Part shown: piece by piece, positions 1 to 62,720 of the stretch
Layout of the letters: each line of letters begins with the position of its first letter
How positions within the stretch are numbered: the first letter of the stretch is position 1
Assembly (NCBI GenBank): GCA_041656935.1
Contig: JBBACQ010000006.1
Location: 1 to 62,720 of the forward strand
Source: Patescibacteria group bacterium
Lineage (GTDB): Bacteria > Patescibacteriota > Patescibacteriia > Patescibacteriales > UBA12465
Direction: 5' to 3'
Length of the DNA stretch: 62,720 nt
Notes under the pieces: generated by a model
Databases searched by the model: none
The model's input: the letters and a program-made list of their open reading frames with translations, nothing else
What the model was told of the DNA's origin: nothing
Position numbers and translations under genes: made by a program

Positions 1-105
1 ATCGAGGATTGGCTTAATCCAACGATATTTTTCTTCTTGTGTGTTTTTTGGCATAGTTTTCATATGCCCCCAGTTTAGCATAAAAGTGCAATATGTATAT
101 GCACA
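1..105 (-). mobile_element. Left end of a probable IS481-family element with the 5' part of its transposase (runs off the window)
   Basis: Minus-strand ATG at 63 (or 54) opens MKTMPKNTQEEKYRWIKPILD..., which resembles the N-termini of Parcubacteria IS481/integrase-core transposases (recalled). The minus strand from 105 reads TGTGCATATACATATTGCAC, and IS481 ends begin with TGT. Only 18-21 codons are visible. Confidence 0.5.
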
Positions 106-118
106 TTACCTAAATACC

Positions 119-147
119 TTGACAAAGATGAACAATTATTATATAAT
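119..147 (+). promoter_or_regulatory. Consensus sigma70 promoter for the 175..402 ORF
   Basis: TTGACA (119-124), 17-bp spacer, TATAAT (142-147); exact consensus, 27 nt before the ATG. Confidence 0.8.
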
Positions 148-174
148 AGAAAGATAAACTTTTAAAAATTAAAT

Positions 175-402
175 ATGATATGGTCAGAAGCGAAAGCCCA
201 ACCTTCTGGAGGTGGTCCTCCTGGAGGAGATAATCCAGCTTGTAAGGGCCCTAATCCACCTTGGTGGTGCCCGAAACAAGTCTCTCTCGGAGGGAAAGGC
301 GAAATGGTGATGTTAATCACTCTAGTTTTGCTCTTTGCCGTAATCCGAAGTCTCTGGACTAAAATTAAAAAGAAAAAAAATGAAAACTATAAAAGCAGAT
401 AA
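175..402 (+). CDS. Small Pro/Gly-rich protein with a Cys pair, C-terminal TM helix and Lys tail
   Basis: 75 aa: GGGPPGG..C......WWC, hydrophobic MVMLITLVLLFAVI, then KIKKKK. Flanked by a perfect promoter and a terminator. Confidence 0.7.
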   Translation: MIWSEAKAQPSGGGPPGGDNPACKGPNPPWWCPKQVSLGGKGEMVMLITLVLLFAVIRSLWTKIKKKKNENYKSR

Positions 403-416
403 ACAATCTGCTTTTT
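391..416. terminator. Bidirectional intrinsic terminator between the small ORF and mnmA
   Basis: AAAAGCAGAT (391-400) / ATCTGCTTTT (406-415), 10-bp inverted repeat with A- and T-tracts on either side. Confidence 0.7.
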
Positions 417-462
417 AAATTTTTCTGGGTTTTCTCTATTATTAAAAATTATTTATAAAGAT

Positions 463-1560
463 CTATTGAATAATTCCTCCTCCCAAAACTTCGTCGTTAA
501 GATAAAAAACAGCACTTTGACCAGGAGTAATAGCTCGTTGTTTTCTAAAAAAATTAACTTCGGCTATATTATTTTTTTTATCATAACTAACCGAACACTT
601 AACGGCCTTATGTCTATATCTGATTACCACTTCTATTTTTATCGGAAATTTTAATTTATCTTGATTAAGCCAATTAATGTTCTTAACTTTCATTTCACTA
701 CAATACAAAACCGGATCATTGAAATTTTTCACCACATTTAAAATGTTTTTTTGATAATCAAACTTAGCTACATAATAGGGCCCATTACCACCAATTTCAA
801 TCCCCCGTCTTTGCCCAATAGTATATAAAGCCAAACCCTGATGTTGACCAATAATCTCACCACTAGACAATAATTTTATATCACCTGATTTTAATTTTAA
901 ATGTTTCTTTAAAAAATCATTATGTCTTTTCCCAGGAATAAAACAAATCTCTTGGCTATCGCTCTTAGAAGCTACTAGCAATCCGGCTCTTTTAGCTATT
1001 TTTCTAACCTCTGGCTTTTTTAAACTGCCCAAGGGTAATAATAATTTAGACAATTCTTTTTGATTTAATGAATATAAAAAATAAGACTGATCCTTTTTCT
1101 TATCAAGACCTCTAAACATTTTCGTCTCTTTCCCGTCTTTTTCAACCCGAGCATAATGCCCCGTAGCTACATAATCAAACCCTAAAGATTCAGCGTATTT
1201 TATCAATCCCCCAATTTTTATTTTCTTATTACAAACGACACACGGATTAGGTGTATTTCCAATAGAATATTCATCTAAAAAATTATCAACCACCGCTTCC
1301 TTAAATTTTTTAGAAAAATCAAAGGTATAAAAAGGCACCCCTAAAGCTAAACAAACATTTTTGGCATCCATTTGAGCCTGAAGAGAACAACATTTATTTT
1401 CATTTTCTTTCTCTCCACCCTCTCGCCAAAAATTTAAAAAAATTCCACTAACTTGGTATCCTTGATCAGATAAAATTTTAACCGCTACCGCCGAATCAAC
1501 TCCGCCAGAAACAGCCACTAAAACTTTTATGGGTTTCTTTTTTTTATCTTTCTTAATCAT
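463..1560 (-). CDS. mnmA: tRNA 2-thiouridine(34) synthase MnmA
   Basis: SGGVDS PP-loop, NPCVVCN, ATGHYA, KDQSYFL, DSQEICF, YTIGQRRG, TPGQSAVFY. Confidence 0.97.
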   Translation of the reverse strand: MIKKDKKKKPIKVLVAVSGGVDSAVAVKILSDQGYQVSGIFLNFWREGGEKENENKCCSLQAQMDAKNVCLALGVPFYTFDFSKKFKEAVVDNFLDEYSIGNTPNPCVVCNKKIKIGGLIKYAESLGFDYVATGHYARVEKDGKETKMFRGLDKKKDQSYFLYSLNQKELSKLLLPLGSLKKPEVRKIAKRAGLLVASKSDSQEICFIPGKRHNDFLKKHLKLKSGDIKLLSSGEIIGQHQGLALYTIGQRRGIEIGGNGPYYVAKFDYQKNILNVVKNFNDPVLYCSEMKVKNINWLNQDKLKFPIKIEVVIRYRHKAVKCSVSYDKKNNIAEVNFFRKQRAITPGQSAVFYLNDEVLGGGIIQ

Positions 1561-1643
1561 AAAAAATAATCTAAATTTTCTCTTTATAGCCTAATATTTA
1601 AAAAACGAAATTTACTAAACAATTTAAATTCTTCTAGAAAATA

Positions 1644-2771
1644 TTAAATTGACCTAAAAATATTTAAATATTCTTCGGCCGTTTTTTCCCAAGAAAAATT
1701 ACTCACCCTCTTAAAACCTTTTTCAATTATTTTATTTCTTAAATTTTGGTCTTTCCAGAGCGAAGACATGGCTTCGGCTATCTCTAAGGGTTTATTAGGA
1801 TTTATCAGGATTGAAGCGTCGCCTAAAACTTCAGCTAAGCTGGAGACATTAGATCCAATAACTGGGACCCCAAAATACATAGCCTCTAGCGGTGGAAAAC
1901 CAAAGCCCTCGTAAAAAGAAGGATAAACGAAAATTTTAGCCTTCTTATACAAACAGGGCTTTAATTTATGGTCAATATAGGAAATAAACCTGATATCTGC
2001 TTTATATTTTGATTTTTGCCAAATCTCTTTAATTTCTCCTGTTTTCCAGCCCCAAGCTCCAGCTAAAACCAATAAGCAATCGTTCCCCTTATCTCTAAAT
2101 ATATTATAAGCCGAAATTAATCCCGCAATATTCTTTCGTGGTTCAATAGTACCTAAATATAAAATGTAATCTCGATCAATTTTATATTTACTCTTTAAAT
2201 AATCAAGATTAAAAACATAATTATCAGAATTTAAATCAGAAAAGTCTGGTAAGCCCGGATAAATTACCTCCACCTTATCTTCGGGGACATCTAAAAGCTC
2301 CAAAATATCATTTTTAGTATTCTGAGAAACAGCAATAATTTTATCCATTTTTTGGATATTTTTTTTAATATTTAATGACCAATGCCAAAAATTCTTTCTC
2401 CAACTAAAAAATTCTGGATAACGCAAAAAGGATAAATCATGGATGGTAATAACCTTTTTGGTTTTTTTAGAAAAAGAACTAAAATTAATATGAGGCGAAT
2501 AGAAAACATCACAACCTCCTATCACTTTATCTAATTTAGGATAATTTAATACTTTTTGCAAAAAATAATTGAAAATTTTATTAGGATAACGACTTTTTAT
2601 CGTTTTAACCGGAAAGTTAGGAACTGGGACAGATTTAAAAGAATTATAAAAAAAAGAATAAGCATTGTGCTTATCTATTTTTAAAATATTCTTTAATAAA
2701 TAATAAGTAAAACTAGCTACACCACTATAGTTTTTATCTAATAAAACCCTAATATCTACTCCGATTTTCAT
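1644..2771 (-). CDS. Glycosyltransferase family 4 (GT-B)
   Basis: TIHDLSF, GTIEPRKN, PSFYEGFGFPPLEAM motifs. Confidence 0.92.
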   Translation of the reverse strand: MKIGVDIRVLLDKNYSGVASFTYYLLKNILKIDKHNAYSFFYNSFKSVPVPNFPVKTIKSRYPNKIFNYFLQKVLNYPKLDKVIGGCDVFYSPHINFSSFSKKTKKVITIHDLSFLRYPEFFSWRKNFWHWSLNIKKNIQKMDKIIAVSQNTKNDILELLDVPEDKVEVIYPGLPDFSDLNSDNYVFNLDYLKSKYKIDRDYILYLGTIEPRKNIAGLISAYNIFRDKGNDCLLVLAGAWGWKTGEIKEIWQKSKYKADIRFISYIDHKLKPCLYKKAKIFVYPSFYEGFGFPPLEAMYFGVPVIGSNVSSLAEVLGDASILINPNKPLEIAEAMSSLWKDQNLRNKIIEKGFKRVSNFSWEKTAEEYLNIFRSI

Positions 2772-2782
2772 AATAATTTAGA

Positions 2783-3910
2783 TTAAGCTTTGTCTTTAGT
2801 ATAAACACTGTCAACGAAATCCTTAATGTTTTTTTGAAAATTAGAAGAGGAAAACTTCTTAGCGTGTTCCCTAATTTTATAACTATCCCAAACCTTTTTA
2901 TTATCTTTAATGTCTGTATAAAACTTTTGTACAACTGCTACAATCCCCTCGGCATTTTGCTCCTCAAAAAACACTCCGGTTTCATTTTCTATTATTGTTT
3001 CCAAAGCTCCTCCCTTTTTATAGGCAATTACCGGACGACCTGAAGCCATAGCCTCTACCTTAGAAATACCAAAATCCTCTTCCTGCGGGTTTATAAAGGC
3101 TAAGCATTTACTAAATAAACTAGCCTTATTTTCATCACTAATTCGACCTAAAAATTCAATGTTTTTACAATTGCCAGCTATTTTTTTCAATCTTTTAAGA
3201 TCAACTCCATCACCAAAAACTTTTAGCTTATAGTTCTCCCCCATTTTTTTAAAGGCCTCCACCACAATATCAACCCTCTTATAAGGGGCCAAACGACAAC
3301 CAATCAAAAAGTAATCTCCAACCTCTTTAGCTATAAAAAACTTATCAATTTCTACTGGAGGATAAATCACCACCGAATCTCTTTGATAATACTTTTTAAT
3401 TCTGTTTTTAACAGTTTCTGAATTGGCAATAAAATAATCAACTCGATCAGCTGCCAAGCGATCCCAAATTCTAATACGACTTAAAATTAAAGAGGCTATT
3501 TTTTTTATTAATCTATTATACTTTAATTCATTTATATATTGATGAGTGTCGCTCCATAAATAACGAGTTGGAGTATGGCAGTAACAAATATGAACGGTTT
3601 CTGGCAGAGTTATAACTCCCTTAGCAAAAGAACTGGTGTCAGATAAAACTAAATCATAATTTCTTAAATCAAAGAATTCTACGGCCATCGGCATAAAAGG
3701 TAGATACCATTGATAAAACCGAACTCCCCCCGGCATCTTTTGGATAATAGAGGTGTCTATTCGACGATTAGGATAGCGCTGAGCTACATTTTTCTTATCA
3801 TAAAGCAAAGTATAGATAGGCGCCTGAGGAAACATCTTAGTAAAAACCTCCAAAACCTTTTCGGCTCCACCATCTTGAGCTAAATGATCATGAATTAAAG
3901 CAACTTTCAT
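2783..3910 (-). CDS. Glycosyltransferase family 4
   Basis: Likely start MKVALIHDHL at 3910 (ORF track starts at 3940); GGAEKV, YCHTPTRYLW, EDFGISKVEAMASGRPVIA. Confidence 0.92.
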   Translation of the reverse strand: MKVALIHDHLAQDGGAEKVLEVFTKMFPQAPIYTLLYDKKNVAQRYPNRRIDTSIIQKMPGGVRFYQWYLPFMPMAVEFFDLRNYDLVLSDTSSFAKGVITLPETVHICYCHTPTRYLWSDTHQYINELKYNRLIKKIASLILSRIRIWDRLAADRVDYFIANSETVKNRIKKYYQRDSVVIYPPVEIDKFFIAKEVGDYFLIGCRLAPYKRVDIVVEAFKKMGENYKLKVFGDGVDLKRLKKIAGNCKNIEFLGRISDENKASLFSKCLAFINPQEEDFGISKVEAMASGRPVIAYKKGGALETIIENETGVFFEEQNAEGIVAVVQKFYTDIKDNKKVWDSYKIREHAKKFSSSNFQKNIKDFVDSVYTKDKA

Positions 3911-3989
3911 ATTATTATTAAAATACTTAAAACAGCTCAATTTCCACTAACTTCTTAAGTATCTAAAATATTTTAAATATTATTTTTTC

Positions 3990-5429
3990 TTATTCCACTT
4001 TTCTGTTTCTAAACACCGCCAAGGGAGTTCGAAGCAGAATTGATAAATCTAAAAGCAAAGACCAGTTTTCAATATAATAAACATCTAATTTAACCTCTTC
4101 TTCAAATAATAAATCGCTCCGGCCAGAAACTTGCGCTAAACCAGTTATCCCCGGTTTAACGGTTAAGGTTTTCTTATGATGTTGTTCATATTTAGCCACT
4201 TCTTCAGGCAAATGCGGTCGAGGGCCAACTAAGCTCATTCGACCAATAAAGACCAAAAACAGCTCCGGAAGCTCATCAATGCTCCAACGTCTAATAAATC
4301 TACCTACTCGAGTAACTCTGGGATCATCTTCAATTTTAACCATCGGACCATCTTTCCGAATATTCTTATCAGATAACTCATTATAACGCATGCTATCAGT
4401 TCCTGGAATCATGGAACGAAATTTAAAATAACGAAAAGGTTCTCCGCCCTGACCAACTCGAAAAACAAAAGACCCATCATCCCTCCGAGTAAAAAAGACC
4501 GGACCATGGGAATCAATTTTTATTAAAATAATAGTAATAATAATAATTGGCGAAAGGATAATAATAAAAATTCCGGAAAAGAAAATATCAAAAATTCTCT
4601 TAACTATTCTACCCCAACCATCCAAGGTTGTTTTTTTTACTTCAACAATAGGAATACCAGCCATCTCCGAAACCTCTGTTTTTAAAACTTTTACCTCTAA
4701 CAAATCAGCCACGTATTTAAAAGTGATATGATGTTCATTAGCAAAATCGTAAAGTCTTAGAGTCTCAATCTTACTCAAATTGGGATCACTTTGGATAATT
4801 TCATCAACCCGTTCCTCTTTATTTAAATTTTCCTTATTAAAATTAGTGATAAACATGGATAATTCTTTGGCCGTATCGATAGAAAAATCCCTAACTCTTT
4901 TAATCACCTTAAAGCCAGAATATTTTTTATTAAAAAATTCTTTAATCAAATTATCTCCGGTCTTGCTACAACCAACCAAAATAATATTTTTAACTCCAAC
5001 TCCGTAGGAATAAAAAATTTTCTTAATCCAGTAAATTAAAGTCCGACCTAAAGAAACATAAAATATTGCTAAAATCCAAGCGACTAAAACTATAAAACGA
5101 GAACTAAATAATTCTCTTTGAAAAAATATCAAAGCTACTACTAAAACAAACCCAGCCGAACAAGCCAAAAAAACACGATAAATTTCCTGGCTAAGACGAC
5201 GACTAGAGGTTGAATATAGAGCCGAAATGGCAAAAATAATTACCCAGAGAAGGGCTATAAACAAAACTACCTTAAAGTAACTCAAAAACGGTAAATCAAA
5301 TATAATTGGTCTAATCTCGGTAGTGAATTCAGAAAATCTGATAAAATAAGCTGAAATTCCAGCTAAAACTATTAAAGCAAAGTCTAATGGAACTAAAATA
5401 AAAGAAAGGAACAAATCAATCTTCTTCAT
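3990..5429 (-). CDS. Polyprenyl-phosphate phosphoglycosyl transferase (WbaP/WcaJ-like initiating sugar transferase)
   Basis: N-terminal TM helices and a C-terminal Bac_transf domain: KRIFD, FKFRSM, DPRVTRVGRFIRRWSIDELP, SLVGPRP, KPGITGLAQV. Confidence 0.93.
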   Translation of the reverse strand: MKKIDLFLSFILVPLDFALIVLAGISAYFIRFSEFTTEIRPIIFDLPFLSYFKVVLFIALLWVIIFAISALYSTSSRRLSQEIYRVFLACSAGFVLVVALIFFQRELFSSRFIVLVAWILAIFYVSLGRTLIYWIKKIFYSYGVGVKNIILVGCSKTGDNLIKEFFNKKYSGFKVIKRVRDFSIDTAKELSMFITNFNKENLNKEERVDEIIQSDPNLSKIETLRLYDFANEHHITFKYVADLLEVKVLKTEVSEMAGIPIVEVKKTTLDGWGRIVKRIFDIFFSGIFIIILSPIIIITIILIKIDSHGPVFFTRRDDGSFVFRVGQGGEPFRYFKFRSMIPGTDSMRYNELSDKNIRKDGPMVKIEDDPRVTRVGRFIRRWSIDELPELFLVFIGRMSLVGPRPHLPEEVAKYEQHHKKTLTVKPGITGLAQVSGRSDLLFEEEVKLDVYYIENWSLLLDLSILLRTPLAVFRNRKVE

Positions 5430-5511
5430 AAATTAAAATGATTTAATAAATTAACCTTTAACCTCACTACGAGACCAAGGGCTTTATCTTTATTATTTTT
5501 AAAAAAATTAA

Positions 5512-5939
5512 ACCAAAAATAAGCCGGATTCTGTCTAGGGCTAACCGCCCCGAGATGATCATTTATCTAGGCTGGCCATTACTGGTCAGCTCGTGCGAGT
5601 CACTTTTCGTCGTACCCGAAGGTACGGTTTACTCTTGCTCTCTGATAGGGTTTACCGTGCACCTTTGTCACCAAAGGGCAATGCTTGTAGCTTTGAACAC
5701 CAAGCAACTTTTCACCTTTCTCCGCTAGGCGGATAGTATTGTCTCTGTGGCACTTTCCCTACCCCATTATCTCAATCTCCAAAAGAAATCGAAACAACCG
5801 GGCGATGGACGTTATCCATTATCAACCGGACTCATCATTAAATAATCAAAAAAATTACTTAATGATAAGTCCTTTTATGAGAGTCCGGACTTTCCTCTAC
5901 ATTTATTAACAAATAAACATAGTAATCACCTATTTAGCC
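5512..5939 (-). ncRNA. rnpB: RNase P RNA (M1 RNA)
   Basis: Minus strand carries GAGGAAAGTCCGGAC (CR-I), GGGAAAGTGCCACAGA (CR-II), CGGTAAACCC...GAGCAAG, AGATAAATGATC and ACAGAATCCGGCTTA (CR-V). P3, P8, P9, P12, P13, P14 and P18 helices can be drawn. Ends are approximate. Confidence 0.95.
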
Positions 5940-5979
5940 TAATAAAATTACTGTCCCAAAAGACCGTAATTCTAATAAA

Positions 5980-6008
5980 ATAATAACAAAGAAGCCTCTT
6001 TTAGTCAA
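5980..6008 (-). promoter_or_regulatory. sigma70 promoter for rnpB
   Basis: Minus strand: TTGACT (6008-6003), 17-bp spacer, TG-n-TATTAT (5985-5980, extended -10). Confidence 0.65.
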
Positions 6009-6032
6009 CCGAAAAAAGGATTAGAGCTATTA

Positions 6033-9000
6033 TTATTCAATAAATAAGTTTTTTTGGTTTTGATAGATAAATTCAGCTTCAGCTAAATTTAAACCTCCCT
6101 GCCACAATCCTAACTCATCAAAATAATAATCGCCCCCTTGTGCTTGAATATTTAGTTTTTCGATGAAATAACCATCTATCCAAGGTTTTCTAAAATGTCC
6201 TTTCAACTCACCATCAACAAATAAGCTTAAACGAAAAAGATAGGAATCATAAGACAAAACAACATTATGCCAATCTTCATCTTCAATAAAATTTTCGTTC
6301 GATAAGCTGATATTAAAGTCAGAGTTGTTGAAAAGATAAAACCAATCTCTATTACGGAAATCTAAGCCAAACAAATTTTTATCGAAACCAAGTAATTTAA
6401 TCACGAAATCTGAACTTGAAGAAACACTTTTATTCTTAAACCAGAAAGATAAAGACAAATCTTTATGATAAAAATGATTAGAAAATTGATGAGATAAGGT
6501 AATCTCAGAGTCAGGAAAGGCTAAGCAATTATTTTCATCATTAACTTTTTTTAATGAGACAGAAGAGGCATTATTCTTATCCAAATTAAAAAAATCATAA
6601 AAAGTGTCTCCAATAGTTTCATTTAAATTCCAGTAGGCTAATAATTGCTTGTCTTTAATATTAGGCTGACAAGAAGAAGAATTAAAAGGTAAATCTAATT
6701 CGGCTATTCTCTCAATTTCGCTAGAGGATAAAGCTCGATCAAAAACAGCTATTTCGTCTATTAAATTATAGCCATTGTCACCTTTAAATCCGATAGTATC
6801 AACTGAAATAAAGGAAGCTAATTCTAATTCAACCCGATAAACCTCTACTCCGTCTCGATATAATGCCCAATAATTTAAAGGCTTGTTCACCACCCAAGAA
6901 AACAGGTGCCAGTTATCATCATTTGGCCAAACTAAATCGTAATCTCTCGCTGGTGCTCCCGGAATATTATAAAAATCGGTATTGCTGGGATAAAGCTTGA
7001 TTCTAAAACTGCTCCCGGTCTGTGAATTAGAAAATCTAATCATCGGACGAGAATTATTATAAATATTTTTATAATAAAAAAATAAGGTAAAATTATTAGA
7101 ACTAAAAGAAGGATCTAATTCAGCCGTAAAATAATTATCCGGATAATATTGTTTTAATCCGCAACCAAATTTTCCATCATTCCAAAGAGAATCTATAGTA
7201 GAAGTTGTCCCGCTAACTCCGTCAAAAACTTCTGTGCCGGAACATTCATCTAGATGCCAAGAATGAATAATATTATCTGAATAAATACCAGGATCTAAAC
7301 ATAACCCCGCCGAAGGATTAGCCGAGGATGATTCTCCGGAACCATCATCTTCATCGCCAGACTGATTTTCTTCTTCTTGATCCTCTTCCTCTCCGTCTCC
7401 ATTTTCTTCTTCTAAATTATCACCATCGTTCTCTTGATAATTTAAATCTAATAAAACAAAATCTAAACTATTATTCTTAGTATTATAATTATGGCCTAAA
7501 GAATAATGATCCCCGTCATAATTCATAGAAAAAGAGGTGGAGGTGGCTAAGGCTTTTCTAATTAAAACATGATCATCTAATATTTCCGGAGCTGGTGATT
7601 CATAATAATAAACAGCTGAACCAAAACCAACTTTATCGATAATATCTTCATCGCTATCGCTGGAAATAGTGCTTTTGCCTAAATAGACGGTATAACCATT
7701 GCTGGTTAAATTAAAATCATCTCGATTAATAATAGCTTGGGCTTGAGTTTTAATTTCGTCTGAGGCTAAATCGCCCGTAACCAAATATTTACCTAAGGGA
7801 TCTATAATTAATCCTCCTGGATAAGTTCCGTCATCATCATTTCCAATTCTAGCCATTAAAGTAGGAGTTACGCTGGTTTTAGCTTTGTATAACCTCGCAC
7901 CGGCATCTTTTAAATTAATCGCCTTATTATTAGGATTGTAAATTTGAATATAATCATCTTTAGCCGTGGTATAAATTCGACTAATTAAAAGTGGCAATAA
8001 GACCTCTTCTTCTTCGTTGTTGTTGTTAGAAGTATTAGAATCGTTTTCCTGATTATTGGTCTGAGTATCAATAATATTATTAGAAGTTGAATTAGAATTA
8101 GAATTAGAATTAGAATTAGAATCGTTAATAATAGGATTATCAATATTATTGTCTACAGTCGATAAAGAGATTAATAGAAAATCAAAAAAATTATCATCAC
8201 TATCATAAGCGTTCCCCAAATTAAAATCAGTTCCGCCCTCCTTCATTTTGGTAACAGTTGAATCACTCTTAGCTTTTCTAACTAAAACATGGTTGTCTGG
8301 TATTTCTAAAGCTGACCTTTTTTCAAAGTACTTAGCTGAACCGAAACCAACTTTATCAACAATATCTTCGTCGCTATCGCTAGAAATAACACCATTGCCT
8401 AAATAAATAGTATAAGCACTACCAGTAAAGGTAAAACTGCTTTTAACGGCTATGGCCTGAGCCTTATCTTTAATAAGCGGATCGGCCGTAGTTCTAACTA
8501 TTAGATATTTGCCCTTGGCTGGGATAATAACCCCTCCTGGATAAGAACCATCATCTAAATGACCAATACGCATCATTAGAGAAGGGCTGGCGCTAGTTTT
8601 GGTCTTATACAGCCTCACTCCCATTTCTTCTAAATTAATGGCCTGATTCGTGGGATTATATAATTCTATGTAATCATCATTCAGGGTGGTATAAACCCGA
8701 CTAATCACTAATTTTTTAACCAGATCCAAGTTTTTATCGAAAATAATAGCTTCCTCGGATAGTTCTTCTTCGGTACTAAAATTAGATAATTCTAAATCTC
8801 CGTTATTGATTAAAGCTAAATCAGGCGCTAAGGCAGAAGCCTCTTTAATAGAAATAGAGCTTTTTATTTTCCCCAAAACAGCTTGGGACTCTTCGACTAT
8901 ATCAATATTAGAATCAATATTTATTTTTGAAACTCCAGTGATAGAATCACCATCTTCCTCAAGAGAGTTAACACTATAATTATAATCGTCCGACAAATTA

Positions 9001-9968
9001 TTATTAGCTATCATTTTAATGTCACTATCTGGAAGCAAGGGTTCTTCTTTCTTAAAGAAAGCAATTACCGAATGAAATAAATTATTAATCGATGATAAGG
9101 GATTATTAATAAAACTCCATTTAAAAATCATCGCTAACTCTGGGACCTTACCTCTAATCTCATCGTCACTAAAATCGCTTTCTAAATCGATATCAACCAC
9201 CACATCTTCCAGAGAGTTTTGCCAATACTGAGTTAAAGGAAAAAAGAAGTATCTTCCATTATCGTATTCCTTACCAGCATTAAAACCAAAAATTTCCGGA
9301 AAAGGAATTAAGGTCCGACGATCAGCTGATATTTTAGAAAATTCTAAACTCTTGGAGAGGCAATCTCCATTATTACTATTTATGACACTATAATTATCAA
9401 AACCATCCGGAGTAATATTAACTCCGTAGAAACGAGGATCATATTCTAATTGATCTAAATCAAGCGGATTAGAAATATTAGCACTTTCATAAATTTTTTC
9501 TGTTAAACCGACACAAATCCACTCGCCACTATTGGGGCCCTTTTGTTTTTTAAAACTAAAATCATAACCTAAATTGTTCTTAGCTAAGCTTTTAGCTAAT
9601 TCCGCTATTTTAATTCTTTGAATTTCTGATAAATTTTTAGGAATTTTAGCTCCAATTAATTCTTCCCCATTTTTAGAATTTAAAAAATACTTAGCCGGTA
9701 TTTTAATAATACCATTAGGCATCGCCTCAACAATATAATCAACTCCATTTTCTTTGCCAATATATATTCCCACATGACCGGTATAAATATTTTTTATCAT
9801 CTTGTTTTTTACTACCACTAATTCATCGGTATTATAGCCATACAAATTGCCATCATTAGAGGTACGATATAGAAGGGTTCCAACAGGCATAGCTCGAACT
9901 AAATGACCGAAAAAAAAGCTTAAAACGAAGGCGCTAGTAATAAGCGCCATTTTTTTTCTAAAATACAT
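6033..9968 (-). CDS. Large secreted protein: permuted papain-like amidase (YiiX/YebB/C92-like) + 2 lamin-tail domains + 2 LamG/ConA-like domains
   Basis: Signal peptide; GHVGIYIG..VEAM followed later by YD...WICVGLTEKIY (His before Cys, the permuted order). Two LTD copies (LVISRVYTT..DDYIELYNPT; LLISRIYTT..DDYIQIYNPN). WHLDE/YWNLNE...WHNVV...DELGLW LamG signatures. Acidic/Asn-Ser linkers. Confidence 0.75.
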   Translation of the reverse strand: MYFRKKMALITSAFVLSFFFGHLVRAMPVGTLLYRTSNDGNLYGYNTDELVVVKNKMIKNIYTGHVGIYIGKENGVDYIVEAMPNGIIKIPAKYFLNSKNGEELIGAKIPKNLSEIQRIKIAELAKSLAKNNLGYDFSFKKQKGPNSGEWICVGLTEKIYESANISNPLDLDQLEYDPRFYGVNITPDGFDNYSVINSNNGDCLSKSLEFSKISADRRTLIPFPEIFGFNAGKEYDNGRYFFFPLTQYWQNSLEDVVVDIDLESDFSDDEIRGKVPELAMIFKWSFINNPLSSINNLFHSVIAFFKKEEPLLPDSDIKMIANNNLSDDYNYSVNSLEEDGDSITGVSKINIDSNIDIVEESQAVLGKIKSSISIKEASALAPDLALINNGDLELSNFSTEEELSEEAIIFDKNLDLVKKLVISRVYTTLNDDYIELYNPTNQAINLEEMGVRLYKTKTSASPSLMMRIGHLDDGSYPGGVIIPAKGKYLIVRTTADPLIKDKAQAIAVKSSFTFTGSAYTIYLGNGVISSDSDEDIVDKVGFGSAKYFEKRSALEIPDNHVLVRKAKSDSTVTKMKEGGTDFNLGNAYDSDDNFFDFLLISLSTVDNNIDNPIINDSNSNSNSNSNSTSNNIIDTQTNNQENDSNTSNNNNEEEEVLLPLLISRIYTTAKDDYIQIYNPNNKAINLKDAGARLYKAKTSVTPTLMARIGNDDDGTYPGGLIIDPLGKYLVTGDLASDEIKTQAQAIINRDDFNLTSNGYTVYLGKSTISSDSDEDIIDKVGFGSAVYYYESPAPEILDDHVLIRKALATSTSFSMNYDGDHYSLGHNYNTKNNSLDFVLLDLNYQENDGDNLEEENGDGEEEDQEEENQSGDEDDGSGESSSANPSAGLCLDPGIYSDNIIHSWHLDECSGTEVFDGVSGTTSTIDSLWNDGKFGCGLKQYYPDNYFTAELDPSFSSNNFTLFFYYKNIYNNSRPMIRFSNSQTGSSFRIKLYPSNTDFYNIPGAPARDYDLVWPNDDNWHLFSWVVNKPLNYWALYRDGVEVYRVELELASFISVDTIGFKGDNGYNLIDEIAVFDRALSSSEIERIAELDLPFNSSSCQPNIKDKQLLAYWNLNETIGDTFYDFFNLDKNNASSVSLKKVNDENNCLAFPDSEITLSHQFSNHFYHKDLSLSFWFKNKSVSSSSDFVIKLLGFDKNLFGLDFRNRDWFYLFNNSDFNISLSNENFIEDEDWHNVVLSYDSYLFRLSLFVDGELKGHFRKPWIDGYFIEKLNIQAQGGDYYFDELGLWQGGLNLAEAEFIYQNQKNLFIE
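8089..8122. repeat. (GAATTA)5+ microsatellite encoding an Asn-Ser linker
   Basis: Five full GAATTA units plus GAAT; in-frame hexamer giving NSNSNSNSNS between LTD1 and LTD2. Confidence 0.9.
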
Positions 9969-10069
9969 AAACCAAAAAATTAATTATAGCGAAAATAGAA
10001 TCAGCCCACAACTAATTCTATTCTCTTATGTAAATCATGATCAGAGATCAATCCTAGTCCCTAACTTAA

Positions 10070-11026
10070 TTATTCTTGTTGATAATACCAATCCCAAGAA
10101 TCTGGATCTATGGCTAATAGAGGTAATTTATCATCCAGATAATTATTAAAGATATCAATAGCAAAATATTTACTAAATATATCTAATTCCTCGCTAGCTA
10201 TTATTCTTCTAAATAAAGCAGAAACAGCTGGGTCACGTTTTTCATCCCAAAAATCTGATAGAACAAATAAAGCTAAGCGACGAACATTAAAATTATAGTC
10301 GTCCGATTCTAAAAGAGAAGCCAAAAAAACAAACAACTCTTCCCTATTTAAATCAAACCGGGACGAATCCGCCCCTAAGGCTCGGAGAAGTTCAATTAAA
10401 ATATCTTGATTATCGCCAGTAAGTAATAAGGAAAAATAAAAATCAGCCAAGGGATAATTTAATGAGGTTAGATTTTTGATAATATTCTTTTTTTCTGAAA
10501 CTGGTATGGAATCATCTAATAATTTACTTTGCAAAAAAGAAAAATAATTAGTCGAATTAAGCTGTTCACCTAAATTCAAGAAGATATTTTCTTTTACCTC
10601 GATATTCCCAAAATCTTCATCTAAATATTTTTGGAAACGATCTAGGATAACGGCCGGCAATTCCACTGAAGATGACGACAGAACTTTAATTAGTTCTATT
10701 CGCCAAGATATGTTTTCGTTTTCATCTAAGATTATAGAGATAATCTTATCCATAAACTTCTCTTCGTCTAAGGACTTTTGAATCTCTTCATAATAAATTT
10801 TTCTTTTTAGATAACAATCAGACCGACAATAAGGATTTTCAAACACTGAGATAGCAAGATGGTTTAAGGCAATATTAGATCTAATGCTAGTTGGCCAAAC
10901 TTTCCACCACGGCTGAAAAAGAGCTAAAAACAAGAAAACAATAAAAAGAATAAGAAAAAAAATACCTGAAAACAGCAAAAGAATTTTCTTTTTCCGAAAA
11001 ATTAATTTTAGGTTTTTAATAATCAT
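10070..11026 (-). CDS. Membrane-anchored alpha-helical (HEAT-like repeat) hypothetical protein
   Basis: N-terminal basic stretch and TM helix; Leu/Asp/Glu-rich helical repeats (WRIELIKVL, LIELLRALG, VRRLALFVL). Confidence 0.6.
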   Translation of the reverse strand: MIIKNLKLIFRKKKILLLFSGIFFLILFIVFLFLALFQPWWKVWPTSIRSNIALNHLAISVFENPYCRSDCYLKRKIYYEEIQKSLDEEKFMDKIISIILDENENISWRIELIKVLSSSSVELPAVILDRFQKYLDEDFGNIEVKENIFLNLGEQLNSTNYFSFLQSKLLDDSIPVSEKKNIIKNLTSLNYPLADFYFSLLLTGDNQDILIELLRALGADSSRFDLNREELFVFLASLLESDDYNFNVRRLALFVLSDFWDEKRDPAVSALFRRIIASEELDIFSKYFAIDIFNNYLDDKLPLLAIDPDSWDWYYQQE

Positions 11027-11261
11027 AAAATTTAAACCAACTATCTAAAATTTTAGAAATTAAAGATAATAAATTAAAATTAATAAATAGCCTTCCGGCG
11101 CAATTATTAAAATAATTTTATCAATAAGCCCTAAAAGGGGGTCGGTAATAAAATTAATAATAATTGCGCCACATATGCTTCTTTTTTAGTAATTTTAATT
11201 ACTAAAATTTTATTACTTTAAAGCTATGTTGGTGAAGGCTGATAGAGAACATTTAAATAAT

Positions 11262-11286
11262 AAAAAAAGAGCCCTAAAGGCTCTTT
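11262..11286 (-). terminator. Intrinsic terminator after the pilin array
   Basis: AAAGAGCC/GGCTCTTT 8-bp stem with 5-nt loop, followed by a T-tract on the minus strand. Confidence 0.75.
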
Positions 11287-11322
11287 AAAATGTTTTTAAA
11301 AAATAGATAAATTAATTTTGGT

Positions 11323-12393
11323 TTAATCCTTTATACAGCGGACGGAAAAACCATAGGCTCGATATTGGCCGGACAGAGTACCATTACCACCTTCCCAGAA
11401 GAACAGGCCGTAAGAATTCGTACCGCTTACAGTGCTGGCCCAATAGGAGCCATCCGAATTAACACTAGAAAGAGCGCCAAGTCCACAATTACGGTAACCA
11501 CCTACAGTAATTTTTAAAAGTGAAGCGAAGGCACCAGCTGAGTTACTCGAAGACCAGGTTTCTTGTTCGGCAGCCCATTCTGCTTCTGTTGGAATTCTCC
11601 AGCCACTTGGACAAGGATTGTTTGTCCCATCAACCCCCTGCCAAAGATTTGCGCTTTGAGGATTCCTCCAATCATAAGGACTAGAACCATAGATAATAAA
11701 ATCATCATGACCAGGAGTATCACTAGAACTTCTAGTAACGGTAGTTCCGCTTGTTCTTACTTGATGACCATCATCACCTCTACCCCATTGGAAAAGATGT
11801 CCATAAGCGTTAGCGTCGACAAGAGATTGAGCTACTCGTGTAGCTCCAAGATTACGGTCTAACCAACATTCACTGGTAGCAGAATTTAATACGGTTCCAT
11901 AAGTTACCGAGGAACCGTTATATATAAAATCAATATCATCTCCGCAAGCCCAAACCGGAGCTACATAAAAAAATCCTAAATGGGTAGCACTATAATTACC
12001 AGCTGATAAATCACTAACATTGCCACCTAAACAAAAAGTAAGGACATAAGAGCCATTATCTTCTCCAGCTTCCGTATAGACATATTCATTATTTTCTTCA
12101 GTACAATCTCCATCGGGTGGGGTTGGAGCTTGAGGATATCTTTCCATATAGACCCTACTAGTAGAACGAATAGAGCTAGTAACTGAAGTAGAAGCTGGAT
12201 AGGCCCCGTTATCATTAAAATATAATTCTAAAGCCGTTTGAATTTGTTTAATATCAGCTATTCTTTTGGCATCACGGGCTCGAGCTCGAGCATTCTGTAG
12301 AGACACTATCGCTAGAGTAGCTAGGATACCAATAATGGCTATTACGACTAATAACTCAATGAGAGTAAAAGCTTTTTTATTTTTTATTTTCAT
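11323..12393 (-). CDS. Type IV pilin-like protein (GspG-like N-domain) with C-terminal FISUMP/C-type-lectin-fold domain, copy 1
   Basis: KKA|FTLIELLVVIAIIGIL prepilin motif, ARDAKRIADIKQIQTALELY; C-terminal CWLDRNLGA, GHLFQWGR, CPSGWRIPT, YW.S, G.SVRCIKD. Confidence 0.88.
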   Translation of the reverse strand: MKIKNKKAFTLIELLVVIAIIGILATLAIVSLQNARARARDAKRIADIKQIQTALELYFNDNGAYPASTSVTSSIRSTSRVYMERYPQAPTPPDGDCTEENNEYVYTEAGEDNGSYVLTFCLGGNVSDLSAGNYSATHLGFFYVAPVWACGDDIDFIYNGSSVTYGTVLNSATSECWLDRNLGATRVAQSLVDANAYGHLFQWGRGDDGHQVRTSGTTVTRSSSDTPGHDDFIIYGSSPYDWRNPQSANLWQGVDGTNNPCPSGWRIPTEAEWAAEQETWSSSNSAGAFASLLKITVGGYRNCGLGALSSVNSDGSYWASTVSGTNSYGLFFWEGGNGTLSGQYRAYGFSVRCIKD

Positions 12394-12422
12394 GAAATTA
12401 TGATAAAAATATTAATTTTGGT

Positions 12423-13505
12423 TTAATCCTTTATACAGCGAATAGACATTCCCCATGCACGATAACTATCGTTCGTATAGGCACCACCAGCTTCAAAGGA
12501 TAAGTAATAAGATTCGGTACCAGAGACATTACTTGCCCAATATAATCCATTAGAATTGGCATGAGCAAAATCACCACTGTTATAAACGCGAATGCCCGCT
12601 ACTGGAAGTTTTAATGGTGAAGCAAAAGCGCCAGCTGGATAGTTTGAGCTCCAACTTTCTCTTTCAGCATCTAATTCTCCTTCGGTTGGGATTCTCCAAC
12701 CACTTGGGCAAGGATTATTAATCCCATTTACTCCTTGCCATAAATTATCGTTTTGTCCACTTCGCCAATCATAAGGAGAATCTGAGGCAATAATAAAATC
12801 ACCATGACTAGGATTATCACTAGAACTTAAAGTGGTAGTAGAATTGCTGGTTCTTACTTGATGACCATCATCACCTCTACCCCATTGAAAAAGATGACCA
12901 TAGGCATCAGAATCAGAAGAAGATTGGGCTACTCGTGTAGCCCCAAGATTTCTATCTAACCAACATTCTCCGGTAGTAGTATTTAATACCGTTCCATAGG
13001 TTACTGATCCACCATTATAAATAAAAGAAACATTATATCCAGCTTCCCCGCATTGAAGAGATTCGCTTATTCCTATAGGACTAGCTTCTTTGGTCCCGGC
13101 TAATAAACTAGCTACCGAACCGCCTAAACAAAAAGTAAGGACATAGGAGCCGTTATCTTCTCCAGCTTCCGTATAAACATATTCATTATTTTCTTCGGTA
13201 CAATCACCATCGGGTGGATTAGGAGCTTGGGGATATCTTTCCATATAAACCCTACTGATAGAACGAATAGAACTAGTAACTGAAGTAGAAGCTGGATAGG
13301 CCCCGTTATCATTAAAATATAATTCTAAGGCCGTTTGGATTTGTTTAATATCAGCTATCCTTTTAGCGTCTCGGGCTCGAGCTCGAGCATTTTGTAGAGA
13401 TACTATTGCTAAAGTAGCTAAAATTCCAATAATGGCAATTACTACTAATAATTCTACTAGAGTAAAAGCTGGTTCCTTAGTTTTGTTATTTTTCTTTTTA
13501 AACAT
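12423..13505 (-). CDS. Type IV pilin-like protein with FISUMP-type C-terminal domain, copy 2
   Basis: FTLVELLVVIAIIG motif; N-domain nearly identical to copy 3, C-domain similar to copy 1; ends GMSIRCIKD. Confidence 0.88.
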   Translation of the reverse strand: MFKKKNNKTKEPAFTLVELLVVIAIIGILATLAIVSLQNARARARDAKRIADIKQIQTALELYFNDNGAYPASTSVTSSIRSISRVYMERYPQAPNPPDGDCTEENNEYVYTEAGEDNGSYVLTFCLGGSVASLLAGTKEASPIGISESLQCGEAGYNVSFIYNGGSVTYGTVLNTTTGECWLDRNLGATRVAQSSSDSDAYGHLFQWGRGDDGHQVRTSNSTTTLSSSDNPSHGDFIIASDSPYDWRSGQNDNLWQGVNGINNPCPSGWRIPTEGELDAERESWSSNYPAGAFASPLKLPVAGIRVYNSGDFAHANSNGLYWASNVSGTESYYLSFEAGGAYTNDSYRAWGMSIRCIKD

Positions 13506-14680
13506 AATATTTTTTATTTATAAATTTTTTAGGACTTTTAAAAAATAGATAAATTTTAGTCTTTGAGACAACGCACTGAATTCCCGCGAGCCTGACTAAA
13601 GGAGTTTCTAGTAACTACGGCATCACTGTCATAAAGCTCGAAATATAAAGCATCAGCCCCGCTAATCGATGATGACCAAAAAATGGCACTACAACAAAGA
13701 TTAAAAAAGAAACCACCAGAAAAGAAACCAGCTGGCAAAATAGTAAAACCAGTTAAATTATTGGAGGTTTGGTCATTACCAACCCTACAAACTGTTCCAT
13801 TTGCTTCCCAGCCAGAAGTATTAGCTAAAGATTTTACTATTTGAGTAGAAACTCCTCCACACCAGTACTGACTATTAGCGCTTAAATAATCGGTTAAAGT
13901 AGTCCATTCGGTACCAGTAGGTATATGCCAACCCGAAGGACAAATCCCTTGGTTCGGTGTAGAAGTAGTGTATTGCATCATTTCGTTCCATTGGTATAAT
14001 CCTCCAGAAGTACTGCAATTACCATCTAAATTACTAAAGCAATATTTTTCTATAACAGAATTATCAGTTTGACTACTTGATCCAGATATTCTGGTCCCGA
14101 TATTTAAATTTTTAGCTATCCAACATTGAGTTCCAATTTCAACCGTAGGATAAGATTTAGAATCCCGAGAATCAATTAAATTATCACCACAAACCGCCCA
14201 AGTTTCTCCGATTTCTTCCTCCTCATCTTCGCCTCCCCCTCCAGAACCTGCAATTATACCAACCGGACTGGCCTCTTTGCTTCCAGCTATTAAACTAGCC
14301 ACTGAACCGCCTAAACAAAAAGTAAGGACATAAGAACCATTATCTTCTCCCGCTTCCGTATAAACATATTCATTATTTTCTTCGGTACAATCACCATCGG
14401 GTGGATTAGGAGCTTGGGGGTATCTCTCCATATAGACCCTACTAATAGAACGAATAGAACTAGTAACTGAAGTAGAAGCTGGATAGGCCCCGTTATCATT
14501 AAAATATAATTCTAAGGCCGTTTGGATTTGTTTAATATCAGCTATCCTTTTAGCGTCTCGGGCTCGAGCTCGAGCATTCTGTAGAGACACTATCGCTAGA
14601 GTAGCCAGGATACCAATAATAGCGATAACGACTAATAATTCGACTAGAGTGAAAGCTGGTTCCTTAGTTTTGTTATTTTT
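13100..14680. repeat. Near-identical ~390-bp 5' blocks of the pilin genes (13100-13493 and 14287-14680; a third, more diverged copy at ~12010-12375)
   Basis: Constant offsets of 1187 bp (copy 2 to 3) and 1097 bp (copy 1 to 2); differences are mostly synonymous. Confidence 0.92.
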
Positions 14681-14692
14681 AATTTTAGACAT
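13556..14692 (-). CDS. Type IV pilin-like protein with classic Fib_succ_major (FISUMP) C-terminal domain, copy 3
   Basis: FTLVE motif; GGGGEDEEEE linker; DSRD..SYPTVEIGTQCWIAKNL, GGLYQW, QGICPSGWHIPT, G.SVRCLKD. Confidence 0.88.
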   Translation of the reverse strand: MSKIKNNKTKEPAFTLVELLVVIAIIGILATLAIVSLQNARARARDAKRIADIKQIQTALELYFNDNGAYPASTSVTSSIRSISRVYMERYPQAPNPPDGDCTEENNEYVYTEAGEDNGSYVLTFCLGGSVASLIAGSKEASPVGIIAGSGGGGEDEEEEIGETWAVCGDNLIDSRDSKSYPTVEIGTQCWIAKNLNIGTRISGSSSQTDNSVIEKYCFSNLDGNCSTSGGLYQWNEMMQYTTSTPNQGICPSGWHIPTGTEWTTLTDYLSANSQYWCGGVSTQIVKSLANTSGWEANGTVCRVGNDQTSNNLTGFTILPAGFFSGGFFFNLCCSAIFWSSSISGADALYFELYDSDAVVTRNSFSQARGNSVRCLKD

Positions 14693-14740
14693 ATTTTTTT
14701 ATATTAATAATTTTTCATTTTTCAAATTAATCATGGACTC

Positions 14741-14886
14741 CTGTCATTCCCGCGCAAGCGGTCTCCAGCTTTCGCTGGAGTGACAATTCACGACTGTCAT
14801 TCCCGCGCAAGCGGGAATCCCATGAGGTTTAGACTACGATGATAAATCCTGACAAGCGGGAATCCCATGAGGTTTAGACTGCGATG
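14741..14886. repeat. Cluster of REP/dRS3-like palindromic repeats (GTCATTCCCGCGCAAGCGGGAATCC family)
   Basis: CTGTCATTCCCGCGCAAGCGG at 14741 and 14794; inverted variant TGTCACTCCAGCGAAAGCTGGAG (minus, 14785-14763); 34-nt direct repeat at 14808-14841 and 14853-14886 with 1 mismatch. Confidence 0.85.
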
Positions 14887-14926
14887 TCGCATTGTGCCCC
14901 CTAGGGGTAAAATTATTCTTAAAAAA

Positions 14927-17203
14927 CTATTTCTCTCTAGCTACTCTAATTTTCTCTAAAAAAGAATCAACATTATCTCTATAAATCTCATCAATTTCTA
15001 AAATTTTCCTAGCTGTTTCCTCAGCTTTATCTAAATTACCGGTATCAAAAAGAACTAAAGCCAATTTCGACAAAATACTAACATCTTTATTTTTCTGAGA
15101 TTCTAAAATAATCTCATAAATTTCGACTAAAGTATCTAAATCATTTTTACTATAATAATATTCTTCCACTGAAGATAAAAAATCTCCCCAATTCATCAAT
15201 CTAAAACCTTTTAATTTCCCACAAATCCTGAAATTTTCCATAAACTTTTCGTGATCCTCAAATATAAAATAAAAATGGGATAATTGACAATAAGGCTCTG
15301 GCATTTGAGGATTTAAAGTTTTGGAATATTCTATAATTTCAACGGCCTCTTCTTTTTTACCAAAATTCAACAAAACATTAGATTTATTTAAATAAAGTGG
15401 AACTCTCCCAGGACTGCTCTCAATGGCCCGATCAATAGTGTCAAAAGCTAAGCTACTATAATACGATCCCTTATCTTGATCACCATTATTAAAATAAAAA
15501 CGCCCAGCTACATCATAAACTTTAAATAAACGATAAAGAGTTAAATTATCATAACGATTATATTCTTCATTTTTTTCTGCCAATTCAATAGCGAACAAAA
15601 CAATCTTTTCCGATTCAGAAAAATTACCACCGCTATACAATTGGTCAGCCGAGCTTAAAAACGAATTAATATATGATTCCCGAGAATCTCTCTCTAAACC
15701 GGTGTTATAAGAAAAAACCTCCTCATACCATTTAAAAGCCGAAAAGATACCATTCTGCTGATGGTCTTTATAAGCCTCAATAGTTTTTCGAAGCATGGTA
15801 TAAGAATTAATATTATTAATAAAGGCCAAGACAACTATAACAATTATAATCGGCGAAACAAATTTCTTCAAAATTAGGAATATTTTTTTATTTTGAATAT
15901 CATCGACTATTTCTTTAGCCCCGTCTTCATCACTCTTTTCTAAGCCCAAAAAATTAATATAACCTAATAAAACCATAAAGTACAAATAAGTGGCAAAGGA
16001 ATCAAAAACAGCTAAATTTTGCACGAAATAAGCAACCAATAAGCCAGCTACAATAGAAAACTCGACTCTATTTAGGCCCCGATAGCCAGAAGACTGAAGA
16101 CTATTTTTAAAGGCTCTTAATAAATAAATAACTATAAAAACAAAAATTGATAAATAAGCTAATAACCCCAAAATTCCAGTAGTCGTTAAAATATCAATTA
16201 AATTATTATGAGCTCGGTCAAAATAAGTCGCCCCACGATCATAATCGTAAAACTTAGGATTAAAATATTTATCAAAAATAAGAGCATAATTTCCGTGACC
16301 TACTCCAAAAACCAAATTAATCGGATGATCCACTAAATATTTTCCAGCCGCCTGATAAGAAATTAATCTAGTATTTAAAGTAATATTATCTTTAGAAAAA
16401 TCTCGTAAAGATTTGCCTACATAATTATTATCAAAAAATGGATGAGATTTAAAGGAAAATAAAATCACTAAAATAGAAACAAAAACGGCCAAAGAGCTCC
16501 AACCTATTATTTTTACCTTCTTATTTTTGTAAATAATAGAAAAGACAAAAAGACTAAATAAAATTCCAAAAATTAAACCTAATTGAGCTCCAGAAATATC
16601 AGCCCGAACAAAACTTACTAAAGCCAAAACTATTCCAATTAAATACACTAATTTAAGCCACCAGTTTTTAGTTCGAGAAATAAAAAAGGCTTGAAGAAAA
16701 ATAGAAAAAATCATAATACCACCAACATAAGCTCGGTTTCCGATACAACTTTCCGGAGTTTTTTTAACTATTCCGTAAAGAGCTATTAAAACCGTTGAAA
16801 CCACTAAGGTATTTAATAATAGATGAAAATCTTTTTTAGAACGGAAAGCAGTGATGATAAGGAAATAAAAAATTAAAAAATGAAGTAAATGAAAATAGCC
16901 TAACATTCTCTCAACATCCCCCCAAAAACTAAGATTAAAATCAACGCTAACCACTAAAGACAAAGCTATAAAAACAAAATAAACAATTAAACCGCCAGAA
17001 AGAAGAGATACTTTCGGTAGATATTTAGGAAATTTAAAAATAAAAAATAACCAAAAGACGAATAATATCTCTATAATAATATTAAAAAATATTTGTTTAG
17101 AAGAGATAAAAGGAAAAAGTAAAGATGAGAAGACAAAAAATAAAGTAACAAAGGAGACTAAAATACCACCCTTTAATATATCTAAATAAGCTTTCTGAGA
17201 CAT
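14927..17203 (-). CDS. O-antigen ligase (Wzy_C)-family membrane protein with C-terminal TPR region; candidate O-oligosaccharyltransferase
   Basis: ~12 TM helices, S..GN..Y (ESCIGNRAY), TRL..Y..A, FGVGHGNY, DRAHNNLIDILTTTGILG; helical TPR-like C-terminus. Confidence 0.8.
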   Translation of the reverse strand: MSQKAYLDILKGGILVSFVTLFFVFSSLLFPFISSKQIFFNIIIEILFVFWLFFIFKFPKYLPKVSLLSGGLIVYFVFIALSLVVSVDFNLSFWGDVERMLGYFHLLHFLIFYFLIITAFRSKKDFHLLLNTLVVSTVLIALYGIVKKTPESCIGNRAYVGGIMIFSIFLQAFFISRTKNWWLKLVYLIGIVLALVSFVRADISGAQLGLIFGILFSLFVFSIIYKNKKVKIIGWSSLAVFVSILVILFSFKSHPFFDNNYVGKSLRDFSKDNITLNTRLISYQAAGKYLVDHPINLVFGVGHGNYALIFDKYFNPKFYDYDRGATYFDRAHNNLIDILTTTGILGLLAYLSIFVFIVIYLLRAFKNSLQSSGYRGLNRVEFSIVAGLLVAYFVQNLAVFDSFATYLYFMVLLGYINFLGLEKSDEDGAKEIVDDIQNKKIFLILKKFVSPIIIVIVVLAFINNINSYTMLRKTIEAYKDHQQNGIFSAFKWYEEVFSYNTGLERDSRESYINSFLSSADQLYSGGNFSESEKIVLFAIELAEKNEEYNRYDNLTLYRLFKVYDVAGRFYFNNGDQDKGSYYSSLAFDTIDRAIESSPGRVPLYLNKSNVLLNFGKKEEAVEIIEYSKTLNPQMPEPYCQLSHFYFIFEDHEKFMENFRICGKLKGFRLMNWGDFLSSVEEYYYSKNDLDTLVEIYEIILESQKNKDVSILSKLALVLFDTGNLDKAEETARKILEIDEIYRDNVDSFLEKIRVAREK

Positions 17204-17206
17204 AGT

Positions 17207-17234
17207 TTGATTTTTAATAATTAATTGTTATAAT
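17207..17234 (+). promoter_or_regulatory. Putative sigma70 promoter for the 17267 operon
   Basis: TTGATT (17207-17212), 16-bp spacer, TG-n-TATAAT (17229-17234). AT-rich context lowers specificity. Confidence 0.5.
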
Positions 17235-17266
17235 AACTATATAATAATTACAACTTGATTTAAATT

Positions 17267-18643
17267 ATGTTAAGCACTAAAATAAGACAATTTCTATTAT
17301 TTTTGGTAGATGGGGCTCTTTTGGTTCTGTCTTTAAATATGGCTCTGACCTTAAGATATTTAGGGACCCCTAATAAAGAATTATGGACTGAACATTTAAG
17401 GTTTTTTATCCCGGCTTTTGTTTTATGGCTACTTATATTCTATATTAATAGTTTATACGATTTTAGAAAATTTATCAACCAAAGTAAGCTTATTGAGCAA
17501 ACTACTAAAAGTATTATCATTGCTTTCGCTATTACTATTATAATGTTTTATCTTATTCCAGGCCGTGATATTAGCCCTAAAACTAATTTAATAATATTTA
17601 CTGCTATTTATTATGTCTTATTCTTATTATGGCGCTTAAGCTTTTCAATCCTAAGTAAAAGGTATTTACCAACCATCAACGTCGCTATAATCGGCTATAA
17701 TGAGATAATTAGAAAAACTATTACCACTATTAAAAGAAATCAGCAATTAGGTTATAAAATAAAGTTTATTCTAAGTGAAAAAAATCATGTTCTAGTGGAG
17801 GTAGCTGAACACTACGAGCTTCAAATAATAGAAGATGCTAACCAATTAGCTCGAGCCATAAAAGAACATAAGATAAATGTTTTAATACTGGAAAAGGATA
17901 TTGGAGAAATGAAAGAATTACAGAAAACTTTATTTAATTTATTGCCCACTGGAATTAATTATTCTAATTTAACCAAGTTTTATGAAGAAATTAGTGGACA
18001 AATACCAATAGAAATACTTAGCAAGGGTTGGTTTTTAGAAAATCTAAATTTAGGCACTAAAAGAAATTTTGAAAGAATAAAAAGATTATATGATTTCTTT
18101 TTTTCAACTATATTTCTGGCCATAACCCTTCCCTTCTGGCCTCTTATAATTCTTGCTATTAGAATTGATAGCCAGGGGCCCGCTATTTTTAAACAAACTA
18201 GAACCGGAAAAAATGGTAAAAATTTTTATTTACTGAAATTCCGTACCATGAGAACTGAAAAAAATAATCAAAAACCAACCTCTGAAAACGATGAAAGAAT
18301 AACTAAGGTCGGTAAAATTATGCGTCAATCTCGTTTAGACGAGGTTCCTCAGCTCTTTAACGTTCTAAAGGGTGAAATGAGCTTTGTGGGTCCGAGACCC
18401 GAAAGACCCAGTCTTATTAAAGAATTATCCCGCAATATTCCCTTTTATAATATTAGGAACTTAGTGAAACCGGGAATAACTGGCTGGGACCAAATTTCGG
18501 GTGAATATCACTCCCCCTCTATTTCTGATACTTACAAGAAATTGCAGTATGATTTGTTCTATATAAAAAATAGATCTATTTATTTAGATCTAAGTATTAT
18601 TTTAAAAACTATTAGGGCGATAATTGGCCGAGAAGGAAGATAA
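17267..18643 (+). CDS. Second polyprenyl phosphoglycosyl transferase (WcaJ/GumD-like)
   Basis: N-terminal TMs; KFRTM, DERITKVGKIMRQSRLDEVPQL, SFVGPRPERP, KPGITGWDQI, YDLFYI. Confidence 0.92.
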   Translation: MLSTKIRQFLLFLVDGALLVLSLNMALTLRYLGTPNKELWTEHLRFFIPAFVLWLLIFYINSLYDFRKFINQSKLIEQTTKSIIIAFAITIIMFYLIPGRDISPKTNLIIFTAIYYVLFLLWRLSFSILSKRYLPTINVAIIGYNEIIRKTITTIKRNQQLGYKIKFILSEKNHVLVEVAEHYELQIIEDANQLARAIKEHKINVLILEKDIGEMKELQKTLFNLLPTGINYSNLTKFYEEISGQIPIEILSKGWFLENLNLGTKRNFERIKRLYDFFFSTIFLAITLPFWPLIILAIRIDSQGPAIFKQTRTGKNGKNFYLLKFRTMRTEKNNQKPTSENDERITKVGKIMRQSRLDEVPQLFNVLKGEMSFVGPRPERPSLIKELSRNIPFYNIRNLVKPGITGWDQISGEYHSPSISDTYKKLQYDLFYIKNRSIYLDLSIILKTIRAIIGREGR

Positions 18644-18659
18644 GGATAATTAAAAAAGA

Positions 18660-19649
18660 ATGGAAAAAAATACTAAAAGAAAAATATTAAAGACAATCCT
18701 AATAACCGGTTCAGCCGGTTTTATAGGTTTTCACCTAGCTAAAAGACTTCTAGAAAAGGGCTATAAAATTATTGGGATAGATAATCTTAATAATAGTTAT
18801 GCTGTAAAAATAAAAAAAGATAGAAATGATATTTTAAAAAACTATGAAAATTTTGATTTTTACAAAATAAATATTAATAATAAAAAAGAATTAAGGAAAA
18901 TTTTTAAAAATAATAAAATAGACCGAGTCTGCCACTTGGCCGCTCAAACCGGAGTAAGAAATTCTTTCAAAAATCATCTAAAATATCAAAAAAATAACAT
19001 CGAAGCTTTTATAAACATCATGGAATGTCTAAAGGATTTCAAAATTAATAATTTTATATACGCTTCCAGCTCATCAGTTTATGGTAATAATAAAATGAAG
19101 AAAGATGGGTTTAGAGAAAATGAAAAGATTGATCACCCTTTATCTTTTTATGCTTTTACTAAAAAAACTAATGAGTTAATCGCCCGTAATTATCAAAAAA
19201 AACACAACATAAAATGCACTGGGCTAAGATTTTTTACTGTTTACGGACCATATATGAGACCCGATATGGCTATATATAATTTTGTTAAAAATATAATTAA
19301 AAATAAAAAAATTAATATTTACAATTACGGGGAAATTTTTAGAGACTTCACCTATGTTGATGATATTGTCAACGGCATAATAAAAACATTACAGAATAAA
19401 AATCCTTATGAAATAATTAATTTAGGCAGTTCTAGAATGATTAAGATAAAATATTTAATCGAAGTAATTGAAAAAGAATTGGGAAAAAAAGCTAAGCAAA
19501 AACTAATGACCATGCAACCGGGCGACGCTCTAAAAACAAAGGCTAATATAGAAAGAGCTAAAGAAATTTTAAAGTTTTTACCTAAGACCAATATAGAAAA
19601 AGGAATAAAAAAGTTTGTTAAATGGTATAAAGAATATAATAAAGAATAA
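18660..19649 (+). CDS. NAD-dependent epimerase, UDP-glucuronate 4-epimerase-like
   Basis: TGSAGFIGFH, HLAAQTGVR, YASSSSVYG, YAFTKK (YxxxK), LRFFTVYGP.MRPDMA, QPGD. Confidence 0.88.
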   Translation: MEKNTKRKILKTILITGSAGFIGFHLAKRLLEKGYKIIGIDNLNNSYAVKIKKDRNDILKNYENFDFYKININNKKELRKIFKNNKIDRVCHLAAQTGVRNSFKNHLKYQKNNIEAFINIMECLKDFKINNFIYASSSSVYGNNKMKKDGFRENEKIDHPLSFYAFTKKTNELIARNYQKKHNIKCTGLRFFTVYGPYMRPDMAIYNFVKNIIKNKKINIYNYGEIFRDFTYVDDIVNGIIKTLQNKNPYEIINLGSSRMIKIKYLIEVIEKELGKKAKQKLMTMQPGDALKTKANIERAKEILKFLPKTNIEKGIKKFVKWYKEYNKE

Positions 19650-19654
19650 AAAAC

Positions 19655-20422
19655 TTAATATATTTTAATGGTCTTAAAAAATTGATTTACTTTGCAAAAT
19701 AATCTTCTTAATATAAAAAATCTAGGAATAACTAAACTATTTATTTTCCAAGACTCTTTTAATTCTCGCCAACCTCTTATTCTATTAAAAATATCTTTTC
19801 CACTGGAACCACCAGCTCGCATTTTAACTAAAACCTGAGGTAAATAATAGGTTTTTATTTTATCTATTTTTAATAATCTCAATATCAATTCGTAATCAGA
19901 GGCCAACGCCAAAGAGGTATTATATTTATTTTTTTTATAGATTTCACTTCGAAGAAAAAAAGTTGGATGAGGAATAGTCCACCCCCAATTTAATTTTTCC
20001 TCTTGATATTCCCCACTTATCCAATGTCTAATATTTTTATTTACATCTTTTCTCTTTACATAAATTAAATCGCCATAAACAGCCTGAATTTCTTCTCTTT
20101 CCTCAAAAATACGACTAACTTTGGCTAAAACTTCATTATCAATATAAAAATCATCAGAATTAAGTATAGTGATAATATCACCAGAAGCCAAACTAATGCC
20201 CTTATTCATAGCCTCATAAATTCCAGAATCTTTTTCGGAAATTATTTTGATATAAGGGAATTTTTCCTGATATTCTCTAGCTATTTTAAGAGTATCGTCC
20301 TTGGATAGGCCGTTAATTATTAAATGCTCAAGATTTTGATGGCTTTGCTGGCTAATGCTTTCTAGGGTGTCCTGGAGGGTTTTAGCGCTATTGTAAGTTG
20401 GGGTTATGATTGATATTTTCAT
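19655..20422 (-). CDS. Glycosyltransferase family 2 (WcaE-like)
   Basis: SIITPTYNS, EKDSGIYEAMNKG, LNSDD, HPTFF, SDYE, MRAGG.S. Confidence 0.9.
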   Translation of the reverse strand: MKISIITPTYNSAKTLQDTLESISQQSHQNLEHLIINGLSKDDTLKIAREYQEKFPYIKIISEKDSGIYEAMNKGISLASGDIITILNSDDFYIDNEVLAKVSRIFEEREEIQAVYGDLIYVKRKDVNKNIRHWISGEYQEEKLNWGWTIPHPTFFLRSEIYKKNKYNTSLALASDYELILRLLKIDKIKTYYLPQVLVKMRAGGSSGKDIFNRIRGWRELKESWKINSLVIPRFFILRRLFCKVNQFFKTIKIY

Positions 20423-21567
20423 AAATCTCCATCTATTATTTTTTTATAAATATTAATTTGGTTTTTTAATACTGTGTTTTCTGAATAATTTTGTGCAAAA
20501 TTTCTAGCATTAAAACTTAAATTCTCATAATTTTCAAAATCATAAATTCTTTCTATTGTTTCTTTTAATTTTTCTGGTTTTATTAAAAAGCCATTAAATT
20601 CATTTTTTATAAATTCCCTTCTAGGACCAATATCAAAACCAACAACTGGAACGCCAAGGGACATTGCCTCTATAATAGTTAATCCAAAAGTCTCATACCA
20701 CATAGAGGGAAAAATTAAATACTTAGAGTTTGAGATATAATTAAGAGTCTCCTTATTATTCAATTTTCCTAAAAAAACTATATTATCTTGAGTAAAATTA
20801 TCTCGACTATTACTCAAATCCCCTTCTCCGATAAATCTCAAAACATATTTATTATCTAATTTTTTCCATGTTTCTAAAAGTTTTAAAACCCCCTTACTTT
20901 CATCGAGTTTCCCGACATAAATAAAATCTTTTTTTTCTTTGTTTTCAACAATATCAATTTTAATAAAATTGGGTTTTAAAACAATCTTATCTAAGTTGAC
21001 TCCCATTTCTAAAACTTTATTCTTCTGAAATTCAGTTAAAACAAAAAAGATGTCTATATATTTAAAGGCTCTTTTTGTTTTATAAAAAAATATGGCGAGA
21101 GCAGTTAATAAGCTCTGAAAAAATGAACCACGATAACATTTATAAATAATCCCAGGATATTGTAATTTTTTCTTAGAACAAATTTCACATATTCCATATT
21201 TTTTTCTGTAAAATATACCTGATAAACACCACCATCTAAAATTGTGTAAAGTTTGTACAGTTTTTGCTCCAGCTTTTTTGGAGGCCTTAAAAATACTGGA
21301 CGTTAATAAGGGATAAAAATTATGAACATGAACTAAATCAATTTTATTTTTTCTAACTATTTTATAAATATTTTTATAATGCTTTCTAGAAAACCAAATA
21401 GAAAAAATAATGCTAATCTTATTAATATTATCATTAGAGACTGAATACTCAAAAACATTTTCTGACCCAAGTTCTCTTTTTAGGGCTTTCAATTCTCTGC
21501 CAAAAACAACATCTTCTCCTCCGATATACTTACTTTTGTATTTGTTATGAATTATTAATAATCTCAT
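20419..21567 (-). CDS. Glycosyltransferase family 4
   Basis: GGEDVV, HVHN, QTLHNFR, PSMWYETFGLTIIEAM; ATGA overlap with the next gene. Confidence 0.9.
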   Translation of the reverse strand: MRLLIIHNKYKSKYIGGEDVVFGRELKALKRELGSENVFEYSVSNDNINKISIIFSIWFSRKHYKNIYKIVRKNKIDLVHVHNFYPLLTSSIFKASKKAGAKTVQTLHNFRWWCLSGIFYRKKYGICEICSKKKLQYPGIIYKCYRGSFFQSLLTALAIFFYKTKRAFKYIDIFFVLTEFQKNKVLEMGVNLDKIVLKPNFIKIDIVENKEKKDFIYVGKLDESKGVLKLLETWKKLDNKYVLRFIGEGDLSNSRDNFTQDNIVFLGKLNNKETLNYISNSKYLIFPSMWYETFGLTIIEAMSLGVPVVGFDIGPRREFIKNEFNGFLIKPEKLKETIERIYDFENYENLSFNARNFAQNYSENTVLKNQINIYKKIIDGDL

Positions 21568-21576
21568 ATTTTTATT

Positions 21577-22380
21577 TTAAGGATGAGCAGATATAAAGCA
21601 TCGACCATCAGATTCCTCTTTTAATATTTTGATTTTATAGTTTATGTTGAATAAAATTTCACATAACTGATGCATATTAAAAATAGAATGAACTTCAATA
21701 AGTAAAATAGGTTTATATTTTAATAATGTTTGCATTCCGCCTCTTAAAGCTAAAAATTCAGCTCCCTCTATATCAATCTTAATAATGTCAGGTTTATCGG
21801 AGATACCTATCAAATGTAAAGAGTCTAAATTTATTGTCTTTACTTTAGATCTTTTAAATCCCATACTATTTTCGTATATTTTTTTTTCAAAAAAAGTATG
21901 AGATTTTTCAATAAAACTACCGCTACTTTTACTACTATCAACATTACTATTAAAAATAAATGCGTCCTCCCCAACTTTATCGGATATAGCAATTTCATAT
22001 ATCTTTATAATCTCACCCAATTCTTTATTTTTTTTTAATATTAGCTCAAATCTTTTTTTATTGAAAATACTAGGTTCGAAGGAAAAAACCTTTCCCATGG
22101 GACCAACTAATTTTGCAAATAACATTGAGCTATATCCAATATGAGCTCCGACATCATAAATTGTTTTTCCAATTATACTATTTTTTTTAAAATAATCAGC
22201 AAAAAAATCATCGTAATTTCCACTTATCATCTCTCGCCAAATCCCAGTATTACTAATAAATAATTTATTATTTAACAAAACGCCTCTTTTAATTGTGTGC
22301 CACTTAGGTCTATAAACTATTCTGTAAACGAGATTAACAAATATGTTGTAAATAATTGTTTTTTTTATATTTTTTAACAT
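21577..22380 (-). CDS. FkbM-family SAM methyltransferase
   Basis: YDVGAHIG.SS, FSFEP, IKIDIEGAEFLALRG, LLIEVH. Confidence 0.9.
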   Translation of the reverse strand: MLKNIKKTIIYNIFVNLVYRIVYRPKWHTIKRGVLLNNKLFISNTGIWREMISGNYDDFFADYFKKNSIIGKTIYDVGAHIGYSSMLFAKLVGPMGKVFSFEPSIFNKKRFELILKKNKELGEIIKIYEIAISDKVGEDAFIFNSNVDSSKSSGSFIEKSHTFFEKKIYENSMGFKRSKVKTINLDSLHLIGISDKPDIIKIDIEGAEFLALRGGMQTLLKYKPILLIEVHSIFNMHQLCEILFNINYKIKILKEESDGRCFISAHP

Positions 22381-22442
22381 AGAAATAAAGTTTTAATTTT
22401 TTAAAATTTTTTATAAACTTACTAATATAGTTAAACTATTTT

Positions 22443-23393
22443 TTATTTCTTTCTATACAATAGTCCCCAATTAACCAAAACCAATAGAACAAAAGTATAA
22501 ACATTTTTTATAATACCTCTCTTTAAAAAAAGTGCTACCTCCTCATCTCTTTCTGGATTTTCCTTAATCTCAGCAGGAAGCTCATAATTAATATCTCCAC
22601 TATATATTTTCTGCTCTTCGTAATTTTTATTCTTTTGCTTTTTTCTACAATTAATTCCACTACCATCGTGCCCCATATTTTTCGTCCGGCTTATAATAGG
22701 AAAAACCGAATAAGTCTTATTTAAAAACTGAAAAAGAGAAATGTAACCATCAGTATCAAGATGGTTTTTCTTTAACATATAGATTAAATTTAGAATTAAA
22801 TTATTACTAACCTTATGATATCTAAAAACTTCTTTATAATTTTTTAAAAAAGATCTAATTTCTCCTAAGGCCCTAGTTCTATTTCTAAGTATTAACATTT
22901 CCCGCTTATCTCTCCAAACTCCGGTCCCCCAAGCTCTAAAATAGACACTTTTATAAAACTGCTCCGTATATTTTTCTGGATTTTGAAGGGGGGTATTATA
23001 TCCACAAATAAAATTAATGTCATCTCGCTCTTCATAAAGGGTTAAAGCCTGATTCATAAAATATAAAAAGTCTCTAGAAAAAACATTATCATCTTCTGAC
23101 CTAATTACGCGGTCATACTTTTTGAAAACCTCTTCGTAGGCCAAAATAGCATTGTTTTTTGAACCTAAATTTACACATCTAATAAAAAGAGTAACTTCTT
23201 TAAAGCCAGAAATTTGTTTAGCATATTCAATCACCTCACTATTAGGAAGTTCGTCTTCGGGACGATAAGGAGCATCTATGGCCACAAAAAGATGAGTTTG
23301 CGAGGCTAGCTCATTTTCCTTTAAAGATTCGACGCAATTTCTAAAATGCTTGGGGCGATTATAGACTGATAATAAAACCGGGGCTATTTGCAT
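22443..23393 (-). CDS. GT-A fold sugar transferase
   Basis: APVLLSVYNRP.H, IRSEDD, WGTGVW, SRTKNMGHDGSG. Confidence 0.8.
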   Translation of the reverse strand: MQIAPVLLSVYNRPKHFRNCVESLKENELASQTHLFVAIDAPYRPEDELPNSEVIEYAKQISGFKEVTLFIRCVNLGSKNNAILAYEEVFKKYDRVIRSEDDNVFSRDFLYFMNQALTLYEERDDINFICGYNTPLQNPEKYTEQFYKSVYFRAWGTGVWRDKREMLILRNRTRALGEIRSFLKNYKEVFRYHKVSNNLILNLIYMLKKNHLDTDGYISLFQFLNKTYSVFPIISRTKNMGHDGSGINCRKKQKNKNYEEQKIYSGDINYELPAEIKENPERDEEVALFLKRGIIKNVYTFVLLVLVNWGLLYRKK

Positions 23394-23423
23394 ATATTTA
23401 TATAATTAATTAATATTATTTTT

Positions 23424-24563
23424 TTATAAAAACATTTTTAATAAATTGGACTCATCTTTAACAACCCCGTAAACCTTAGCTCGACAAATAATTTTATAAG
23501 CCCAGGAACTATGAGGACTAATTTCATTCATCTTATTCTTACTCTCACTTTTTATTACCCCGCCCGAAGTTTTTAATATTTGTAAGGCATCTCGATATTC
23601 TTCCTCTAAGACTACTTGCATACCATTAACATACTTAATATGAGAAGGATGAATAATAGTTTTGCCGATAAAACCATTAGCCTTGTCCAAAACTATTTCT
23701 CTTAATAAACCATCTATAATATCATTTACTAAGAAATCTCTCTTAAGAAGTGATCTTTGAATCCCGCCTCTAATTTCTTCTATAGATTTAGTCTCTTTGG
23801 GAGTTAAAAAATATTCCCAAACTGGGGCTGATATTACATAATCTTGGCCTCTTCTTCCAAAAATATTTATAATATCACTTAAGCAATCCTTAACTGTAAA
23901 AATATCATAGATAGAATAATCGACCCCCCGCCTAACACCGAAAACAGAGGAAAAATCGGTTGTTCCGACCCTAATATTCAAAATATATTTTTTATAAGGT
24001 TCTAATATTTTTTTTATTTTAATTAATTCCTTAACTCTTCCCTCTTTAAAGGCTATTTTTTGGCTTTCCAAAATGGGCATTCCATAAATTATTTCTTTTT
24101 TGTCTTTGTTTAAAAAATCTAAATGCTTTAAATAAGATTTACCATTAAGGCTAGTAAACTTAGGGAAAACAAACCCCGAAATAAATTTTAAAAAATCTAA
24201 TTCTATCTTTTTTGAAAAATTTTTAAATTGTTCAACATTTCTTACTCTTAAAAATATAAGAGGAATATCATCGTAAGATATTTTCTTTAATTCTAATAGT
24301 TGAGAAAGTTTTTTAAATAAATTTAAAACATTTTTTTCTCCTTCTGCTAAATCTTTCTCTTCAATAGCATTTTCAAAACACATTACAATAGAGGTTAAAC
24401 CAAGGATCTTTTTCTCTATTATTGAATCCAAAATATCCTTAGTTGCTGGCATATACAAAGTTGCCCCTAGACAATACTGTAATAATTTCTTATCGGAATA
24501 TTTATCAAAATTTATTGGCTCTTCAATAAATTCTATGTTCTTTATATGAGCATGAAGTTTCAT
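23424..24563 (-). CDS. HpcH/HpaI aldolase / CitE citrate-lyase-family protein (Ter-operon-associated subtype)
   Basis: LGATLYMPA, MCFENAI, FLRVRN, FVFPKF, MPILES, NIRVG.TD, ISAPVWEY, GKTIIHPSH. Likely start at 24563. Confidence 0.8.
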   Translation of the reverse strand: MKLHAHIKNIEFIEEPINFDKYSDKKLLQYCLGATLYMPATKDILDSIIEKKILGLTSIVMCFENAIEEKDLAEGEKNVLNLFKKLSQLLELKKISYDDIPLIFLRVRNVEQFKNFSKKIELDFLKFISGFVFPKFTSLNGKSYLKHLDFLNKDKKEIIYGMPILESQKIAFKEGRVKELIKIKKILEPYKKYILNIRVGTTDFSSVFGVRRGVDYSIYDIFTVKDCLSDIINIFGRRGQDYVISAPVWEYFLTPKETKSIEEIRGGIQRSLLKRDFLVNDIIDGLLREIVLDKANGFIGKTIIHPSHIKYVNGMQVVLEEEYRDALQILKTSGGVIKSESKNKMNEISPHSSWAYKIICRAKVYGVVKDESNLLKMFL

Positions 24564-24574
24564 AATATTATAAT

Positions 24575-25447
24575 TTATAAAAAACAACTAGCGACCCGAG
24601 GCTCAATGATACAACACGGCCTCAAAGAAACAATTCTTACACCGCTAGCTCTTTGTGGTCCAACACATAAAAAAGTAGCCAAAACAGTGTTTCCTCCAGA
24701 TAATCCTAGAGGACCAATATTGCTTTCATTTAGTCTTTTTGTTATTTCTTTCTCTATTTTATTTTGTTTATTAAATCTACCCCTAATCATAGCTTCTAAC
24801 ATTAAAGAATTAGCCTCGTAATGAGTCCGACCAATCCCAATAGCTAAAGTACAAGGGGTACAACCAAGCCTTTTAATTTCATCTTTAGAAAGAGTTATTA
24901 TTTCATCAATAATAATTGAAATCTTACGCTGATGAAAGACCCTTTTGGTCGTTGCCCTAATTTCTGGGCCCCCACCTTGCATTAAAATATTAATTTTAAG
25001 ACCATCTTTTTTCATCTTCTTAATTCCAATTGGGGCTAATTTTAAATCACTAGATTTATGATAAAGACCCTGAGACTGCTCTATTCTCTGAATATCATTT
25101 CCCCTAACTGCCATAGGCCGACCCGGCAATTCTTCTAACCCTTTAGAAATTCCCTTTTCTATATTTTCTAATAATCTATAATCAAATTTACTATTAGGAC
25201 CGACTTCTAATAAAATATGAGGAATACCAGTATCATCACATAGGGGGGTTTTGTTTTTTTTTGCTATTTTCTCATTCTCTATAATACTTTCTAAAACCCA
25301 TTTTAATAAACCATTCTTTTCTTCCTTGACCCTATCTTTCAATAACTTTATCTTATCCGGACGAAAAGAAGAAGACGCCTTTATTAAAGTGTTTTTGATT
25401 TTTTCTATAACTAAATTATCATTTTTATTTTTCTCTGTTTTAAGCAT
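24575..25447 (-). CDS. Class I fumarate hydratase / tartrate dehydratase alpha subunit (Fe-S hydro-lyase)
   Basis: PLCDDTGIP, GGGPE, GCTPCTLAIGIG, N...IGPLGLSG..TVL, CC...R. Confidence 0.85.
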   Translation of the reverse strand: MLKTEKNKNDNLVIEKIKNTLIKASSSFRPDKIKLLKDRVKEEKNGLLKWVLESIIENEKIAKKNKTPLCDDTGIPHILLEVGPNSKFDYRLLENIEKGISKGLEELPGRPMAVRGNDIQRIEQSQGLYHKSSDLKLAPIGIKKMKKDGLKINILMQGGGPEIRATTKRVFHQRKISIIIDEIITLSKDEIKRLGCTPCTLAIGIGRTHYEANSLMLEAMIRGRFNKQNKIEKEITKRLNESNIGPLGLSGGNTVLATFLCVGPQRASGVRIVSLRPCCIIEPRVASCFL

Positions 25448-25462
25448 CTTTTTTTTATTATT

Positions 25463-25972
25463 TTAAGAAGAATAAATTGATTCACCATTGGCTATGGCTA
25501 CAATAATTGGTAATTTTTCGACTTTCAACAAGTGTAGAGCTTCCATTCCCTCTTCAGGAAAGGCTACTATTTTTTTCTCTAAAATCTTGCTAGAAAGTAA
25601 AGCTGAAATTGGTGGAACCACCGCATAAACTGAATTAAATTTTTTTAAAATTTTGACTGTTTTATCTCCAAGAGCTCCTTTCCCAAGATGAATTTTAACA
25701 CCCGCTCTAGAAAGATCAAAAAAACTAGATTCAATTTCTACTTTATTGCTAGAAGTTGGCCCTACCCCAGCAGAACTAACAGCGGTATGAAATATAACTG
25801 AACCGACTAAATTTACACCCTTTATATCTTTCTTTTTTTTTATTAAATCTACTATTTTAGGTAAAACTGAATCTCGACCAGCATAAATATAACCAGAAAT
25901 ATAAACGATATCTCGAACCGACATTTTTTTTATATCTAGATCAGAAATTGGTGTTGTTAAAATTAAAGACAT
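25463..25972 (-). CDS. Fe-S hydro-lyase beta subunit (fumarase/tartrate dehydratase C-terminal)
   Basis: LTTPIS, VYISG.IYAGRD, GPTSS, GKG, GMEAL, P.IVAI..G.SIY. Confidence 0.85.
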   Translation of the reverse strand: MSLILTTPISDLDIKKMSVRDIVYISGYIYAGRDSVLPKIVDLIKKKKDIKGVNLVGSVIFHTAVSSAGVGPTSSNKVEIESSFFDLSRAGVKIHLGKGALGDKTVKILKKFNSVYAVVPPISALLSSKILEKKIVAFPEEGMEALHLLKVEKLPIIVAIANGESIYSS

Positions 25973-25979
25973 AAAAAAA

Positions 25980-26729
25980 TTATAATTTTTTATAAATAGC
26001 TCTTAATTTCTCAATAGCTTGATCATCAATAACCGTGGAATAAATTAAATCTAAATTTTCTCTAATAATATCTTTAGGCCAGTCCCACCATTTTATTTCT
26101 TCTAGAATAGAAATGGTTTTATCATCAAACCTTTTTTTGATAGTTCTAGCCGGAACGCCCACAACAATAGAATAAGGCTCCACATCTTTTGTAACCACTG
26201 CTCCGGCCCCAATTACCGCTCCATTTCCTATTTTTAAATTTCTTAATATCGTAACATTAGACGAAATCAAAACATCATTCCCTATCAAACAAGGCTTCAT
26301 ATTTTTAAATGTTTTTTGGAGCTCTTTTTCTCTTTTCTCTTCTTGGTTTTCTGAATCTAACATATAGAATCTAGATAAAAGACTAGTTGTTAGTTTAGTG
26401 TAATCATGATTTCCTCCCCCGATTGAAACATTCCAACTTATTGAACAAAAATTACCAATATCCGCTGATCTAATTACTGTGTTCATGCCGGTATAAGTAT
26501 AATTACCGATTTTAGATCTCAATATATAATTTCTCCGATTTAAAGCTGAATTACTCTTAATAATGCTATCTTGAATAATTGTGTGGTTTCCGATACTAAC
26601 ATCTTTCTCTAGAAAACTGTTCTTTACCTCTGCCCCCTTATATATTTTAACATTTTCCTCAATGGTGCTATTTTCTACAACTACATCTTCGAAATTATTT
26701 AAATTATTTTTATCTTTTAAATTATCCAT
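25980..26729 (-). CDS. Left-handed beta-helix acyltransferase (CatB/Vat-like)
   Basis: Hexapeptide repeats; [54 protein letters not shown]. Confidence 0.9.
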
Positions 26730-26730
26730 A

Positions 26731-27987
26731 TTATTTCTTTTCTAAATTATAAATATCCTTTATCATAATAGGTTCGTTTTTAATGTTAAGAACCTCTAAT
26801 TTATTAATGGCTTCCCTAAATTTTAACCATAACCTGCTTTTATTTTTATCTTTTATAATAAAAGACCCAATTCTATTTTGTGATGAGAAATCTGAGCCAA
26901 TTTTCATTCCCTTCCCTTTATAAAAATAAATTTTTTCAATAATTTTATTTTTTTCTAGTTTTTTATAACCTAAAATCCTATTAAAAATTCCTGATCGAGC
27001 ATAAATCGTACCTATTAAAAAATAATTTTTATTATTCTTAATAGTTTTTTTATTTCTTTTATTAATTTTTAAATAGGAATCTACGGCTGTTTCTATAAAA
27101 TCGATCCCTGTTTTTAGTTTGATAACTTCGGAACTTATTCCCCCGCCCAATCTCGGGGAAAATTCAATAACATTAACTTTTTCATCTTTTATAATTAATT
27201 GGCAAAATAAAGGAGTGTTATTTAGGTTAAAAGAAATTACTATGTTATTAATTATTTCTAAAATTTCTTTTCTTGTTCTAGGTGAAACCTCAACTGGAGC
27301 CAAAGAACAATAACTCTGCATAACCGAGTCTCCTCTTTTATTAATTTTATTTTTTTTACTAATCAAGACTAAATTAACTTTAAAATTTTGGATTAAACAA
27401 TAAACCGAAAACTCATCGCCTTCTTTAAATTCCTCAATTATCGCTTTCTTAGTTCTACTCGCCTTAATTGCTAATTTTAAATATTTTTTAAGTTCAATTA
27501 GATTATTGGCCTTTCTAACACCCTTAGAGCCATTGTTATCCACTGGTTTCACTATAACGGGAAAATTTAAACCTGATTTTTTAAAGTTTAAAAGAGAAGT
27601 AAAAATAATGTATCTAGCAGTTGGAATATTATTTTCTATCATCTTTTTCTTCATTAAAGTTTTATCGGTAACTTCTTTTGCAATTTTATAACTATAGGGC
27701 GCTGGTAAACCTAGTTTTTCAGCTACATAACAAGCCGTTAAATTAGCTTGATCAACAGAAGTGCTTATCACTAAACTAGCTTTAACTTTTTTAGCGAATT
27801 CCAAGACCGCTTCTTTATCTAAAGTACTTTTTTCTATATGTTTATCAGCAAATTTTTTAGCTACTGGATTTTCTAAATAATCGACTAAAAAAACAAAGTA
27901 ACCTCTCTGCTGGAGAGATTTAATTAAGTTTATATGAGCATTGGTCCCACCTAAAACAATGGCAACTTTTTTTTTCTGACTTTCCAT
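26731..27987 (-). CDS. ATP-grasp ligase (carboxylate-amine ligase type), paralog B
   Basis: [39 protein letters not shown]. Confidence 0.88.
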
Positions 27988-27988
27988 C

Positions 27989-37937: not shown

Positions 37938-39254
37938 TTAAACTGATTTAAGACGAAAAAAATCTCGTCTGACCTTTCTAAAAAACAAAGAAAAAATAGG
38001 AACCAAAGAATAAGAAAAGACCGTAACTACTATCGCTCCAGTTATTCCCCAAATTGGGATTAATAAAATATTTAACACTATATTTATCACAGCCCCCATT
38101 AGAGTTATATAAAAATAAATTTTAAAATAACCTTCAGCTACTAAATACTGCCCAACTAAAAATCTTAAAGAAACTCCTAGCAACGACCAAACTCCAATAC
38201 CTAATATAATTGAAGAGCTCAAATACTCTGTACCAAAAAGAAAATTAATTATATATTTAGAGAAAATAGATATAGGCAATATTACAATTAAGGATAAAAT
38301 TATTAAAAAAATCATCAATTTTTTTAATCTTGATCTATAAACCTTTAAATCAACCTTCCGAGCATTCAAAACCGCTGGAAAAAGCGATAAACATATAATA
38401 CTAGGTATAAAATAAAAAAGATCTAATATCCTAACTGGAGCCGAGTATAAACCAACCGCCACCTCATTTATCATCTCCTTAATCATAACCTGATCTATTT
38501 TCATATAAATAAAAACTGAAAAACTAGTAAACATTAAAGGCCAGGAATCCGAAAACATTTTTTTTGCTAAAGACAAATCAAATTTCCAAAATTTAATTTT
38601 AAAACCAGTTCGATGATAGAAAAAAAGAAGAAATATGCCTGACCAAACATAATCTAAAACATAAACTAACATTAACCAAATAATTCCAGCTCCGGAGAAT
38701 ATTATTACAATCTTTAAAACTGAAGAAATAGAAGAAGCAATAACTTGGGCTATAACTCCCTTCTTAGCTTCAACTCTAACTTGAAAAAAAACGTCTATGA
38801 TATTAAATGATTGCAAGACAAAAGTTAAGGAACATAAAAAAACTAAACCCCTAACCAGAGGAGAACTGTCTAATAAAAAAATAGAAAAAATTGATAAAAC
38901 AATAGCCAAAGATCCTCCAATAATTTTTAAACGGAAAGAGGTTCCTAATAACTGATCTCTTTTTTCGGGAAAATTGATTAACTCTCTTTTCAAAACTCGA
39001 TCTATGCCCAAGGTAGAAACGAAGAAAAAAATTCCGGTAAAAGCTAAGGCGTAGCTTAATATTCCATAGTTTTCTGGACCTAAATATCTAATAACCCAAA
39101 CTCCAATGAAAAAAGACAAAATTAAATTAAAGGCCTGACCAAAAAACATCCAACCGGTATTACTAAAATATCTTTTGAACCCTTCATGATTCAAAATCCA
39201 GCGCCATTTCTCTGGAGTGATTTTTTCTATTTTTGAAAAAAATTTCTCTAGCAT
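37938..39254 (-). CDS. wzx: Wzx-type oligosaccharide flippase
   Basis: RYFSNTGWMF, RYLGPENYG, YMKIDQVMI, VGLYSA, NI.LN..LIP.WG..GA; ~12 TMs. Confidence 0.9.
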   Translation of the reverse strand: MLEKFFSKIEKITPEKWRWILNHEGFKRYFSNTGWMFFGQAFNLILSFFIGVWVIRYLGPENYGILSYALAFTGIFFFVSTLGIDRVLKRELINFPEKRDQLLGTSFRLKIIGGSLAIVLSIFSIFLLDSSPLVRGLVFLCSLTFVLQSFNIIDVFFQVRVEAKKGVIAQVIASSISSVLKIVIIFSGAGIIWLMLVYVLDYVWSGIFLLFFYHRTGFKIKFWKFDLSLAKKMFSDSWPLMFTSFSVFIYMKIDQVMIKEMINEVAVGLYSAPVRILDLFYFIPSIICLSLFPAVLNARKVDLKVYRSRLKKLMIFLIILSLIVILPISIFSKYIINFLFGTEYLSSSIILGIGVWSLLGVSLRFLVGQYLVAEGYFKIYFYITLMGAVINIVLNILLIPIWGITGAIVVTVFSYSLVPIFSLFFRKVRRDFFRLKSV

Positions 39255-39264
39255 TTTAAAAAAA

Positions 39265-41112
39265 TTACTTTTTATCTTTAACTATCCCCGCAACCCGATC
39301 TGAGGGGCTAATTGGCTGACCATTATCATCAACTACTTTCATTCCCCCATCAACCAAAGCGGTCTTCCACTTTATAGCTTCAGCGAACTCTTCTCGACCT
39401 TCCCATAAATAAGGGACTGGCATAATTCCATCTTTAAAGATATCGTACATACCTTGAGGAGTATATAAATCTGGATAAGCCTGTTCAATTATTTGAACTA
39501 TCTTTCTAACCTCCGATACTAAATCAGCTGTTCTTCTCTCCACTTCTTTATCTTTAGACATATCGGTCACTTCACCCTTACTTCTAGCCTGTCGGTATTC
39601 CTCTATCGCCTGTAAAGTTATTTTAATACTTTCCTCAATAATTTCTGGAGTAGCTAAACTAATTCCTTCAGAATAACTAACTACATGAACTATATCAGGG
39701 CTTAACTCATTTAAGGGATCAATATCATCCATCATAGCTGAAACACTCGCCAATTGAATTTTAGCCTTGTAGGGGTCAGGCGAGAAATAGTCTAAACCAG
39801 CTCGTGGTTGAAGAAAAGCGGAAAAATTATCATCCTCTAATTCTTTAACTAATTTTAATAGAGCTCGGCTCTTGGCTAAATCTTGGACTCCCCAGGTATA
39901 TTTAGGTGTATTTAACATATTTTGAATAACAAAATATTTTACTCCTAATTTCTTAGCTGTTTTAGCAGCCAAAAGACCTGATAGAACATAGGAATAATCA
40001 TCAGCTCCTCTAAAGGCAAAATGATGTGGGATATTAGGTTCGAAGGGCTTATTGTGATCGGCAATTATTTTAAGAGTCTCGAAGTGTTCATCTAAATTGT
40101 ATCTGACAGTATGAGGTCCCCGACCATCAATTTGGCAAAACCACCAAAAAGAAAGAGCGTGCCAAGCCATATTAATTGTTTTTTCATATAACTCAGCTAA
40201 TTGGGGAACATTTTTAGTACCAGCATAGGTACGAACCAACATCGGTCGAGAAGCTTCATAAATGTTTATTAAATCCTGTTCGGAATTAATCGGAACTCCT
40301 CCACCATTGGGCTTGTCTTTCCAATCTAGACCAAAATCTGATTGAGATAATTGACTGGAACCAATAGAAAGAATATCTAACCAGCCATCCTGAGCTAATA
40401 TTTTTATCCACTCCTGAAAATCGCGTAAGGCCTTAGCATAATCCTTGTCATAAGGACCAACATGAACTCTAATCAGAGGCAGTTGCTTGTTTTTTCTGAC
40501 ATAGCTAATTCTTTTGGCGATACTATCACTTTTAGTGCCGAAATCTTCATAACCACTTCTATCGATTGGTTTTCTATTTAGATATTCGCCACTATCAATG
40601 ATTTTTTTAGCAAAAATTAATCTTTCCTCGTCATAGGCCGATACCTCCTTGATATTTTTGGGAATTAAATCTTTTGGTATCTCAATTTTTTCCAAGGATT
40701 CAACTGAATTTTCATCTCCCCAAAAAACCAATACTTGATCGCCATAATCTTTTTTAATTTTTTTACCAGCTTCTGGTAAACCAGCAAAGTACAAACTTTT
40801 AATCTGGTTTCCCAATAACTCGTGTTTCTTTAAAAAAGAAAATAATTGGTCAAACTTAGTCTTAGCATCACCGGGATCAAGACGATAACTAAAACCTAAT
40901 CTAGTTATCTTATTATCAAGAAGCCATTTTTTTAAAACAGAGAAATTTTCTTCAGTGGGTTGGTCAAGGAATTTAACTATTTTAGAACTAGCCATCAAGG
41001 CTTCAAAACCACAATCGGTTATTAGTTTACTGATGTTTAATATTCCTAAGACATGAGCATCTAAACTGGGTTTAACAAAGCCGAAAACGTCATTTTTAGT
41101 GATTTTCTCCAT
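39265..41112 (-). CDS. Cobalamin-dependent mutase-like protein: N-terminal B12-binding domain fused to a glutamate-mutase-E-like TIM barrel
   Basis: D-A-H-V-L-G (DxHxxG base-off/His-on motif), LGFSY, YFAG. Barrel motifs NGGGVPIN, LVRTYAGT, LGVKYF, VQDLA, SYSE...AT parallel recalled GlmE segments. Confidence 0.7.
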   Translation of the reverse strand: MEKITKNDVFGFVKPSLDAHVLGILNISKLITDCGFEALMASSKIVKFLDQPTEENFSVLKKWLLDNKITRLGFSYRLDPGDAKTKFDQLFSFLKKHELLGNQIKSLYFAGLPEAGKKIKKDYGDQVLVFWGDENSVESLEKIEIPKDLIPKNIKEVSAYDEERLIFAKKIIDSGEYLNRKPIDRSGYEDFGTKSDSIAKRISYVRKNKQLPLIRVHVGPYDKDYAKALRDFQEWIKILAQDGWLDILSIGSSQLSQSDFGLDWKDKPNGGGVPINSEQDLINIYEASRPMLVRTYAGTKNVPQLAELYEKTINMAWHALSFWWFCQIDGRGPHTVRYNLDEHFETLKIIADHNKPFEPNIPHHFAFRGADDYSYVLSGLLAAKTAKKLGVKYFVIQNMLNTPKYTWGVQDLAKSRALLKLVKELEDDNFSAFLQPRAGLDYFSPDPYKAKIQLASVSAMMDDIDPLNELSPDIVHVVSYSEGISLATPEIIEESIKITLQAIEEYRQARSKGEVTDMSKDKEVERRTADLVSEVRKIVQIIEQAYPDLYTPQGMYDIFKDGIMPVPYLWEGREEFAEAIKWKTALVDGGMKVVDDNGQPISPSDRVAGIVKDKK

Positions 41113-41130
41113 ATTTTTATCATATTAATC

Positions 41131-42204
41131 TTACAAAAGTTTAATTATATCTTGAACATCTAAACCAGCTAACCCCATGTTTTCCAAAGTACGACCCTTC
41201 TCTCGGAAGTTCAAACCTAATAGGTTCTCAGAAAAAACTAGTATCGCCTCCATTATGGGTAGTTTCAAACCAGCTATCCTGCCGAGCTCTAGTAGGGGCA
41301 AAATCCCGGCCGGAATGTCTTCTGTAAAAAATCTGGAATTGATAGAGGCTGGTGATTGTAATTTAAAATAGGCCGGATTATTATTAACTCTAGATAATAA
41401 ATCTTCTCCTAAAACTCCATCGTAGGCAAAAGAAACCCAATCTTTTACTGGCTGTAATTTTAGACCATAAGCCTCGCCAATTAATAATCTTTCTTCATCT
41501 AGTTTTTCAATAAAACTAGCTACCTGGGGGGTCATATTATTATAAAAACAAAATTTATCACCACGTTCAATAAGTGAAGCGTTAAACAAAGCTAAAGCGG
41601 GATGAAGAATAGCCCCCATATTTTCTAAGGAAGTGACTAAAACGTTATCGACTGGAACAAAACAACCATATAAATCTCTAATCTTATCTATAATCACAGT
41701 TAAATCCTTAGTTGGCAAAGAAGCACAAAAAACTCTATCTTTGATTCCAAAAATTTCTACTACTCCGGGAATTTGTTGACGACAAGCATAAACCAAAGTT
41801 TGAGCTTCTACTACATAGACCTTTTTATCCAAACCATAATCATTGAATTTCTTTCTGACCTCAAAGGCCCCACCAGTTCGACCAGAGTTTAATATTATTA
41901 TTTGTCCTTCTTCTAAAAATGGTGCTAATCTTTCAGCTATTTCTCCATTGGCATCGGCCGTTGTTGTAATCATTATAATTTCAGCTCCGGCTACTACCTT
42001 GGACAAATCATCAGAAACGAAACTAACCAAACCAAAGGTTTCTATTTCTCCTTTAAGATAAACCCCACCATTTTTGATAATATTAGAAATCTTACCAAGC
42101 GAACGATTGTATAAACTAATTTGATGACCCCGCATAGCGAGATAACCAGCCATGGCCTGACCGCCGTTTCCAGCTCCAATTATAGCTACTTTGTATTTTT
42201 TCAT
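41131..42204 (-). CDS. NAD/NADP-dependent opine (octopine/nopaline) dehydrogenase family
   Basis: IIGAGNGGQAMAG, LYNRS, LN.GRTGGA, EAQTL.YACR, SL.N.GA.LHP, LD.ERL, RFFTEDIP.G. Confidence 0.9.
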   Translation of the reverse strand: MKKYKVAIIGAGNGGQAMAGYLAMRGHQISLYNRSLGKISNIIKNGGVYLKGEIETFGLVSFVSDDLSKVVAGAEIIMITTTADANGEIAERLAPFLEEGQIIILNSGRTGGAFEVRKKFNDYGLDKKVYVVEAQTLVYACRQQIPGVVEIFGIKDRVFCASLPTKDLTVIIDKIRDLYGCFVPVDNVLVTSLENMGAILHPALALFNASLIERGDKFCFYNNMTPQVASFIEKLDEERLLIGEAYGLKLQPVKDWVSFAYDGVLGEDLLSRVNNNPAYFKLQSPASINSRFFTEDIPAGILPLLELGRIAGLKLPIMEAILVFSENLLGLNFREKGRTLENMGLAGLDVQDIIKLL

Positions 42205-42213
42205 ATTATAATT

Positions 42214-42999
42214 TTATTTCTTAGAAAACGATAATAACACATTTCCATTGCCTTTATTATTAGATTTTATTGGGAAAAAGTCAAAAAACAAAAACACCGA
42301 ACTTAATAATCTAAAAAAGGAAGATTTATTAGCATTTATTCTTTTTTCATAATCTGTTTCCCCGGGATAAAAATTATATAATCGTTCAGCTATATGTTTT
42401 TGAAAAAAGTTATGTATTCTAAATGACAATAATATTTTAGAATCAACTTTTAAACCAGCTCTTTTTCCAATTTCAATATATTCATCTATTGTTCTTTTAT
42501 AAAAAGTTGCTCCCTTATAGCTACAAGAAGCTACCTGTTCAAAAATAATAAAATTACCTCCATCTAACAATTGTTCCTTAATTTTAGAAAAAATAAATAT
42601 AACTTCTTCATCGGCAATATGAGAAAAAACAAGATAAGAATACACTAAATCAGTTTCCTTTAAAATAGCAAAATTATTTTTATCAAAAATAAAGAAATCA
42701 CATTCGGGATTTAACTTTCTCGCTCTTTCTATCATGGATGTAGATATATCAACCCCAAAAAAATTAATCTTTTCTAAAAAATTTAATTTGTTTTTATAAT
42801 ATTTTATATACCAGCCATCACCACAACCAAAGTCACAGATTTTTTTAAAACTCTCTTTAAAATAAGGTAAAGTGAGAGAAAGTAATGTCTTTCTTCTTTT
42901 CACATAAAAAGGAACGGGTGTTATAGTATAAAAAGATTCTCCCCTATAATCAAATGCTTTTAGTCCTCTTTTTTCCCAATATAAGATCTCTTTATCCAT
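42214..42999 (-). CDS. Class I SAM-dependent methyltransferase
   Basis: DFGCGDG motif I, GVDIS..MI..A, LVFSHI, L..GG.F.IFE. Likely start MDKEILYW at 42999. Confidence 0.85.
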   Translation of the reverse strand: MDKEILYWEKRGLKAFDYRGESFYTITPVPFYVKRRKTLLSLTLPYFKESFKKICDFGCGDGWYIKYYKNKLNFLEKINFFGVDISTSMIERARKLNPECDFFIFDKNNFAILKETDLVYSYLVFSHIADEEVIFIFSKIKEQLLDGGNFIIFEQVASCSYKGATFYKRTIDEYIEIGKRAGLKVDSKILLSFRIHNFFQKHIAERLYNFYPGETDYEKRINANKSSFFRLLSSVFLFFDFFPIKSNNKGNGNVLLSFSKK

Positions 43000-44215
43000 A
43001 TAATCTATGCAACATGATATCTTTTTTATCATTGTTTAAAATTTTTAAATTTTTATCAGCTTTTCTTATTTTTTCTTTTAACTCTTTTTTATCTTTTGCT
43101 ACGACCATAAACCCAGCTGGTCGGTCACTACTAGCGGTATTACTAGTGATAACGCTCCCCTTGGTTTTATAAAAAAATAGTTGGTCAATTGTTCTATCTT
43201 TTAATAATTCTTTATAGCCAACTATATCTCGAAAAACACCGGGTTTGGTATAGATATAATTCATAGCCACATAATTATTGCTGGGTTTAATTTTAAAATT
43301 TAGTTTTTCCTTTAACACAACTTTTATTAAATAATCAACGACGTCAACTCCGGCCATTTTTTTTATATAATAATATTTAGAACCACCACCAACTCTGGCG
43401 CTAAACTCAATTATCGAAACTTCGTTGTTTTTAGCTATTAACTGAACTAGAAGCGGAACATTTTTTAAATCAAAAGCCTGAGCTATCTTACGAACATTTT
43501 TTTTAATTTCAGAAATTAATAGATTATTAGCTTGATAAGAAACTGAATGAACAATAGTAAAATTATTTTTTTCTTTTTTATTTTTCTTATTTTCAGAAAT
43601 TGCTAAAATTATAGGCTCTTGCCCTTGCAAAATTATATCAACTGACAATTCTCGTCCCTCCTTAAATTCTTCGATAACAACTTTTTTACTTCTACTAATT
43701 TTAATTGCTTCATCAAAGAACCTCTTTAATTGACCGAAATCTTTAGCTTTTCTAACCCCCTTAGAGCTATTAAGATCAGCTGGTTTAACAACTACTGGAT
43801 AAGTTAATTCAGCCAGTTCTTTGTTTTTAATTAATTTCTCTTTTAGGAAGATACATTTAGAGGTCGAAACTTTATTTTCTATAAATTTTTTCTTCATCAA
43901 AACCTTGTCAGTAATAGCTAGTGCTTTTTCGTAAGACAAGTAATTAGGTAATTTCATTTTTTCACTTACATAACTAACCACTGGCAAGGCCTGATCAATA
44001 CAAACAGAAATTATTAAATTAATTTTATTTTTTTTACTAATTTCTAAAACTTTGTCTTTATTATAAATATCTTCTCTTAAAAAAACATCAGCATATTTTT
44101 TTGCTGGAGGATTTTCTAAATAATCAATTAAAATAGTTTTAAAACCTCTAGACTTTAATCTTTTTAATAAATAAATATGATCATTTGTTCCTCCTAAAAC
44201 TACAACTTTTTTCAT
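42992..44215 (-). CDS. ATP-grasp ligase, paralog A
   Basis: VVLGGT..H, DK.LMK, YPVVVKP.D.NSSKGV, VIEEF.EG.E.S, IIEFSARVGGG. Confidence 0.88.
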   Translation of the reverse strand: MKKVVVLGGTNDHIYLLKRLKSRGFKTILIDYLENPPAKKYADVFLREDIYNKDKVLEISKKNKINLIISVCIDQALPVVSYVSEKMKLPNYLSYEKALAITDKVLMKKKFIENKVSTSKCIFLKEKLIKNKELAELTYPVVVKPADLNSSKGVRKAKDFGQLKRFFDEAIKISRSKKVVIEEFKEGRELSVDIILQGQEPIILAISENKKNKKEKNNFTIVHSVSYQANNLLISEIKKNVRKIAQAFDLKNVPLLVQLIAKNNEVSIIEFSARVGGGSKYYYIKKMAGVDVVDYLIKVVLKEKLNFKIKPSNNYVAMNYIYTKPGVFRDIVGYKELLKDRTIDQLFFYKTKGSVITSNTASSDRPAGFMVVAKDKKELKEKIRKADKNLKILNNDKKDIMLHRLYG

Positions 44216-44234
44216 AAAATAAAATTAAACCAGA

Positions 44235-44351
44235 TTAACAACCACAATCACAATTGCTATCCTCTTCCGATTCGCAATCACACTCTGGATCACAACAGCA
44301 ATCAGGCTGGCAAGAACAATCTGATTTTTTTAAATCTTTTTCGTTTTCCAT
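44235..44351 (-). CDS. Unannotated 38-aa Cys/Asp/Glu-rich peptide (metallothionein-like)
   Basis: Hand translation from ATG 44351 to TAA 44235: MENEKDLKKSDCSCQPDCCCDPECDCESEEDSNCDCGC; 10 Cys, 13 D/E; below the ORF-track size cutoff. Confidence 0.75.
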   Translation of the reverse strand: MENEKDLKKSDCSCQPDCCCDPECDCESEEDSNCDCGC

Positions 44352-44420
44352 ATAATTTTGATCATCTAATAATAATTTATTTAAACAAATTAATCGAAAG
44401 ATGATTGTTATTAATTATTT

Positions 44421-45251
44421 TTATTTTAATTCTTTTTTCTTGCCTGGTAAAAATTTATTGCCAGAAATAACAGAACGCCCAGTTTGTTTCTCTAATTCTT
44501 TTCTAGCCTTTCCGGCAACACCACCACCCTTTTTAGCAACCTCCCTATTTTTGTTAAAAGTAACTGGTTTTTCTTTTTTGGAAATTTCTGTAGTTGAAGC
44601 TTCAGCTAACATATTTAAAACCAATTCCAAATTAGTCATATTATCACGTAAATTTTCTTTCTTTATACCTTTCACTTTTTTATATTCTTTTATTTTTATT
44701 CCTGCCCAAGCAAAAGTAATATCATCAGTTAAAATAGCAAACTTATCTGGAGTTTTTACGCCTCTTTTATCCCATTCATTAGTCAAATCTTTTCTAATTT
44801 CAATACTTTTCAACCTTAAATCAACCCAGTCCTTTGAATAGCCCTTCCTTAAGTAGGTAGCCATCGCTCTTTGAATGGCTTTCTCGGGATCTTCAACCTC
44901 CTCTACTCTTTCATAGCCGACTCTAGCTAACCAAAGCTTAAATGGCTCAGCTTTAGGAGACGGAATTGACTGAATAATACGAAAAATTGTTTCTGTATCG
45001 GCAACATCCGTTTCACGCATCTTATTATCCTCCGCCAACATTTTCAACTGTCCGATTTTTTCGGACACTTCGCTCCCTTCTTGTTTAATCTTTCTTTTTA
45101 AATCATCCCAATATTTACGAGGACGATTGTTTTGAGATAAAATTTTAACAATGTCAACTATTGAAAAATACCATTTTTCTCTTTTTTCATCCCAAACTCT
45201 TCGGATTTCTTGTCCGGAAAAAATTGCTAAATCTTTTTCTTTTTTGGTCAT
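44421..45251 (-). CDS. Bro-N domain protein (phage antirepressor-like)
   Basis: IRRVWD...EKWYFSIVD.V..L, PRKYW.DLK, QLKM.A.D.K.R.TD, IQSIPSPKAEPFKLWLA.VG.ER. Confidence 0.88.
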   Translation of the reverse strand: MTKKEKDLAIFSGQEIRRVWDEKREKWYFSIVDIVKILSQNNRPRKYWDDLKRKIKQEGSEVSEKIGQLKMLAEDNKMRETDVADTETIFRIIQSIPSPKAEPFKLWLARVGYERVEEVEDPEKAIQRAMATYLRKGYSKDWVDLRLKSIEIRKDLTNEWDKRGVKTPDKFAILTDDITFAWAGIKIKEYKKVKGIKKENLRDNMTNLELVLNMLAEASTTEISKKEKPVTFNKNREVAKKGGGVAGKARKELEKQTGRSVISGNKFLPGKKKELK

Positions 45252-45350
45252 AATTTTTATATTAATTATTATGACTTAATTACATCAAAAAGTAGATGAA
45301 TTTAAAATAAACTTTTAAAGTGCAAAATAATTTTACAACTTTAGGCCATT

Positions 45351-48131
45351 TTACGTCCCACAACATTTCTTAAATTTTTTACCACTACCACACGGGCACA
45401 AATCATTTCGCCCAACCTTATTTCCGGCATCATCTTTAACCTTGTCTCGAGCCATATCAATAGTACCAGAATTATTTTCCGCTCCACCATCAGCCCCCTT
45501 CATTCTCCTAGCCATCTCTTTTAAAGGAGCCGAATATCTTTTAGCTCGCTCAATAATACTAGGGGCAATAAAATTAGAAACGTCCCCCGTTTTATAAATC
45601 GAATAAACCACCTGTCTTTGTATCAAGCCTAATAAATCTTGATACATGTGATAAGCTTCTTTTTTATATTCCACTAACGGATCTCTCTGCCCATAACCTC
45701 GTAAACCGATACCTCGTCTTAAATAATCAATCGTTTCTAAATGTTCTATCCATAAATTATCTATGGACCGGATTAAAATACCCTTTTCAATTTCAATAAA
45801 ATTAATATCTATACCAACAAAGCCTTCCCGCATGGCTTGATAATTTTTTTGAGCCAATGATTTCAAATAATTTAATAATTCATTTCTAAAATCATCTTTA
45901 TTACCACCAGAAAGAGTAATGTTTAAAATTTTATTTTTCTCTTCCTCATTTAGATTAAAAATGGTTTTCATCGTCTCATAAATCTCCTTTAAATTCCAAT
46001 CGGCAATATTTTCCACAGCGGTATGAAAATTTACTACTTGAAAAATTTCACTCTCAACATATTCAGAAACAATATCTGACAAAGATTTTCCCTCAACCGA
46101 AATTCCATCTTTTTGTTTTTTATAAATATCTAAAATCTCGCGTCGTTTTTTGTAAATCGCCTCCCGATGTTTATTAATCACATCATCATATTCAACTACA
46201 TGTTTACGCAAATCAAAATTATTTCCTTCGACTCTTCTCTGGGCTGATTCAATAGAATTAGAAACAACCTTATTTTGAATTGGCATATCTTCCGGCAACT
46301 TTAACATCCCCATAATGTTTTTCAAACGATCACCACCAAAAATTCGCATTAAATCGTCATCGGCCGAAATATAAAATTGGGAAGATCCGGGATCACCTTG
46401 ACGACCAGCTCGTCCTCTCAACTGATTATCAATACGACGAGATTCATGTCTTTCTGTTCCAATCACGTGCAAACCACCTAATTCTTTCACCTTTTCTTGT
46501 TCTTCTTTAATGGCTGGACTTCCGCCTAAAATAATATCAACTCCACGACCAGCCATATTAGTAGCAACTGTAATTGAACCTAAACGACCAGCTTGAGCAA
46601 TAATTTCCGCTTCTCTAAAATGGTTTTTGGCATTTAAAATATTAGGATGAAGACCTTCTCGCTCCATCATATCTCCTAATAATTCATTATCTTCAATAGA
46701 AACCGTACCAATCAAAATTGGCTGTCCCTTAGCATTCCTTTCCTTAACTTCTCGAATAACGGCAATAAATTTACCCTCCGTAGTTTTATAAATCAAATCA
46801 TTAAAATCTTTTCTAACATTGGGTTTGTTAGTAGGAATAACAACTGTTTCCAATTTATATATTTTATAAAATTCCTCGGCTTCGGTCACCGCTGTTCCAG
46901 TCATACCAGCTAATTTAGGATACATTCTAAAATAGTTTTGAAAAGTAACCGTGGCTAAAGTCTGAGACTCGCGTTGAACCATTACTCCTTCTTTAGCCTC
47001 AATCGCTTGATGCAATCCCTCACTGTATCTTCGACCGGGCATTAAACGTCCAGTAAATTCATCGACGATAATAATTTCACCTTCCTTAACAACATAATCC
47101 TTATCTTTTTTAAATAAGACATTAGCCTTAAGAGCTTGTTCAATATTGTGAACATCTTTAACGCCCCCAGCTACATAAATATTTTCTACCCCTAACCATT
47201 TTTCCATTTTAGATATTCCGGCCTCTGATAAAGTAGCGGCGCGCATTTTTTCATCAATATTATAATCTTCATTTTCTTTTAATTGACGAACCAATTGTGA
47301 AAACCGAGCATAACGATCGCTCGACTCTTCGGCGGGAGCGCTGATAATAAGCGGAGTTCGAGCTTCGTCAATTAATATTGAATCCACCTCATCTACAATG
47401 GAATAATAAAAATCACGTTGAGCCATTTGTGTTAAATCAGACACCATATTATCGCGTAGATAATCAAAACCAAATTCATTATTAGTACCATAAGTAATAT
47501 CACAATCGTAAGCTTCTTTGCGACTAACCTGTCTAAAAGGTTTCAAACGAGGGTCATATTCCTCTTCATTGCTAACACTGGGATCATAAATAAAGGCTGT
47601 ATTATGAACAATAACGCCAGTAGAGAGGCCTAAGGCGTGATAAACTGGAGCCATCCAACCAGCACCAACCCGAGACAAATAATCATTAACCGTAACCAAA
47701 TGAACTCCTTTCTTTAAAAGAGCATTTAAATATAATGGCAAAGTTGCTACTAAAGTTTTACCCTCACCAGTTTTCATTTCCGCAATTTGACCTCGATGTA
47801 AAACAATTCCTCCAATAAGTTGAACATCATAATGTCGTTGACCTAAAACTCGATGAGAGGCCTCACGAATATTAGCAAAAGCTTCTGGTAAAATTTCATT
47901 TAACTTATCTTGCTGTTCGGAAAAACTATATTCCTTCTCCTCCCCTGCTAAAGACCCTAACCTTTTTTGAAATTCTAAAGTCATCAAGCGTAATTCTTCG
48001 TCACTCTTTTTTTTATAATCCTCCTCTAAAGAATTTATTTTATCAATTATTGGTTTAATTGATTTTATAATCTTTAAATTGGGGTCACCTAATATTTTAT
48101 TCCAAAAACTCATATTTTTATTCTTAGACAT
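45351..48131 (-). CDS. secA: Preprotein translocase ATPase SecA
   Basis: EMKTGEGKT, TNNEFGFDYLRDNM, DEVDSILIDEARTPLIIS, ATNMAGRG.DI, RRIDNQLRGRAGRQGDPG, SEC-C GRND.CPCGSGKK.KKCC. Confidence 0.99.
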   Translation of the reverse strand: MSKNKNMSFWNKILGDPNLKIIKSIKPIIDKINSLEEDYKKKSDEELRLMTLEFQKRLGSLAGEEKEYSFSEQQDKLNEILPEAFANIREASHRVLGQRHYDVQLIGGIVLHRGQIAEMKTGEGKTLVATLPLYLNALLKKGVHLVTVNDYLSRVGAGWMAPVYHALGLSTGVIVHNTAFIYDPSVSNEEEYDPRLKPFRQVSRKEAYDCDITYGTNNEFGFDYLRDNMVSDLTQMAQRDFYYSIVDEVDSILIDEARTPLIISAPAEESSDRYARFSQLVRQLKENEDYNIDEKMRAATLSEAGISKMEKWLGVENIYVAGGVKDVHNIEQALKANVLFKKDKDYVVKEGEIIIVDEFTGRLMPGRRYSEGLHQAIEAKEGVMVQRESQTLATVTFQNYFRMYPKLAGMTGTAVTEAEEFYKIYKLETVVIPTNKPNVRKDFNDLIYKTTEGKFIAVIREVKERNAKGQPILIGTVSIEDNELLGDMMEREGLHPNILNAKNHFREAEIIAQAGRLGSITVATNMAGRGVDIILGGSPAIKEEQEKVKELGGLHVIGTERHESRRIDNQLRGRAGRQGDPGSSQFYISADDDLMRIFGGDRLKNIMGMLKLPEDMPIQNKVVSNSIESAQRRVEGNNFDLRKHVVEYDDVINKHREAIYKKRREILDIYKKQKDGISVEGKSLSDIVSEYVESEIFQVVNFHTAVENIADWNLKEIYETMKTIFNLNEEEKNKILNITLSGGNKDDFRNELLNYLKSLAQKNYQAMREGFVGIDINFIEIEKGILIRSIDNLWIEHLETIDYLRRGIGLRGYGQRDPLVEYKKEAYHMYQDLLGLIQRQVVYSIYKTGDVSNFIAPSIIERAKRYSAPLKEMARRMKGADGGAENNSGTIDMARDKVKDDAGNKVGRNDLCPCGSGKKFKKCCGT

Positions 48132-48137
48132 CTTACA

Positions 48138-48464
48138 TTATATTTTCCCTCTTTTTTTGTCAACCTTTTTTTCTTTATATTTTTTTATCATTAAAACCAA
48201 ATGATCTTTAACTTTATCAATGGCTTTATTTAAAGTCTTTTCAGTTTTATCAACTCGCAAAATTTCACCAGGAACAAATAAATTAGCCTCCACTCGATAA
48301 GTTTTACCATTATTTTGTTTAGAAATAGCATGCTCTAATTCAATGTCACAATTAATCACGGCGACCTCGCCTAAATATTTATCTAACATTTCTATCTTTT
48401 TTTGGACATACTTTTTAAGCTCTGGGGTTAAATCAACTTTAGTAGTTTTTATTTTTATATTCAT
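48138..48464 (-). CDS. hpf: Ribosome hibernation promoting factor (HPF/RaiA)
   Basis: LT..L..YV..K...L.KY, VE.NL..PG, AID.V.D.L. Confidence 0.9.
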   Translation of the reverse strand: MNIKIKTTKVDLTPELKKYVQKKIEMLDKYLGEVAVINCDIELEHAISKQNNGKTYRVEANLFVPGEILRVDKTEKTLNKAIDKVKDHLVLMIKKYKEKKVDKKRGKI

Positions 48465-48502
48465 ATTTTTAGATTTAATTTTTATTTAAATAAATATCTT
48501 AA

Positions 48503-49636
48503 TTAATTAAAAAACTTTAGAATATCTTTAAAGGTTACCCAAATCACCAAAGCAATCAACAAGATAAACCCAAGATTATGGAAAACGTTCTCTATCTCTT
48601 TCTTAACTGGCCGGCCTTTAATTTTCTCAATCAACAAGAAAACTAAGCGCCCTCCATCTAAAGCTGGAAAAGGTAGAAAATTAATTATTGCCAAATTTAA
48701 AGATAATAAGGCGGTAAATTGCAATAAATAAATAATTCCCATTCTGGCCATCTGACCAGTTAAATCGGCGATACCAACCGGACCAGCCAACTCAACATTA
48801 ACCGGCTGACTAATAATTAGATTTCTAATAATTTCATAAAAAGCATAAATAATCGCCCATAATAGATAACCAGTCATTTTTACTCCTTGCCACAAAGCAC
48901 TATACCAAGGATATTTTATAACTGCAGTTTGAGAAATTCCAACCCCGATAATTCTTCTGCCTAGCTCTTCGGAAAACTGAAGCTCTATCTCAAAGTCCTT
49001 AATATCATTAAAACGATTAATTTTCATCATTACTTTATCCTCACTCTTATCAATGAAATCAAAAACATCATCTTCGGTTTTTACTTCTAACCCATTAATT
49101 TCCAAAATAGAATCAGATGGTTTTAATCCCGCCAATTGAGCTGGTGAATCGGGTACGACTTGAATAATTTGTACTTTTTCTTCACTTACTTTTATATTTT
49201 TAGGTAAATTATCTTTATCAATTGCCTGAGGAAATCCAATCATTAAACCAATAGAAATTAAAATTGTGGCCAAAACAATATTCATAAAAACTCCAGCCGA
49301 CAAAATTATAGCTCTCCGCCAAGGTCGCTTAGCCGAAAAACTATTTCTACTATGACGCCCTTCTCCGTTTTCTCCTTTAATCTTAACAAAACCACCTAAA
49401 GGAATAGCATTAATAGAATAAAGAGTCCCTCGACTTTTCCTAACTTTTTTATTTCCCCAAACTATTCTCCACTTTCCTCTTCTGTTCCGATGAATTCCAA
49501 AAACTCTAGGTGGAAAACCAAAACCAAACTCTTCAGCCTTAACGCCTAAACGACGAGCTGCGAAGAAATGACCAAATTCATGGACAAATACTAGCAGGGA
49601 TAAAACGATAAGAAAAGTTATTATTGTTACAAACAT
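48503..49636 (-). CDS. rseP: RIP metalloprotease RseP (M50 + PDZ)
   Basis: HEFGH, PLGGFVKI.GE, PDZ (SPA..AGLK..D.I..ING), GPVGI, NLA..N.LP.PALDGG. Confidence 0.95.
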   Translation of the reverse strand: MFVTIITFLIVLSLLVFVHEFGHFFAARRLGVKAEEFGFGFPPRVFGIHRNRRGKWRIVWGNKKVRKSRGTLYSINAIPLGGFVKIKGENGEGRHSRNSFSAKRPWRRAIILSAGVFMNIVLATILISIGLMIGFPQAIDKDNLPKNIKVSEEKVQIIQVVPDSPAQLAGLKPSDSILEINGLEVKTEDDVFDFIDKSEDKVMMKINRFNDIKDFEIELQFSEELGRRIIGVGISQTAVIKYPWYSALWQGVKMTGYLLWAIIYAFYEIIRNLIISQPVNVELAGPVGIADLTGQMARMGIIYLLQFTALLSLNLAIINFLPFPALDGGRLVFLLIEKIKGRPVKKEIENVFHNLGFILLIALVIWVTFKDILKFFN

Positions 49637-49737
49637 ATATTATTATTTAAGATATTTAAATTATTAAAGATATTTAAGAAATTTAGACTATCAAGAGATT
49701 TGGGATAAAATTTTTTTTACTTTCTTTTTTTTATCTT

Positions 49738-49877
49738 GCCAGCTTTATAAAATTTAGGAGAAAACATTTACGTAAAAAATGTGTAAAATTTAATTGTTTG
49801 AGGATAAATGTAATTTATCCGAGTTTTAAATTTTACTAGTTTTTATAGTAAATGTTCCTAAATTTTATGTTGCTGGC
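49738..49877 (+). ncRNA. Candidate rod-shaped structured RNA (6S RNA-like)
   Basis: Five nested helices totalling 46 Watson-Crick pairs over 140 nt around an 11x11-nt central internal loop; GU pairs favour the + strand; T-tract at 49880-49885. Confidence 0.45.
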
Positions 49878-49887
49878 GATTTTTTGC

Positions 49888-49912
49888 TCCACTTTTTTCT
49901 AAAAAAAGTGGA
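49888..49912. terminator. Hairpin terminator downstream of frr (possibly bidirectional)
   Basis: TCCACTTTTT / AAAAAGTGGA inverted repeat, 8 nt beyond the frr stop. Confidence 0.65.
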
Positions 49913-49920
49913 ATAATTGT

Positions 49921-50475
49921 TTATATTTCCATTACTTCTTTCTCTTTTTTATCTCGGATATCTTTAATAGCATCATTAATTTTTCCAATTTCTTCATCTA
50001 ATTCTTTTATAAAACGAAACTTATCATCTTCACCAATTTCTTTATTAGAAAAAGACTCTTCAATCGCTGTTTTAATTTCATCTCTAATTTGACGAGCTGA
50101 GACTTTAGCTTTTTCTTGTTTTTCATTTACTTTTTTTACTGACTCTAAACGATTTTCTTCTGTCATCTGAGGAATATTTATCCTTATTTTATCACCTTCA
50201 TTAACCACTCCAACACCTAAATTAGCCTCAATTATGGCTTTTTCGATGTTTTTAGAGACGCTTTTATCCCAAGGAGCTAAAATCATGCTCCGAGAATCAC
50301 TAACCGAAATATTAGCTACCGTATTGATAGGATTTTTGACTCCATAAGCTTCGACAAAAATACCATCCAAAATTGAAGGGTTGGCTCGACCAACCTTAAC
50401 ATTGGAAACGTCTTTTTTGAAAAACTCAATAACACCATCTAATTCTCCTTTTTTGCTTTGAATGTGAGTATTCAT
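49921..50475 (-). CDS. frr: Ribosome recycling factor
   Basis: GRANPS.LD, I..PWDK, IRI..P..TEE.R, R..R, F...LD. Confidence 0.96.
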   Translation of the reverse strand: MNTHIQSKKGELDGVIEFFKKDVSNVKVGRANPSILDGIFVEAYGVKNPINTVANISVSDSRSMILAPWDKSVSKNIEKAIIEANLGVGVVNEGDKIRINIPQMTEENRLESVKKVNEKQEKAKVSARQIRDEIKTAIEESFSNKEIGEDDKFRFIKELDEEIGKINDAIKDIRDKKEKEVMEI

Positions 50476-50512
50476 AAATATTATTATTAATTATTATAAA
50501 TAAAAATTAAAA

Positions 50513-51619
50513 TTATTTCTTAATCTTTTTTACTCCTAAATAGAGAATATTAGGATTATTAAAATCAATGGCTAAGAAACTGCCAGATCTAGTCGTTGGT
50601 AATTTTTTCACCGTCCAATTAACTCCCCCGTCATAAGAACGATAGAAAGCTGTATCGGTAACATAAAAAATTTCCTTTCCATTTTGTGGATTAATAGCGA
50701 TAGCATTAATAAACGAATCTTTCTCGGGAGTTAATAATGATAATCTAGACCAACTCTGTCCTTCATCACTAGAACGTAAAATAACTTTATCCGTAGCTAA
50801 GAACCACGAATTATCTTCAGGAGAATAAATTAAATCTTTGAAATTTATTCCTAAACCAAATTCTTTCAATTCGTTTCCATAGTCGGTCCAATTATTATTA
50901 TCAAATTGATTGCGATATTGTTCTAATTCTTCTAAGCTTGCTCCACCGGCTGAATTGAAACGATAAATTCCATTTTTAACTGTAGCTATAAAGACCGAAC
51001 GACTATCTTTTTGACTTACTATTATTTTTTTAGCCCCATCATTCAATCTCTGAATTGCCTTCCAGCTAACTCCATAATCTAAACTACGTAAAATATCTCC
51101 TCGAGAAGTTCCTAAATAAACAATATTAGAATTATAGTGATCAACAGCGACGGCTGAAACTAGAACGGTGGCATTATTGTCATAATAGGTTTGAACGAAA
51201 GTTCTACCACAATCTTCACTTTTATAAAGTTTATTCTCTAAGGCCACAAATAAATTACACTTATCCTTACTATCAATTGCGATGTCATTAACCGTTGCGC
51301 TAGCCGGTAGAGCTAATACTTTATTCCAACCTCGTCCGATATTATAAGTAAAATAAAGTCCATCACTTAATGTCGCTAAATATACAGCCCCACTATCGCT
51401 AGGGTCAATGACCATTTTTTCGACATCAACTACGGCAATACTACCCGGAACGCCAGAAATTGTTGGGATAAAAGGCATTTGTCGCCAAACATCCCCTTTA
51501 TTATTAGAAACAAAAACTCCACCATCAGAACCTCCTCCACCCTTGGTATTAACGTTTAGAGAACAGGCTGATAATAATAACAAAGCTAAAAAAATAGAGA
51601 TAATTTTAAATTTTTTCAT
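50513..51619 (-). CDS. Beta-propeller (BNR/VPS10/Ycf48-like) lipoprotein
   Basis: Lipobox LSAC after a short signal peptide; repeated Asp-box S.D.G..W motifs (SEDCGRTF, SLDYGVSW, SSDEGQSW, SYDGGVNW). Confidence 0.8.
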   Translation of the reverse strand: MKKFKIISIFLALLLLSACSLNVNTKGGGGSDGGVFVSNNKGDVWRQMPFIPTISGVPGSIAVVDVEKMVIDPSDSGAVYLATLSDGLYFTYNIGRGWNKVLALPASATVNDIAIDSKDKCNLFVALENKLYKSEDCGRTFVQTYYDNNATVLVSAVAVDHYNSNIVYLGTSRGDILRSLDYGVSWKAIQRLNDGAKKIIVSQKDSRSVFIATVKNGIYRFNSAGGASLEELEQYRNQFDNNNWTDYGNELKEFGLGINFKDLIYSPEDNSWFLATDKVILRSSDEGQSWSRLSLLTPEKDSFINAIAINPQNGKEIFYVTDTAFYRSYDGGVNWTVKKLPTTRSGSFLAIDFNNPNILYLGVKKIKK

Positions 51620-51666
51620 ATTTTTTTGTTTTTTAATTTTTATATAATAATTTATTTAATTTTTAT

Positions 51667-52635
51667 TTAAATGTTTACGGCAATATATTCCAAGGTGTTC
51701 CTAATGTTTATATTTAAAGCCAATCTTCTTAAGCCCTGATTTAAAACAATGGAATCTTCTCTTATTTTCTTTAAATCTAAATTATCATTTCTAAAAGATT
51801 CTAAATTTTCTAGGGCAAAAATATTTTTGATATAATCGTAATGACCTAAATGAATAAATATTAAATCGCGTAAAACTGATTGCCAAATAGTCAAGATTTC
51901 GGAATTAGAAAAAAATTCATTTTTCTTTATAACATTATCAATGATTTTAGTTCGATCTAAAAAATTGCTTTTTAAAAAATCTATAAAATCATAAACTATA
52001 GCCTTATAATTATTATAGAGCTCCTCATTCTCGATAAATTTTATAGCAACAGCCGGGCAACCAGAAGATATTCTGGCTAATTCTTTGGCCAAACTTGGAC
52101 CAACTTTAAATTCATCTATTAAATGCTTATAAATCAAATCAAATTTAACTGGAAACAAATTTACTATTTGAGATCGGGAAATAATAGTTTTAGGTAATTT
52201 ATCAACATCATCAACTGTTATGATGATAACGGTTTTATCATTCGTTTCTTCTAAAACTTTTAATAAGGCATTAGCTGAATTTTCGTTTAGGTTTTCTGCA
52301 TTTTTAATAATTGCTGTTCGATAGGAATTTAAAAAGGAACTGGTTTTAAATCTTTCAATTAATCCTCTAATTTGGTCAATAGAAATATCTTTTTTATCCT
52401 CTTCTCTCTCGACTACAAAAAAGTCACTGTTAGTCTCTAAAAAATTTTCTTTGGGTCTTAAATCGGGCTGATCTTGAAAGAAAATATTAGAAATAAAATT
52501 TTTGGCTAAAGTAAATTTTCCGGTTCCTGATAAACCAGAGAAAATATAAAAATTAGCAATGTTTTTGCTAGCTAAACTTTTATCTAAAAACTCAACCGCT
52601 CTATTATTACCAATAATTTTCCAATTAAAATCCAT
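51667..52635 (-). CDS. holB: DNA polymerase III delta' subunit (clamp loader)
   Basis: IIGN..A, GLSGTGK, ISIDQIR, AE.LN..SANALLK.LEE, TI.SR.Q. Confidence 0.85.
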   Translation of the reverse strand: MDFNWKIIGNNRAVEFLDKSLASKNIANFYIFSGLSGTGKFTLAKNFISNIFFQDQPDLRPKENFLETNSDFFVVEREEDKKDISIDQIRGLIERFKTSSFLNSYRTAIIKNAENLNENSANALLKVLEETNDKTVIIITVDDVDKLPKTIISRSQIVNLFPVKFDLIYKHLIDEFKVGPSLAKELARISSGCPAVAIKFIENEELYNNYKAIVYDFIDFLKSNFLDRTKIIDNVIKKNEFFSNSEILTIWQSVLRDLIFIHLGHYDYIKNIFALENLESFRNDNLDLKKIREDSIVLNQGLRRLALNINIRNTLEYIAVNI

Positions 52636-52896
52636 AGATATTTTAGCTTAAAGAAAAGATAAAAAAGCGGAAGTTTTCCACTAATAAACAATACTTATAA
52701 TAACAAATTTAAATAATAAATACAAATCTAAAATATGGGGTTAAAATGGTCTTTTTCGGCACTAAAATTAGAGGGATTAATATAAAGGAAAGTTACCAGC
52801 AACTACAATTAATTAATCCAAGTGCAGAAAATAAAGACTTTCTATTTTTTTTCTAATATGCTATACTATTGTCATATTAATAAATAAGTAAAAAAT

Positions 52897-54438
52897 ATGA
52901 TAACTAAAAAGCAAAAAGAGGTTTTATCCTTTATTGAAAATTATAATAAGAAAAATGGTTATTCCCCTTCTCTAGAAGAAATCAGAAAAAAGTTTAAATT
53001 ATCTTCTGTCTCCACTGCTCATTACTATGTAAAACAATTAGATAAATTGGGTTATTTAGAAAAAGAAGAAAATCATGCTAGATCAATAGCTCTATCTAGT
53101 TCTGGGGTTATTGAGGTTGAAATAATGGGCACGATAACAGCAGGAGAACCAATTGAAGCTATAGAAACAAAAGGAGAAACAATATCTATATCTGCCAAAG
53201 ATTTAGATTTAAGCACTGAACATTATGCATTAAAAGTAAAAGGCGACAGCATGATAGAGGAAGGAATATTTGATGGAGATATTGTTATAATAAAGAGACA
53301 ATCCGTTGCTGAAAACGGGCAAACAGTTGTCGCTATAATAGATGACAATACGGCAACTTTAAAAAAATTATATAGAGAGAAAAATGAATTTAGATTACAA
53401 CCAGCTAATCAAAATATGCTACCCTTTTTCAGAAAAGAGGTAGAGGTTAGGGGCGTAGTTGTAAATATAATTAGAAAATTAGATTCTGACAAACCAGAAT
53501 TTAAAACCCTTGATTTATTCGCTGGGATTGGTGGCATTAGATTGGGTTTTGAGAAAGCTGGATTTAGCACTATTTTTGCCAATGACTTTGATAAAAGTTG
53601 TAAAAACACTTATGATTTAAATTTTAAAACCTCTAAACTAATAGTAGAGGATATTAGAAAAATAGGAATAGAAGATCTCCCTGATTTCGACTTTTTACTA
53701 GCAGGATTCCCTTGCCAATCTTTTTCAATAGCCGGGTACAGAAAAGGTTTTGAGGATAAAGATAGGGGTAATTTATTTTTTGATATTGCTAGAATAATAA
53801 AAGCAAAAAGACCAGCGGGGTTTTTATTGGAAAATGTAAAAAATCTAAAAGGTCATGATGGCGGAAAGACTTTTAAAATTATAGAGAAAACACTAATTAA
53901 TCTTGGTTATTATATAAAATCAAAAGTTTTAAATAGCATGGAATATGGAAATATTCCTCAAAATAGAGAAAGGATATATATAGTTGGATTTAAAAATAAA
54001 AAATATATAGATAATTTTGAATTTCCGAAACAAATAAAATTAAATATAAAAATCAAGGATGTTCTAGATAAAGAAGTTGATGAAAAATATTATTATAACA
54101 ACAAACCTCTGTTTAAAAAAATTAAAGATGATATTAAAGATCAAAATAAAGTTTATCAATGGAGAAGAAAATATGTTAGAGAAAATAAAAAAGGCGTATG
54201 CCCGACATTAACCGCTAACATGGGAATGGGCGGTCACAATGTTCCAATAATAAAAGATAAAAAAGGAATAAGAAAATTAACTCCTAGCGAATGTTTCAGA
54301 ATTCAAGGGTTCCCTCAAAACTATAAACTACCTAAAGAATTAGCTGACTCTGCTTTATATAAGCAAGCTGGAAACTCAGTGACAGTTACCGTAATTGAGA
54401 ACATTGCAAAGGAGATAAAAAAAGCTATCGAAAAATAA
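52897..54438 (+). CDS. lexA: LexA repressor fused to a C5-cytosine DNA methyltransferase (M.Bsp6I-like)
   Basis: wHTH (PSLEEI, S.STAH.YV..L), Ala82-Gly83, Ser118 (GDSM), Lys156 (TLKK); then FAGIGG, GFPCQ, ENV, QNRER, YQWRRKYVREN...CPTLTANMG.GGHNVP, AGNSV. Confidence 0.92.
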   Translation: MITKKQKEVLSFIENYNKKNGYSPSLEEIRKKFKLSSVSTAHYYVKQLDKLGYLEKEENHARSIALSSSGVIEVEIMGTITAGEPIEAIETKGETISISAKDLDLSTEHYALKVKGDSMIEEGIFDGDIVIIKRQSVAENGQTVVAIIDDNTATLKKLYREKNEFRLQPANQNMLPFFRKEVEVRGVVVNIIRKLDSDKPEFKTLDLFAGIGGIRLGFEKAGFSTIFANDFDKSCKNTYDLNFKTSKLIVEDIRKIGIEDLPDFDFLLAGFPCQSFSIAGYRKGFEDKDRGNLFFDIARIIKAKRPAGFLLENVKNLKGHDGGKTFKIIEKTLINLGYYIKSKVLNSMEYGNIPQNRERIYIVGFKNKKYIDNFEFPKQIKLNIKIKDVLDKEVDEKYYYNNKPLFKKIKDDIKDQNKVYQWRRKYVRENKKGVCPTLTANMGMGGHNVPIIKDKKGIRKLTPSECFRIQGFPQNYKLPKELADSALYKQAGNSVTVTVIENIAKEIKKAIEK

Positions 54439-54441
54439 ATA

Positions 54442-55290
54442 TTACAATTTTTCAATAAATTCTTGCCAATCTTCATCGGAATTATGCATTTTTCCAACAC
54501 ACTTTACATAACGATAATCAGGATTTCCTGAAAAAATTTGTCCAGGAATTTCTGTCGCTCTTTCAAGTTCTTGATGATATGAAAATCCTGTAATCCATAT
54601 TGGAATTTCTCTCAATTCTCTTATCTTTCTAAAGCCCTCGGAAGTTTCTAAAAAGTCTTTTACATTTTTAAAAAAAGAATGTTCTCTCAATATTCTAAAT
54701 AAATGGTCCGACGGCAGTCCTACCCTAACAAAAATATAAACATCTGACTTTCTGATATCATTTTCGTATTCTATCGGTGCAATAATATTCCAACAATTTT
54801 TCCATTTACTTGATTTCACCGCAACTCCTATTTTAACAGCTCTATATTGACCATTTTCTTTTATTCCGTCGAAATCCTGAGGAGTAATATGTTCTGGATG
54901 AACTTCCATGTCTAATTTTATATCAATATTAAATTTATTTTTAAAAAATTTTTGAACTCCATGCTCTGCTAATATCCCCAAAATAAAATCATCGGCCATT
55001 TGGACCTCGCTTCTAACTCCTCTAATGCCAGTACCATGACTTGCTTTTCCGGAATATGCCATTTTTAAAGCAAACTCAAAACATTTTTCGTATTCATCAA
55101 GATTTAAATTTATAATTCGAGAATCTCTTAGTTCTTTCCATTTTTCTAACTCTAGCTTGTTAAATTTCCACCTGCCCCTTTCTTTAAATCCGGAAAATTC
55201 TTGGCCACTTTCAAAATAATTTTCAAACTCTTTTTCATTAATTGACAAAAAATCAATTGCTTCTTTTTTTGTTAAAATAATCTCTTCCAT
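54442..55290 (-). CDS. Probable type II restriction endonuclease with N-terminal excisionase-like HTH
   Basis: Convergent with the MTase (3-bp gap); N-terminal LT.KEA..FL.I...WKF..ELE.W; PD-(D/E)XK-like GILAE...PQDFD...VAVKSSK...D.YIFV. Confidence 0.65.
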   Translation of the reverse strand: MEEIILTKKEAIDFLSINEKEFENYFESGQEFSGFKERGRWKFNKLELEKWKELRDSRIINLNLDEYEKCFEFALKMAYSGKASHGTGIRGVRSEVQMADDFILGILAEHGVQKFFKNKFNIDIKLDMEVHPEHITPQDFDGIKENGQYRAVKIGVAVKSSKWKNCWNIIAPIEYENDIRKSDVYIFVRVGLPSDHLFRILREHSFFKNVKDFLETSEGFRKIRELREIPIWITGFSYHQELERATEIPGQIFSGNPDYRYVKCVGKMHNSDEDWQEFIEKL

Positions 55291-55440
55291 ATTTTATAAA
55301 ATTATTTTTTAGATCTTTTTAATTTATAAATATAACTTATCATAATTTTATCTAAAAATCAATTTTATTTTAATCTAACATAAAACAAAATATAGCCTAA
55401 ATAAGCTCTATTTTTAAATTCCTCGTGCTAGCACTATGTT

Positions 55441-55459
55441 GCTGAGGGTAAAAGATTCG
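55441..55459 (-). repeat. Duplicated tRNA-Ser 3' end (att-like)
   Basis: GCTGAGGGTAAAAGATTCG versus GCGGAGGGTAAGAGATTCG at 56639-56657: 17/19 identical, same orientation. Confidence 0.6.
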
Positions 55460-55503
55460 GCCACACGTCGCTAAGTCTCGCTTGTCTCACTTCGTTCGAC
55501 TGC

Positions 55504-62720: not shown

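What the first reader, a model, noticed from the sequence alone, without database searches (positions are those of the whole stretch)
11323..14692. Tandem pilin array with a shared stalk and swapped lectin-fold tips: mosaic genes
Seen: three genes share the prepilin/GspG-like N-domain but carry different FISUMP tips. Copy 2 has the N-block of copy 3 (offset 1187 bp) but the tip subtype of copy 1 (e.g. 11752-11810 vs 12850-12908). In a 41-nt patch, copy 3 (14579-14619) matches copy 1 (12295-12335) with 1 mismatch but differs from copy 2 (13392-13432) at about 8 synonymous sites. Immediately beyond the GGGCTCGAGCTCGAGCATT core, copy 3 equals copy 2 while copy 1 differs at 6 sites. This patchwork is the signature of gene conversion or recombination among cassettes. 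Inference: a system that diversifies host-binding pilin tips by shuffling modules, loosely analogous to pilE/pilS variation.
Basis: partly seen in the sequence, partly recalled or inferred. Interest (0 to 1): 0.72.

Follow-up and report, generated by a model that had tools for sequence, protein, structure and literature searches.

The report
Mosaic tandem pilin genes, shared stalk
Three neighbouring genes for pilus subunits with binding-type tips in an ultra-small bacterium have exchanged DNA patches with one another, which looks like slow recombination within a large gene family, not a dedicated switching system like the one in gonococci.

Summary
Three complete minus-strand genes (11323-12393, 12423-13505, 13556-14692) encode type IV pilins. 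They share a nearly identical ~146-aa stalk and carry FISUMP tips of two old subtypes. One tip example is 1 nt out of register.

The mosaic is significant (patch p about 2-4e-4; stalk versus tip topology p = 2.6e-10).

The array belongs to a family of about 20 modular pilins in an 893-kb Patescibacteria-like genome. Twelve stalks show recombination (Sawyer and PHI, p < 5e-4). Across three genomes of the genus, tip-bearing stalks cluster by genome, while both FISUMP subtypes span all three. So stalks are homogenised within a genome, or tips are moved onto a common stalk.

A programmed pilE/pilS-like system is not supported:
- All copies are intact, with their own start codons and signal peptides.
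- They probably form one operon.
- Stalk dS is 0.33-0.49, so exchanges are rare.
- No silent cassettes, G4 motif, inverted segments or nearby recombinase were found.
- The genome's one DGR targets another gene.

Pilin-FISUMP fusions are already catalogued. Interest is moderate.

The parts
13556..14692 (-). c3: modular type IV pilin, 378 aa. Stalk aa 1-146, acidic Gly/Glu linker, FISUMP tip of subtype B.
   Evidence: ORF. PF07963, PF08334, PF09603 at 94.4 bits, TIGR02145 at 128.8 bits. Tip tree.
12423..13505 (-). c2: modular type IV pilin, 360 aa. Its stalk is closest to c3 and its FISUMP tip (subtype A) is closest to c1, so it is the clearest chimera.
   Evidence: Stalk c2-c3 is 94% nt identical. 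Tip c1-c2 is 71% nt identical.
11323..12393 (-). c1: modular type IV pilin, 356 aa, with a shorter leader and a FISUMP tip of subtype A.
14255..14692 (-). Stalk module of c3. The c2 and c1 equivalents are 13068-13505 and 11971-12393.
   Evidence: Direct-repeat family D1. 100% aa identity over most of aa 13-128. dN 0-0.011, dS 0.33-0.49.
14579..14630 (-). Conversion patch in c3, where c3 = c1 and not c2. Equivalents: c1 12295-12346, c2 13392-13443. c1 and c3 share GC-ending codons that are unusual for the family.
14560..14578 (.). Palindromic core GGGCTCGAGCTCGAGCATT (also at 12276-12294 and 13373-13391). It marks the switch point between the c1-like patch and the c2-like tract.
14445..14578 (-). 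134-nt tract that is identical between c3 and c2 (c2: 13258-13391). It is the longest exact tract shared by any two family members and the most recent exchange.
   Evidence: Sawyer maximum fragment of 64 polymorphic sites, p = 0.016.
11266..11286 (-). Terminator-like hairpin plus T-run after c1. None lies between the copies, so c3-c2-c1 is a probable operon.
   Evidence: Intergenic sequences.
14741..14886 (.). GC-rich hairpin repeats in the 234-nt spacer upstream of c3. Copies of a dispersed intergenic element.
   Evidence: No Rfam match.
14927..17203 (-). Context: Wzy_C + TPR membrane protein directly upstream on the same strand.
   Evidence: Conserved in 20 of 21 genomes of the genus. A pilin gene follows it in 4 of the 10 loci read.

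Best explanation
The locus is a probably co-transcribed tandem array of three complete modular type IV pilin genes.

Each product has four parts:
- a class III signal peptide;
- the hydrophobic alpha-1 helix;
- a small globular pilin module (the 'stalk'), which would let it enter a type IV pilus;
- a ~220-aa C-terminal FISUMP module (the 'tip'), presumably displayed for ligand binding.

The array is part of a family of about 20 such pilins in this 0.9-Mb Patescibacteria-like genome. The family has one stalk type and many tip types: FISUMP-A, FISUMP-B, LamG, a beta-propeller-like repeat and others.

The mosaic arose in two ways. Tandem duplication and unequal crossing-over built the array. Occasional homologous recombination between paralogues then transferred short tracts of about 50-150 nt (ectopic gene conversion). 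Together with very strong purifying selection, this keeps the stalks of one genome alike, so that every tip fits the same assembly machinery. The tips stay old and divergent. It is concerted evolution of a carrier module, not a programmed switch.

Shown: gene structure, domains, mosaic statistics, family size, stalk/tip tree conflict, presence of pilus machinery.

Inferred: RecA-type mechanism, operon, filament incorporation, ligand or host binding by the tips.
For: Domains and signal peptide.

Mosaic in the three genes.

Family:
- About 21 stalk-bearing ORFs in the genome.
- Tip Pfam types.

Recombination among 12 stalks:
- Sawyer SSCF 51839 vs 33625 +/- 1232, p < 5e-4.
- PHI 0.567 vs 0.698 +/- 0.015, p < 5e-4.
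- Other mosaic pairs share exact tracts of 102-126 nt.

Stalk tree of three genomes:
- All 14 G000 tip-bearing stalks form one clade (97/99).
- All 15 G013 stalks form one clade (96/91).
- Tipless short pilins and divergent LamG pilins group by orthology instead.
- The genome label needs 9 changes vs 25.2 when shuffled.

Tip tree:
- Subtypes A and B split at 100/100, and each contains all three genomes.
- The genome label is not clustered (7 changes vs 7.8 shuffled).

Synonymous sites agree: stalk dS has median 0.86 within G000 and 1.69 between genomes.

Database search: among 5.8 billion proteins, nine in-genome paralogues (77-100% identity) outrank the best external stalk (72%).

Strong constraint: stalk dN 0-0.011 vs dS 0.33-0.49.

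Machinery in the genome: one prepilin peptidase, two PilC-like proteins and five PilB/PilT-like ATPases.

Precedent:
- Modular pilins are widespread, and IPR011871 is listed among the 15 commonest architectures (PMC8179133). That IPR011871 is the FISUMP entry is from my memory.
- Lectin-like minor pilins mediate host binding in a cultivated Saccharibacterium (PMC11623550).
Against: - No reads could be examined, so ongoing exchange in the population is neither shown nor excluded.
- No strain-level relatives exist in the databases searched.
- Clustering of stalks by genome could partly reflect lineage-specific bursts of duplication followed by tip replacement, not conversion. That would still be stalk-tip recombination.
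- Permutation tests assume exchangeable polymorphic sites.
- The binding role of FISUMP is unproven. The fold models were mediocre (pLDDT 74 and 67) and gave no significant PDB match.
- The -1 residue of the signal peptide is Ala, not the usual Gly. From memory, this may lower processing.
Confidence: 0.75

Rival explanations
1. A dedicated, high-frequency variation system. Expressed paralogues act as mutual donors (like Neisseria opa genes, or pilE/pilS without silent copies), so that cells in one population carry different stalk-tip or tip-tip combinations. This would change host range or evade phage or predators.
For: - Recombination signal across the whole family.
- Exact shared tracts of 102-134 nt between genes with different tips.
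- Many paralogues sit at contig ends, which is compatible with assembly trouble from variants.
- The pilin content of the locus downstream of the Wzy_C gene differs among species.
- A dispersed GC-rich repeat lies next to four pilin genes.
Against: - Stalk dS is 0.33-0.49 between neighbours and has median 0.86 family-wide, so tracts are rarely renewed.
- All copies are intact and probably co-expressed.
- No silent cassettes were found.
- No G4 motif lies within 17 kb.
- No inverted repeats, and no recombinase on this contig.
- The exchanges seen homogenise the conserved stalk. They do not reshuffle the variable part.
Confidence: 0.1
2. Assembly artefact. The mosaic was created when the assembler threaded reads of similar paralogues or co-existing strains through shared repeats.
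For: - The genome is a 22-contig MAG-like assembly. At least five contigs end inside pilin stalks.
- c2 and c3 share a 134-nt exact tract.
Against: - The 52-nt patch, with diagnostic sites on both sides, is shorter than a normal read.
- In a tandem array, only one path through the shared 134-nt node uses all segments (my reasoning).
- Exact tracts shared with paralogues elsewhere are 65 nt or shorter.
- The same stalk/tip conflict appears independently in two other genomes that have only 6 contigs each.
Confidence: 0.05
3. No exchange at all. The patches reflect convergent codon choice or local rate variation in a strongly constrained helix-coding segment. The stalk/tip conflict reflects different rates only.
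For: - The patch lies in the most constrained part of the gene (alpha-1 helix).
- All of its differences are synonymous.
Against: - c1 and c3 share eight clustered GC-ending codon states (ATC, CTA/G, GCG, GTG). These are atypical for a 31% GC genome and absent from the other paralogues.
- Permutation p = 2e-4.
- Rate differences cannot reverse a topology (27:8 versus 66:227).
- Rate differences cannot make 14 stalks monophyletic while their tips are not.
Confidence: 0.05
4. The tips are diversified by another known programmed mechanism: a shufflon-type site-specific inversion (as for R64 PilV) or a diversity-generating retroelement acting on the C-type-lectin-like end of FISUMP.
For: - FISUMP domains are reported as DGR targets in MAGs (PMC11661182).
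- This genome does carry a DGR.
Against: - The DGR template repeat matches only one variable repeat, in a non-pilin gene on contig C14. It matches no pilin tip.
- All three genes are in direct orientation, with no flanking inverted repeats.
- The three tyrosine recombinases of the genome lie on other contigs.
Confidence: 0.02

Closest known systems
Modular type IV pilins (Streptococcus sanguinis PilB/PilC; survey in Raynaud et al. 2021, PMC8179133)
   Same: [quoted passage not shown]
- The survey lists IPR011871 among the 15 commonest architectures, many from candidate-phyla bacteria. That IPR011871 is the FISUMP entry is from my memory.
- LamG-type tips also occur in this genome, as in PilC.
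   Different: - Here there are about 20 such genes per 0.9-Mb genome, sharing one nearly identical stalk and arranged partly in tandem.
- No experimental data on incorporation or binding.
- The within-genome homogenisation of the stalk was not found in the papers searched.
Lectin-like minor pilins PilX1/PilX2 of Nanosynbacter lyticus TM7x (PMC11623550)
   Same: - Patescibacterial type IV pilins with large C-terminal accessory domains.
- They are implicated in binding host cell-wall glycans.
- That genome also carries two pilus systems. Here there are two PilB-PilC pairs.
   Different: - Different tip folds (beta-jelly-roll and beta-propeller, versus FISUMP).
- One copy each, not an expanded family.
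[quoted passage not shown]
Neisseria pilE/pilS antigenic variation
   Same: - Pilin genes with conserved and variable parts.
- Non-reciprocal transfer of short tracts between copies gives mosaics.
   Different: - No single expression locus.
- No promoterless 5'-truncated silent cassettes.
- No G4 motif nearby.
- Exchanges affect mainly the conserved stalk.
- Divergence shows a low rate.
Concerted evolution of complete outer-surface paralogues (Neisseria opa genes, Helicobacter pylori babA/babB/babC). Recalled from memory, not checked in papers here.
   Same: - Several complete, independently expressible paralogues with conserved frames and divergent binding regions.
- They exchange segments by homologous recombination, giving chimeras.
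   Different: - Those systems show exchange within strains and during infection, and are combined with phase variation.
- Here only the evolutionary footprint is seen.
R64 shufflon (PilV C-terminal switching by Rci)
   Same: The C-terminal part of a type IV pilin determines partner specificity, and alternative C-termini are encoded side by side.
   Different: - The shufflon uses site-specific inversion of segments flanked by sfx repeats, with one promoter-proximal constant part.
- Here there are three full genes in direct orientation, no inverted repeats and no local recombinase.

Membership tests
Type IV pilin (class III signal peptide protein) | Short basic leader, cleavage site, N-terminal Phe, Glu5 and a ~20-residue hydrophobic helix (N_methyl / TIGR02532 motif) | tested here: met
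   PF07963 at 29-34 bits (cut-off 21.2) and TIGR02532 at 26-32 bits (cut-off 16.3) in all three. The sequence reads ...A|FTL(V/I)ELLVVIAIIG. The N-terminal 60 aa match solved pilins at E 1e-6 to 1e-10. The -1 residue is Ala, not Gly.
Type IV pilin (class III signal peptide protein) | Prepilin peptidase, assembly ATPase and platform protein encoded in the same genome | tested here: met
   Peptidase_A24 x1, T2SSF in two proteins, T2SSE x5.
Type IV pilin (class III signal peptide protein) | Processing by the peptidase and polymerisation into a filament | not testable with these tools
   Needs biochemistry or imaging.
Modular pilin (pilin module + grafted functional module) | Globular pilin module followed, after a linker, by an independent domain that also occurs outside pilins | tested here: met
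   - The stalk ends where the tipless 156- and 162-aa pilins of the same genome end.
- The tips are 50-63% identical to FISUMP domains of non-pilin proteins of Bacteroidota and others.
- The AF2 model shows a helix plus beta-sheet pilin module, then a separate C-terminal domain.
FISUMP / Fib_succ_major domain (PF09603, TIGR02145) | Score above the curated cut-offs | tested here: met
   PF09603 scores against a cut-off of 33.9: c3 94.4, c1 40.2, c2 34.4. TIGR02145: only c3 passes (128.8 vs 41.65); c1 scores 30.2 and c2 28.5, both below. Subtype A is therefore a divergent branch.
   Foldseek against the PDB gave no match at E <= 0.001. The best hits for the c3 tip were snake-venom C-type-lectin-like chains at E 0.3-3 and TM 0.2-0.35. 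There is a weak Lcl_C/DUF1566 hit in c3 (E 0.007). Models have pLDDT 67-74.
pilE/pilS-type antigenic variation | One expressed locus plus promoterless, 5'-truncated silent cassettes | tested here: not met
   All three copies, and about 14 further paralogues, have a start codon, leader and full stalk.
pilE/pilS-type antigenic variation | G-quadruplex-forming initiator next to the expression locus | tested here: not met
   No G3+ x4 motif with loops of 12 nt or less lies closer than window position 31601.
pilE/pilS-type antigenic variation | High-frequency variants within a population | not testable with these tools
No protein of 90% identity or more occurs elsewhere in the database. dS of 0.33-0.49 argues for a low rate.
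Shufflon (site-specific inversion of pilin C-termini) | Invertible segments bounded by short inverted repeats, plus an Rci-type recombinase | tested here: not met
   Only AT-rich chance pairs and the internal palindrome were found. The Phage_integrase hits lie on contigs C1, C5 and C21, none on C6.
Diversity-generating retroelement target | Variable repeat at the 3' end of the gene matching a template repeat, with adenine-specific differences | tested here: not met
   The genome's TR (C14:277-389) matches only C14:4432-4544, with 12 of 12 mismatches at TR adenines. It matches no pilin tip.
Multigene family under concerted evolution by gene conversion | Significant clustering of concordant sites, and paralogues closer within than between genomes for one gene segment only | tested here: met

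The most novel reading that the evidence does not exclude
The roughly 14 dispersed and tandem modular pilin genes form a recombination network that is still active within populations. RecA-mediated tract transfer between expressed paralogues would continually create new stalk-tip and tip-tip combinations. An obligate episymbiont with a 0.9-Mb genome would then vary its attachment specificity without silent cassettes or a dedicated recombinase. The dispersed GC-rich hairpin repeat next to several pilin genes might serve as an initiation site.
Probability: 0.1. Interest if true: 0.75.

Novelty: new member of a known kind. Interest (0 to 1): 0.4.

Why it matters
Ultra-small Patescibacteria live attached to other microbes, and type IV pili are their best-supported attachment organelle. 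This genome spends about 2% of its genes on pilins that share one carrier module and display many different putative binding modules.

Within each genome the carrier modules evolve together, while the binding modules are older than the species. That suggests a simple rule: the carrier must fit the cell's own pilus machinery, and the tips form an exchangeable repertoire.

This gives a concrete set of candidate host-recognition proteins. It also gives a testable prediction that any tip works on any stalk of the same genome. It does not reveal a new molecular mechanism.

Tried and rejected
- **Strain-level relatives.** None found. The best external match is 62-64% identical for the whole protein and 72% for the stalk. 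Metagenome and genome DNA scans were therefore not spent.
- **Fold assignment of the tips.** Two AF2 models and two PDB Foldseek searches gave nothing significant. PDB sequence searches hit only the pilin N-terminus.
- **DGR hypothesis.** A DGR exists, but it targets a non-pilin gene.
- **Shufflon hypothesis.** No inverted repeats and no local recombinase.
- **G4 initiator.** None near the array. My first pattern attempt failed on syntax.
- **Restriction-site idea for the CTCGAGCTCGAG core.** CTCGAG is not depleted in the genome (127 found vs 64 expected), and the double site also occurs in another pilin and in one non-pilin place. Dropped.
- **Horizontal transfer of tip A from Bacteroidota.** The 62% identity looked striking. 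But tip B shows similar cross-phylum identity of about 50%, so this is a property of the FISUMP family and not evidence of a specific transfer.
- **Upstream GC-rich repeat as a known RNA.** No Rfam match.
- **Donor for the c2 version of the patch.** No other paralogue is closer than c1. Exchange between c1 and c3 is therefore the simpler reading.


Full report
**1. What is there**

The stretch 11323-14692 holds three complete genes on the minus strand:
- c1: 11323-12393, 356 aa.
- c2: 12423-13505, 360 aa.
- c3: 13556-14692, 378 aa.

Each product carries the prepilin N-terminal methylation motif, a GspG-like region and a Fib_succ_major (FISUMP) domain. PF09603 scores are 94.4 (c3), 40.2 (c1) and 34.4 (c2) bits against a cut-off of 33.9. 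Only c3 passes the stricter TIGR02145 cut-off.

The first ~60 residues match solved type IV pilins at E 1e-6 to 1e-10. Nothing in the PDB matches the tips by sequence.

The proteins are 100% identical over most of residues 13-128 and then diverge.

The genes are 50 and 29 nt apart. The only terminator-like hairpin follows c1, at 11286-11266. I infer one operon. It may be read through from the Wzy_C + TPR gene at 14927-17203, which lies 234 nt upstream.

**2. Check of the observation**

- c3 14579-14619 differs from c1 12295-12335 at 1 of 41 positions, and from c2 13392-13432 at 8 of 41.
- The core GGGCTCGAGCTCGAGCATT sits at 12276, 13373 and 14560.
- In the next 60 nt, c3 equals c2 (0 differences) and c1 differs at 6.
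- The repeat offsets are 1097 and 1187 bp.
- One slip: the tip example 11752-11810 vs 12850-12908 is 1 nt out of register. It gives 46/59 mismatches as written and 5/59 when shifted.

In a three-way alignment, the informative sites along the stalk read 11111111311x1 | 23x322232222 | 1111111122331111111 32321. Here 1 means c2 = c3 and 2 means c1 = c3.
- A run of eight '2' sites uninterrupted by '1' occurs in 2e-4 of permutations. A 3SEQ-like maximum descent gives p = 4e-4.
- Stalk sites favour (c2,c3) over (c1,c2) by 27:8. Tip sites favour (c1,c2) by 227:66. Fisher p = 2.6e-10.
- In the patch, c2 carries the AT-ending codons common to the other paralogues. c1 and c3 share GC-ending codons (ATC, CTA/G, GCG, GTG) that no other paralogue has. 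So exchange between c1 and c3 is the simpler reading.
- Directly after the core, c2 and c3 share a 134-nt exact tract. It is the longest between any two family members.

**3. The wider picture**

The window is contig C6 of an 893-kb, 22-contig, 31% GC genome. External hits are labelled Patescibacteria or Falkowbacteria.

The genome holds about 21 ORFs with this stalk:
- Eight have FISUMP tips.
- About seven have LamG-type tips (one of them doubled).
- One has a beta-propeller-like repeat.
- Two or three have unassigned beta-rich tips.
- Two are tipless pilins of 156 and 162 aa (C4:11570-12037 and C4:12220-12705). These are probably the major subunits.

At least five contigs end inside a stalk.

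The machinery is present: one prepilin peptidase, two PilC-like proteins each next to a PilB-like ATPase, and further PilT-like ATPases.

**4. Recombination in the family**

For 12 core stalks (402 ungapped columns, 209 polymorphic), one search gives:
- Sawyer's SSCF: 51839 against 33625 +/- 1232 in permutations (p < 5e-4).
- Largest concordant fragment: 64 polymorphic sites, between c2 and c3 (p = 0.016).
- PHI: 0.567 against 0.698 +/- 0.015 (p < 5e-4).

Other pairs with different tips share exact tracts of 102-126 nt. The C3 and C9 fragments are themselves patchworks of two donors.

**5. Stalk and tip histories disagree across genomes**

I took all stalk-bearing genes of two better-assembled genomes of the same genus, G011 and G013.

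In the stalk tree (two-genome version):
- All 14 tip-bearing stalks of this genome form one clade (97/99).
- All 15 tip-bearing stalks of G013 form another (96/91).
- The tipless pilins (93/83) and a divergent LamG-pilin group (100/97) cluster by orthology across genomes.
- The genome label needs 9 changes against 25.2 when shuffled (0 of 200 shuffles as low).

In the FISUMP tip tree:
- Two subtypes separate at 100/100. Subtype A holds c1, c2 and C1:82903. Subtype B holds c3, C2:40732 and others.
- Each subtype contains members of all three genomes.
- The genome label is not clustered (7 changes against 7.8 shuffled).
- Tip A also sits on a different stalk class in G011 (L041).

Synonymous sites agree. 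Stalk dS has median 0.86 within this genome, 1.1 within G011, and 1.69 between them, plus 8 saturated pairs.

In a search of 5.8 billion proteins with the stalk alone, nine in-genome paralogues (77-100% identity) outrank the best external protein at 72%.

So the tips are older than the species and the stalks are younger. Either stalks are homogenised within a genome or tips are moved onto a common stalk. Both are stalk-tip recombination.

**6. Rate**

NG86 estimates:

| Comparison | dN | dS |
|---|---|---|
| Stalk, c2-c3 | 0 | 0.33 |
| Stalk, c1-c3 | 0.011 | 0.40 |
| Stalk, c1-c2 | 0.011 | 0.49 |
| Tip, c1-c2 | 0.25 | 0.95 |
| Tip, c3 vs c1 or c2 | 0.81-0.97 | saturated |

Two things follow. 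The near-identity of the stalk proteins owes much to very strong purifying selection. And exchange is episodic and mostly old, apart from the 134-nt tract. This is not what a fast switching system leaves behind.

**7. Programmed mechanisms considered**

- pilE/pilS: no silent or truncated cassettes, and no G4 motif within 17 kb.
- Shufflon: all genes are in direct orientation, with no flanking inverted repeats. The three tyrosine recombinases lie on other contigs.
- DGR: the genome does have one, on contig C14.
  - RT is at 701-1681, template repeat at 277-389 and variable repeat at 4432-4544.
  - All 12 of 12 mismatches fall at template adenines.
  - The variable repeat ends a 346-aa non-pilin ORF, and the template matches no pilin tip.

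**8. Artefact?**

I consider this unlikely, for four reasons.
- The 52-nt patch with diagnostic flanks is shorter than a read.
- Only one path through the shared 134-nt node uses all segments of a tandem array (my reasoning).
- Exact tracts shared with paralogues elsewhere are 65 nt or shorter.
- The same stalk/tip conflict is seen in two 6-contig genomes.

**9. Function**

The AF2 model of c2 (pLDDT 73.7) shows the long N-terminal helix, a beta-sheet pilin module and a separate C-terminal domain. The c3 tip model has pLDDT 66.9.

Foldseek against the PDB gave no significant hit. The top hits for the c3 tip are snake-venom C-type-lectin-like chains at E 0.3-3. The 'lectin fold' is therefore plausible but unconfirmed here. 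A DGR survey reports FISUMP domains as targets alongside C-type-lectin and DUF1566 domains (PMC11661182).

Both tip subtypes are 50-63% identical to FISUMP domains of non-pilin proteins of Bacteroidota and others.

By analogy with two studied cases, I infer that the tips are displayed binding modules and that the family is a repertoire of attachment specificities:
- modular pilins of S. sanguinis (PMC8179133);
- lectin-like minor pilins needed for host binding in TM7x (PMC11623550).

**10. Comparison and novelty**

The pilin-FISUMP architecture is already catalogued. IPR011871 is listed among the 15 commonest modular-pilin architectures; that IPR011871 is the FISUMP entry is from my memory. 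The fusion is annotated in hundreds of Patescibacteria proteins.

Gene conversion among paralogues is ordinary. What I did not find described is the genus-wide pattern of one stalk per genome with many old tips. It is a useful evolutionary observation, not a new mechanism.

The array itself is lineage-specific. The Wzy_C + TPR gene is conserved in 20 of 21 genomes of the genus. What follows it differs: other pilins in G015, G011 and G008, and non-pilin genes in G002, G003 and G010.

**Verdict**

- The locus is a new member of a known kind.
- Interest is 0.4.

Noticed in passing
Same genome, contig C14 (not in the window): TR 277-389, RT ORF 701-1681, VR 4432-4544 at the end of ORF 3511-4551: A textbook diversity-generating retroelement. 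The 113-nt TR/VR pair has 12 mismatches, all at template adenines. The target is a 346-aa non-pilin protein. The last 76 nt of the contig repeat 3536-3611, which hints at a second target copy.
   Followed up: partly
window 14741-14886 (spacer upstream of c3): GC-rich hairpin repeats (CTGTCATTCCCGCGCAAGCGG x2, GGGAATCCCATGAGGTTTAGACT x2) in a 31% GC genome. The element occurs at 8 loci in the genome. Four of these adjoin pilin genes (C3:345, C4:11390, C6, C10:13997). No Rfam match.
   Followed up: partly
window 14927-17203: A Wzy_C + TPR membrane protein lies directly upstream of the pilins. It is conserved in 20 of 21 genomes of the genus. A pilin gene, of differing kind, follows it in 4 of the 10 loci read.
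   Followed up: partly
Genome contig ends: C3:1-316, C9:1-846, C10:34840-35351, C11:26959-27759, C4:78-1226: Contigs break inside or next to pilin stalks, so the family is a main cause of assembly fragmentation. Its true copy number may be higher than counted.
   Followed up: no
window 11294-11325, 12408-12425 and 13536-13558: The 3' flank of c1 is a composite. TAAACCAAAATTAAT is as after c2, followed by TTTATCTATTTTTTAAAA as after c3. This looks like a footprint of the unequal crossing-over that built the array.
   Followed up: no
c3 aa ~150-162 (window ~14207-14245); also C2:40732 and C10:34840: Subtype-B pilins carry an acidic Gly/Glu-rich linker (GSGGGGEDEEEEIGE, SSEEEEEEEI, EEEGVPEEEEE) between stalk and tip. 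Subtype-A pilins lack it.
   Followed up: no
c1-c3 signal peptides (window 12360-12393, 13460-13505, 14647-14692): The residue before the mature Phe is Ala (..PA|FTL, ..KA|FTL). The tipless pilins on C4 have the canonical Gly. From memory, this may mean less efficient processing and low abundance.
   Followed up: no
window 6033-9968: A 1311-aa protein with a Peptidase_C92 permuted amidase domain, a lamin-tail domain (Pfam scored one stretch) and two LamG matches, two genes downstream of the array. The LamG module type is also used as a pilin tip elsewhere in the genome.
   Followed up: no
Genome C7:19140-20708: A pilin with the same stalk carries about seven ~48-aa repeats (..ATVMKFNGSSWENVGSAGFS..), probably a beta-propeller tip. 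Its leader reads GFNLIELL instead of FTL.
   Followed up: no

Follow-up and report, generated by a model that had tools for sequence, protein, structure and literature searches.

Two Portable, Probably Acid-Forming Cassettes with Separate ATP-Grasp Ligases in a Surface-Glycan Operon of a Patescibacteria Genome

Introduction

Opine-type groups have been found on bacterial O-antigens. In Providencia alcalifaciens O35, the O-antigen contains N-(1-carboxyethyl)alanyl-Qui4N, and N-epsilon-(1-carboxyethyl)lysine is amide-linked to GalA in O-antigens of Providencia and Proteus (PMC10609480). The preliminary description of the locus studied here noted such groups on some enterobacterial O-antigens, and the opine-acylated Qui4N of P. 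alcalifaciens O35 agrees with it. The pairing of a mutase gene with an opine dehydrogenase gene was predicted in 2009 without any link to glycans (PMC2667541), and our literature search found no characterisation of this pair.

Here, we explored a window of 62,720 nucleotides from a very small Patescibacteria (CPR) genome of 0.89 Mb (893-kb assembly), in which a glycan operon carries two blocks of non-sugar enzymes.

Results and Discussion

The Operon and Its Surroundings

The operon runs on the minus strand from 44215 to 19655 and contains 22 genes in about 25 kb. The gaps between these genes range from −41 to +62 nt, and promoter-like and terminator-like matches within the operon were at the level of the shuffle background. 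All genes named in the preliminary description were found at their coordinates on the minus strand. Its gene list was thus correct, and the operon continues past its left boundary at 23424 to 19655. This distal end (19655–23393, minus strand, tightly spaced) encodes a 316-aa protein of no assigned family, an FkbM methyltransferase, a GT4 and a GT2 glycosyltransferase, the last three identified by Pfam.

Five minus-strand genes lie between the two blocks. They encode a multi-spanning Wzx-type flippase (37938–39254; Pfam Polysacc_synt and Polysacc_synt_3), an FrhB-like Fe-S/flavin domain fused to a polysaccharide pyruvyl transferase (35428–37932; FrhB_FdhB_N/C, Fer4 and PS_pyruv_trans), a GT4 (34150–35415) and a GT2 (33399–34184), both assigned by Pfam, and a 332-aa protein (32435–33433). 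Neither the latter nor the 316-aa protein (22443–23393) has a Pfam match; the two are paralogues with 28% identity over 314 residues, and the 332-aa protein is a likely glycosyltransferase. The operon is flanked by Pfam-assigned genes for a Wzy_C plus TPR protein (14927–17203, minus strand), a Bac_transf phosphoglycosyl transferase (17267–18643, plus strand) and an NAD epimerase/dehydratase (18660–19649, plus strand).

Close Patescibacteria relatives, with SecA 87–90% identical, retain the frr-rseP-hpf-secA-BroN synteny. Neither cassette occurs in the approximately 10 kb after secA in these relatives, and each of them has a different glycan locus there. Because they are absent at this site from relatives with the same chromosomal backbone, the cassette genes are accessory.

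Cassette 1

The first gene of the operon encodes ATP-grasp ligase A (42992–44215; Pfam ATP-grasp_4, Dala_Dala_lig_C and PylC-like_N). It is followed on the same strand by a class I SAM methyltransferase (42214–43032; Methyltransf_25/12/11), which occupies an optional slot, and by an opine dehydrogenase of the Octopine_DH family (41131–42204; PF02317, E = 1 × 10−37). The opine dehydrogenase matches N-(1-D-carboxyethyl)-L-norvaline dehydrogenase (CENDH, PDB 1bg6) over its full length (E = 4 × 10−66). It aligns with CENDH at the His (HP) and RxFxED positions and keeps the catalytic His, Arg and Asp, which upholds the original label.

The fourth protein (P0001, 39265–41112, minus strand) is a single chain of 615 aa, recognised as B12-type mutase-like by motif and predicted fold. 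It has no sequence match in Pfam, NCBIfam or PDB. Its N-terminal region carries DAHVLG, a DxHxxG motif, of which D18, H20 and G23 are invariant across 27 homologues. The best Foldseek match of its AF2 model (pLDDT 85) was the glutamate mutase epsilon subunit (1cb7_B, E = 1.8 × 10−12), followed by lysine and ornithine aminomutases and IcmF. This bears out the glutamate-mutase fold behind the earlier term "B12-dependent mutase-like". On the model, P0001 appears to combine a DxHxxG Rossmann domain, the predicted B12 domain, with a GlmE-like TIM barrel in one chain.

We investigated the neighbours of this mutase gene in the 42 loci whose upstream DNA was long enough. An opine dehydrogenase was present in 39/42, a DegT aminotransferase in 22/42 and an A-type ligase in 19/42. 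Five polysaccharide loci (L001–L003, L089 and L090), among them that of Polaribacter sp. MSW13, share the order Wzx, DegT, ATP-grasp, optional slot, opine dehydrogenase, mutase and GT2, with RmlA, RmlB or RmlC-like genes close to such loci. Their ligases are 43–46% identical to ligase A. The optional slot is filled by a methyltransferase in the Polaribacter locus L001 and by a GNAT in both L003 and L090; it is empty in L002 and L089. Roughly half of the mutase–opine dehydrogenase pairs sampled, of which L095 is an example, lie outside glycan loci and have no DegT or ligase; thus, the product of the pair is not intrinsically a glycan substituent.

Cassette 2

The second block, again on the minus strand, begins with the gene of a DegT aminotransferase, described further below, which is followed by that of a PrpD-fold enzyme (29924–31300; Pfam MmgE_PrpD_N and _C). 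The latter was previously called PrpD, and the fold is correct, but its PDB matches place it in the IRG1/CAD/IDS-epimerase subgroup (Bacillus subtilis IRG1, 6 × 10−39; iminodisuccinate (IDS) epimerase, 1 × 10−28; cis-aconitate decarboxylase (CAD), 3 × 10−24; true PrpD, 1 × 10−6), and it scores under every PrpD equivalog cut-off in NCBIfam. The next protein is the marker of the cassette (28999–29886, with the ORF extending to 29976). Judging by the length of its homologues, about 297 aa, its true start is likely M31, at 29886. The name "U32-like" reflects a PF01136 match that spans 58 residues only. This TIM-barrel-like protein is 67–77% identical across phyla, has about 5000 protein clusters and contains 116 residues that are at least 95% conserved; its AF2 model is poor (pLDDT 60), and Foldseek gave generic barrels only.

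A D-isomer-specific 2-hydroxyacid dehydrogenase follows (27989–28960; 2-Hacid_dh_C, E = 7 × 10−59), whose closest PDB entries are PGDH, glyoxylate reductase and McyI. Next come the Pfam-assigned ATP-grasp ligase B (26731–27987), which is 44–51% identical to other cassette-2 ligases, and an accessory hexapeptide-repeat acyltransferase (25980–26729; Hexapep), closest in PDB to CatB-/Vat-type xenobiotic O-acetyltransferases (E = 2 × 10−29). The beta (25463–25972; Fumerase_C) and alpha (24575–25447; Fumerase) subunits of a split, fumarase-type class-I (Fe-S) hydro-lyase are encoded downstream, and C70, C196 and C279 of the alpha subunit are conserved in 44 such subunits. The last gene encodes a C-C bond lyase (23424–24587). 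Described earlier as CitE/HpcH-like, it is indeed a citrate-lyase-beta-like TIM barrel, but its family is specifically PF15617 (E = 2.5 × 10−114); NCBIfam models of CitE and RipC reach only E = 0.0035, and no sequence match was found in PDB.

At least 574 species genomes from many phyla carry this cassette. In a sample of 59 loci, also from many phyla, the TIM-barrel protein was present in 59/59, the PrpD-like enzyme and PF15617 in 53/59 each, the ATP-grasp ligase in 51/59 and DegT in 47/59; the hexapeptide acyltransferase occurred in only 7/59. The settings are capsule (Wzx/Wzy) or flagellin-glycan loci. For example, the cassette is accompanied by Maf, NeuB, RmlA and RmlB in Tissierella simiarum, adjoins flagellin in Vreelandella nigrificans and lies in a Wzx/Wzy cluster of the Eubacterium segne type. 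Neither cassette could be tied to an organism whose glycan structure has been solved, and the paper on the Tenacibaculum maritimum O-antigen cluster does not mention the cassette genes.

Two positions in cassette 2 are interchangeable. The redox slot holds a TPP decarboxylase with an aldo-keto reductase in 17 loci (the decarboxylase alone in 2 more), Ldh_2 alone in 17 and a D-2-hydroxyacid dehydrogenase alone in 16, and the TPP enzyme never occurs together with either dehydrogenase in the 59 loci. This pattern suggests that an intermediate is a 2-oxo acid. In the lyase slot, 42 loci have Fum alpha and beta and 11 have an ADSL-like lyase with a PF04199 cyclase-family hydrolase, never both, which suggests that one step acts on an unsaturated dicarboxylate.

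Two Separable Cassettes

Many genomes that are unrelated to one another carry one or the other block as a conserved cassette, so the grouping of the genes is not due to chance. The two blocks were never found within 10 kb of each other (0/59 block-2 loci and 0/42 block-1 loci), and no opine dehydrogenase or mutase was present in the 54 cassette-2 loci of at least 15 kb. The non-sugar enzymes are therefore two independent, portable cassettes and not one pathway. The ligases tell the same story. Ligase A shares 41% identity with ligase B; in the tree, A falls within the cassette-1 clade (SH-aLRT 99) and B groups with the cassette-2 ligases. Only 2 label changes were observed, compared with 12.6 in shuffles, and a value as low was reached in 0/500 shuffles. 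The analysis thus shows the gene content, the families and folds assigned to the proteins, how modular the cassettes are and how they are distributed, and that the two ligases differ in ancestry.

In other phyla both blocks adjoin DegT, Wzx, glycosyltransferases, RmlA/RmlB or flagellin genes, which favours the original proposal of glycan tailoring over catabolism. A lack of co-occurrence with glycan loci elsewhere had been named as the refuting outcome, and co-occurrence was found for both blocks. The statement that no characterized pathway has this combination is also correct, but the combination is not confined to this genome, given the spread of block 2 and the published prediction of the block-1 pairing.

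Proposed Supply of the Amino Sugar

The operon encodes a DegT/DnrJ/EryC1 sugar aminotransferase (31312–32442, minus strand; PF01041, E = 2 × 10−101), which tblastn found to be the only DegT-family gene of the assembly. RmlA and RmlB are encoded elsewhere in the genome, on contig C1. The DegT had been named VioA. Its family is right, but it lies under every NCBIfam equivalog cut-off; the best match is DesI-type, with 282 bits against a cut-off of 650 bits. The DegTs of other cassette loci are 27–57% identical to it and vary in subtype; thus, the acceptor sugar is not fixed.

Proposed Pathway and Alternatives

We consider that two independent cassettes N-acylate the 6-deoxy amino sugar of a Wzx-flipped glycan with two different acids, and we give this reading a probability of about 0.6. 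The operon would build an undecaprenyl-linked surface glycan that is flipped by Wzx, with the 6-deoxy amino sugar supplied by RmlA, RmlB and the single DegT. The two cassettes would have been acquired separately, each with its own acid and its own amide ligase. For cassette 1, the B12-type isomerase and the CENDH-like dehydrogenase may form a rearranged N-(1-carboxyalkyl) amino acid of opine type, which ligase A would join to the sugar amine as an amide, and the methyltransferase could cap a remaining N or O. For cassette 2, the PF15617 lyase, PrpD-fold enzyme, TIM-barrel protein and Fe-S hydro-lyase may produce a 2-oxo polycarboxylic acid, by C-C bond formation and then dehydration, decarboxylation or hydration. 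Its reduction by the dehydrogenase would give a D-2-hydroxy acid, a free carboxylate of which ligase B would link to the sugar amine, and the CatB/Vat-like transferase would probably O-acetylate the new hydroxyl. Every substrate, the step order, the acceptor and the B12 dependence are inferred.

In the methylaspartate pathway, glutamate mutase acts first, mesaconase second and citramalate lyase after it. This succession underlies a joint pathway, in which both blocks act on C5 branched acids, or the block-2 acid is amide-linked to the block-1 amine, to give a single composite substituent; the C5 route would lead from glutamate through 3-methylaspartate and mesaconate to citramalate. One DegT in the genome facing two ligases is what a joint pathway could explain, and so is the paralogy of the ligases. 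The methyltransferase/GNAT slot suggests a modifiable amine on the cassette-1 acyl group, and McyI, which the dehydrogenase resembles, belongs to the methylaspartate route. However, the blocks do not co-occur in the sampled loci, each has its own DegT and ligase elsewhere, the ligases sit in separate clades without local duplication, and that pathway's canonical enzymes do not include the PrpD-fold enzyme or PF15617. We thus regard a joint pathway as unlikely, and the C5 sequence of the preliminary description is not supported.

It is quite improbable that the ligases work in the other direction, using the amine of a cassette-made amino acid or opine to amidate a glycan carboxyl on a uronic acid or a pyruvate ketal, although ATP-grasp chemistry allows either orientation, the pyruvyl transferase of the operon creates glycan carboxylates, and O-antigens are known to bear carboxyl-linked amino acids and carboxyethyl-lysine (PMC10609480). 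Outside the core genes, no neighbour accompanies both cassettes as constantly as DegT, which usually adjoins the ligase, and this is expected only if a sugar amine is the acceptor; moreover, the window ORFs scanned include no UDP-glucose dehydrogenase, and cassette 2 has no amine-providing step. A soluble product (an osmolyte, a metallophore-like opine or an organic acid), or a remnant of central or catabolic acid metabolism inside the glycan operon, is very improbable. It would suit the mutase–opine dehydrogenase pairs that occur without glycan genes, the glycan-free prediction of 2009 (PMC2667541), and the annotation of CPR homologues of PrpD and fumarate hydratase as TCA or methylcitrate enzymes (PMC5220378). 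Yet the genes are translationally packed between a flippase and glycosyltransferases, glycan or flagellin loci of various phyla contain the same cassettes, and catabolism is hard to reconcile with a PrpD-fold enzyme below all PrpD cut-offs, a lyase that is not CitE and the accessory nature of the genes.

Conclusions

Each cassette probably makes an unusual acid and attaches it to an amino sugar. With one DegT and two ligases in this genome, both acids may vie for a single amine, each may sit on a residue of its own, or one may be attached to the other.

Organization of the Glycan Operon

The locus is probably a system for N-acyl tailoring of amino sugars of the kind found in surface-glycan loci, and it is built from two widespread cassettes. 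What the window adds is the presence of both cassettes in one operon of a CPR genome of less than 1 Mb. The assembly comprises 893 kb in 22 contigs with about 31% G+C, and the window is its contig C6. The SecA of the window was 87–90% identical to proteins labelled Patescibacteria group bacterium, with Candidatus Falkowbacteria among the remoter matches. Twenty-two genes run on the minus strand from 44215 to 19655 with intergenic gaps of −41 to +62 nt, and because of this spacing we read them as a single operon. Promoter- and terminator-like matches within 44215–19655 were at the level of shuffled sequence and gave no usable boundaries; the terminator-like ones were intragenic.

Every gene named in the preliminary description was found in the window. 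Cassette 1 (39265–44215, minus strand) encodes an ATP-grasp ligase (ligase A, 42992–44215), a SAM methyltransferase, an opine dehydrogenase and a 615-aa mutase-like protein. Cassette 2 (23424–32442, minus strand) encodes a DegT-family sugar aminotransferase, a PrpD-fold enzyme, a TIM-barrel protein, a D-2-hydroxyacid dehydrogenase, a second ATP-grasp ligase (ligase B, 26731–27987), a hexapeptide transferase, the beta and alpha subunits of a hydro-lyase and a PF15617 lyase. Between them lie genes for Wzx, an FrhB-pyruvyltransferase fusion, a GT4, a GT2 and a protein without an assigned family. The operon continues past the left boundary first proposed for it, with one gene without an assigned family, an FkbM methyltransferase, a GT4 and a GT2. 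Upstream are the housekeeping genes holB, a BNR protein gene, frr, rseP, hpf and secA, and then a Bro-N gene. Downstream are a convergent phosphoglycosyl transferase and epimerase, followed by a Wzy_C+TPR protein and three pilin-like genes.

The ORF at 35428–37932 (834 aa) carries two Fe-S motifs and FrhB_FdhB_N/C domains fused to a polysaccharide pyruvyl transferase. The products of 22443–23393 and 32435–33433 are paralogues (28% identity over 314 residues, no Pfam match), and both begin with a YNRP motif typical of GT-A-like enzymes. Judging from this start, they are probably glycosyltransferases of an uncharacterised type.

The Wzy_C+TPR gene (14927–17203) is directly upstream of the three tandem pilin-like genes on the same strand (region 11323–17203), which have N_methyl, T2SSG and Fib_succ_major domains. 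Given this adjacency, the glycan could be transferred to pilins by an O-oligosaccharyltransferase of the PglL/TfpO type, rather than necessarily being polymerised.

The Mutase-Like Protein and Opine Dehydrogenase of Cassette 1

The Rossmann-like N-terminal domain of the 615-aa protein contains the motif D18-A-H20-V-L-G23 (DAHVLG), which is the DxHxxG motif of base-off/His-on cobalamin proteins. D18, H20 and G23 were invariant in an alignment of 27 homologues (53–63% identity). In the AlphaFold model (pLDDT 85, pTM 0.88), this domain, with beta-alpha alternation across residues 9–130, is followed by a barrel. A Foldseek search of the PDB with the model gave the glutamate mutase epsilon subunit as the top match (1cb7_B, E = 1.8e-12, TM 0.62 on the target), and the next matches (chains 6h9e_B, 1xrs_A, 3kow_A and 4xc8_B) included lysine 5,6-aminomutase, ornithine 4,5-aminomutase and IcmF. 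By this comparison the protein has a substrate TIM barrel of the GlmE/KamD kind. No Pfam family, including PF02310 and PF06368, was matched even at E = 10, and no NCBIfam model was matched. Against PDB chains, a single-sequence search found no mutase and a profile search from the alignment gave chance matches only. Thus, the fold and the motif agree with the original label of B12 mutase-like, but no sequence-level match places the protein in a known family.

Glutamate mutase (GlmS/GlmE or MutS/MutE, EC 5.4.99.1, PDB 1cb7/6h9e) shares the barrel and the DxHxxG His-on motif with the window protein. However, the two are only 15–16% identical, and the window protein does not match the PDB chains or Pfam models of glutamate mutase at the sequence level. 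Glutamate mutase has two subunits, whereas the window protein joins both parts in one chain, in S-E order, and is paired with an opine dehydrogenase. We regard it as a candidate for a new B12-dependent isomerase. Among the scored candidates, its homologues made up about 3000 protein clusters, many with a Bacteroidota label.

The opine dehydrogenase matched PF02317 in its helical domain (E = 1e-37) and NAD_binding_2 in its N-terminal Rossmann domain (E = 5e-9). It is a full-length relative of CENDH, the N-(1-D-carboxyethyl)-L-norvaline dehydrogenase of Arthrobacter (PDB 1bg6; E = 4e-66, residues 6–351). In the HMMER alignment, "lHP" of the query falls on "mHP" of CENDH ending at 203, and "RFFTED" falls on "RYFFED" at 292–297. 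The His and Arg/Asp positions are therefore aligned with His202, Arg292 and Asp297, which we take to be the catalytic residues of CENDH. CENDH stands alone, with free hydrophobic amino acids and pyruvate as its substrates, whereas in the window the enzyme shares an operon with a mutase, a ligase and a sugar aminotransferase.

In the O-antigen carried by Providencia alcalifaciens O35, N-[(S)-1-carboxyethyl]-L-alanyl (alanopine) is amide-linked to Qui4N, a 4-amino-4,6-dideoxyhexose (PMC10609480). This substituent, an opine-type acid on an amino sugar, illustrates the type of product that cassette 1 is predicted to make. Since alanopine-Qui4N needs no carbon-skeleton or amino mutase, the product of cassette 1 is expected to differ from it.

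Distribution of Cassette 1

Block 1 is a portable cassette. Five contexts were read, three on metagenome contigs, one in a 2.7-Mb genome and one in Polaribacter sp. MSW13, and all share one arrangement. It runs Wzx, DegT, ATP-grasp, a methyltransferase, a GNAT or nothing, opine dehydrogenase, mutase and GT2, and RmlA-, RmlB- or RmlC-type genes were nearby. Co-occurrence was counted up to 10 kb on each side of the marker gene in loci sampled as the best-scoring 80 of larger sets. Forty-two loci, 37 of which came from a metagenome scan, extended 4.5 kb or more upstream of the mutase gene. The mutase was accompanied by the opine dehydrogenase in 39/42, by DegT in 22/42 and by an A-type ligase in 19/42; the rest were mutase-dehydrogenase pairs without glycan genes and a few orphans.

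In another locus (L095, 9260–17651), a mutase homologue of 59% identity has neither an opine dehydrogenase nor a ligase or DegT in its vicinity. Its neighbours are a flavodoxin-like gene and two TonB-dependent receptors, a setting that may relate to corrinoid uptake.

Zhang, Rodionov, Gelfand and Gladyshev (BMC Genomics 2009; PMC2667541) predicted a new family of B12-dependent proteins with a distant B12-binding domain at the N-terminus. Its genes always adjoined a PF02317 octopine/nopaline dehydrogenase, and D-Ala-D-Ala-ligase-type (ATP-grasp) genes were nearby. The gene arrangement is alike in the window and in the 39 sampled loci with the pair, and we tentatively equate the window mutase with this family of 11 proteins by its description. 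However, the 2009 paper gave no glycan context, glutamate-mutase fold or function, whereas the pair in the window is embedded among DegT, Wzx and glycosyltransferases. Our literature searches found no characterisation of the mutase-opine dehydrogenase family since that prediction.

Enzymes of Cassette 2

The DegT protein, called VioA in the preliminary description, had a strong Pfam match, and its best NCBIfam model was of the DesI type (282 bits against a cut-off of 650 bits). The closest solved relatives of the PrpD-fold enzyme are B. subtilis IRG1 (E = 6e-39), iminodisuccinate epimerase (1e-28) and cis-aconitate decarboxylases (3e-24, about 1e-24); true PrpD followed at 1e-6. The enzyme fell below the cut-offs of the PrpD equivalogs, with 48.7 bits for TIGR02330 (cut-off 458) and 61.5 for PRK09425 (cut-off 575). 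Accordingly, the PrpD fold named in the preliminary description holds, but the enzyme is distant from true 2-methylcitrate dehydratase. To our knowledge, neither the IRG1/cis-aconitate decarboxylase family nor the iminodisuccinate epimerase family has been reported from glycan loci. Homologous PrpD and fumarase genes of another CPR genome have been read as parts of the TCA/methylcitrate cycle (PMC5220378); we rejected this reading here because of the operon context and the failed equivalog cut-offs.

The C-C lyase is a full-length member of PF15617 (E = 2.5e-114). It matched TIGR01588 (CitE) and RipC only at E = 0.0035 over 50 residues, and a sequence search against PDB chains gave no match; it belongs to a separate family, which refines the CitE/HpcH-like label first given to it. 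According to Pfam descriptions, PF15617 lyases also occur with PF15632 ATP-grasp proteins in modules linked to Ter operons, and both window ligases match ATPgrasp_Ter weakly. Although the lyase family is shared, the window lacks Ter, PRTase and HAD genes and has DegT, PrpD-fold, Fe-S hydro-lyase and TIM-barrel partners in glycan loci.

The hydro-lyase has separate alpha (PF05681) and beta (PF05683) subunits, as in the two-subunit type of class I fumarase/tartrate dehydratase. C70, C196 and C279 of the alpha subunit were at least 95% conserved in 44 alpha subunits, and these three residues fit the ligands expected for a putative Fe-S cluster. The hexapeptide transferase is nearest to O-acetyltransferases of the CatB and Vat types.

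The TIM-barrel protein had been called U32-like. It matched the U32 profile over only 58 residues (162–219 on positions 31–88 of 233, 25 bits), which is not a full-length domain. Its conserved cysteines are C141 and C182 only, C176 being M or T in homologues, so that a conserved Cys cluster is absent as well. Conservation is otherwise extreme: in 63 sequences, 116 of the 295 positions were conserved at 95% or more. A sequence search against PDB chains gave no match. The AF2 model was poor (pLDDT 60), its 22-sequence alignment probably being too uniform, and Foldseek with this model returned only generic TIM barrels (TM 0.3–0.4), which we disregarded. It is a beta/alpha protein of no assigned function.

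Distribution and Interchangeable Slots of Cassette 2

The TIM-barrel protein has about 5000 homologous clusters at 72–76% identity, and its identity between Patescibacteria and Bacillota, Bacteroidota, Spirochaetota and Proteobacteria is 67–77%. When one genome per species was scanned, at least 574 species carried it. The carriers included Spirochaetota, Bacillota, Bacteroidota, Desulfobacterota, Verrucomicrobiota, Gammaproteobacteria, Fibrobacterota, Cloacimonadota and others. Common gut Lachnospiraceae also have the protein, and cultivable carriers of cassette 2 include Tissierella simiarum MSJ-40, Vreelandella nigrificans MBT G8648, Eubacterium segne BX4, Mediterraneibacter massiliensis, Desulfobacter latus AcRS2 and Pleomorphovibrio marinus SW125.

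We clustered the same-strand ORFs around the TIM-barrel gene in 59 loci, and obtained a core with two interchangeable slots. The core consists of the TIM-barrel protein (59/59), the PrpD-fold enzyme (53/59) and the PF15617 lyase (53/59); an ATP-grasp was present in 51/59 and DegT in 47/59. The lyase slot held Fum alpha and beta in 42 loci and an ADSL-like Lyase_1 with a PF04199 cyclase-family hydrolase in 11, and these two options were never found together. This points to a hydration or elimination on an unsaturated dicarboxylate. The redox slot held a TPP decarboxylase with an aldo-keto reductase in 17 loci (the decarboxylase alone in two more), Ldh_2 alone in 17, a D-2-hydroxyacid dehydrogenase alone in 16 and both of these dehydrogenases in four. 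The TPP enzyme never occurred alongside either dehydrogenase.

The exclusivity in the redox slot is the strongest mechanistic clue. Because its three mutually exclusive options all act on a 2-oxo group, they indicate that the core product is a 2-oxo acid. Since the amide ligase must still act after decarboxylation, the acid should bear at least one further carboxylate. The versions with D-2-hydroxyacid dehydrogenase, Ldh_2 and TPP decarboxylase plus aldo-keto reductase would be predicted to turn one skeleton into a D-2-hydroxy acid, an L-2-hydroxy acid and an omega-hydroxy acid shorter by one carbon, respectively.

In four loci (L069, L072, L079 and L085), Ldh_2 and 2-hydroxyacid dehydrogenase both accompany the TIM-barrel protein, the PrpD-fold enzyme and Fum alpha/beta, and PF15617, ATP-grasp and DegT are mostly missing. 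They may represent a non-glycan version of the core, possibly catabolic or for a free acid.

The contexts of cassette 2 are glycan loci. In Tissierella simiarum it lies in an island of the flagellin-glycosylation type with Maf, NeuB, RmlA and RmlB, the locus of Vreelandella nigrificans abuts flagellin, and Wzx/Wzy clusters hold the cassette in a gut bacterium of the Eubacterium segne type and in Pedobacter. In some Bacillota loci the cassette-2 ligase has a second ligase of the ATPgrasp_ST family (PF14397) as its companion; this was seen in locus L087 (10897–12042) and in 8/59 cassette-2 loci. It suggests an acyl group lengthened by one more residue in such loci.

Our literature searches found no characterisation of either cassette, and neither could be linked to an organism whose glycan structure has been solved. 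None of the cassette genes was mentioned in a Providencia O-antigen preprint or in the Tenacibaculum maritimum O-antigen cluster paper. We considered cassette 2 as the source of the (S)-2-hydroxyglutaryl-QuiNAc4N of T. maritimum, and did not retain it since that cluster was described without these genes.

Separate Ancestry of the Ligases and Variability of the Locus

Ligases A and B each match several ATP-grasp Pfam families and have the ATP-grasp fold together with pre-ATP-grasp and C-terminal domains; the PDB relatives of ligase A are 4dim and the L-amino acid ligase 3vot. The two are 41% identical to each other, and both have their closer similarity to the ligases of their respective cassettes. 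When 56 ligases were placed in a maximum-likelihood tree, ligase A fell in a group of cassette-1 ligases (SH-aLRT 99) and ligase B among the cassette-2 ligases. The cassette label changed twice on this tree against 12.6 times in shuffles, and none of 500 shuffles was as low. Thus, the "twin" ligases came with their cassettes, and local duplication as their origin was rejected.

The backbone frr-rseP-hpf-secA-BroN is also present in two close relatives, whose SecA proteins are 90% and 87% identical. In the approximately 10 kb read after secA in each, neither cassette was found and a different glycan locus was present; one of them has fragments of a Wzx homologous to that of the window. The locus is therefore a variable surface-glycan region. 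The presence of both cassettes here and their absence at the syntenic site read in two relatives suggest horizontally exchanged surface variation. The cassettes were probably acquired horizontally, with G+C now close to that of the genome.

The Bro-N domain gene (44421–45251) marks the border at which the conserved secA backbone gives way to the variable glycan region, and its position is kept in both relatives. In the 87% relative (L091, 10896–18260), Bro-N is separated from the glycan genes by genes for AAA_28, PspC, Fic and AbiEii. Its Wzx homologue is split across three reading frames, with pieces 48–70% identical to the Wzx of the window, and may be a decaying flippase gene.

Proposed Pathway and Alternatives

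By tblastn against its own genome, in which DegT, RmlA/RmlB and paralogues were sought, RmlA and RmlB homologues were found on contig C1. We infer that RmlA, RmlB and DegT would produce a dTDP-amino-6-deoxyhexose as the acceptor. In cassette 1, the mutase, presumably using B12, and the opine dehydrogenase would form a rearranged N-carboxyalkyl amino acid of the opine type, which ligase A would attach to the amine of the sugar. The variable methyltransferase/GNAT slot suggests an amine that is still open to modification. The core of cassette 2 would make a 2-oxo polycarboxylate; in the version of the window it would be reduced to a D-2-hydroxy acid, coupled by ligase B and afterwards probably O-acetylated. 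Glycan assembly and export would follow, through the glycosyltransferases, the pyruvyl transferase, Wzx and the Wzy_C protein. The data establish the gene families, how modular and how widely distributed the cassettes are, and the separate descent of the ligases; each substrate, the acceptor, the sequence of steps and the use of B12 are predicted.

Pyrrolysine biosynthesis (PylB/PylC/PylD) combines amino acid rearrangement by a radical mutase, amide formation on an amine by an ATP-grasp ligase, and a dehydrogenase. The combination in the window is alike by analogy only, and both of its ligases match PylC models weakly. However, PylB belongs to the radical SAM enzymes and not to those using B12, PylD falls outside the opine dehydrogenases, and the acceptor is lysine rather than a sugar.

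The preliminary description was right in its gene content and in glycan tailoring; its single pathway gives way to two independent cassettes. It had joined the blocks through the sequence glutamate mutase, mesaconase and citramalate lyase, and this link is unsupported, as the blocks are distributed independently: none of 54 block-2 loci of at least 15 kb contained block-1 genes, and block-2 genes occurred in 0/42 mutase loci within 10 kb of the marker. In the window, a distance of 8 kb separates the two cassettes within a single operon, and the one DegT-family gene detected in the genome by tblastn is shared by both. In such a one-DegT genome the two acids could form one composite substituent, which we consider improbable beside the separate distribution of the cassettes and the separate ancestry of their ligases. 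We tentatively favor a reading with two products. In a bolder version of it, at a probability of about 0.3, cassette 1 would contain a new class of AdoCbl isomerase in an obligate pair with the opine dehydrogenase, and the N-carboxyalkyl amino acid that they make would be branched or rearranged. In cassette 2, the TIM-barrel protein would found a new family making a 2-oxo polycarboxylate, and both products would be together on one surface glycan, possibly a pilin glycan.

Biological Implications

N-acyl decoration of amino sugars largely sets the antigenic and receptor identity of bacterial surface glycans, and we know of no underlying genes for most exotic acyl groups. The assignment of the B12-type mutase family predicted in 2009 would add a reaction to the short list of cobalamin-dependent isomerases, and because the cassettes have cultivable carriers, their chemistry is open to direct testing. 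The bacterium of the window is ultra-small and probably host-dependent. If this bolder reading with two products is true, a 0.89-Mb CPR cell, presumably scavenging B12 and most precursors, spends about 2.8% of its genome on two acidic decorations, and these would sit on the contact surface of an ultra-reduced, probably host-dependent bacterium.

What the first reader, a model, noticed from the sequence alone, without database searches (positions are those of the whole stretch)
44235..44351. Hidden 38-aa, 10-Cys acidic peptide heading the glycan operon
Seen: MENEKDLKKSDCSCQPDCCCDPECDCESEEDSNCDCGC, missing from the ORF track, with CxC, CCC, CxC and CxCxC clusters, 13 acidic residues and no aromatics or His. 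Its stop is 19 nt before the ATP-grasp A start on the same strand. Established: such Cys spacing typifies metallothioneins, and a leader plus Cys/Asp/Glu core next to an ATP-grasp also resembles RiPP precursor logic. Inference: most likely a metallothionein-like metal or Fe-S/Co buffer for the metalloenzyme-rich operon; less likely a substrate of the adjacent ligase and methyltransferase.
Basis: partly seen in the sequence, partly recalled or inferred. Interest (0 to 1): 0.7.

Follow-up and report, generated by a model that had tools for sequence, protein, structure and literature searches.

The report
Metallothionein-like mini-gene, not glycan-linked
A real 38-codon gene in a tiny-genome (CPR-like) bacterium encodes a peptide that is one-quarter cysteine. 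It belongs to an unnamed, lineage-restricted family of probable metal-binding peptides, and its position in front of the sugar-chain operon is a local accident, not a functional link.

Summary
The ORF exists at 44235-44351, but on the minus strand. It encodes MENEKDLKKSDCSCQPDCCCDPECDCESEEDSNCDCGC and stops 19 nt before the ATP-grasp start. It has the highest Cys content of the 4119 ORFs in this 893-kb genome.

It has relatives, all within one family of genomes:
- Two other free-standing 47-aa copies. Both have their own hairpin plus T-run terminator.
- In at least eight sister species, the same CxC-repeat acidic module forms the N-terminal domain of a small LiaF-TM membrane protein next to a PspC gene.
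- In two other genera, free 27-49-aa copies close a three-gene operon: a Cu-type CsoR repressor, a MerT/HMA-like membrane protein, then the peptide.

Synonymous sites between orthologues are saturated, yet 9 of 10 Cys columns are kept.

The ATP-grasp/methyltransferase block is absent from all 20 sister genomes, and the ligase is of the small-molecule type. The link to the glycan operon therefore reflects a rearrangement private to this genome, which also lost PspC and LiaF-TM.

Best reading (about 0.5): a metallothionein-like chelator of thiophilic metals, probably Cu(I). A RiPP precursor is very unlikely. Metal binding is untested. No Pfam, NCBIfam or PDB family matches.

The parts
44235..44351 (-). 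38-codon gene plus TAA stop, encoding a 10-Cys, 13-acidic peptide (P0001). It is a free-standing copy of the CxC-repeat module.
   Evidence: Translation. Highest Cys fraction in the genome. Orthologues P0002 and P0003 and fused homologues. 9 of 10 Cys columns kept although synonymous sites are saturated.
44423..44451 (-). Promoter-like site (TTTACC/TTACCA, 16-17 nt spacer, TAAAAT). It overlaps the 3' end of the Bro-N gene, about 70 nt upstream of the peptide's ATG. Candidate promoter for the peptide and, by read-through, for the ATP-grasp operon.
   Evidence: Consensus scan only. It is the only minus-strand promoter-like site between Bro-N and the ATP-grasp gene. Function not shown.
44352..44420 (-). 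69-nt, 13% G+C spacer between the Bro-N stop and the peptide start. No Shine-Dalgarno motif.
   Evidence: The missing SD says nothing, because only 2-4% of this genome's genes have one.
44216..44234 (-). 19-nt junction between the peptide stop and the ATP-grasp start. It has no terminator, unlike the orthologous loci.
   Evidence: No terminator-like site. Fold of 44190-44260 gives -5.5 kcal/mol, z = +0.74. G011 and P0003 have a hairpin plus T-run here.
42992..44215 (-). Context only: ATP-grasp ligase, first gene of a block (ligase, methyltransferase, opine dehydrogenase, 615-aa unknown; 39265-44215). The sister genomes lack the ligase (the only gene of the block tested), and in G011 an epimerase gene occupies this position.
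   Evidence: Pfam and NCBIfam matches to LAL/PylC/CPS-like small-molecule ligases. No orthologue in 20 same-genus genomes. G011 has an epimerase there instead, before the orthologous Wzx.
44421..45251 (-). Context only: Bro-N domain gene. It occupies the place where sister genomes carry peptidase S51, AAA_28, PspC and LiaF-TM genes.
   Evidence: PF02498, E = 1.4e-11. Synteny in G011. PspC is found in 20 of 21 genus genomes but not here.

Best explanation
The ORF is a genuine small gene. It encodes a soluble, cytosolic, very acidic 4.2-kDa peptide that most likely binds thiophilic metal ions through thiolate clusters built from its CxC/CCC motifs. Cu(I) is the first candidate, and Zn(II) or Cd(II) are possible. 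In other words, it would be a metallothionein-like chelator.

It is one form of a module with CxC-G/x-P/D-D/E repeats that is restricted to one family of small-genome bacteria. The module occurs in three settings:
(a) as a free peptide with its own promoter and terminator;
(b) as the cytoplasmic N-terminal domain of a two-helix LiaF-TM membrane protein encoded after a PspC gene;
(c) as the last gene of a CsoR / MerT-HMA-like / peptide operon.

In this genome a rearrangement removed the PspC and LiaF-TM genes, the peptide's terminator and the next promoter. It placed a foreign ATP-grasp/methyltransferase/opine-dehydrogenase block 19 nt behind the peptide gene. The peptide is therefore probably co-transcribed with the glycan operon without serving it.

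Shown: the gene's existence, its homologues, their contexts and conservation of the Cys scaffold. Inferred: metal binding, which metal, the cytoplasmic location and the transcription pattern.
For: Reality of the gene:
- Highest Cys fraction in the genome; chance about 3e-4.
- A positional orthologue in G011 lies between SecA and the Wzx operon. SecA is 87% and Wzx 55% identical between the two genomes.
- That orthologue is identical on 7 contigs (the four fetched come from four sample records) and is called as a gene.
- A third orthologue, P0003, was found among 1.84 billion representative proteins.

Selection:
- dS is saturated, yet 9 of 10 Cys columns are kept, 3 of them with TGT/TGC switches. 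20 of the 28 other codons changed the residue.
- NG86 dN/dS is 0.24 where it can be computed.

Module family:
- Fused to PF18917/PF22570 LiaF-TM proteins after PspC in G001, G002, G005, G008, G013, G017 and G019.
- The window peptide's end, NCDCGC, matches HNCDCGCEEDF in G017.

Metal link:
- In G027, G070 and G095 (two genera) free 27-49-aa copies follow a PF02583 repressor (E = 7e-13) and a MerT/HMA-like membrane protein.
- The closest solved structures to that repressor are Cu(I)-sensing CsoRs (4m1p, 2hh7), and the Cys/His/Cys ligand positions align.
- MTs are defined as small Cys-rich proteins with metal-thiolate clusters. MymT is a precedent for a 4.9-kDa, previously unannotated bacterial Cu-MT (PMC7558416).
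- The HMA domain is found in only 2 of 21 genomes of the genus and not in G000, so a chelator would fill a gap.

No coupling to the operon.
Against: - No metal-binding, expression or proteomic data exist.
- No Pfam, NCBIfam or PDB family matches. The AlphaFold model has low confidence (pLDDT 56), which is expected for an apo-MT but proves nothing.
- Homology between the genus-g1 module and the CsoR-operon peptides rests on short, low-complexity matches (per-genome E = 0.3 with the single sequence; 7e-5 to 4e-10 with a profile that includes them). It could be convergence.
- G000 itself has no CsoR, MerT/HMA or other metal gene near the peptide.
- A net charge near -10, and more negative once thiolates form, is unusual for an MT.
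- In G000 the module's usual partners (PspC, LiaF-TM) are gone, so the gene might be on its way out.
Confidence: 0.5

Rival explanations
1. The module has a thiol-based function other than metal chelation. In the fused proteins the Cys-rich domain would act as a redox, Fe-S or stress-sensing input, or as a partner surface, for the PspC/LiaF-TM envelope-stress pair. Alternatively the peptide could be a cysteine/sulfur reserve. The free peptide in G000 would then be a soluble version of that function.
For: In the window's own genus the module is always tied to the PspC/LiaF-TM locus and never to a metal gene. Only 2 of 21 genomes in the genus have any HMA protein.
Against: CxC spacing with intervening Gly/Pro/Asp is typical of thiolate clusters rather than of Fe-S or disulfide-relay motifs (my own knowledge). 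The only regulator ever found next to the module is a Cu-type CsoR. G000 keeps the peptide although PspC and LiaF-TM are absent, which argues against an obligatory partnership.
Confidence: 0.2
2. It is a functionless leftover: a piece of the Cys-module locus that survived the deletion or insertion that removed PspC/LiaF-TM and brought in Bro-N and the ATP-grasp block. It would still be open only because too little time has passed.
For: G000 is the only one of 21 genus genomes without PspC and one of two (with G014) with no LiaF-TM match. The peptide's own terminator and the downstream promoter seen in G011 and P0003 are missing. Only one contig carries this exact peptide. It is the shortest g1 version.
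Against: The frame is intact with an ATG and 10 Cys codons, each one substitution away from TGA. Divergence from the G011 and P0003 orthologues is saturated at synonymous sites, yet 9 of 10 Cys columns are kept. Free-standing copies are a normal state of the family (G011, P0003, G027, G070, G095).
Confidence: 0.15
3. It is a cysteine-sensing upstream ORF. Ribosome pausing on 10 Cys codons would tune translation or transcription of the ATP-grasp operon 19 nt downstream, like the polycysteine attenuators of mycobacteria.
For: The ORF sits in the 5' leader of the operon with no terminator or separate promoter in between. The genome initiates without SD motifs, so re-initiation coupling is conceivable.
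Against: The same sequence is a protein domain in at least eight sister species and a terminator-bounded monocistronic gene in two others. There is no alternative hairpin structure and no Rfam leader. The downstream genes are not cysteine-metabolism genes. Any such effect would be a by-product of the rearrangement.
Confidence: 0.05
4. It is a RiPP precursor: a leader (MENEKDLKKS) plus a Cys/Asp/Glu core that is modified by the adjacent ATP-grasp ligase and methyltransferase.
For: The peptide is adjacent to the ligase and on the same strand. In G009 a different Cys/Asp-rich 63-aa ORF overlaps a radical-SAM/SPASM gene, so Cys/Asp peptides can be RiPP-like in this genus.
Against: The ligase matches LAL/PylC/D-Ala-D-Ala/CPS-type small-molecule ligases, and no graspetide ligase model is among its best hits. 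Its 43%-identical paralogue at 26731-27987 has no peptide upstream. No sister genome has the ligase. Orthologous peptides stand alone or are fused to a membrane protein. There is no radical-SAM/SPASM maturase in the window or a close one elsewhere in the genome.
Confidence: 0.03

Closest known systems
Mycobacterial Cu(I) metallothionein MymT (RicR/CsoR-family regulon)
   Same: A very small (about 4-5 kDa), Cys-rich bacterial peptide that annotation overlooked. It is thought to sequester Cu(I) (PMC7558416). In sister genera the present family is encoded behind a CsoR-family repressor with Cu(I) ligands. That MymT is controlled by a CsoR paralogue is my own recollection, not checked here.
   Different: No sequence relationship was shown. 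The present peptide is far more acidic, lacks His, and has regular CxC-x3 repeats. In the window genome there is no CsoR at all. Fused membrane-anchored forms exist here.
Fungal Cu-thioneins (Neurospora crassa MT, yeast Cup1)
   Same: Dominated by CxC motifs separated by 3-5 residues, with no aromatics (recalled from memory). The size class is similar.
   Different: Eukaryotic families with no detectable homology. PDB metallothioneins reach only E = 0.4-9 with the profile, which is a compositional resemblance only.
Bacterial metallothionein BmtA/SmtA (Pfam PF02069)
   Same: A small bacterial metal-thiolate protein under the control of a metal sensor.
   Different: No Pfam hit. SmtA has a zinc-finger-like fold with His ligands and aromatic residues, which this peptide lacks.
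LiaI/LiaF-type small membrane proteins next to PspC (PF18917, PF22570, PF04024)
   Same: In at least eight sister species the module is the N-terminal domain of such a protein, encoded directly after a PspC-domain gene.
   Different: The window peptide has no transmembrane part, and its genome has neither gene. A Cys-rich N-domain on LiaF-TM proteins matched no Pfam or NCBIfam model. The held paper library was not searched for it; a search for papers on metallothioneins in Patescibacteria found none.
Cys/His/Asp-rich metal-binding tails on unrelated proteins
   Same: The CxCGDDCxC motif recurs at the C-termini of a 420-aa dehydrogenase-like protein and of an archaeal prefoldin-like protein. 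This suggests a portable metal-binding low-complexity module.
   Different: Those are tails of larger enzymes in other phyla. They are likely convergent, not orthologues.

Membership tests
Metallothionein (functional superfamily) | Low molecular mass (under 10 kDa) and high Cys content (about 15-35%) | tested here: met
   4214.5 Da, 10 of 38 residues Cys = 26%.
Metallothionein (functional superfamily) | Cys arranged in CxC / CC / CxxC motifs; few or no aromatic residues | tested here: met
   CSC, CCC, CDC and CDCGC present; no F, W, Y or H.
Metallothionein (functional superfamily) | Binds several metal ions in metal-thiolate clusters | not testable with these tools
   Needs recombinant peptide with ESI-MS or spectroscopy. 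The AlphaFold apo model is uninformative (pLDDT 56).
Metallothionein (functional superfamily) | Genetic link to metal sensing or transport | tested here: inconclusive
   Met for relatives in genera g6 and g8, which have the CsoR / MerT-HMA-like / peptide operon. Not met in the window genome or its genus.
Bacterial metallothionein BmtA/SmtA (PF02069) | Match to the Pfam model, and a zinc-finger-like fold with His and aromatic residues | tested here: not met
   No Pfam family at E <= 10 for the four peptides scanned. No His or aromatics.
Graspetide-type RiPP (precursor plus ATP-grasp macrocyclase) | Adjacent ATP-grasp of the peptide-macrocyclase type | tested here: not met
   The best Pfam/NCBIfam matches are ATP-grasp_4, Dala_Dala_lig_C, PylC, LAL_C2 and CPS-like. 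No graspetide ligase model is among the 25 best NCBIfam hits.
Graspetide-type RiPP (precursor plus ATP-grasp macrocyclase) | Precursor-ligase pairing conserved in relatives | tested here: not met
   The ligase is absent from 20 same-genus genomes. The paralogous ligase has no peptide upstream. Orthologous peptides are bounded by terminators or fused to LiaF-TM.
Ranthipeptide / SCIFF-type RiPP | Radical-SAM/SPASM maturase next to the Cys-rich precursor | tested here: not met
   None in the window. In G000 the best match to the G009 maturase is a 24%-identical core hit elsewhere in the genome.
Polycysteine leader-peptide attenuator | uORF followed by alternative terminator/antiterminator structures or overlapping the RBS of cysteine-related genes | tested here: not met
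   No stable structure, no Rfam hit, and the downstream genes are a ligase and a methyltransferase. Orthologues are independent genes.
LiaI-LiaF-like TM proteins (PF18917 / PF22570) | Two-helix LiaF-type transmembrane hairpin | tested here: not met
   The window peptide ends at the last Cys of the N-domain. It aligns only to the N-terminal domain of the fused proteins. No LiaF-TM gene is present in G000.

The most novel reading that the evidence does not exclude
The CxC-repeat module would be the first metallothionein family of the ultra-small (CPR/Patescibacteria-like) bacteria. In its fused form it would be a membrane-tethered metallothionein on a LiaF-type hairpin that couples cytoplasmic Cu/Zn or thiol status to the PspC envelope-stress pair. 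In genomes that lack HMA/P1B-ATPase systems it would be the main defence against thiophilic metals. The 38-aa peptide of this window would be its minimal soluble form.
Probability: 0.25. Interest if true: 0.6.

Novelty: new variant of a known kind. Interest (0 to 1): 0.42.

Why it matters
Bacterial metallothioneins are few, polyphyletic and routinely missed by annotation. This work adds an unnamed, lineage-restricted family from bacteria with minimal genomes. It has three architectures: a free peptide, a LiaF-TM fusion next to PspC, and a CsoR / MerT-like operon member. Most genomes of the genus lack the usual HMA/P-type ATPase copper and zinc machinery.

If metal binding is confirmed, it would show how such reduced cells handle thiophilic metals. 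It would also give a first example of a membrane-anchored MT-like domain on an envelope-stress scaffold.

For the glycan operon the result is negative but useful. The peptide should not be counted as part of the glycan pathway or as a RiPP substrate. The operon appears to have captured the peptide's promoter.

Tried and rejected
- Plus-strand reading of the coordinates gives stops.
With A2 it returned only P0001 and P0002.
With the G002 fused protein it found G002, two other fused relatives and three unrelated proteins with Cys/Asp tails. The record titles were uninformative MAG names.
- Pfam and NCBIfam scans of the peptides found nothing.
- The PDB profile search found nothing significant.
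- AlphaFold gave a low-confidence coil, so no fold search was run.
- Tandem Repeats Finder and Rfam found nothing on the locus.
- The paralogous ATP-grasp at 26731-27987 was checked for an upstream peptide; there is none.
- G000 was searched for PspC, LiaF-TM, CsoR, MerT/HMA and a radical-SAM/SPASM maturase. There was no credible hit.
- The weak profile hit in G309 is spurious. The one in G058 was not examined.
- A sample of 400 genomes from 320 genera across the phylum gave no further match.
- Comparison of population variation across 5 G011-type contigs was uninformative because all are identical.
- dN/dS is imprecise because dS is saturated and the sequences are short.
- Literature searches found no paper linking metallothioneins with CPR/Patescibacteria.

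Full report
**Observation**

The coordinates are right but the strand is minus. The + strand of 44235-44351 is full of stops. The reverse complement reads MENEKDLKKSDCSCQPDCCCDPECDCESEEDSNCDCGC* (listed as ORF 44235..44351 -, ATG, 38 aa). The peptide has 10 Cys, 7 Asp, 6 Glu and no aromatic residue or His. It weighs 4214.5 Da and has a net charge of about -10.6. Its TAA stop is followed by 19 nt and then the ATG (44215) of a 407-aa ATP-grasp gene on the same strand.

The window lies in an 893-kb, 22-contig, 31% G+C assembly that is 93% complete. That size and composition fit an ultra-small CPR/Patescibacteria-type bacterium.

The ORF is not a chance product:
- Of 4119 six-frame ORFs of at least 30 aa in the genome it has by far the highest Cys fraction, 26.3% against 14.6% for the next.
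- The binomial probability of at least 10 Cys in 37 codons at this base composition is 7.6e-8, or about 3e-4 after correction for all ORFs.
- Its G+C is 37.6%, against 13% in the 69-nt spacer upstream.

**Neighbourhood**

On the minus strand the gene order is:
- SecA (45351-48131)
- a Bro-N domain gene (44421-45251)
- the peptide
- ATP-grasp (42992-44215)
- SAM methyltransferase (42214-43032)
- opine-type dehydrogenase (41131-42204)
- a 615-aa protein with no Pfam or NCBIfam match (39265-41112)
- a Wzx-type flippase (37938-39254)
- an FrhB/pyruvyl-transferase fusion and glycosyltransferases

The ATP-grasp matches ATP-grasp_4, D-Ala-D-Ala ligase C, PylC-like N and LAL_C2 in Pfam. Its best NCBIfam matches (49 families hit, the 25 best shown) include CPS-like, PylC, Ddl and dapdiamide-synthase models. 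It is therefore a small-molecule or amino-acid ligase type. It has a 43%-identical paralogue at 26731-27987, and that paralogue is preceded directly by another gene with no small ORF.

**Relatives of the peptide**

A single-sequence search of 60 related genomes gave only weak hits, but they proved informative.

*G011 (same genus).* It encodes MEEEKKVVGNPCKECADGCDCLPECDCTPECKCGEDEADDCGCGCVC (47 aa). The surrounding gene order is SecA, peptidase S51, AAA_28, PspC, LiaF-TM protein, peptide, NAD-epimerase, Wzx, glycosyltransferases. SecA is 87% and Wzx 55% identical to the window's proteins, so this is a positional orthologue. DNA similarity is visible across the ORF. The G011 peptide is carried on 7 contigs; the four fetched come from four sample records in three sources (ENA, JGI, Logan). 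It was called as a gene there.

*P0003.* A full HMMER scan of 1.84 billion representative proteins found only one more member, MEKRDNLLNDSPEKDTPDCDCIPDCHCGPECMCGEDSAEDCGCGCAF.

*Fused forms.* Profile searches of the family and order and a search with the fused protein showed that in genus g1 the same module is usually the N-terminal domain of a 108-219-aa membrane protein. An example is G002: MENKNVEEKNNLEHCGCDCGPECDCGDDCHCDEGVCDCGDHDCDCDCGCEEDF...FSCC...LGVFYLGKNMGWWNF... The others read are G001, G005, G008, G013, G017 and G019. The C-terminal part of these proteins is a LiaI-LiaF-like TM hairpin (PF18917/PF22570). Each of these genes lies downstream of a PspC-domain gene (PF04024), directly in most and with one gene between in G001 and G005.

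The window peptide aligns along the whole N-domain. Its end, NCDCGC, corresponds to HNCDCGCEEDF in G017. Basic residues flank both helices on the N- and C-terminal sides. The positive-inside rule therefore puts the Cys domain in the cytoplasm (inference).

*Distribution.*
- About half of the genus has the module: 10 of 21 genomes in the profile search.
- G018 has PspC, a Cys-free LiaF-TM protein and then the glycan operon, with no peptide.
- Beyond the family, two weak hits in other families of the order were spurious (G309) or not examined (G058).
- A sample of 400 genomes from 320 genera across the phylum gave no match.

**The metal link**

In genera g8 (G027, G070) and g6 (G095) free peptides of 49, 39 and 27 aa are the last gene of a conserved three-gene unit. 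Examples are MSEEQKCTCGCGCGSDCQCGPDCKCGPDCQCGPDCECQK and MNEEKKCTCGCDCGSECNCGADCNCKK.

The first gene is a 90-aa member of the metal-sensitive repressor family PF02583 (E = 7e-13). Its closest solved relatives are the Cu(I) sensors CsoR of Geobacillus (4m1p) and M. tuberculosis (2hh7). YCIDIM and NHLNTC align on the Cys/His/Cys ligand positions (the assignment of ligands is my own knowledge).

The second gene is a 198-aa membrane protein with N-terminal CC. It gives sub-threshold MerT and HMA matches.

This is the classic context for a metal-induced chelator. The precedent is MymT, a 4.9-kDa, previously unannotated Cu(I) metallothionein of mycobacteria (review PMC7558416).

**Selection**

Between the free-standing orthologues, synonymous sites are saturated (NG86 dS undefined). 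Even so, 9 of the 10 Cys columns between window and G011 are conserved, 3 of them with TGT/TGC switches, and Pro and Glu of the PEC motif are kept through synonymous changes. In contrast, 20 of the 28 other codons changed the residue. Where it could be computed, dN/dS for the core is 0.24. Every Cys codon is one step from TGA, so an intact frame at this divergence argues for purifying selection on the thiol scaffold. This is the pattern expected for a metal-thiolate peptide. The estimates are rough because the sequences are short.

**Why the glycan-operon link is an accident**

1. The G011 peptide has a promoter-like site 34 nt upstream. Directly after its stop it has a 12-bp hairpin with a T7 tail, followed by a separate promoter for the epimerase. 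P0003 has the same terminator and promoter arrangement, but a different downstream gene.
2. In the window there is no terminator or stable hairpin between the peptide and the ATP-grasp gene. The only minus-strand promoter-like site lies upstream of the peptide, at 44451-44423.
3. The ATP-grasp gene has no orthologue in any of the 20 same-genus genomes.
4. G000 is the only one of 21 genus genomes without a PspC gene. It also lacks the LiaF-TM protein, as does G014. A Bro-N gene sits in their place.

The simplest history is a rearrangement private to this lineage. It deleted the S51/AAA_28/PspC/LiaF-TM genes on one side. On the other side it replaced the terminator, promoter and epimerase with the ATP-grasp/methyltransferase/dehydrogenase/615-aa block. 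The operon would then be read from the peptide's promoter (inference).

The lack of an SD motif before the peptide says nothing, because only 2-4% of this genome's genes have one.

**Mechanism proposed**

The peptide is a soluble cytosolic chelator. Its ten thiolates would form one or two metal-thiolate clusters. By analogy with 9-11-Cys MT domains this could mean roughly 3-4 divalent ions or 4-8 Cu(I); this is my inference and is untested. The many carboxylates would keep it soluble or add hard-ligand sites.

The HMA domain, which is present in 13 of 14 control genomes, occurs in only 2 of 21 genomes of this genus and not in G000. Such a peptide could therefore be a main buffer against thiophilic metals in these genomes.

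**Weaknesses**
- There is no family or fold match.
- Homology between the g1 module and the CsoR-operon peptides rests on short low-complexity matches. Similar CxCGDDCxC tails occur on unrelated proteins, so convergence is possible.
- In the window's own genus the module is tied to PspC/LiaF-TM, not to metal genes.

**Rivals**
- Another thiol-based role linked to the PspC/LiaF-TM pair, or a sulfur reserve: 0.2.
- A decaying leftover: 0.15.
- A Cys-sensing uORF: 0.05.
- A RiPP precursor: 0.03.

The RiPP reading fails on four counts: the type of ligase, the absence of conserved pairing, the peptide-less paralogue, and the lack of a radical-SAM/SPASM maturase. A different Cys/Asp-rich 63-aa ORF in G009 does overlap such a maturase and is noted separately.

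**Comparison with the known, and novelty**

By composition and motif the peptide meets the sequence criteria of the metallothionein superfamily. It is not a member of BmtA/SmtA (no PF02069 hit, no His or aromatics). It has no demonstrated relationship to MymT or to the fungal Cu-thioneins that it most resembles in CxC spacing (recalled from memory).

I found no paper linking metallothioneins with CPR/Patescibacteria. Earlier notes of this scan list many unannotated MT-like micro-ORFs next to metal regulators in other bacteria. The kind is therefore recurrent, and this one is best ranked as a new variant: a lineage-restricted family with an unusual LiaF-TM-fused architecture.

Interest is moderate (0.42). 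It is a solid hidden gene and a useful correction to how the operon should be read, but its function is unproven.

Noticed in passing
L014 7470-8512 (G027); L018 887-1620 (G070); L086 613-1584 (G095): A conserved three-gene unit occurs in two sister genera. It consists of a Cu(I)-type CsoR repressor (90 aa), a 198-199-aa membrane protein with N-terminal CC and weak MerT plus HMA matches, and a 27-49-aa CxC-repeat peptide. It looks like an undescribed copper/thiophilic-metal operon of small-genome bacteria.
   Followed up: partly
L089 525-1683 (G009 contig C50): A 63-aa ORF ends in ...NSNNCDCDCTFDCDCAIDCDCVGNDCDCECRY and overlaps the start of a 331-aa radical-SAM protein that has a C-terminal SPASM-like Cys cluster. 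This is a ranthipeptide-like RiPP pair with a Cys/Asp core. G009 has 5% contamination, so its origin is uncertain.
   Followed up: no
window 44421-45251 and whole genome G000: G000 is the only one of 21 genomes of its genus without a PspC-domain gene, and it also lacks the LiaF-TM protein. A Bro-N domain gene sits where sister genomes have S51 peptidase, AAA_28, PspC and LiaF-TM. The assembly is 93% complete, so absence is likely but not proven.
   Followed up: partly
genus-wide: The HMA domain (PF00403) was found in only 2 of 21 genomes of the genus, against 13 of 14 control genomes. Most of these bacteria therefore seem to lack CopZ/CopA-type metal handling.
   Followed up: no
window 39265-41112 (-): A 615-aa protein inside the block private to this genome has no Pfam or NCBIfam match at all. 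An earlier first-reader note calls it glutamate-mutase-like. This was not examined here.
   Followed up: no
L098 1891-3153; L099 920-1423: Unrelated proteins carry C-terminal CxCGDDCxC/His-rich tails resembling the module. One is a 420-aa dehydrogenase-like protein of an uncultured bacterium and the other a prefoldin-like protein of a Woesearchaeota MAG. These are probably convergent metal-binding tails.
   Followed up: no
whole genome G000: Only about 2-4% of genes of at least 150 aa have a GGAG-type Shine-Dalgarno motif within 20 nt of the start. Translation initiation in this organism is essentially SD-independent.
   Followed up: partly
L053 2208-3032 (G005); L083 378-1202 (G001): In two sister species a 274-aa gene is inserted between PspC and the Cys-LiaF-TM gene. 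In several others a Fic-domain gene follows the pair. The locus is a hotspot for accessory-gene insertion.
   Followed up: no

What the first reader, a model, noticed from the sequence alone, without database searches (positions are those of the whole stretch)
52897..54438. Cleavable LexA fused to a C5 DNA methyltransferase: SOS-wired restriction-modification
Seen: intact LexA DNA-binding domain, Ala82-Gly83 scissile bond and Ser118/Lys156 dyad, joined in frame to a full C5 MTase. Its target-recognition region (YQWRRKYVREN..CPTLTANMG.GGHNVP) closely matches recalled M.Bsp6I (GCNGC). Established: RecA* triggers LexA self-cleavage at Ala-Gly. Inference: the methylase represses its own or SOS promoters, and DNA damage both derepresses it and frees the MTase from the DNA-binding domain, boosting protection when hemimethylated or unmethylated repair DNA appears.
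Basis: partly seen in the sequence, partly recalled or inferred. Interest (0 to 1): 0.62.

Follow-up and report, generated by a model that had tools for sequence, protein, structure and literature searches.

The report
LexA-fused methylase of a restriction cassette
One gene of an uncultured Patescibacteria bacterium joins a complete, apparently self-cleaving LexA DNA-damage repressor to the protective cytosine methylase of a mobile GCNGC-type restriction system; the LexA part most likely shuts off the gene's own promoter, a form of restriction-system control I found in no paper.

Summary
ORF 52897-54438 (+) encodes 513 aa: a LexA winged helix, an S24 autopeptidase (Ala82-Gly83, Ser118, Lys156), a linker of about 10 residues, then a full C5 DNA methyltransferase. 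It is not an assembly artefact: more than 431 species genomes carry the same fusion.

It is an accessory gene, present in 1 of 15 same-genus genomes. It forms a cassette with a convergent, unannotated 282-aa candidate endonuclease (54442-55290, -).

The promoter carries a tandem repeat, TTTCTA-N5-TTTCTA, over the -35 hexamer and spacer. Across 77 relatives the repeat sequence changes together with the LexA recognition helix. In this genome the operator is not enriched and lies at no SOS gene. So the LexA part is a private autorepressor, not the cell's SOS regulator. The genus has its own 210-aa LexA-like protein and recA.

GCNGC specificity is supported by Bsp6I-family partners in relatives, a conserved target-recognition region, and extreme GCNGC depletion in this genome.

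Self-cleavage and its trigger are inferred only. The same LexA module is fused to at least five methyltransferase families. I found no published description. This is a new variant of autoregulated restriction-modification methylases.

The parts
52783..52896 (+). Promoter/operator region of the cassette. DNA homology with the 91%-identical relatives starts at 52783.
   Evidence: blastn against L006-L009 gives 84-86% identity from 52783 through the end of the M gene.
52839..52855 (+). Putative operator: tandem direct repeat TTTCTA (52839-52844), N5, TTTCTA (52850-52855), with an 11-bp period. Half-site 1 occupies the -35 position and half-site 2 lies in the spacer.
   Evidence: Read from the sequence. 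In 52 of 77 relatives a pair of TTC-containing 7-mers matching at 6 or more of 7 positions lies exactly 11 bp apart, against 0.5 in shuffles. The half-site core tracks the recognition helix. It is the only perfect intergenic copy in the genome.
52862..52867 (+). Candidate -10 hexamer TATACT, preceded by TG at 52859-52860 (extended -10). It is 17 nt from half-site 1.
   Evidence: Read from the sequence. The relatives L006-L009 have TATAAT at the same place. The simple consensus scan did not list it, because the -35 is weak.
52897..54438 (+). LexA-C5 methyltransferase fusion gene, 513 aa.
52900..53082 (+). LexA winged-helix DNA-binding domain (residues 2-62), with recognition helix S39-T-A-H-Y-Y-V45.
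   Evidence: PF01726. Helix/operator covariation.
53122..53463 (+). S24 autopeptidase and dimerisation domain (residues 76-189): scissile Ala82-Gly83 (53140-53145), Ser118 (53248-53250), Lys156 (53362-53364).
   Evidence: PF00717. Residues confirmed. G83, S118 and K156 are invariant and A82 is at least 90% conserved in 64 diverse fusions. A-G is present in 75 of 77 and the Ser in 77 of 77 close relatives.
53500..54423 (+). C5 cytosine DNA methyltransferase domain (residues 202-509), catalytic Cys273 (53713-53715), target-recognition region at about residues 425-460. Inferred target GCNGC.
   Evidence: PF00145 and TIGR00675. M.HhaI is the best solved relative. 55.6% identity to a Lactococcus plasmid methylase next to a Bsp6I-family endonuclease, with 26 of 33 target-recognition residues identical.
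54442..55290 (-). Candidate restriction endonuclease, 282 aa: N-terminal excisionase/MerR-type HTH plus an alpha/beta core with PQD138...A156-V-K158...E173. It is convergent with the M gene, with 3 nt between the two stop codons.
   Evidence: ORF. Weak HTH_17 match. 396 unannotated homologues. It sits next to a related C5 methylase in bacteria and in DPANN archaea. AlphaFold2 pLDDT 90 but no significant PDB neighbour. The motif aligns with EPD...EIK of a sister subfamily.
55327..55460 (+). Right flank shared with relatives. It ends in a fragment resembling the 3' end of tRNA-Ser (55437-55460).
   Evidence: blastn against L006-L009. In L007 and L009 the homologous stretch abuts an intact tRNA-Ser gene.
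56639..56724 (-). Intact tRNA-Ser(GGA) gene. Together with holB (51667-52635, -) it bounds a variable interval that holds the cassette.
   Evidence: ARAGORN and Rfam. The same-genus genome G011 has different cargo between tRNA-Ser and holB.

Best explanation
This is a mobile Type II restriction-modification cassette (about 52783-55460), most likely GCNGC-specific. Its methylase carries its own controller, a complete LexA module. Dimers of the fusion bind the tandem repeat TTTCTA-N5-TTTCTA, which covers the -35 hexamer and spacer of the gene's own promoter. That holds methylase synthesis at a set level by negative autoregulation, the job done by C proteins or by the N-terminal HTH of M.SsoII-type methylases in other systems. 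Because the module keeps the Ala-Gly bond and the Ser/Lys dyad, RecA bound to single-stranded DNA should trigger self-cleavage between the DNA-binding domain (residues 1-82) and the S24-methylase part (83-513). The host has recA. Such DNA would arise from damage, from self-restriction breaks or from DNA uptake. Cleavage would derepress the promoter and raise methylase output. Through terminator-less convergent transcription it may also lower endonuclease expression. That would be a built-in restriction-alleviation circuit. Shown here: the architecture, conservation of the cleavage machinery, the operator and its covariation with the helix, accessory and mobile status, and linkage to nuclease genes. 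Inferred: DNA binding, cleavage and its trigger, the GCNGC target, and nuclease activity of the 282-aa partner.
For: Architecture and LexA equivalog score. Same fusion in more than 431 species genomes at 60-91% identity. The cleavage-site Gly, the Ser and the Lys are 3 of only 11 invariant columns across 64 diverse LexA-methylase fusions, and are kept in 74-77 of 77 close relatives. Operator: a tandem repeat with 11-bp period at the promoter in 52 of 77 loci against 0.5 in shuffles. The half-site core co-varies with the helix. A-(Y/H)-Y goes with TTTCTA in 8 of 8 loci. V/I-(E/Q)-H goes with TTCGG in 48 of 59; five more of these loci carry an SG-x-YQH helix with mixed TTCTG+TTCGG half-sites. 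x-H-H goes with TTTCGA in 2 of 3. This includes loci where the operator is inverted and lies downstream of the -10. The operator is confined to the gene's own promoter. Restriction-modification context: a convergent downstream gene in 76 of 80 loci, falling in 6 unrelated families that include RE_Bsp6I, NgoFVII_C and PDDEXK_5. The window's partner family also sits beside LexA-less methylases 65-70% identical in DPANN archaea, with Vsr nearby. GCNGC: the four GCNGC words are the four most depleted of 1024 pentamers in this genome, O/E 0.41. The target-recognition region matches a methylase partnered with a Bsp6I-family endonuclease. recA is present. Accessory status: 1 of 15 same-genus genomes. 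The R gene has been swapped inside a constant promoter-M frame. Precedent for LexA on an 11-bp direct repeat: Caulobacter GTTCN7GTTC (PMC9578287).
Against: Cleavage competence is inferred from residues only, and the bulky C-terminal methylase could alter S24 dimerisation or RecA* docking. The -35 element is weak, and the generic promoter scan did not call this promoter. The helix/operator covariation is partly clade-structured, so the independent events are fewer than the loci. The 282-aa partner has no significant structural neighbour (best Foldseek E 0.25). It has Ala where the sister subfamily has the catalytic Glu. GCNGC depletion does not track carriage: two other carriers have O/E 0.85 and 0.89, and non-carriers have 0.86 and 0.65.
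Confidence: 0.6

Rival explanations
1. Autorepressor only. The LexA module serves as a dimeric DNA-binding controller that times and limits methylase expression, as a C protein or the SsoII-type N-terminus does. Self-cleavage plays no physiological role or happens only as slow turnover. There is no link to DNA damage.
For: The operator is private to the gene's own promoter. Many S24 repressors use the C-terminal domain mainly for dimerisation (general knowledge). In archaeal versions of the same M-R pair a small separate ORF sits in the equivalent upstream position, overlapping the M start. That shows a simple controller suffices.
Against: G83, S118 and K156 are invariant, and the residues around the catalytic Ser (V114, G116, M119) are also among the 11 invariant columns over fusions that are otherwise only 27-64% identical to the window's fusion. 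That pattern is hard to explain without selection for peptidase activity. LexA fusions appear in bacteria with recA, whereas the archaeal cassettes seen lack the module.
Confidence: 0.25
2. The fusion is the cell's master SOS repressor. It also controls recA, uvr and polymerase genes, so DNA methylation is an output of a genome-wide SOS regulon.
For: It is the best-scoring LexA in the genome (171 bits against 98 for the other S24 protein).
Against: No operator copy lies at any SOS gene, and there is no enrichment genome-wide. The gene is absent from 14 of 15 same-genus genomes. A different 210-aa LexA-like protein is vertically conserved in 11 of 15.
Confidence: 0.04
3. The LexA-fused gene is an orphan epigenetic methylase. 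The downstream 282-aa gene is not an endonuclease, and the fusion marks DNA for gene regulation or repair rather than for self/non-self discrimination.
For: The partner has no nuclease Pfam domain and no significant fold match. A canonical catalytic Glu is replaced by Ala156.
Against: A tightly abutting convergent gene is nearly universal (76 of 80). In other loci it belongs to recognised endonuclease families (Bsp6I, NgoFVII, PD-(D/E)XK). The 282-aa family co-occurs with this methylase family across two domains of life, with Vsr. GCNGC avoidance in this genome is extreme. Invariant E108, D138, K158 and E173 fit a Cfr10I-like variant of the PD-(D/E)XK site (the Cfr10I comparison is from general knowledge).
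Confidence: 0.08
4. Artefact: two adjacent genes (lexA and dcm) were joined by a sequencing or assembly error.
For: None found.
Against: Hundreds of independent assemblies give the same uninterrupted frame and length. The linker is short and conserved.
Confidence: 0.01

Closest known systems
LexA SOS repressor (TIGR00498; MEROPS S24; structures 1JHH of E. coli and 3K2Z of Thermotoga)
   Same: Full-length match to residues 2-195: winged helix, Ala-Gly site, Ser/Lys dyad. It scores above the equivalog cut-off.
   Different: It is fused to a 315-aa enzyme. It is accessory and mobile rather than a core gene. The operator is seen only at its own promoter. The operator is a direct repeat, not a palindrome.
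Autoregulatory C5 methyltransferases with an N-terminal DNA-binding region (M.SsoII, M.Ecl18kI, M.EcoRII, M.MspI, M.ScrFIA; reviewed in PMC3874152)
   Same: The methylase itself carries the DNA-binding part that represses its own promoter. The logic is the same: set the methylase level and time establishment.
   Different: Those N-termini are short HTH regions without a peptidase, so they cannot sense a signal. SsoII-type systems are divergent and also activate R, whereas here M and R are convergent. That review mentions LexA only for toxin-antitoxin systems.
Bsp6I / Fnu4HI (GC^NGC) and NgoFVII (GCSGC) restriction-modification systems
   Same: The methylase is 56-59% identical, target-recognition region included, to plasmid methylases partnered with Bsp6I-family endonucleases. 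Relatives with 91%-identical methylases carry RE_Bsp6I genes, and others carry NgoFVII-type genes.
   Different: The window's own partner belongs to a different, undescribed family. The methylase carries the LexA module.
Caulobacter/alphaproteobacterial SOS box GTTCN7GTTC (PMC9578287)
   Same: A LexA operator built as a direct repeat with an 11-bp period.
   Different: A different half-site (TTTCTA here, TTCGG in most relatives), and a single-promoter target.
Restriction alleviation after DNA damage (ClpXP degradation of Type I HsdR) and the competence-induced DpnA methylase of the DpnII system (both from general knowledge)
   Same: The proposed purpose is the same: shift the balance towards modification when unmethylated or damaged self DNA appears.
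   Different: Those act by proteolysis of the nuclease or by a competence promoter. Here the sensor would be built into the methylase polypeptide.

Membership tests
LexA (TIGR00498 / Peptidase S24) | N-terminal LexA-type winged-helix DNA-binding domain | tested here: met
   PF01726 50.3 bits (cut-off 23.7), residues 2-62.
LexA (TIGR00498 / Peptidase S24) | S24 domain with Ser-Lys dyad and Ala-Gly scissile bond | tested here: met
   PF00717 96.5 bits. A82-G83, S118 and K156 confirmed. Invariant across 64 fusions.
LexA (TIGR00498 / Peptidase S24) | Whole-protein score above the equivalog cut-off | tested here: met
   171.2 bits against 110.95.
LexA (TIGR00498 / Peptidase S24) | RecA*-stimulated self-cleavage | not testable with these tools
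   This needs biochemistry. recA is present in the genome.
LexA (TIGR00498 / Peptidase S24) | Represses a multi-gene SOS regulon | tested here: not met
   Perfect operator hits: 2 against 3.0 expected. One-mismatch hits: 67 against 60. The only intergenic perfect site is its own promoter, and none lies at a repair gene.
C5 DNA methyltransferase (PF00145 / TIGR00675) | Conserved motifs I, IV (PCQ), VI (ENV), VIII (QxRxR) and X (GNSV), and a full-length profile match | tested here: met
   Profile positions 1-324 matched. Motifs located. 220 bits to M.HhaI.
C5 DNA methyltransferase (PF00145 / TIGR00675) | Forms 5-methylcytosine in DNA | not testable with these tools
   No methylome data was accessible.
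Bsp6I/Fnu4HI-type GCNGC restriction-modification system | Methylase target-recognition region like that of methylases paired with Bsp6I-family endonucleases | tested here: met
   55.6% identity overall and 26 of 33 in the YQWRR...GGHNVP stretch, against the pAF22 methylase next to an annotated Bsp6I-family endonuclease.
Bsp6I/Fnu4HI-type GCNGC restriction-modification system | Endonuclease of family PF09504 (RE_Bsp6I) | tested here: not met
   The window's partner gives only a weak HTH_17 match. PF09504 is found in the partners of the 91%-identical relatives L006-L009.
Bsp6I/Fnu4HI-type GCNGC restriction-modification system | Genomic avoidance of the target | tested here: inconclusive
   In the window's genome the four GCNGC words rank 1-4 of 1024, O/E 0.41. 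Other carriers have 0.85 and 0.89, and non-carriers 0.86 and 0.65.
SsoII-type autoregulatory methyltransferases | DNA-binding N-terminus fused to the methylase, with an operator in its own promoter | tested here: met
   Fusion. The operator is inferred from conservation and helix covariation. Binding itself is untested.
SsoII-type autoregulatory methyltransferases | Short HTH N-terminus without a peptidase, and a divergent R gene activated by the same binding | tested here: not met
   The N-terminus is a full LexA with an S24 domain. The R gene is convergent.
C-protein-controlled restriction-modification systems | Separate small HTH controller gene with a C-box | tested here: not met
   There is no small ORF of that kind between 52636 and 55460.
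PD-(D/E)XK restriction endonucleases (for the 282-aa partner) | Alpha/beta core with a D...(D/E)xK catalytic motif | tested here: inconclusive
   PQD138...A156-V-K158 aligns with EPD...EIK of a sister subfamily. Foldseek finds nothing significant; the weak hits include SPARDA, SfiI, SwaI and Hjc.

The most novel reading that the evidence does not exclude
Patescibacteria carry a phylum-wide, undescribed way of controlling restriction-modification systems. A portable, self-cleaving LexA module travels with its matching tandem-repeat operator. It has been attached to DNA methyltransferases of at least five families (C5, N6_N4/beta, D12/Dam, gamma N6_Mtase, Eco57I-type). The 'self' mark would then be raised whenever RecA senses single-stranded DNA from damage, self-restriction or DNA uptake. 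In most relatives, though not in this window, a perfect DnaA-box sequence sits 9-14 nt upstream of the operator. That would additionally tie methylase synthesis to replication initiation.
Probability: 0.4. Interest if true: 0.8.

Novelty: new variant of a known kind. Interest (0 to 1): 0.62.

Why it matters
Type II restriction systems must keep methylase and nuclease in balance, or they kill their host. The known controls are C proteins, methylase N-terminal HTH regions and antisense RNAs, and none of them senses the state of the chromosome. A methylase with a built-in LexA would be the first Type II control element able to read DNA damage directly. It would also be the first case of LexA recruited as a private sensor by a mobile defence element.

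The family is very large: 3284 protein clusters match the module within the searched length range. It dominates in bacteria with tiny genomes that take up foreign DNA. The natural helix/operator variants (TTTCTA, TTCGG, TTTCGA) are also a ready-made set of orthogonal repressor-operator pairs. A cultivated carrier exists, Saccharibacteria TM7i (L079; PMC9894109), so the idea can be tested.

Tried and rejected
1. Global regulon. I searched the whole 893-kb genome for TTTCTA-N5-TTTCTA with up to one mismatch. There is no enrichment and no SOS gene target, so I rejected the master-regulator reading.

2. GCNGC avoidance as a marker of carriage. Two other carriers (G002, G020) are not depleted, and one non-carrier (G011) is moderately depleted. 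I withdrew the idea that depletion correlates with carriage. The window genome's own depletion remains consistent with the specificity.

3. Fold assignment of the 282-aa partner. The AlphaFold2 model is confident (pLDDT 90) but Foldseek against the PDB gave no significant hit. Nuclease status rests on gene context and a partial motif.

4. Rfam for the GC-rich elements at 55454-55572 and 56508-56576. Nothing was found beyond tRNA-Ser.

5. A recombinase in the window's cassette. None is present. Homologues of the serine recombinase seen in L007 lie on other contigs of the window's genome (C7, C13).

6. Empty-site comparison. The same-genus genome G011 has other cargo, not an empty site, between tRNA-Ser and holB.

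7. Transcript or read evidence.

8. Literature. Four full-text searches found no description of LexA-methyltransferase fusions.

9. The 49-aa ORF upstream of the archaeal methylase. It gives only a sub-threshold ribbon-helix-helix match (E 0.03).
Full report
**1. The observation**

ORF 52897-54438 (+) is open, starts with ATG and encodes 513 aa.

- Pfam finds LexA_DNA_bind (residues 2-62), Peptidase_S24 (76-189) and DNA_methylase (202-509, whole profile).
- NCBIfam scores residues 2-195 at 171 bits against the LexA equivalog model (cut-off 111). The rest scores 345 bits against dcm.
- The best solved relatives are M.HhaI (220 bits) and Thermotoga LexA 3K2Z (135 bits).
All C5 motifs, including the catalytic Cys273, are present.
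- Only about ten residues (LDSDKPEFKT) separate the end of the S24 domain from methyltransferase motif I.

**2. It is real and widespread, but accessory**

The 120 best protein clusters all have the three domains at 68-91% identity. At least 431 species-representative genomes, almost all labelled or recognisable as Patescibacteria, encode a relative.

Within the window's own genus only 1 of 15 genomes has it (G002, 91% identity). One genome of another family in the same order has an 80% copy. Upstream neighbours differ from locus to locus.

The window's copy lies in the interval between holB and tRNA-Ser(GGA). In the same-genus genome G011 that interval holds quite different genes: a toxin-antitoxin-like pair, an HD-like protein and adenylosuccinate lyase (assigned by eye from the translations, not run against Pfam). 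So this is horizontally moving cargo.

**3. Restriction-modification context**

In 76 of 80 related loci a gene on the opposite strand ends within a few bases of the methylase stop codon. These partners fall into six mutually unrelated families. Three have recognised nuclease domains: RE_Bsp6I, NgoFVII_C and PDDEXK_5.

The window's partner (54442-55290, -, 282 aa) belongs to a family of 396 unannotated proteins. In DPANN archaea the same family sits beside free-standing 327-329-aa C5 methylases. Those are 65-70% identical to residues 199-499 of the window protein, and a Vsr mismatch endonuclease is often adjacent. Co-inheritance with this methylase family in two domains of life is the main argument that it is the endonuclease.

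The structural evidence is weaker.

- The AlphaFold2 model is confident (pLDDT 90.1, pTM 0.87), but Foldseek finds no significant PDB neighbour.
- The N-terminus resembles excisionase/MerR-type HTH domains.
- The weak hits for the core are mostly PD-(D/E)XK nucleases.
- Its PQD138...A156-V-K158 aligns with EPD...EIK of a sister subfamily. Invariant E173 lies 15 residues after the Lys, which recalls the Cfr10I-type variant (general knowledge).

DNA homology with the 91%-identical relatives runs from 52783 to the methylase stop. It resumes at 55327-55459, while the gene between is a Bsp6I-type nuclease in those relatives. So nuclease genes have been exchanged inside a constant promoter-methylase frame.

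**4. Specificity**

Three lines point to GCNGC.

- The partners of the closest relatives are Bsp6I-family (GC^NGC), and other partners are NgoFVII-family (GCSGC).
- The nearest annotated plasmid methylases are 56-59% identical.
- In the window's genome the four GCNGC pentamers are the four most under-represented of all 1024 (O/E 0.37-0.45; the next lowest is 0.68). GCNGC overall is 395 observed against 956 expected.

There is one caveat. Depletion does not follow present-day carriage in four control genomes. It shows long exposure of this particular lineage rather than proof of activity.

**5. The operator**

Upstream regions of 77 relatives, aligned at the start codon, show a tandem direct repeat with an 11-bp period lying on the promoter.

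In the window it is TTTCTA (52839-52844), N5, TTTCTA (52850-52855), followed by TGcTATACT. Half-site 1 therefore occupies the -35 position and half-site 2 the spacer. A pair of TTC-containing heptamers matching at 6 or more of 7 positions, exactly 11 bp apart, occurs in 52 of 77 loci. Dinucleotide shuffles give 0.5.

The half-site core changes with the LexA recognition helix S-T-x-H-x-x:

| Helix residues | Half-site | Loci |
|---|---|---|
| A-(Y/H)-Y | TTTCTA | 8 of 8, plus L011 |
| V/I-(E/Q)-H | TTCGG | 48 of 59 |
| x-H-H | TTTCGA | 2 of 3 |
| SG-x-YQH helix | mixed TTCTG+TTCGG | 5 of 5 (also counted in the 59 V/I-(E/Q)-H loci above) |

The relation holds where the operator is inverted and lies downstream of the -10 (L027, L048, L053, and the second site of L013).

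This is the strongest available evidence, short of an experiment, that the LexA domain reads these repeats. The groups are partly clades, so the number of independent changes is smaller than the number of loci. A direct-repeat LexA box with the same period is known from Caulobacter (GTTCN7GTTC; PMC9578287).

**6. Not the cell's SOS regulator**

In the 893-kb genome the perfect operator occurs twice (3.0 expected from third-order Markov simulations). One-mismatch versions occur 67 times (60 expected). The only perfect intergenic site is the gene's own promoter. The few one-mismatch intergenic sites precede a ribosomal-protein gene, a ParA-like gene and other ORFs that did not look like repair genes; these were judged by eye from their N-terminal residues.

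The genome has recA. It also has a separate 210-aa S24 protein with a LexA-like N-terminus, Cys-Gly in place of Ala-Gly, and the Ser/Lys dyad. That protein scores 98 bits against TIGR00498, below the cut-off, and is 25% identical to the fused module. It is conserved in 11 of 15 same-genus genomes at 67-84% identity, so it is the lineage's own repressor.

**7. The module is portable**

I searched with residues 1-198 alone.

- Fusions to D12/Dam-class, N6_N4, UPF0020+N6_N4 and gamma-class methyltransferases share 60-69% identity in the LexA part.
- Against 1.8 billion representatives, about 46 of the 58 best hits are longer than 260 aa with the match at their N-terminus. Free-standing LexA proteins of about 200 aa appear at 40-50% identity.
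- Of 63 such representatives, 31 carry N6_N4_Mtase, 7 Eco57I-type, 5 D12, 5 N6_Mtase and 4 C5.
- In their alignment only 11 columns are invariant. These include Gly83, Ser118 and Lys156, plus V114, G116 and M119 around the catalytic serine.

That pattern argues that peptidase activity, not only dimerisation, is under selection.

**8. Mechanism proposed**

The fusion dimerises through its S24 domain and sits on the two half-sites. It blocks RNA polymerase and so limits its own synthesis. On entry into a naive cell the promoter is free, which gives early methylation.

When RecA filaments form, self-cleavage at Ala82-Gly83 detaches the DNA-binding domain. The promoter opens and more methylase is made. 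The enzyme part stays joined to the S24 domain.

The two genes converge with 3 nt between their stop codons and no terminator between them. More methylase transcription may therefore also interfere with nuclease transcription.

DNA binding, cleavage, its trigger and the interference step are all inferences. The main rival is the same autorepression without a physiological role for cleavage.

**9. Comparison with what is known**

It works like M.SsoII-type self-repressing methylases and like C-protein control (PMC3874152). However, the controller is a full LexA with a signal-sensing peptidase, and the gene layout is convergent. By sequence it is a LexA, but it fails the functional feature of controlling a regulon. 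It is a C5 methylase of the Bsp6I-partner type.

Four full-text searches found no paper describing LexA-methyltransferase fusions. Databases name these proteins either 'transcriptional repressor LexA' or 'DNA (cytosine-5)-methyltransferase'.

Earlier notes of this scan had reported the same fusion in other genomes. I read them before finding the operator, so my operator search was primed by them. The tests reported here were all run afresh on this window and genome. They contradict one earlier speculation, that the fusion is the cell's only LexA, for this genome.

**10. Verdict**

It is a new variant of a known kind of control and is probably undescribed. It is of real interest to people working on restriction systems and SOS, and it is testable in E. 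coli and in a cultivated Saccharibacteria strain.

Noticed in passing
L014, L018, L021, L023 and about 30 other related loci, 9-14 nt upstream of the operator; not in the window: A perfect DnaA-box sequence (TGTGGATAA, the reverse complement of TTATCCACA) lies at a fixed distance upstream of the first operator half-site in 34 of 77 relatives. Shuffles give 0.08. In L010, L013 and L022 a similar box lies downstream of the -10. It may couple methylase expression to replication initiation, or it may mark the cassette end.
   Followed up: partly
window 55454-55572 and 56508-56576: A GC-rich element of about 70-115 nt in an otherwise 31% GC genome. The two copies in the window are 91% identical, and there are at least nine copies on eight contigs of the genome. 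One also lies next to tRNA-Ser in the same-genus genome G011. There is no Rfam match. It could be a dispersed repeat or an unknown small RNA.
   Followed up: partly
window 55437-55460, and tRNA-Ser(GGA) at 56639-56724 (-): A fragment resembling the 3' end of tRNA-Ser (about 16 of 20 matches by eye) ends the cassette's right flank, 1.2 kb from the intact tRNA-Ser gene. In L007 and L009 the homologous flank abuts tRNA-Ser genes with other anticodons (TGA, CGA). L007 also has a large serine recombinase and a terminase-like gene nearby. This suggests that islands targeting tRNA-Ser carry these cassettes. No recombinase is present in the window's interval.
   Followed up: partly
window 55589-55628: A perfect 18-bp inverted repeat with a 4-nt loop (TAACAAAATAAACCTGCC / GGCAGGTTTATTTTGTTA) lies just after the GC-rich element. 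It would serve as a bidirectional terminator-like hairpin.
   Followed up: no
window 55716-56324 (-): A 202-aa ORF with a predicted membrane N-terminus, no Pfam match and no homologue in any fetched locus. It lies between the two GC-rich repeats.
   Followed up: partly
L004 (contig C1 of the window's genome) 1486-2463 and 2466-3446 (-): A second, conventional restriction-modification system: a HaeIII-family endonuclease (PF09556, 325 bits) with a free-standing C5 methylase. GGCC is nevertheless not depleted in the genome (O/E 0.93).
   Followed up: partly
L002 (contig C10 of the window's genome) 1273-1905 (+): A 210-aa LexA-like S24 protein with Cys-Gly at the cleavage position, as in UmuD. 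It is conserved across the genus and is probably the lineage's own damage-responsive repressor. Its operator and regulon were not examined.
   Followed up: partly
window 52848-52870 and 53640-53662: A 23-nt inverted repeat, 91% complementary, between the promoter (second half-site plus the -10) and a stretch inside the methyltransferase coding region (LIVEDIRKI). It could be chance in AT-rich DNA or an internal half-operator.
   Followed up: no
L087-L094 (DPANN archaeal contigs): The same methylase-nuclease pair occurs in Nano-/Pace-/Woesearchaeota without LexA, usually with Vsr. In L087 a 49-aa ORF overlaps the methylase start (ATGA). It gives only a sub-threshold ribbon-helix-helix match and may be a stand-alone controller in the position the LexA module holds in bacteria.
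   Followed up: partly
G011:C1:276859-277560 and G020:C28:3568-4185: Possible decayed relatives. G011 has a methylase-like frame with an internal TGA. Next to the intact fusion in G020 there is a LexA-like frame with three stop codons.
   Followed up: no
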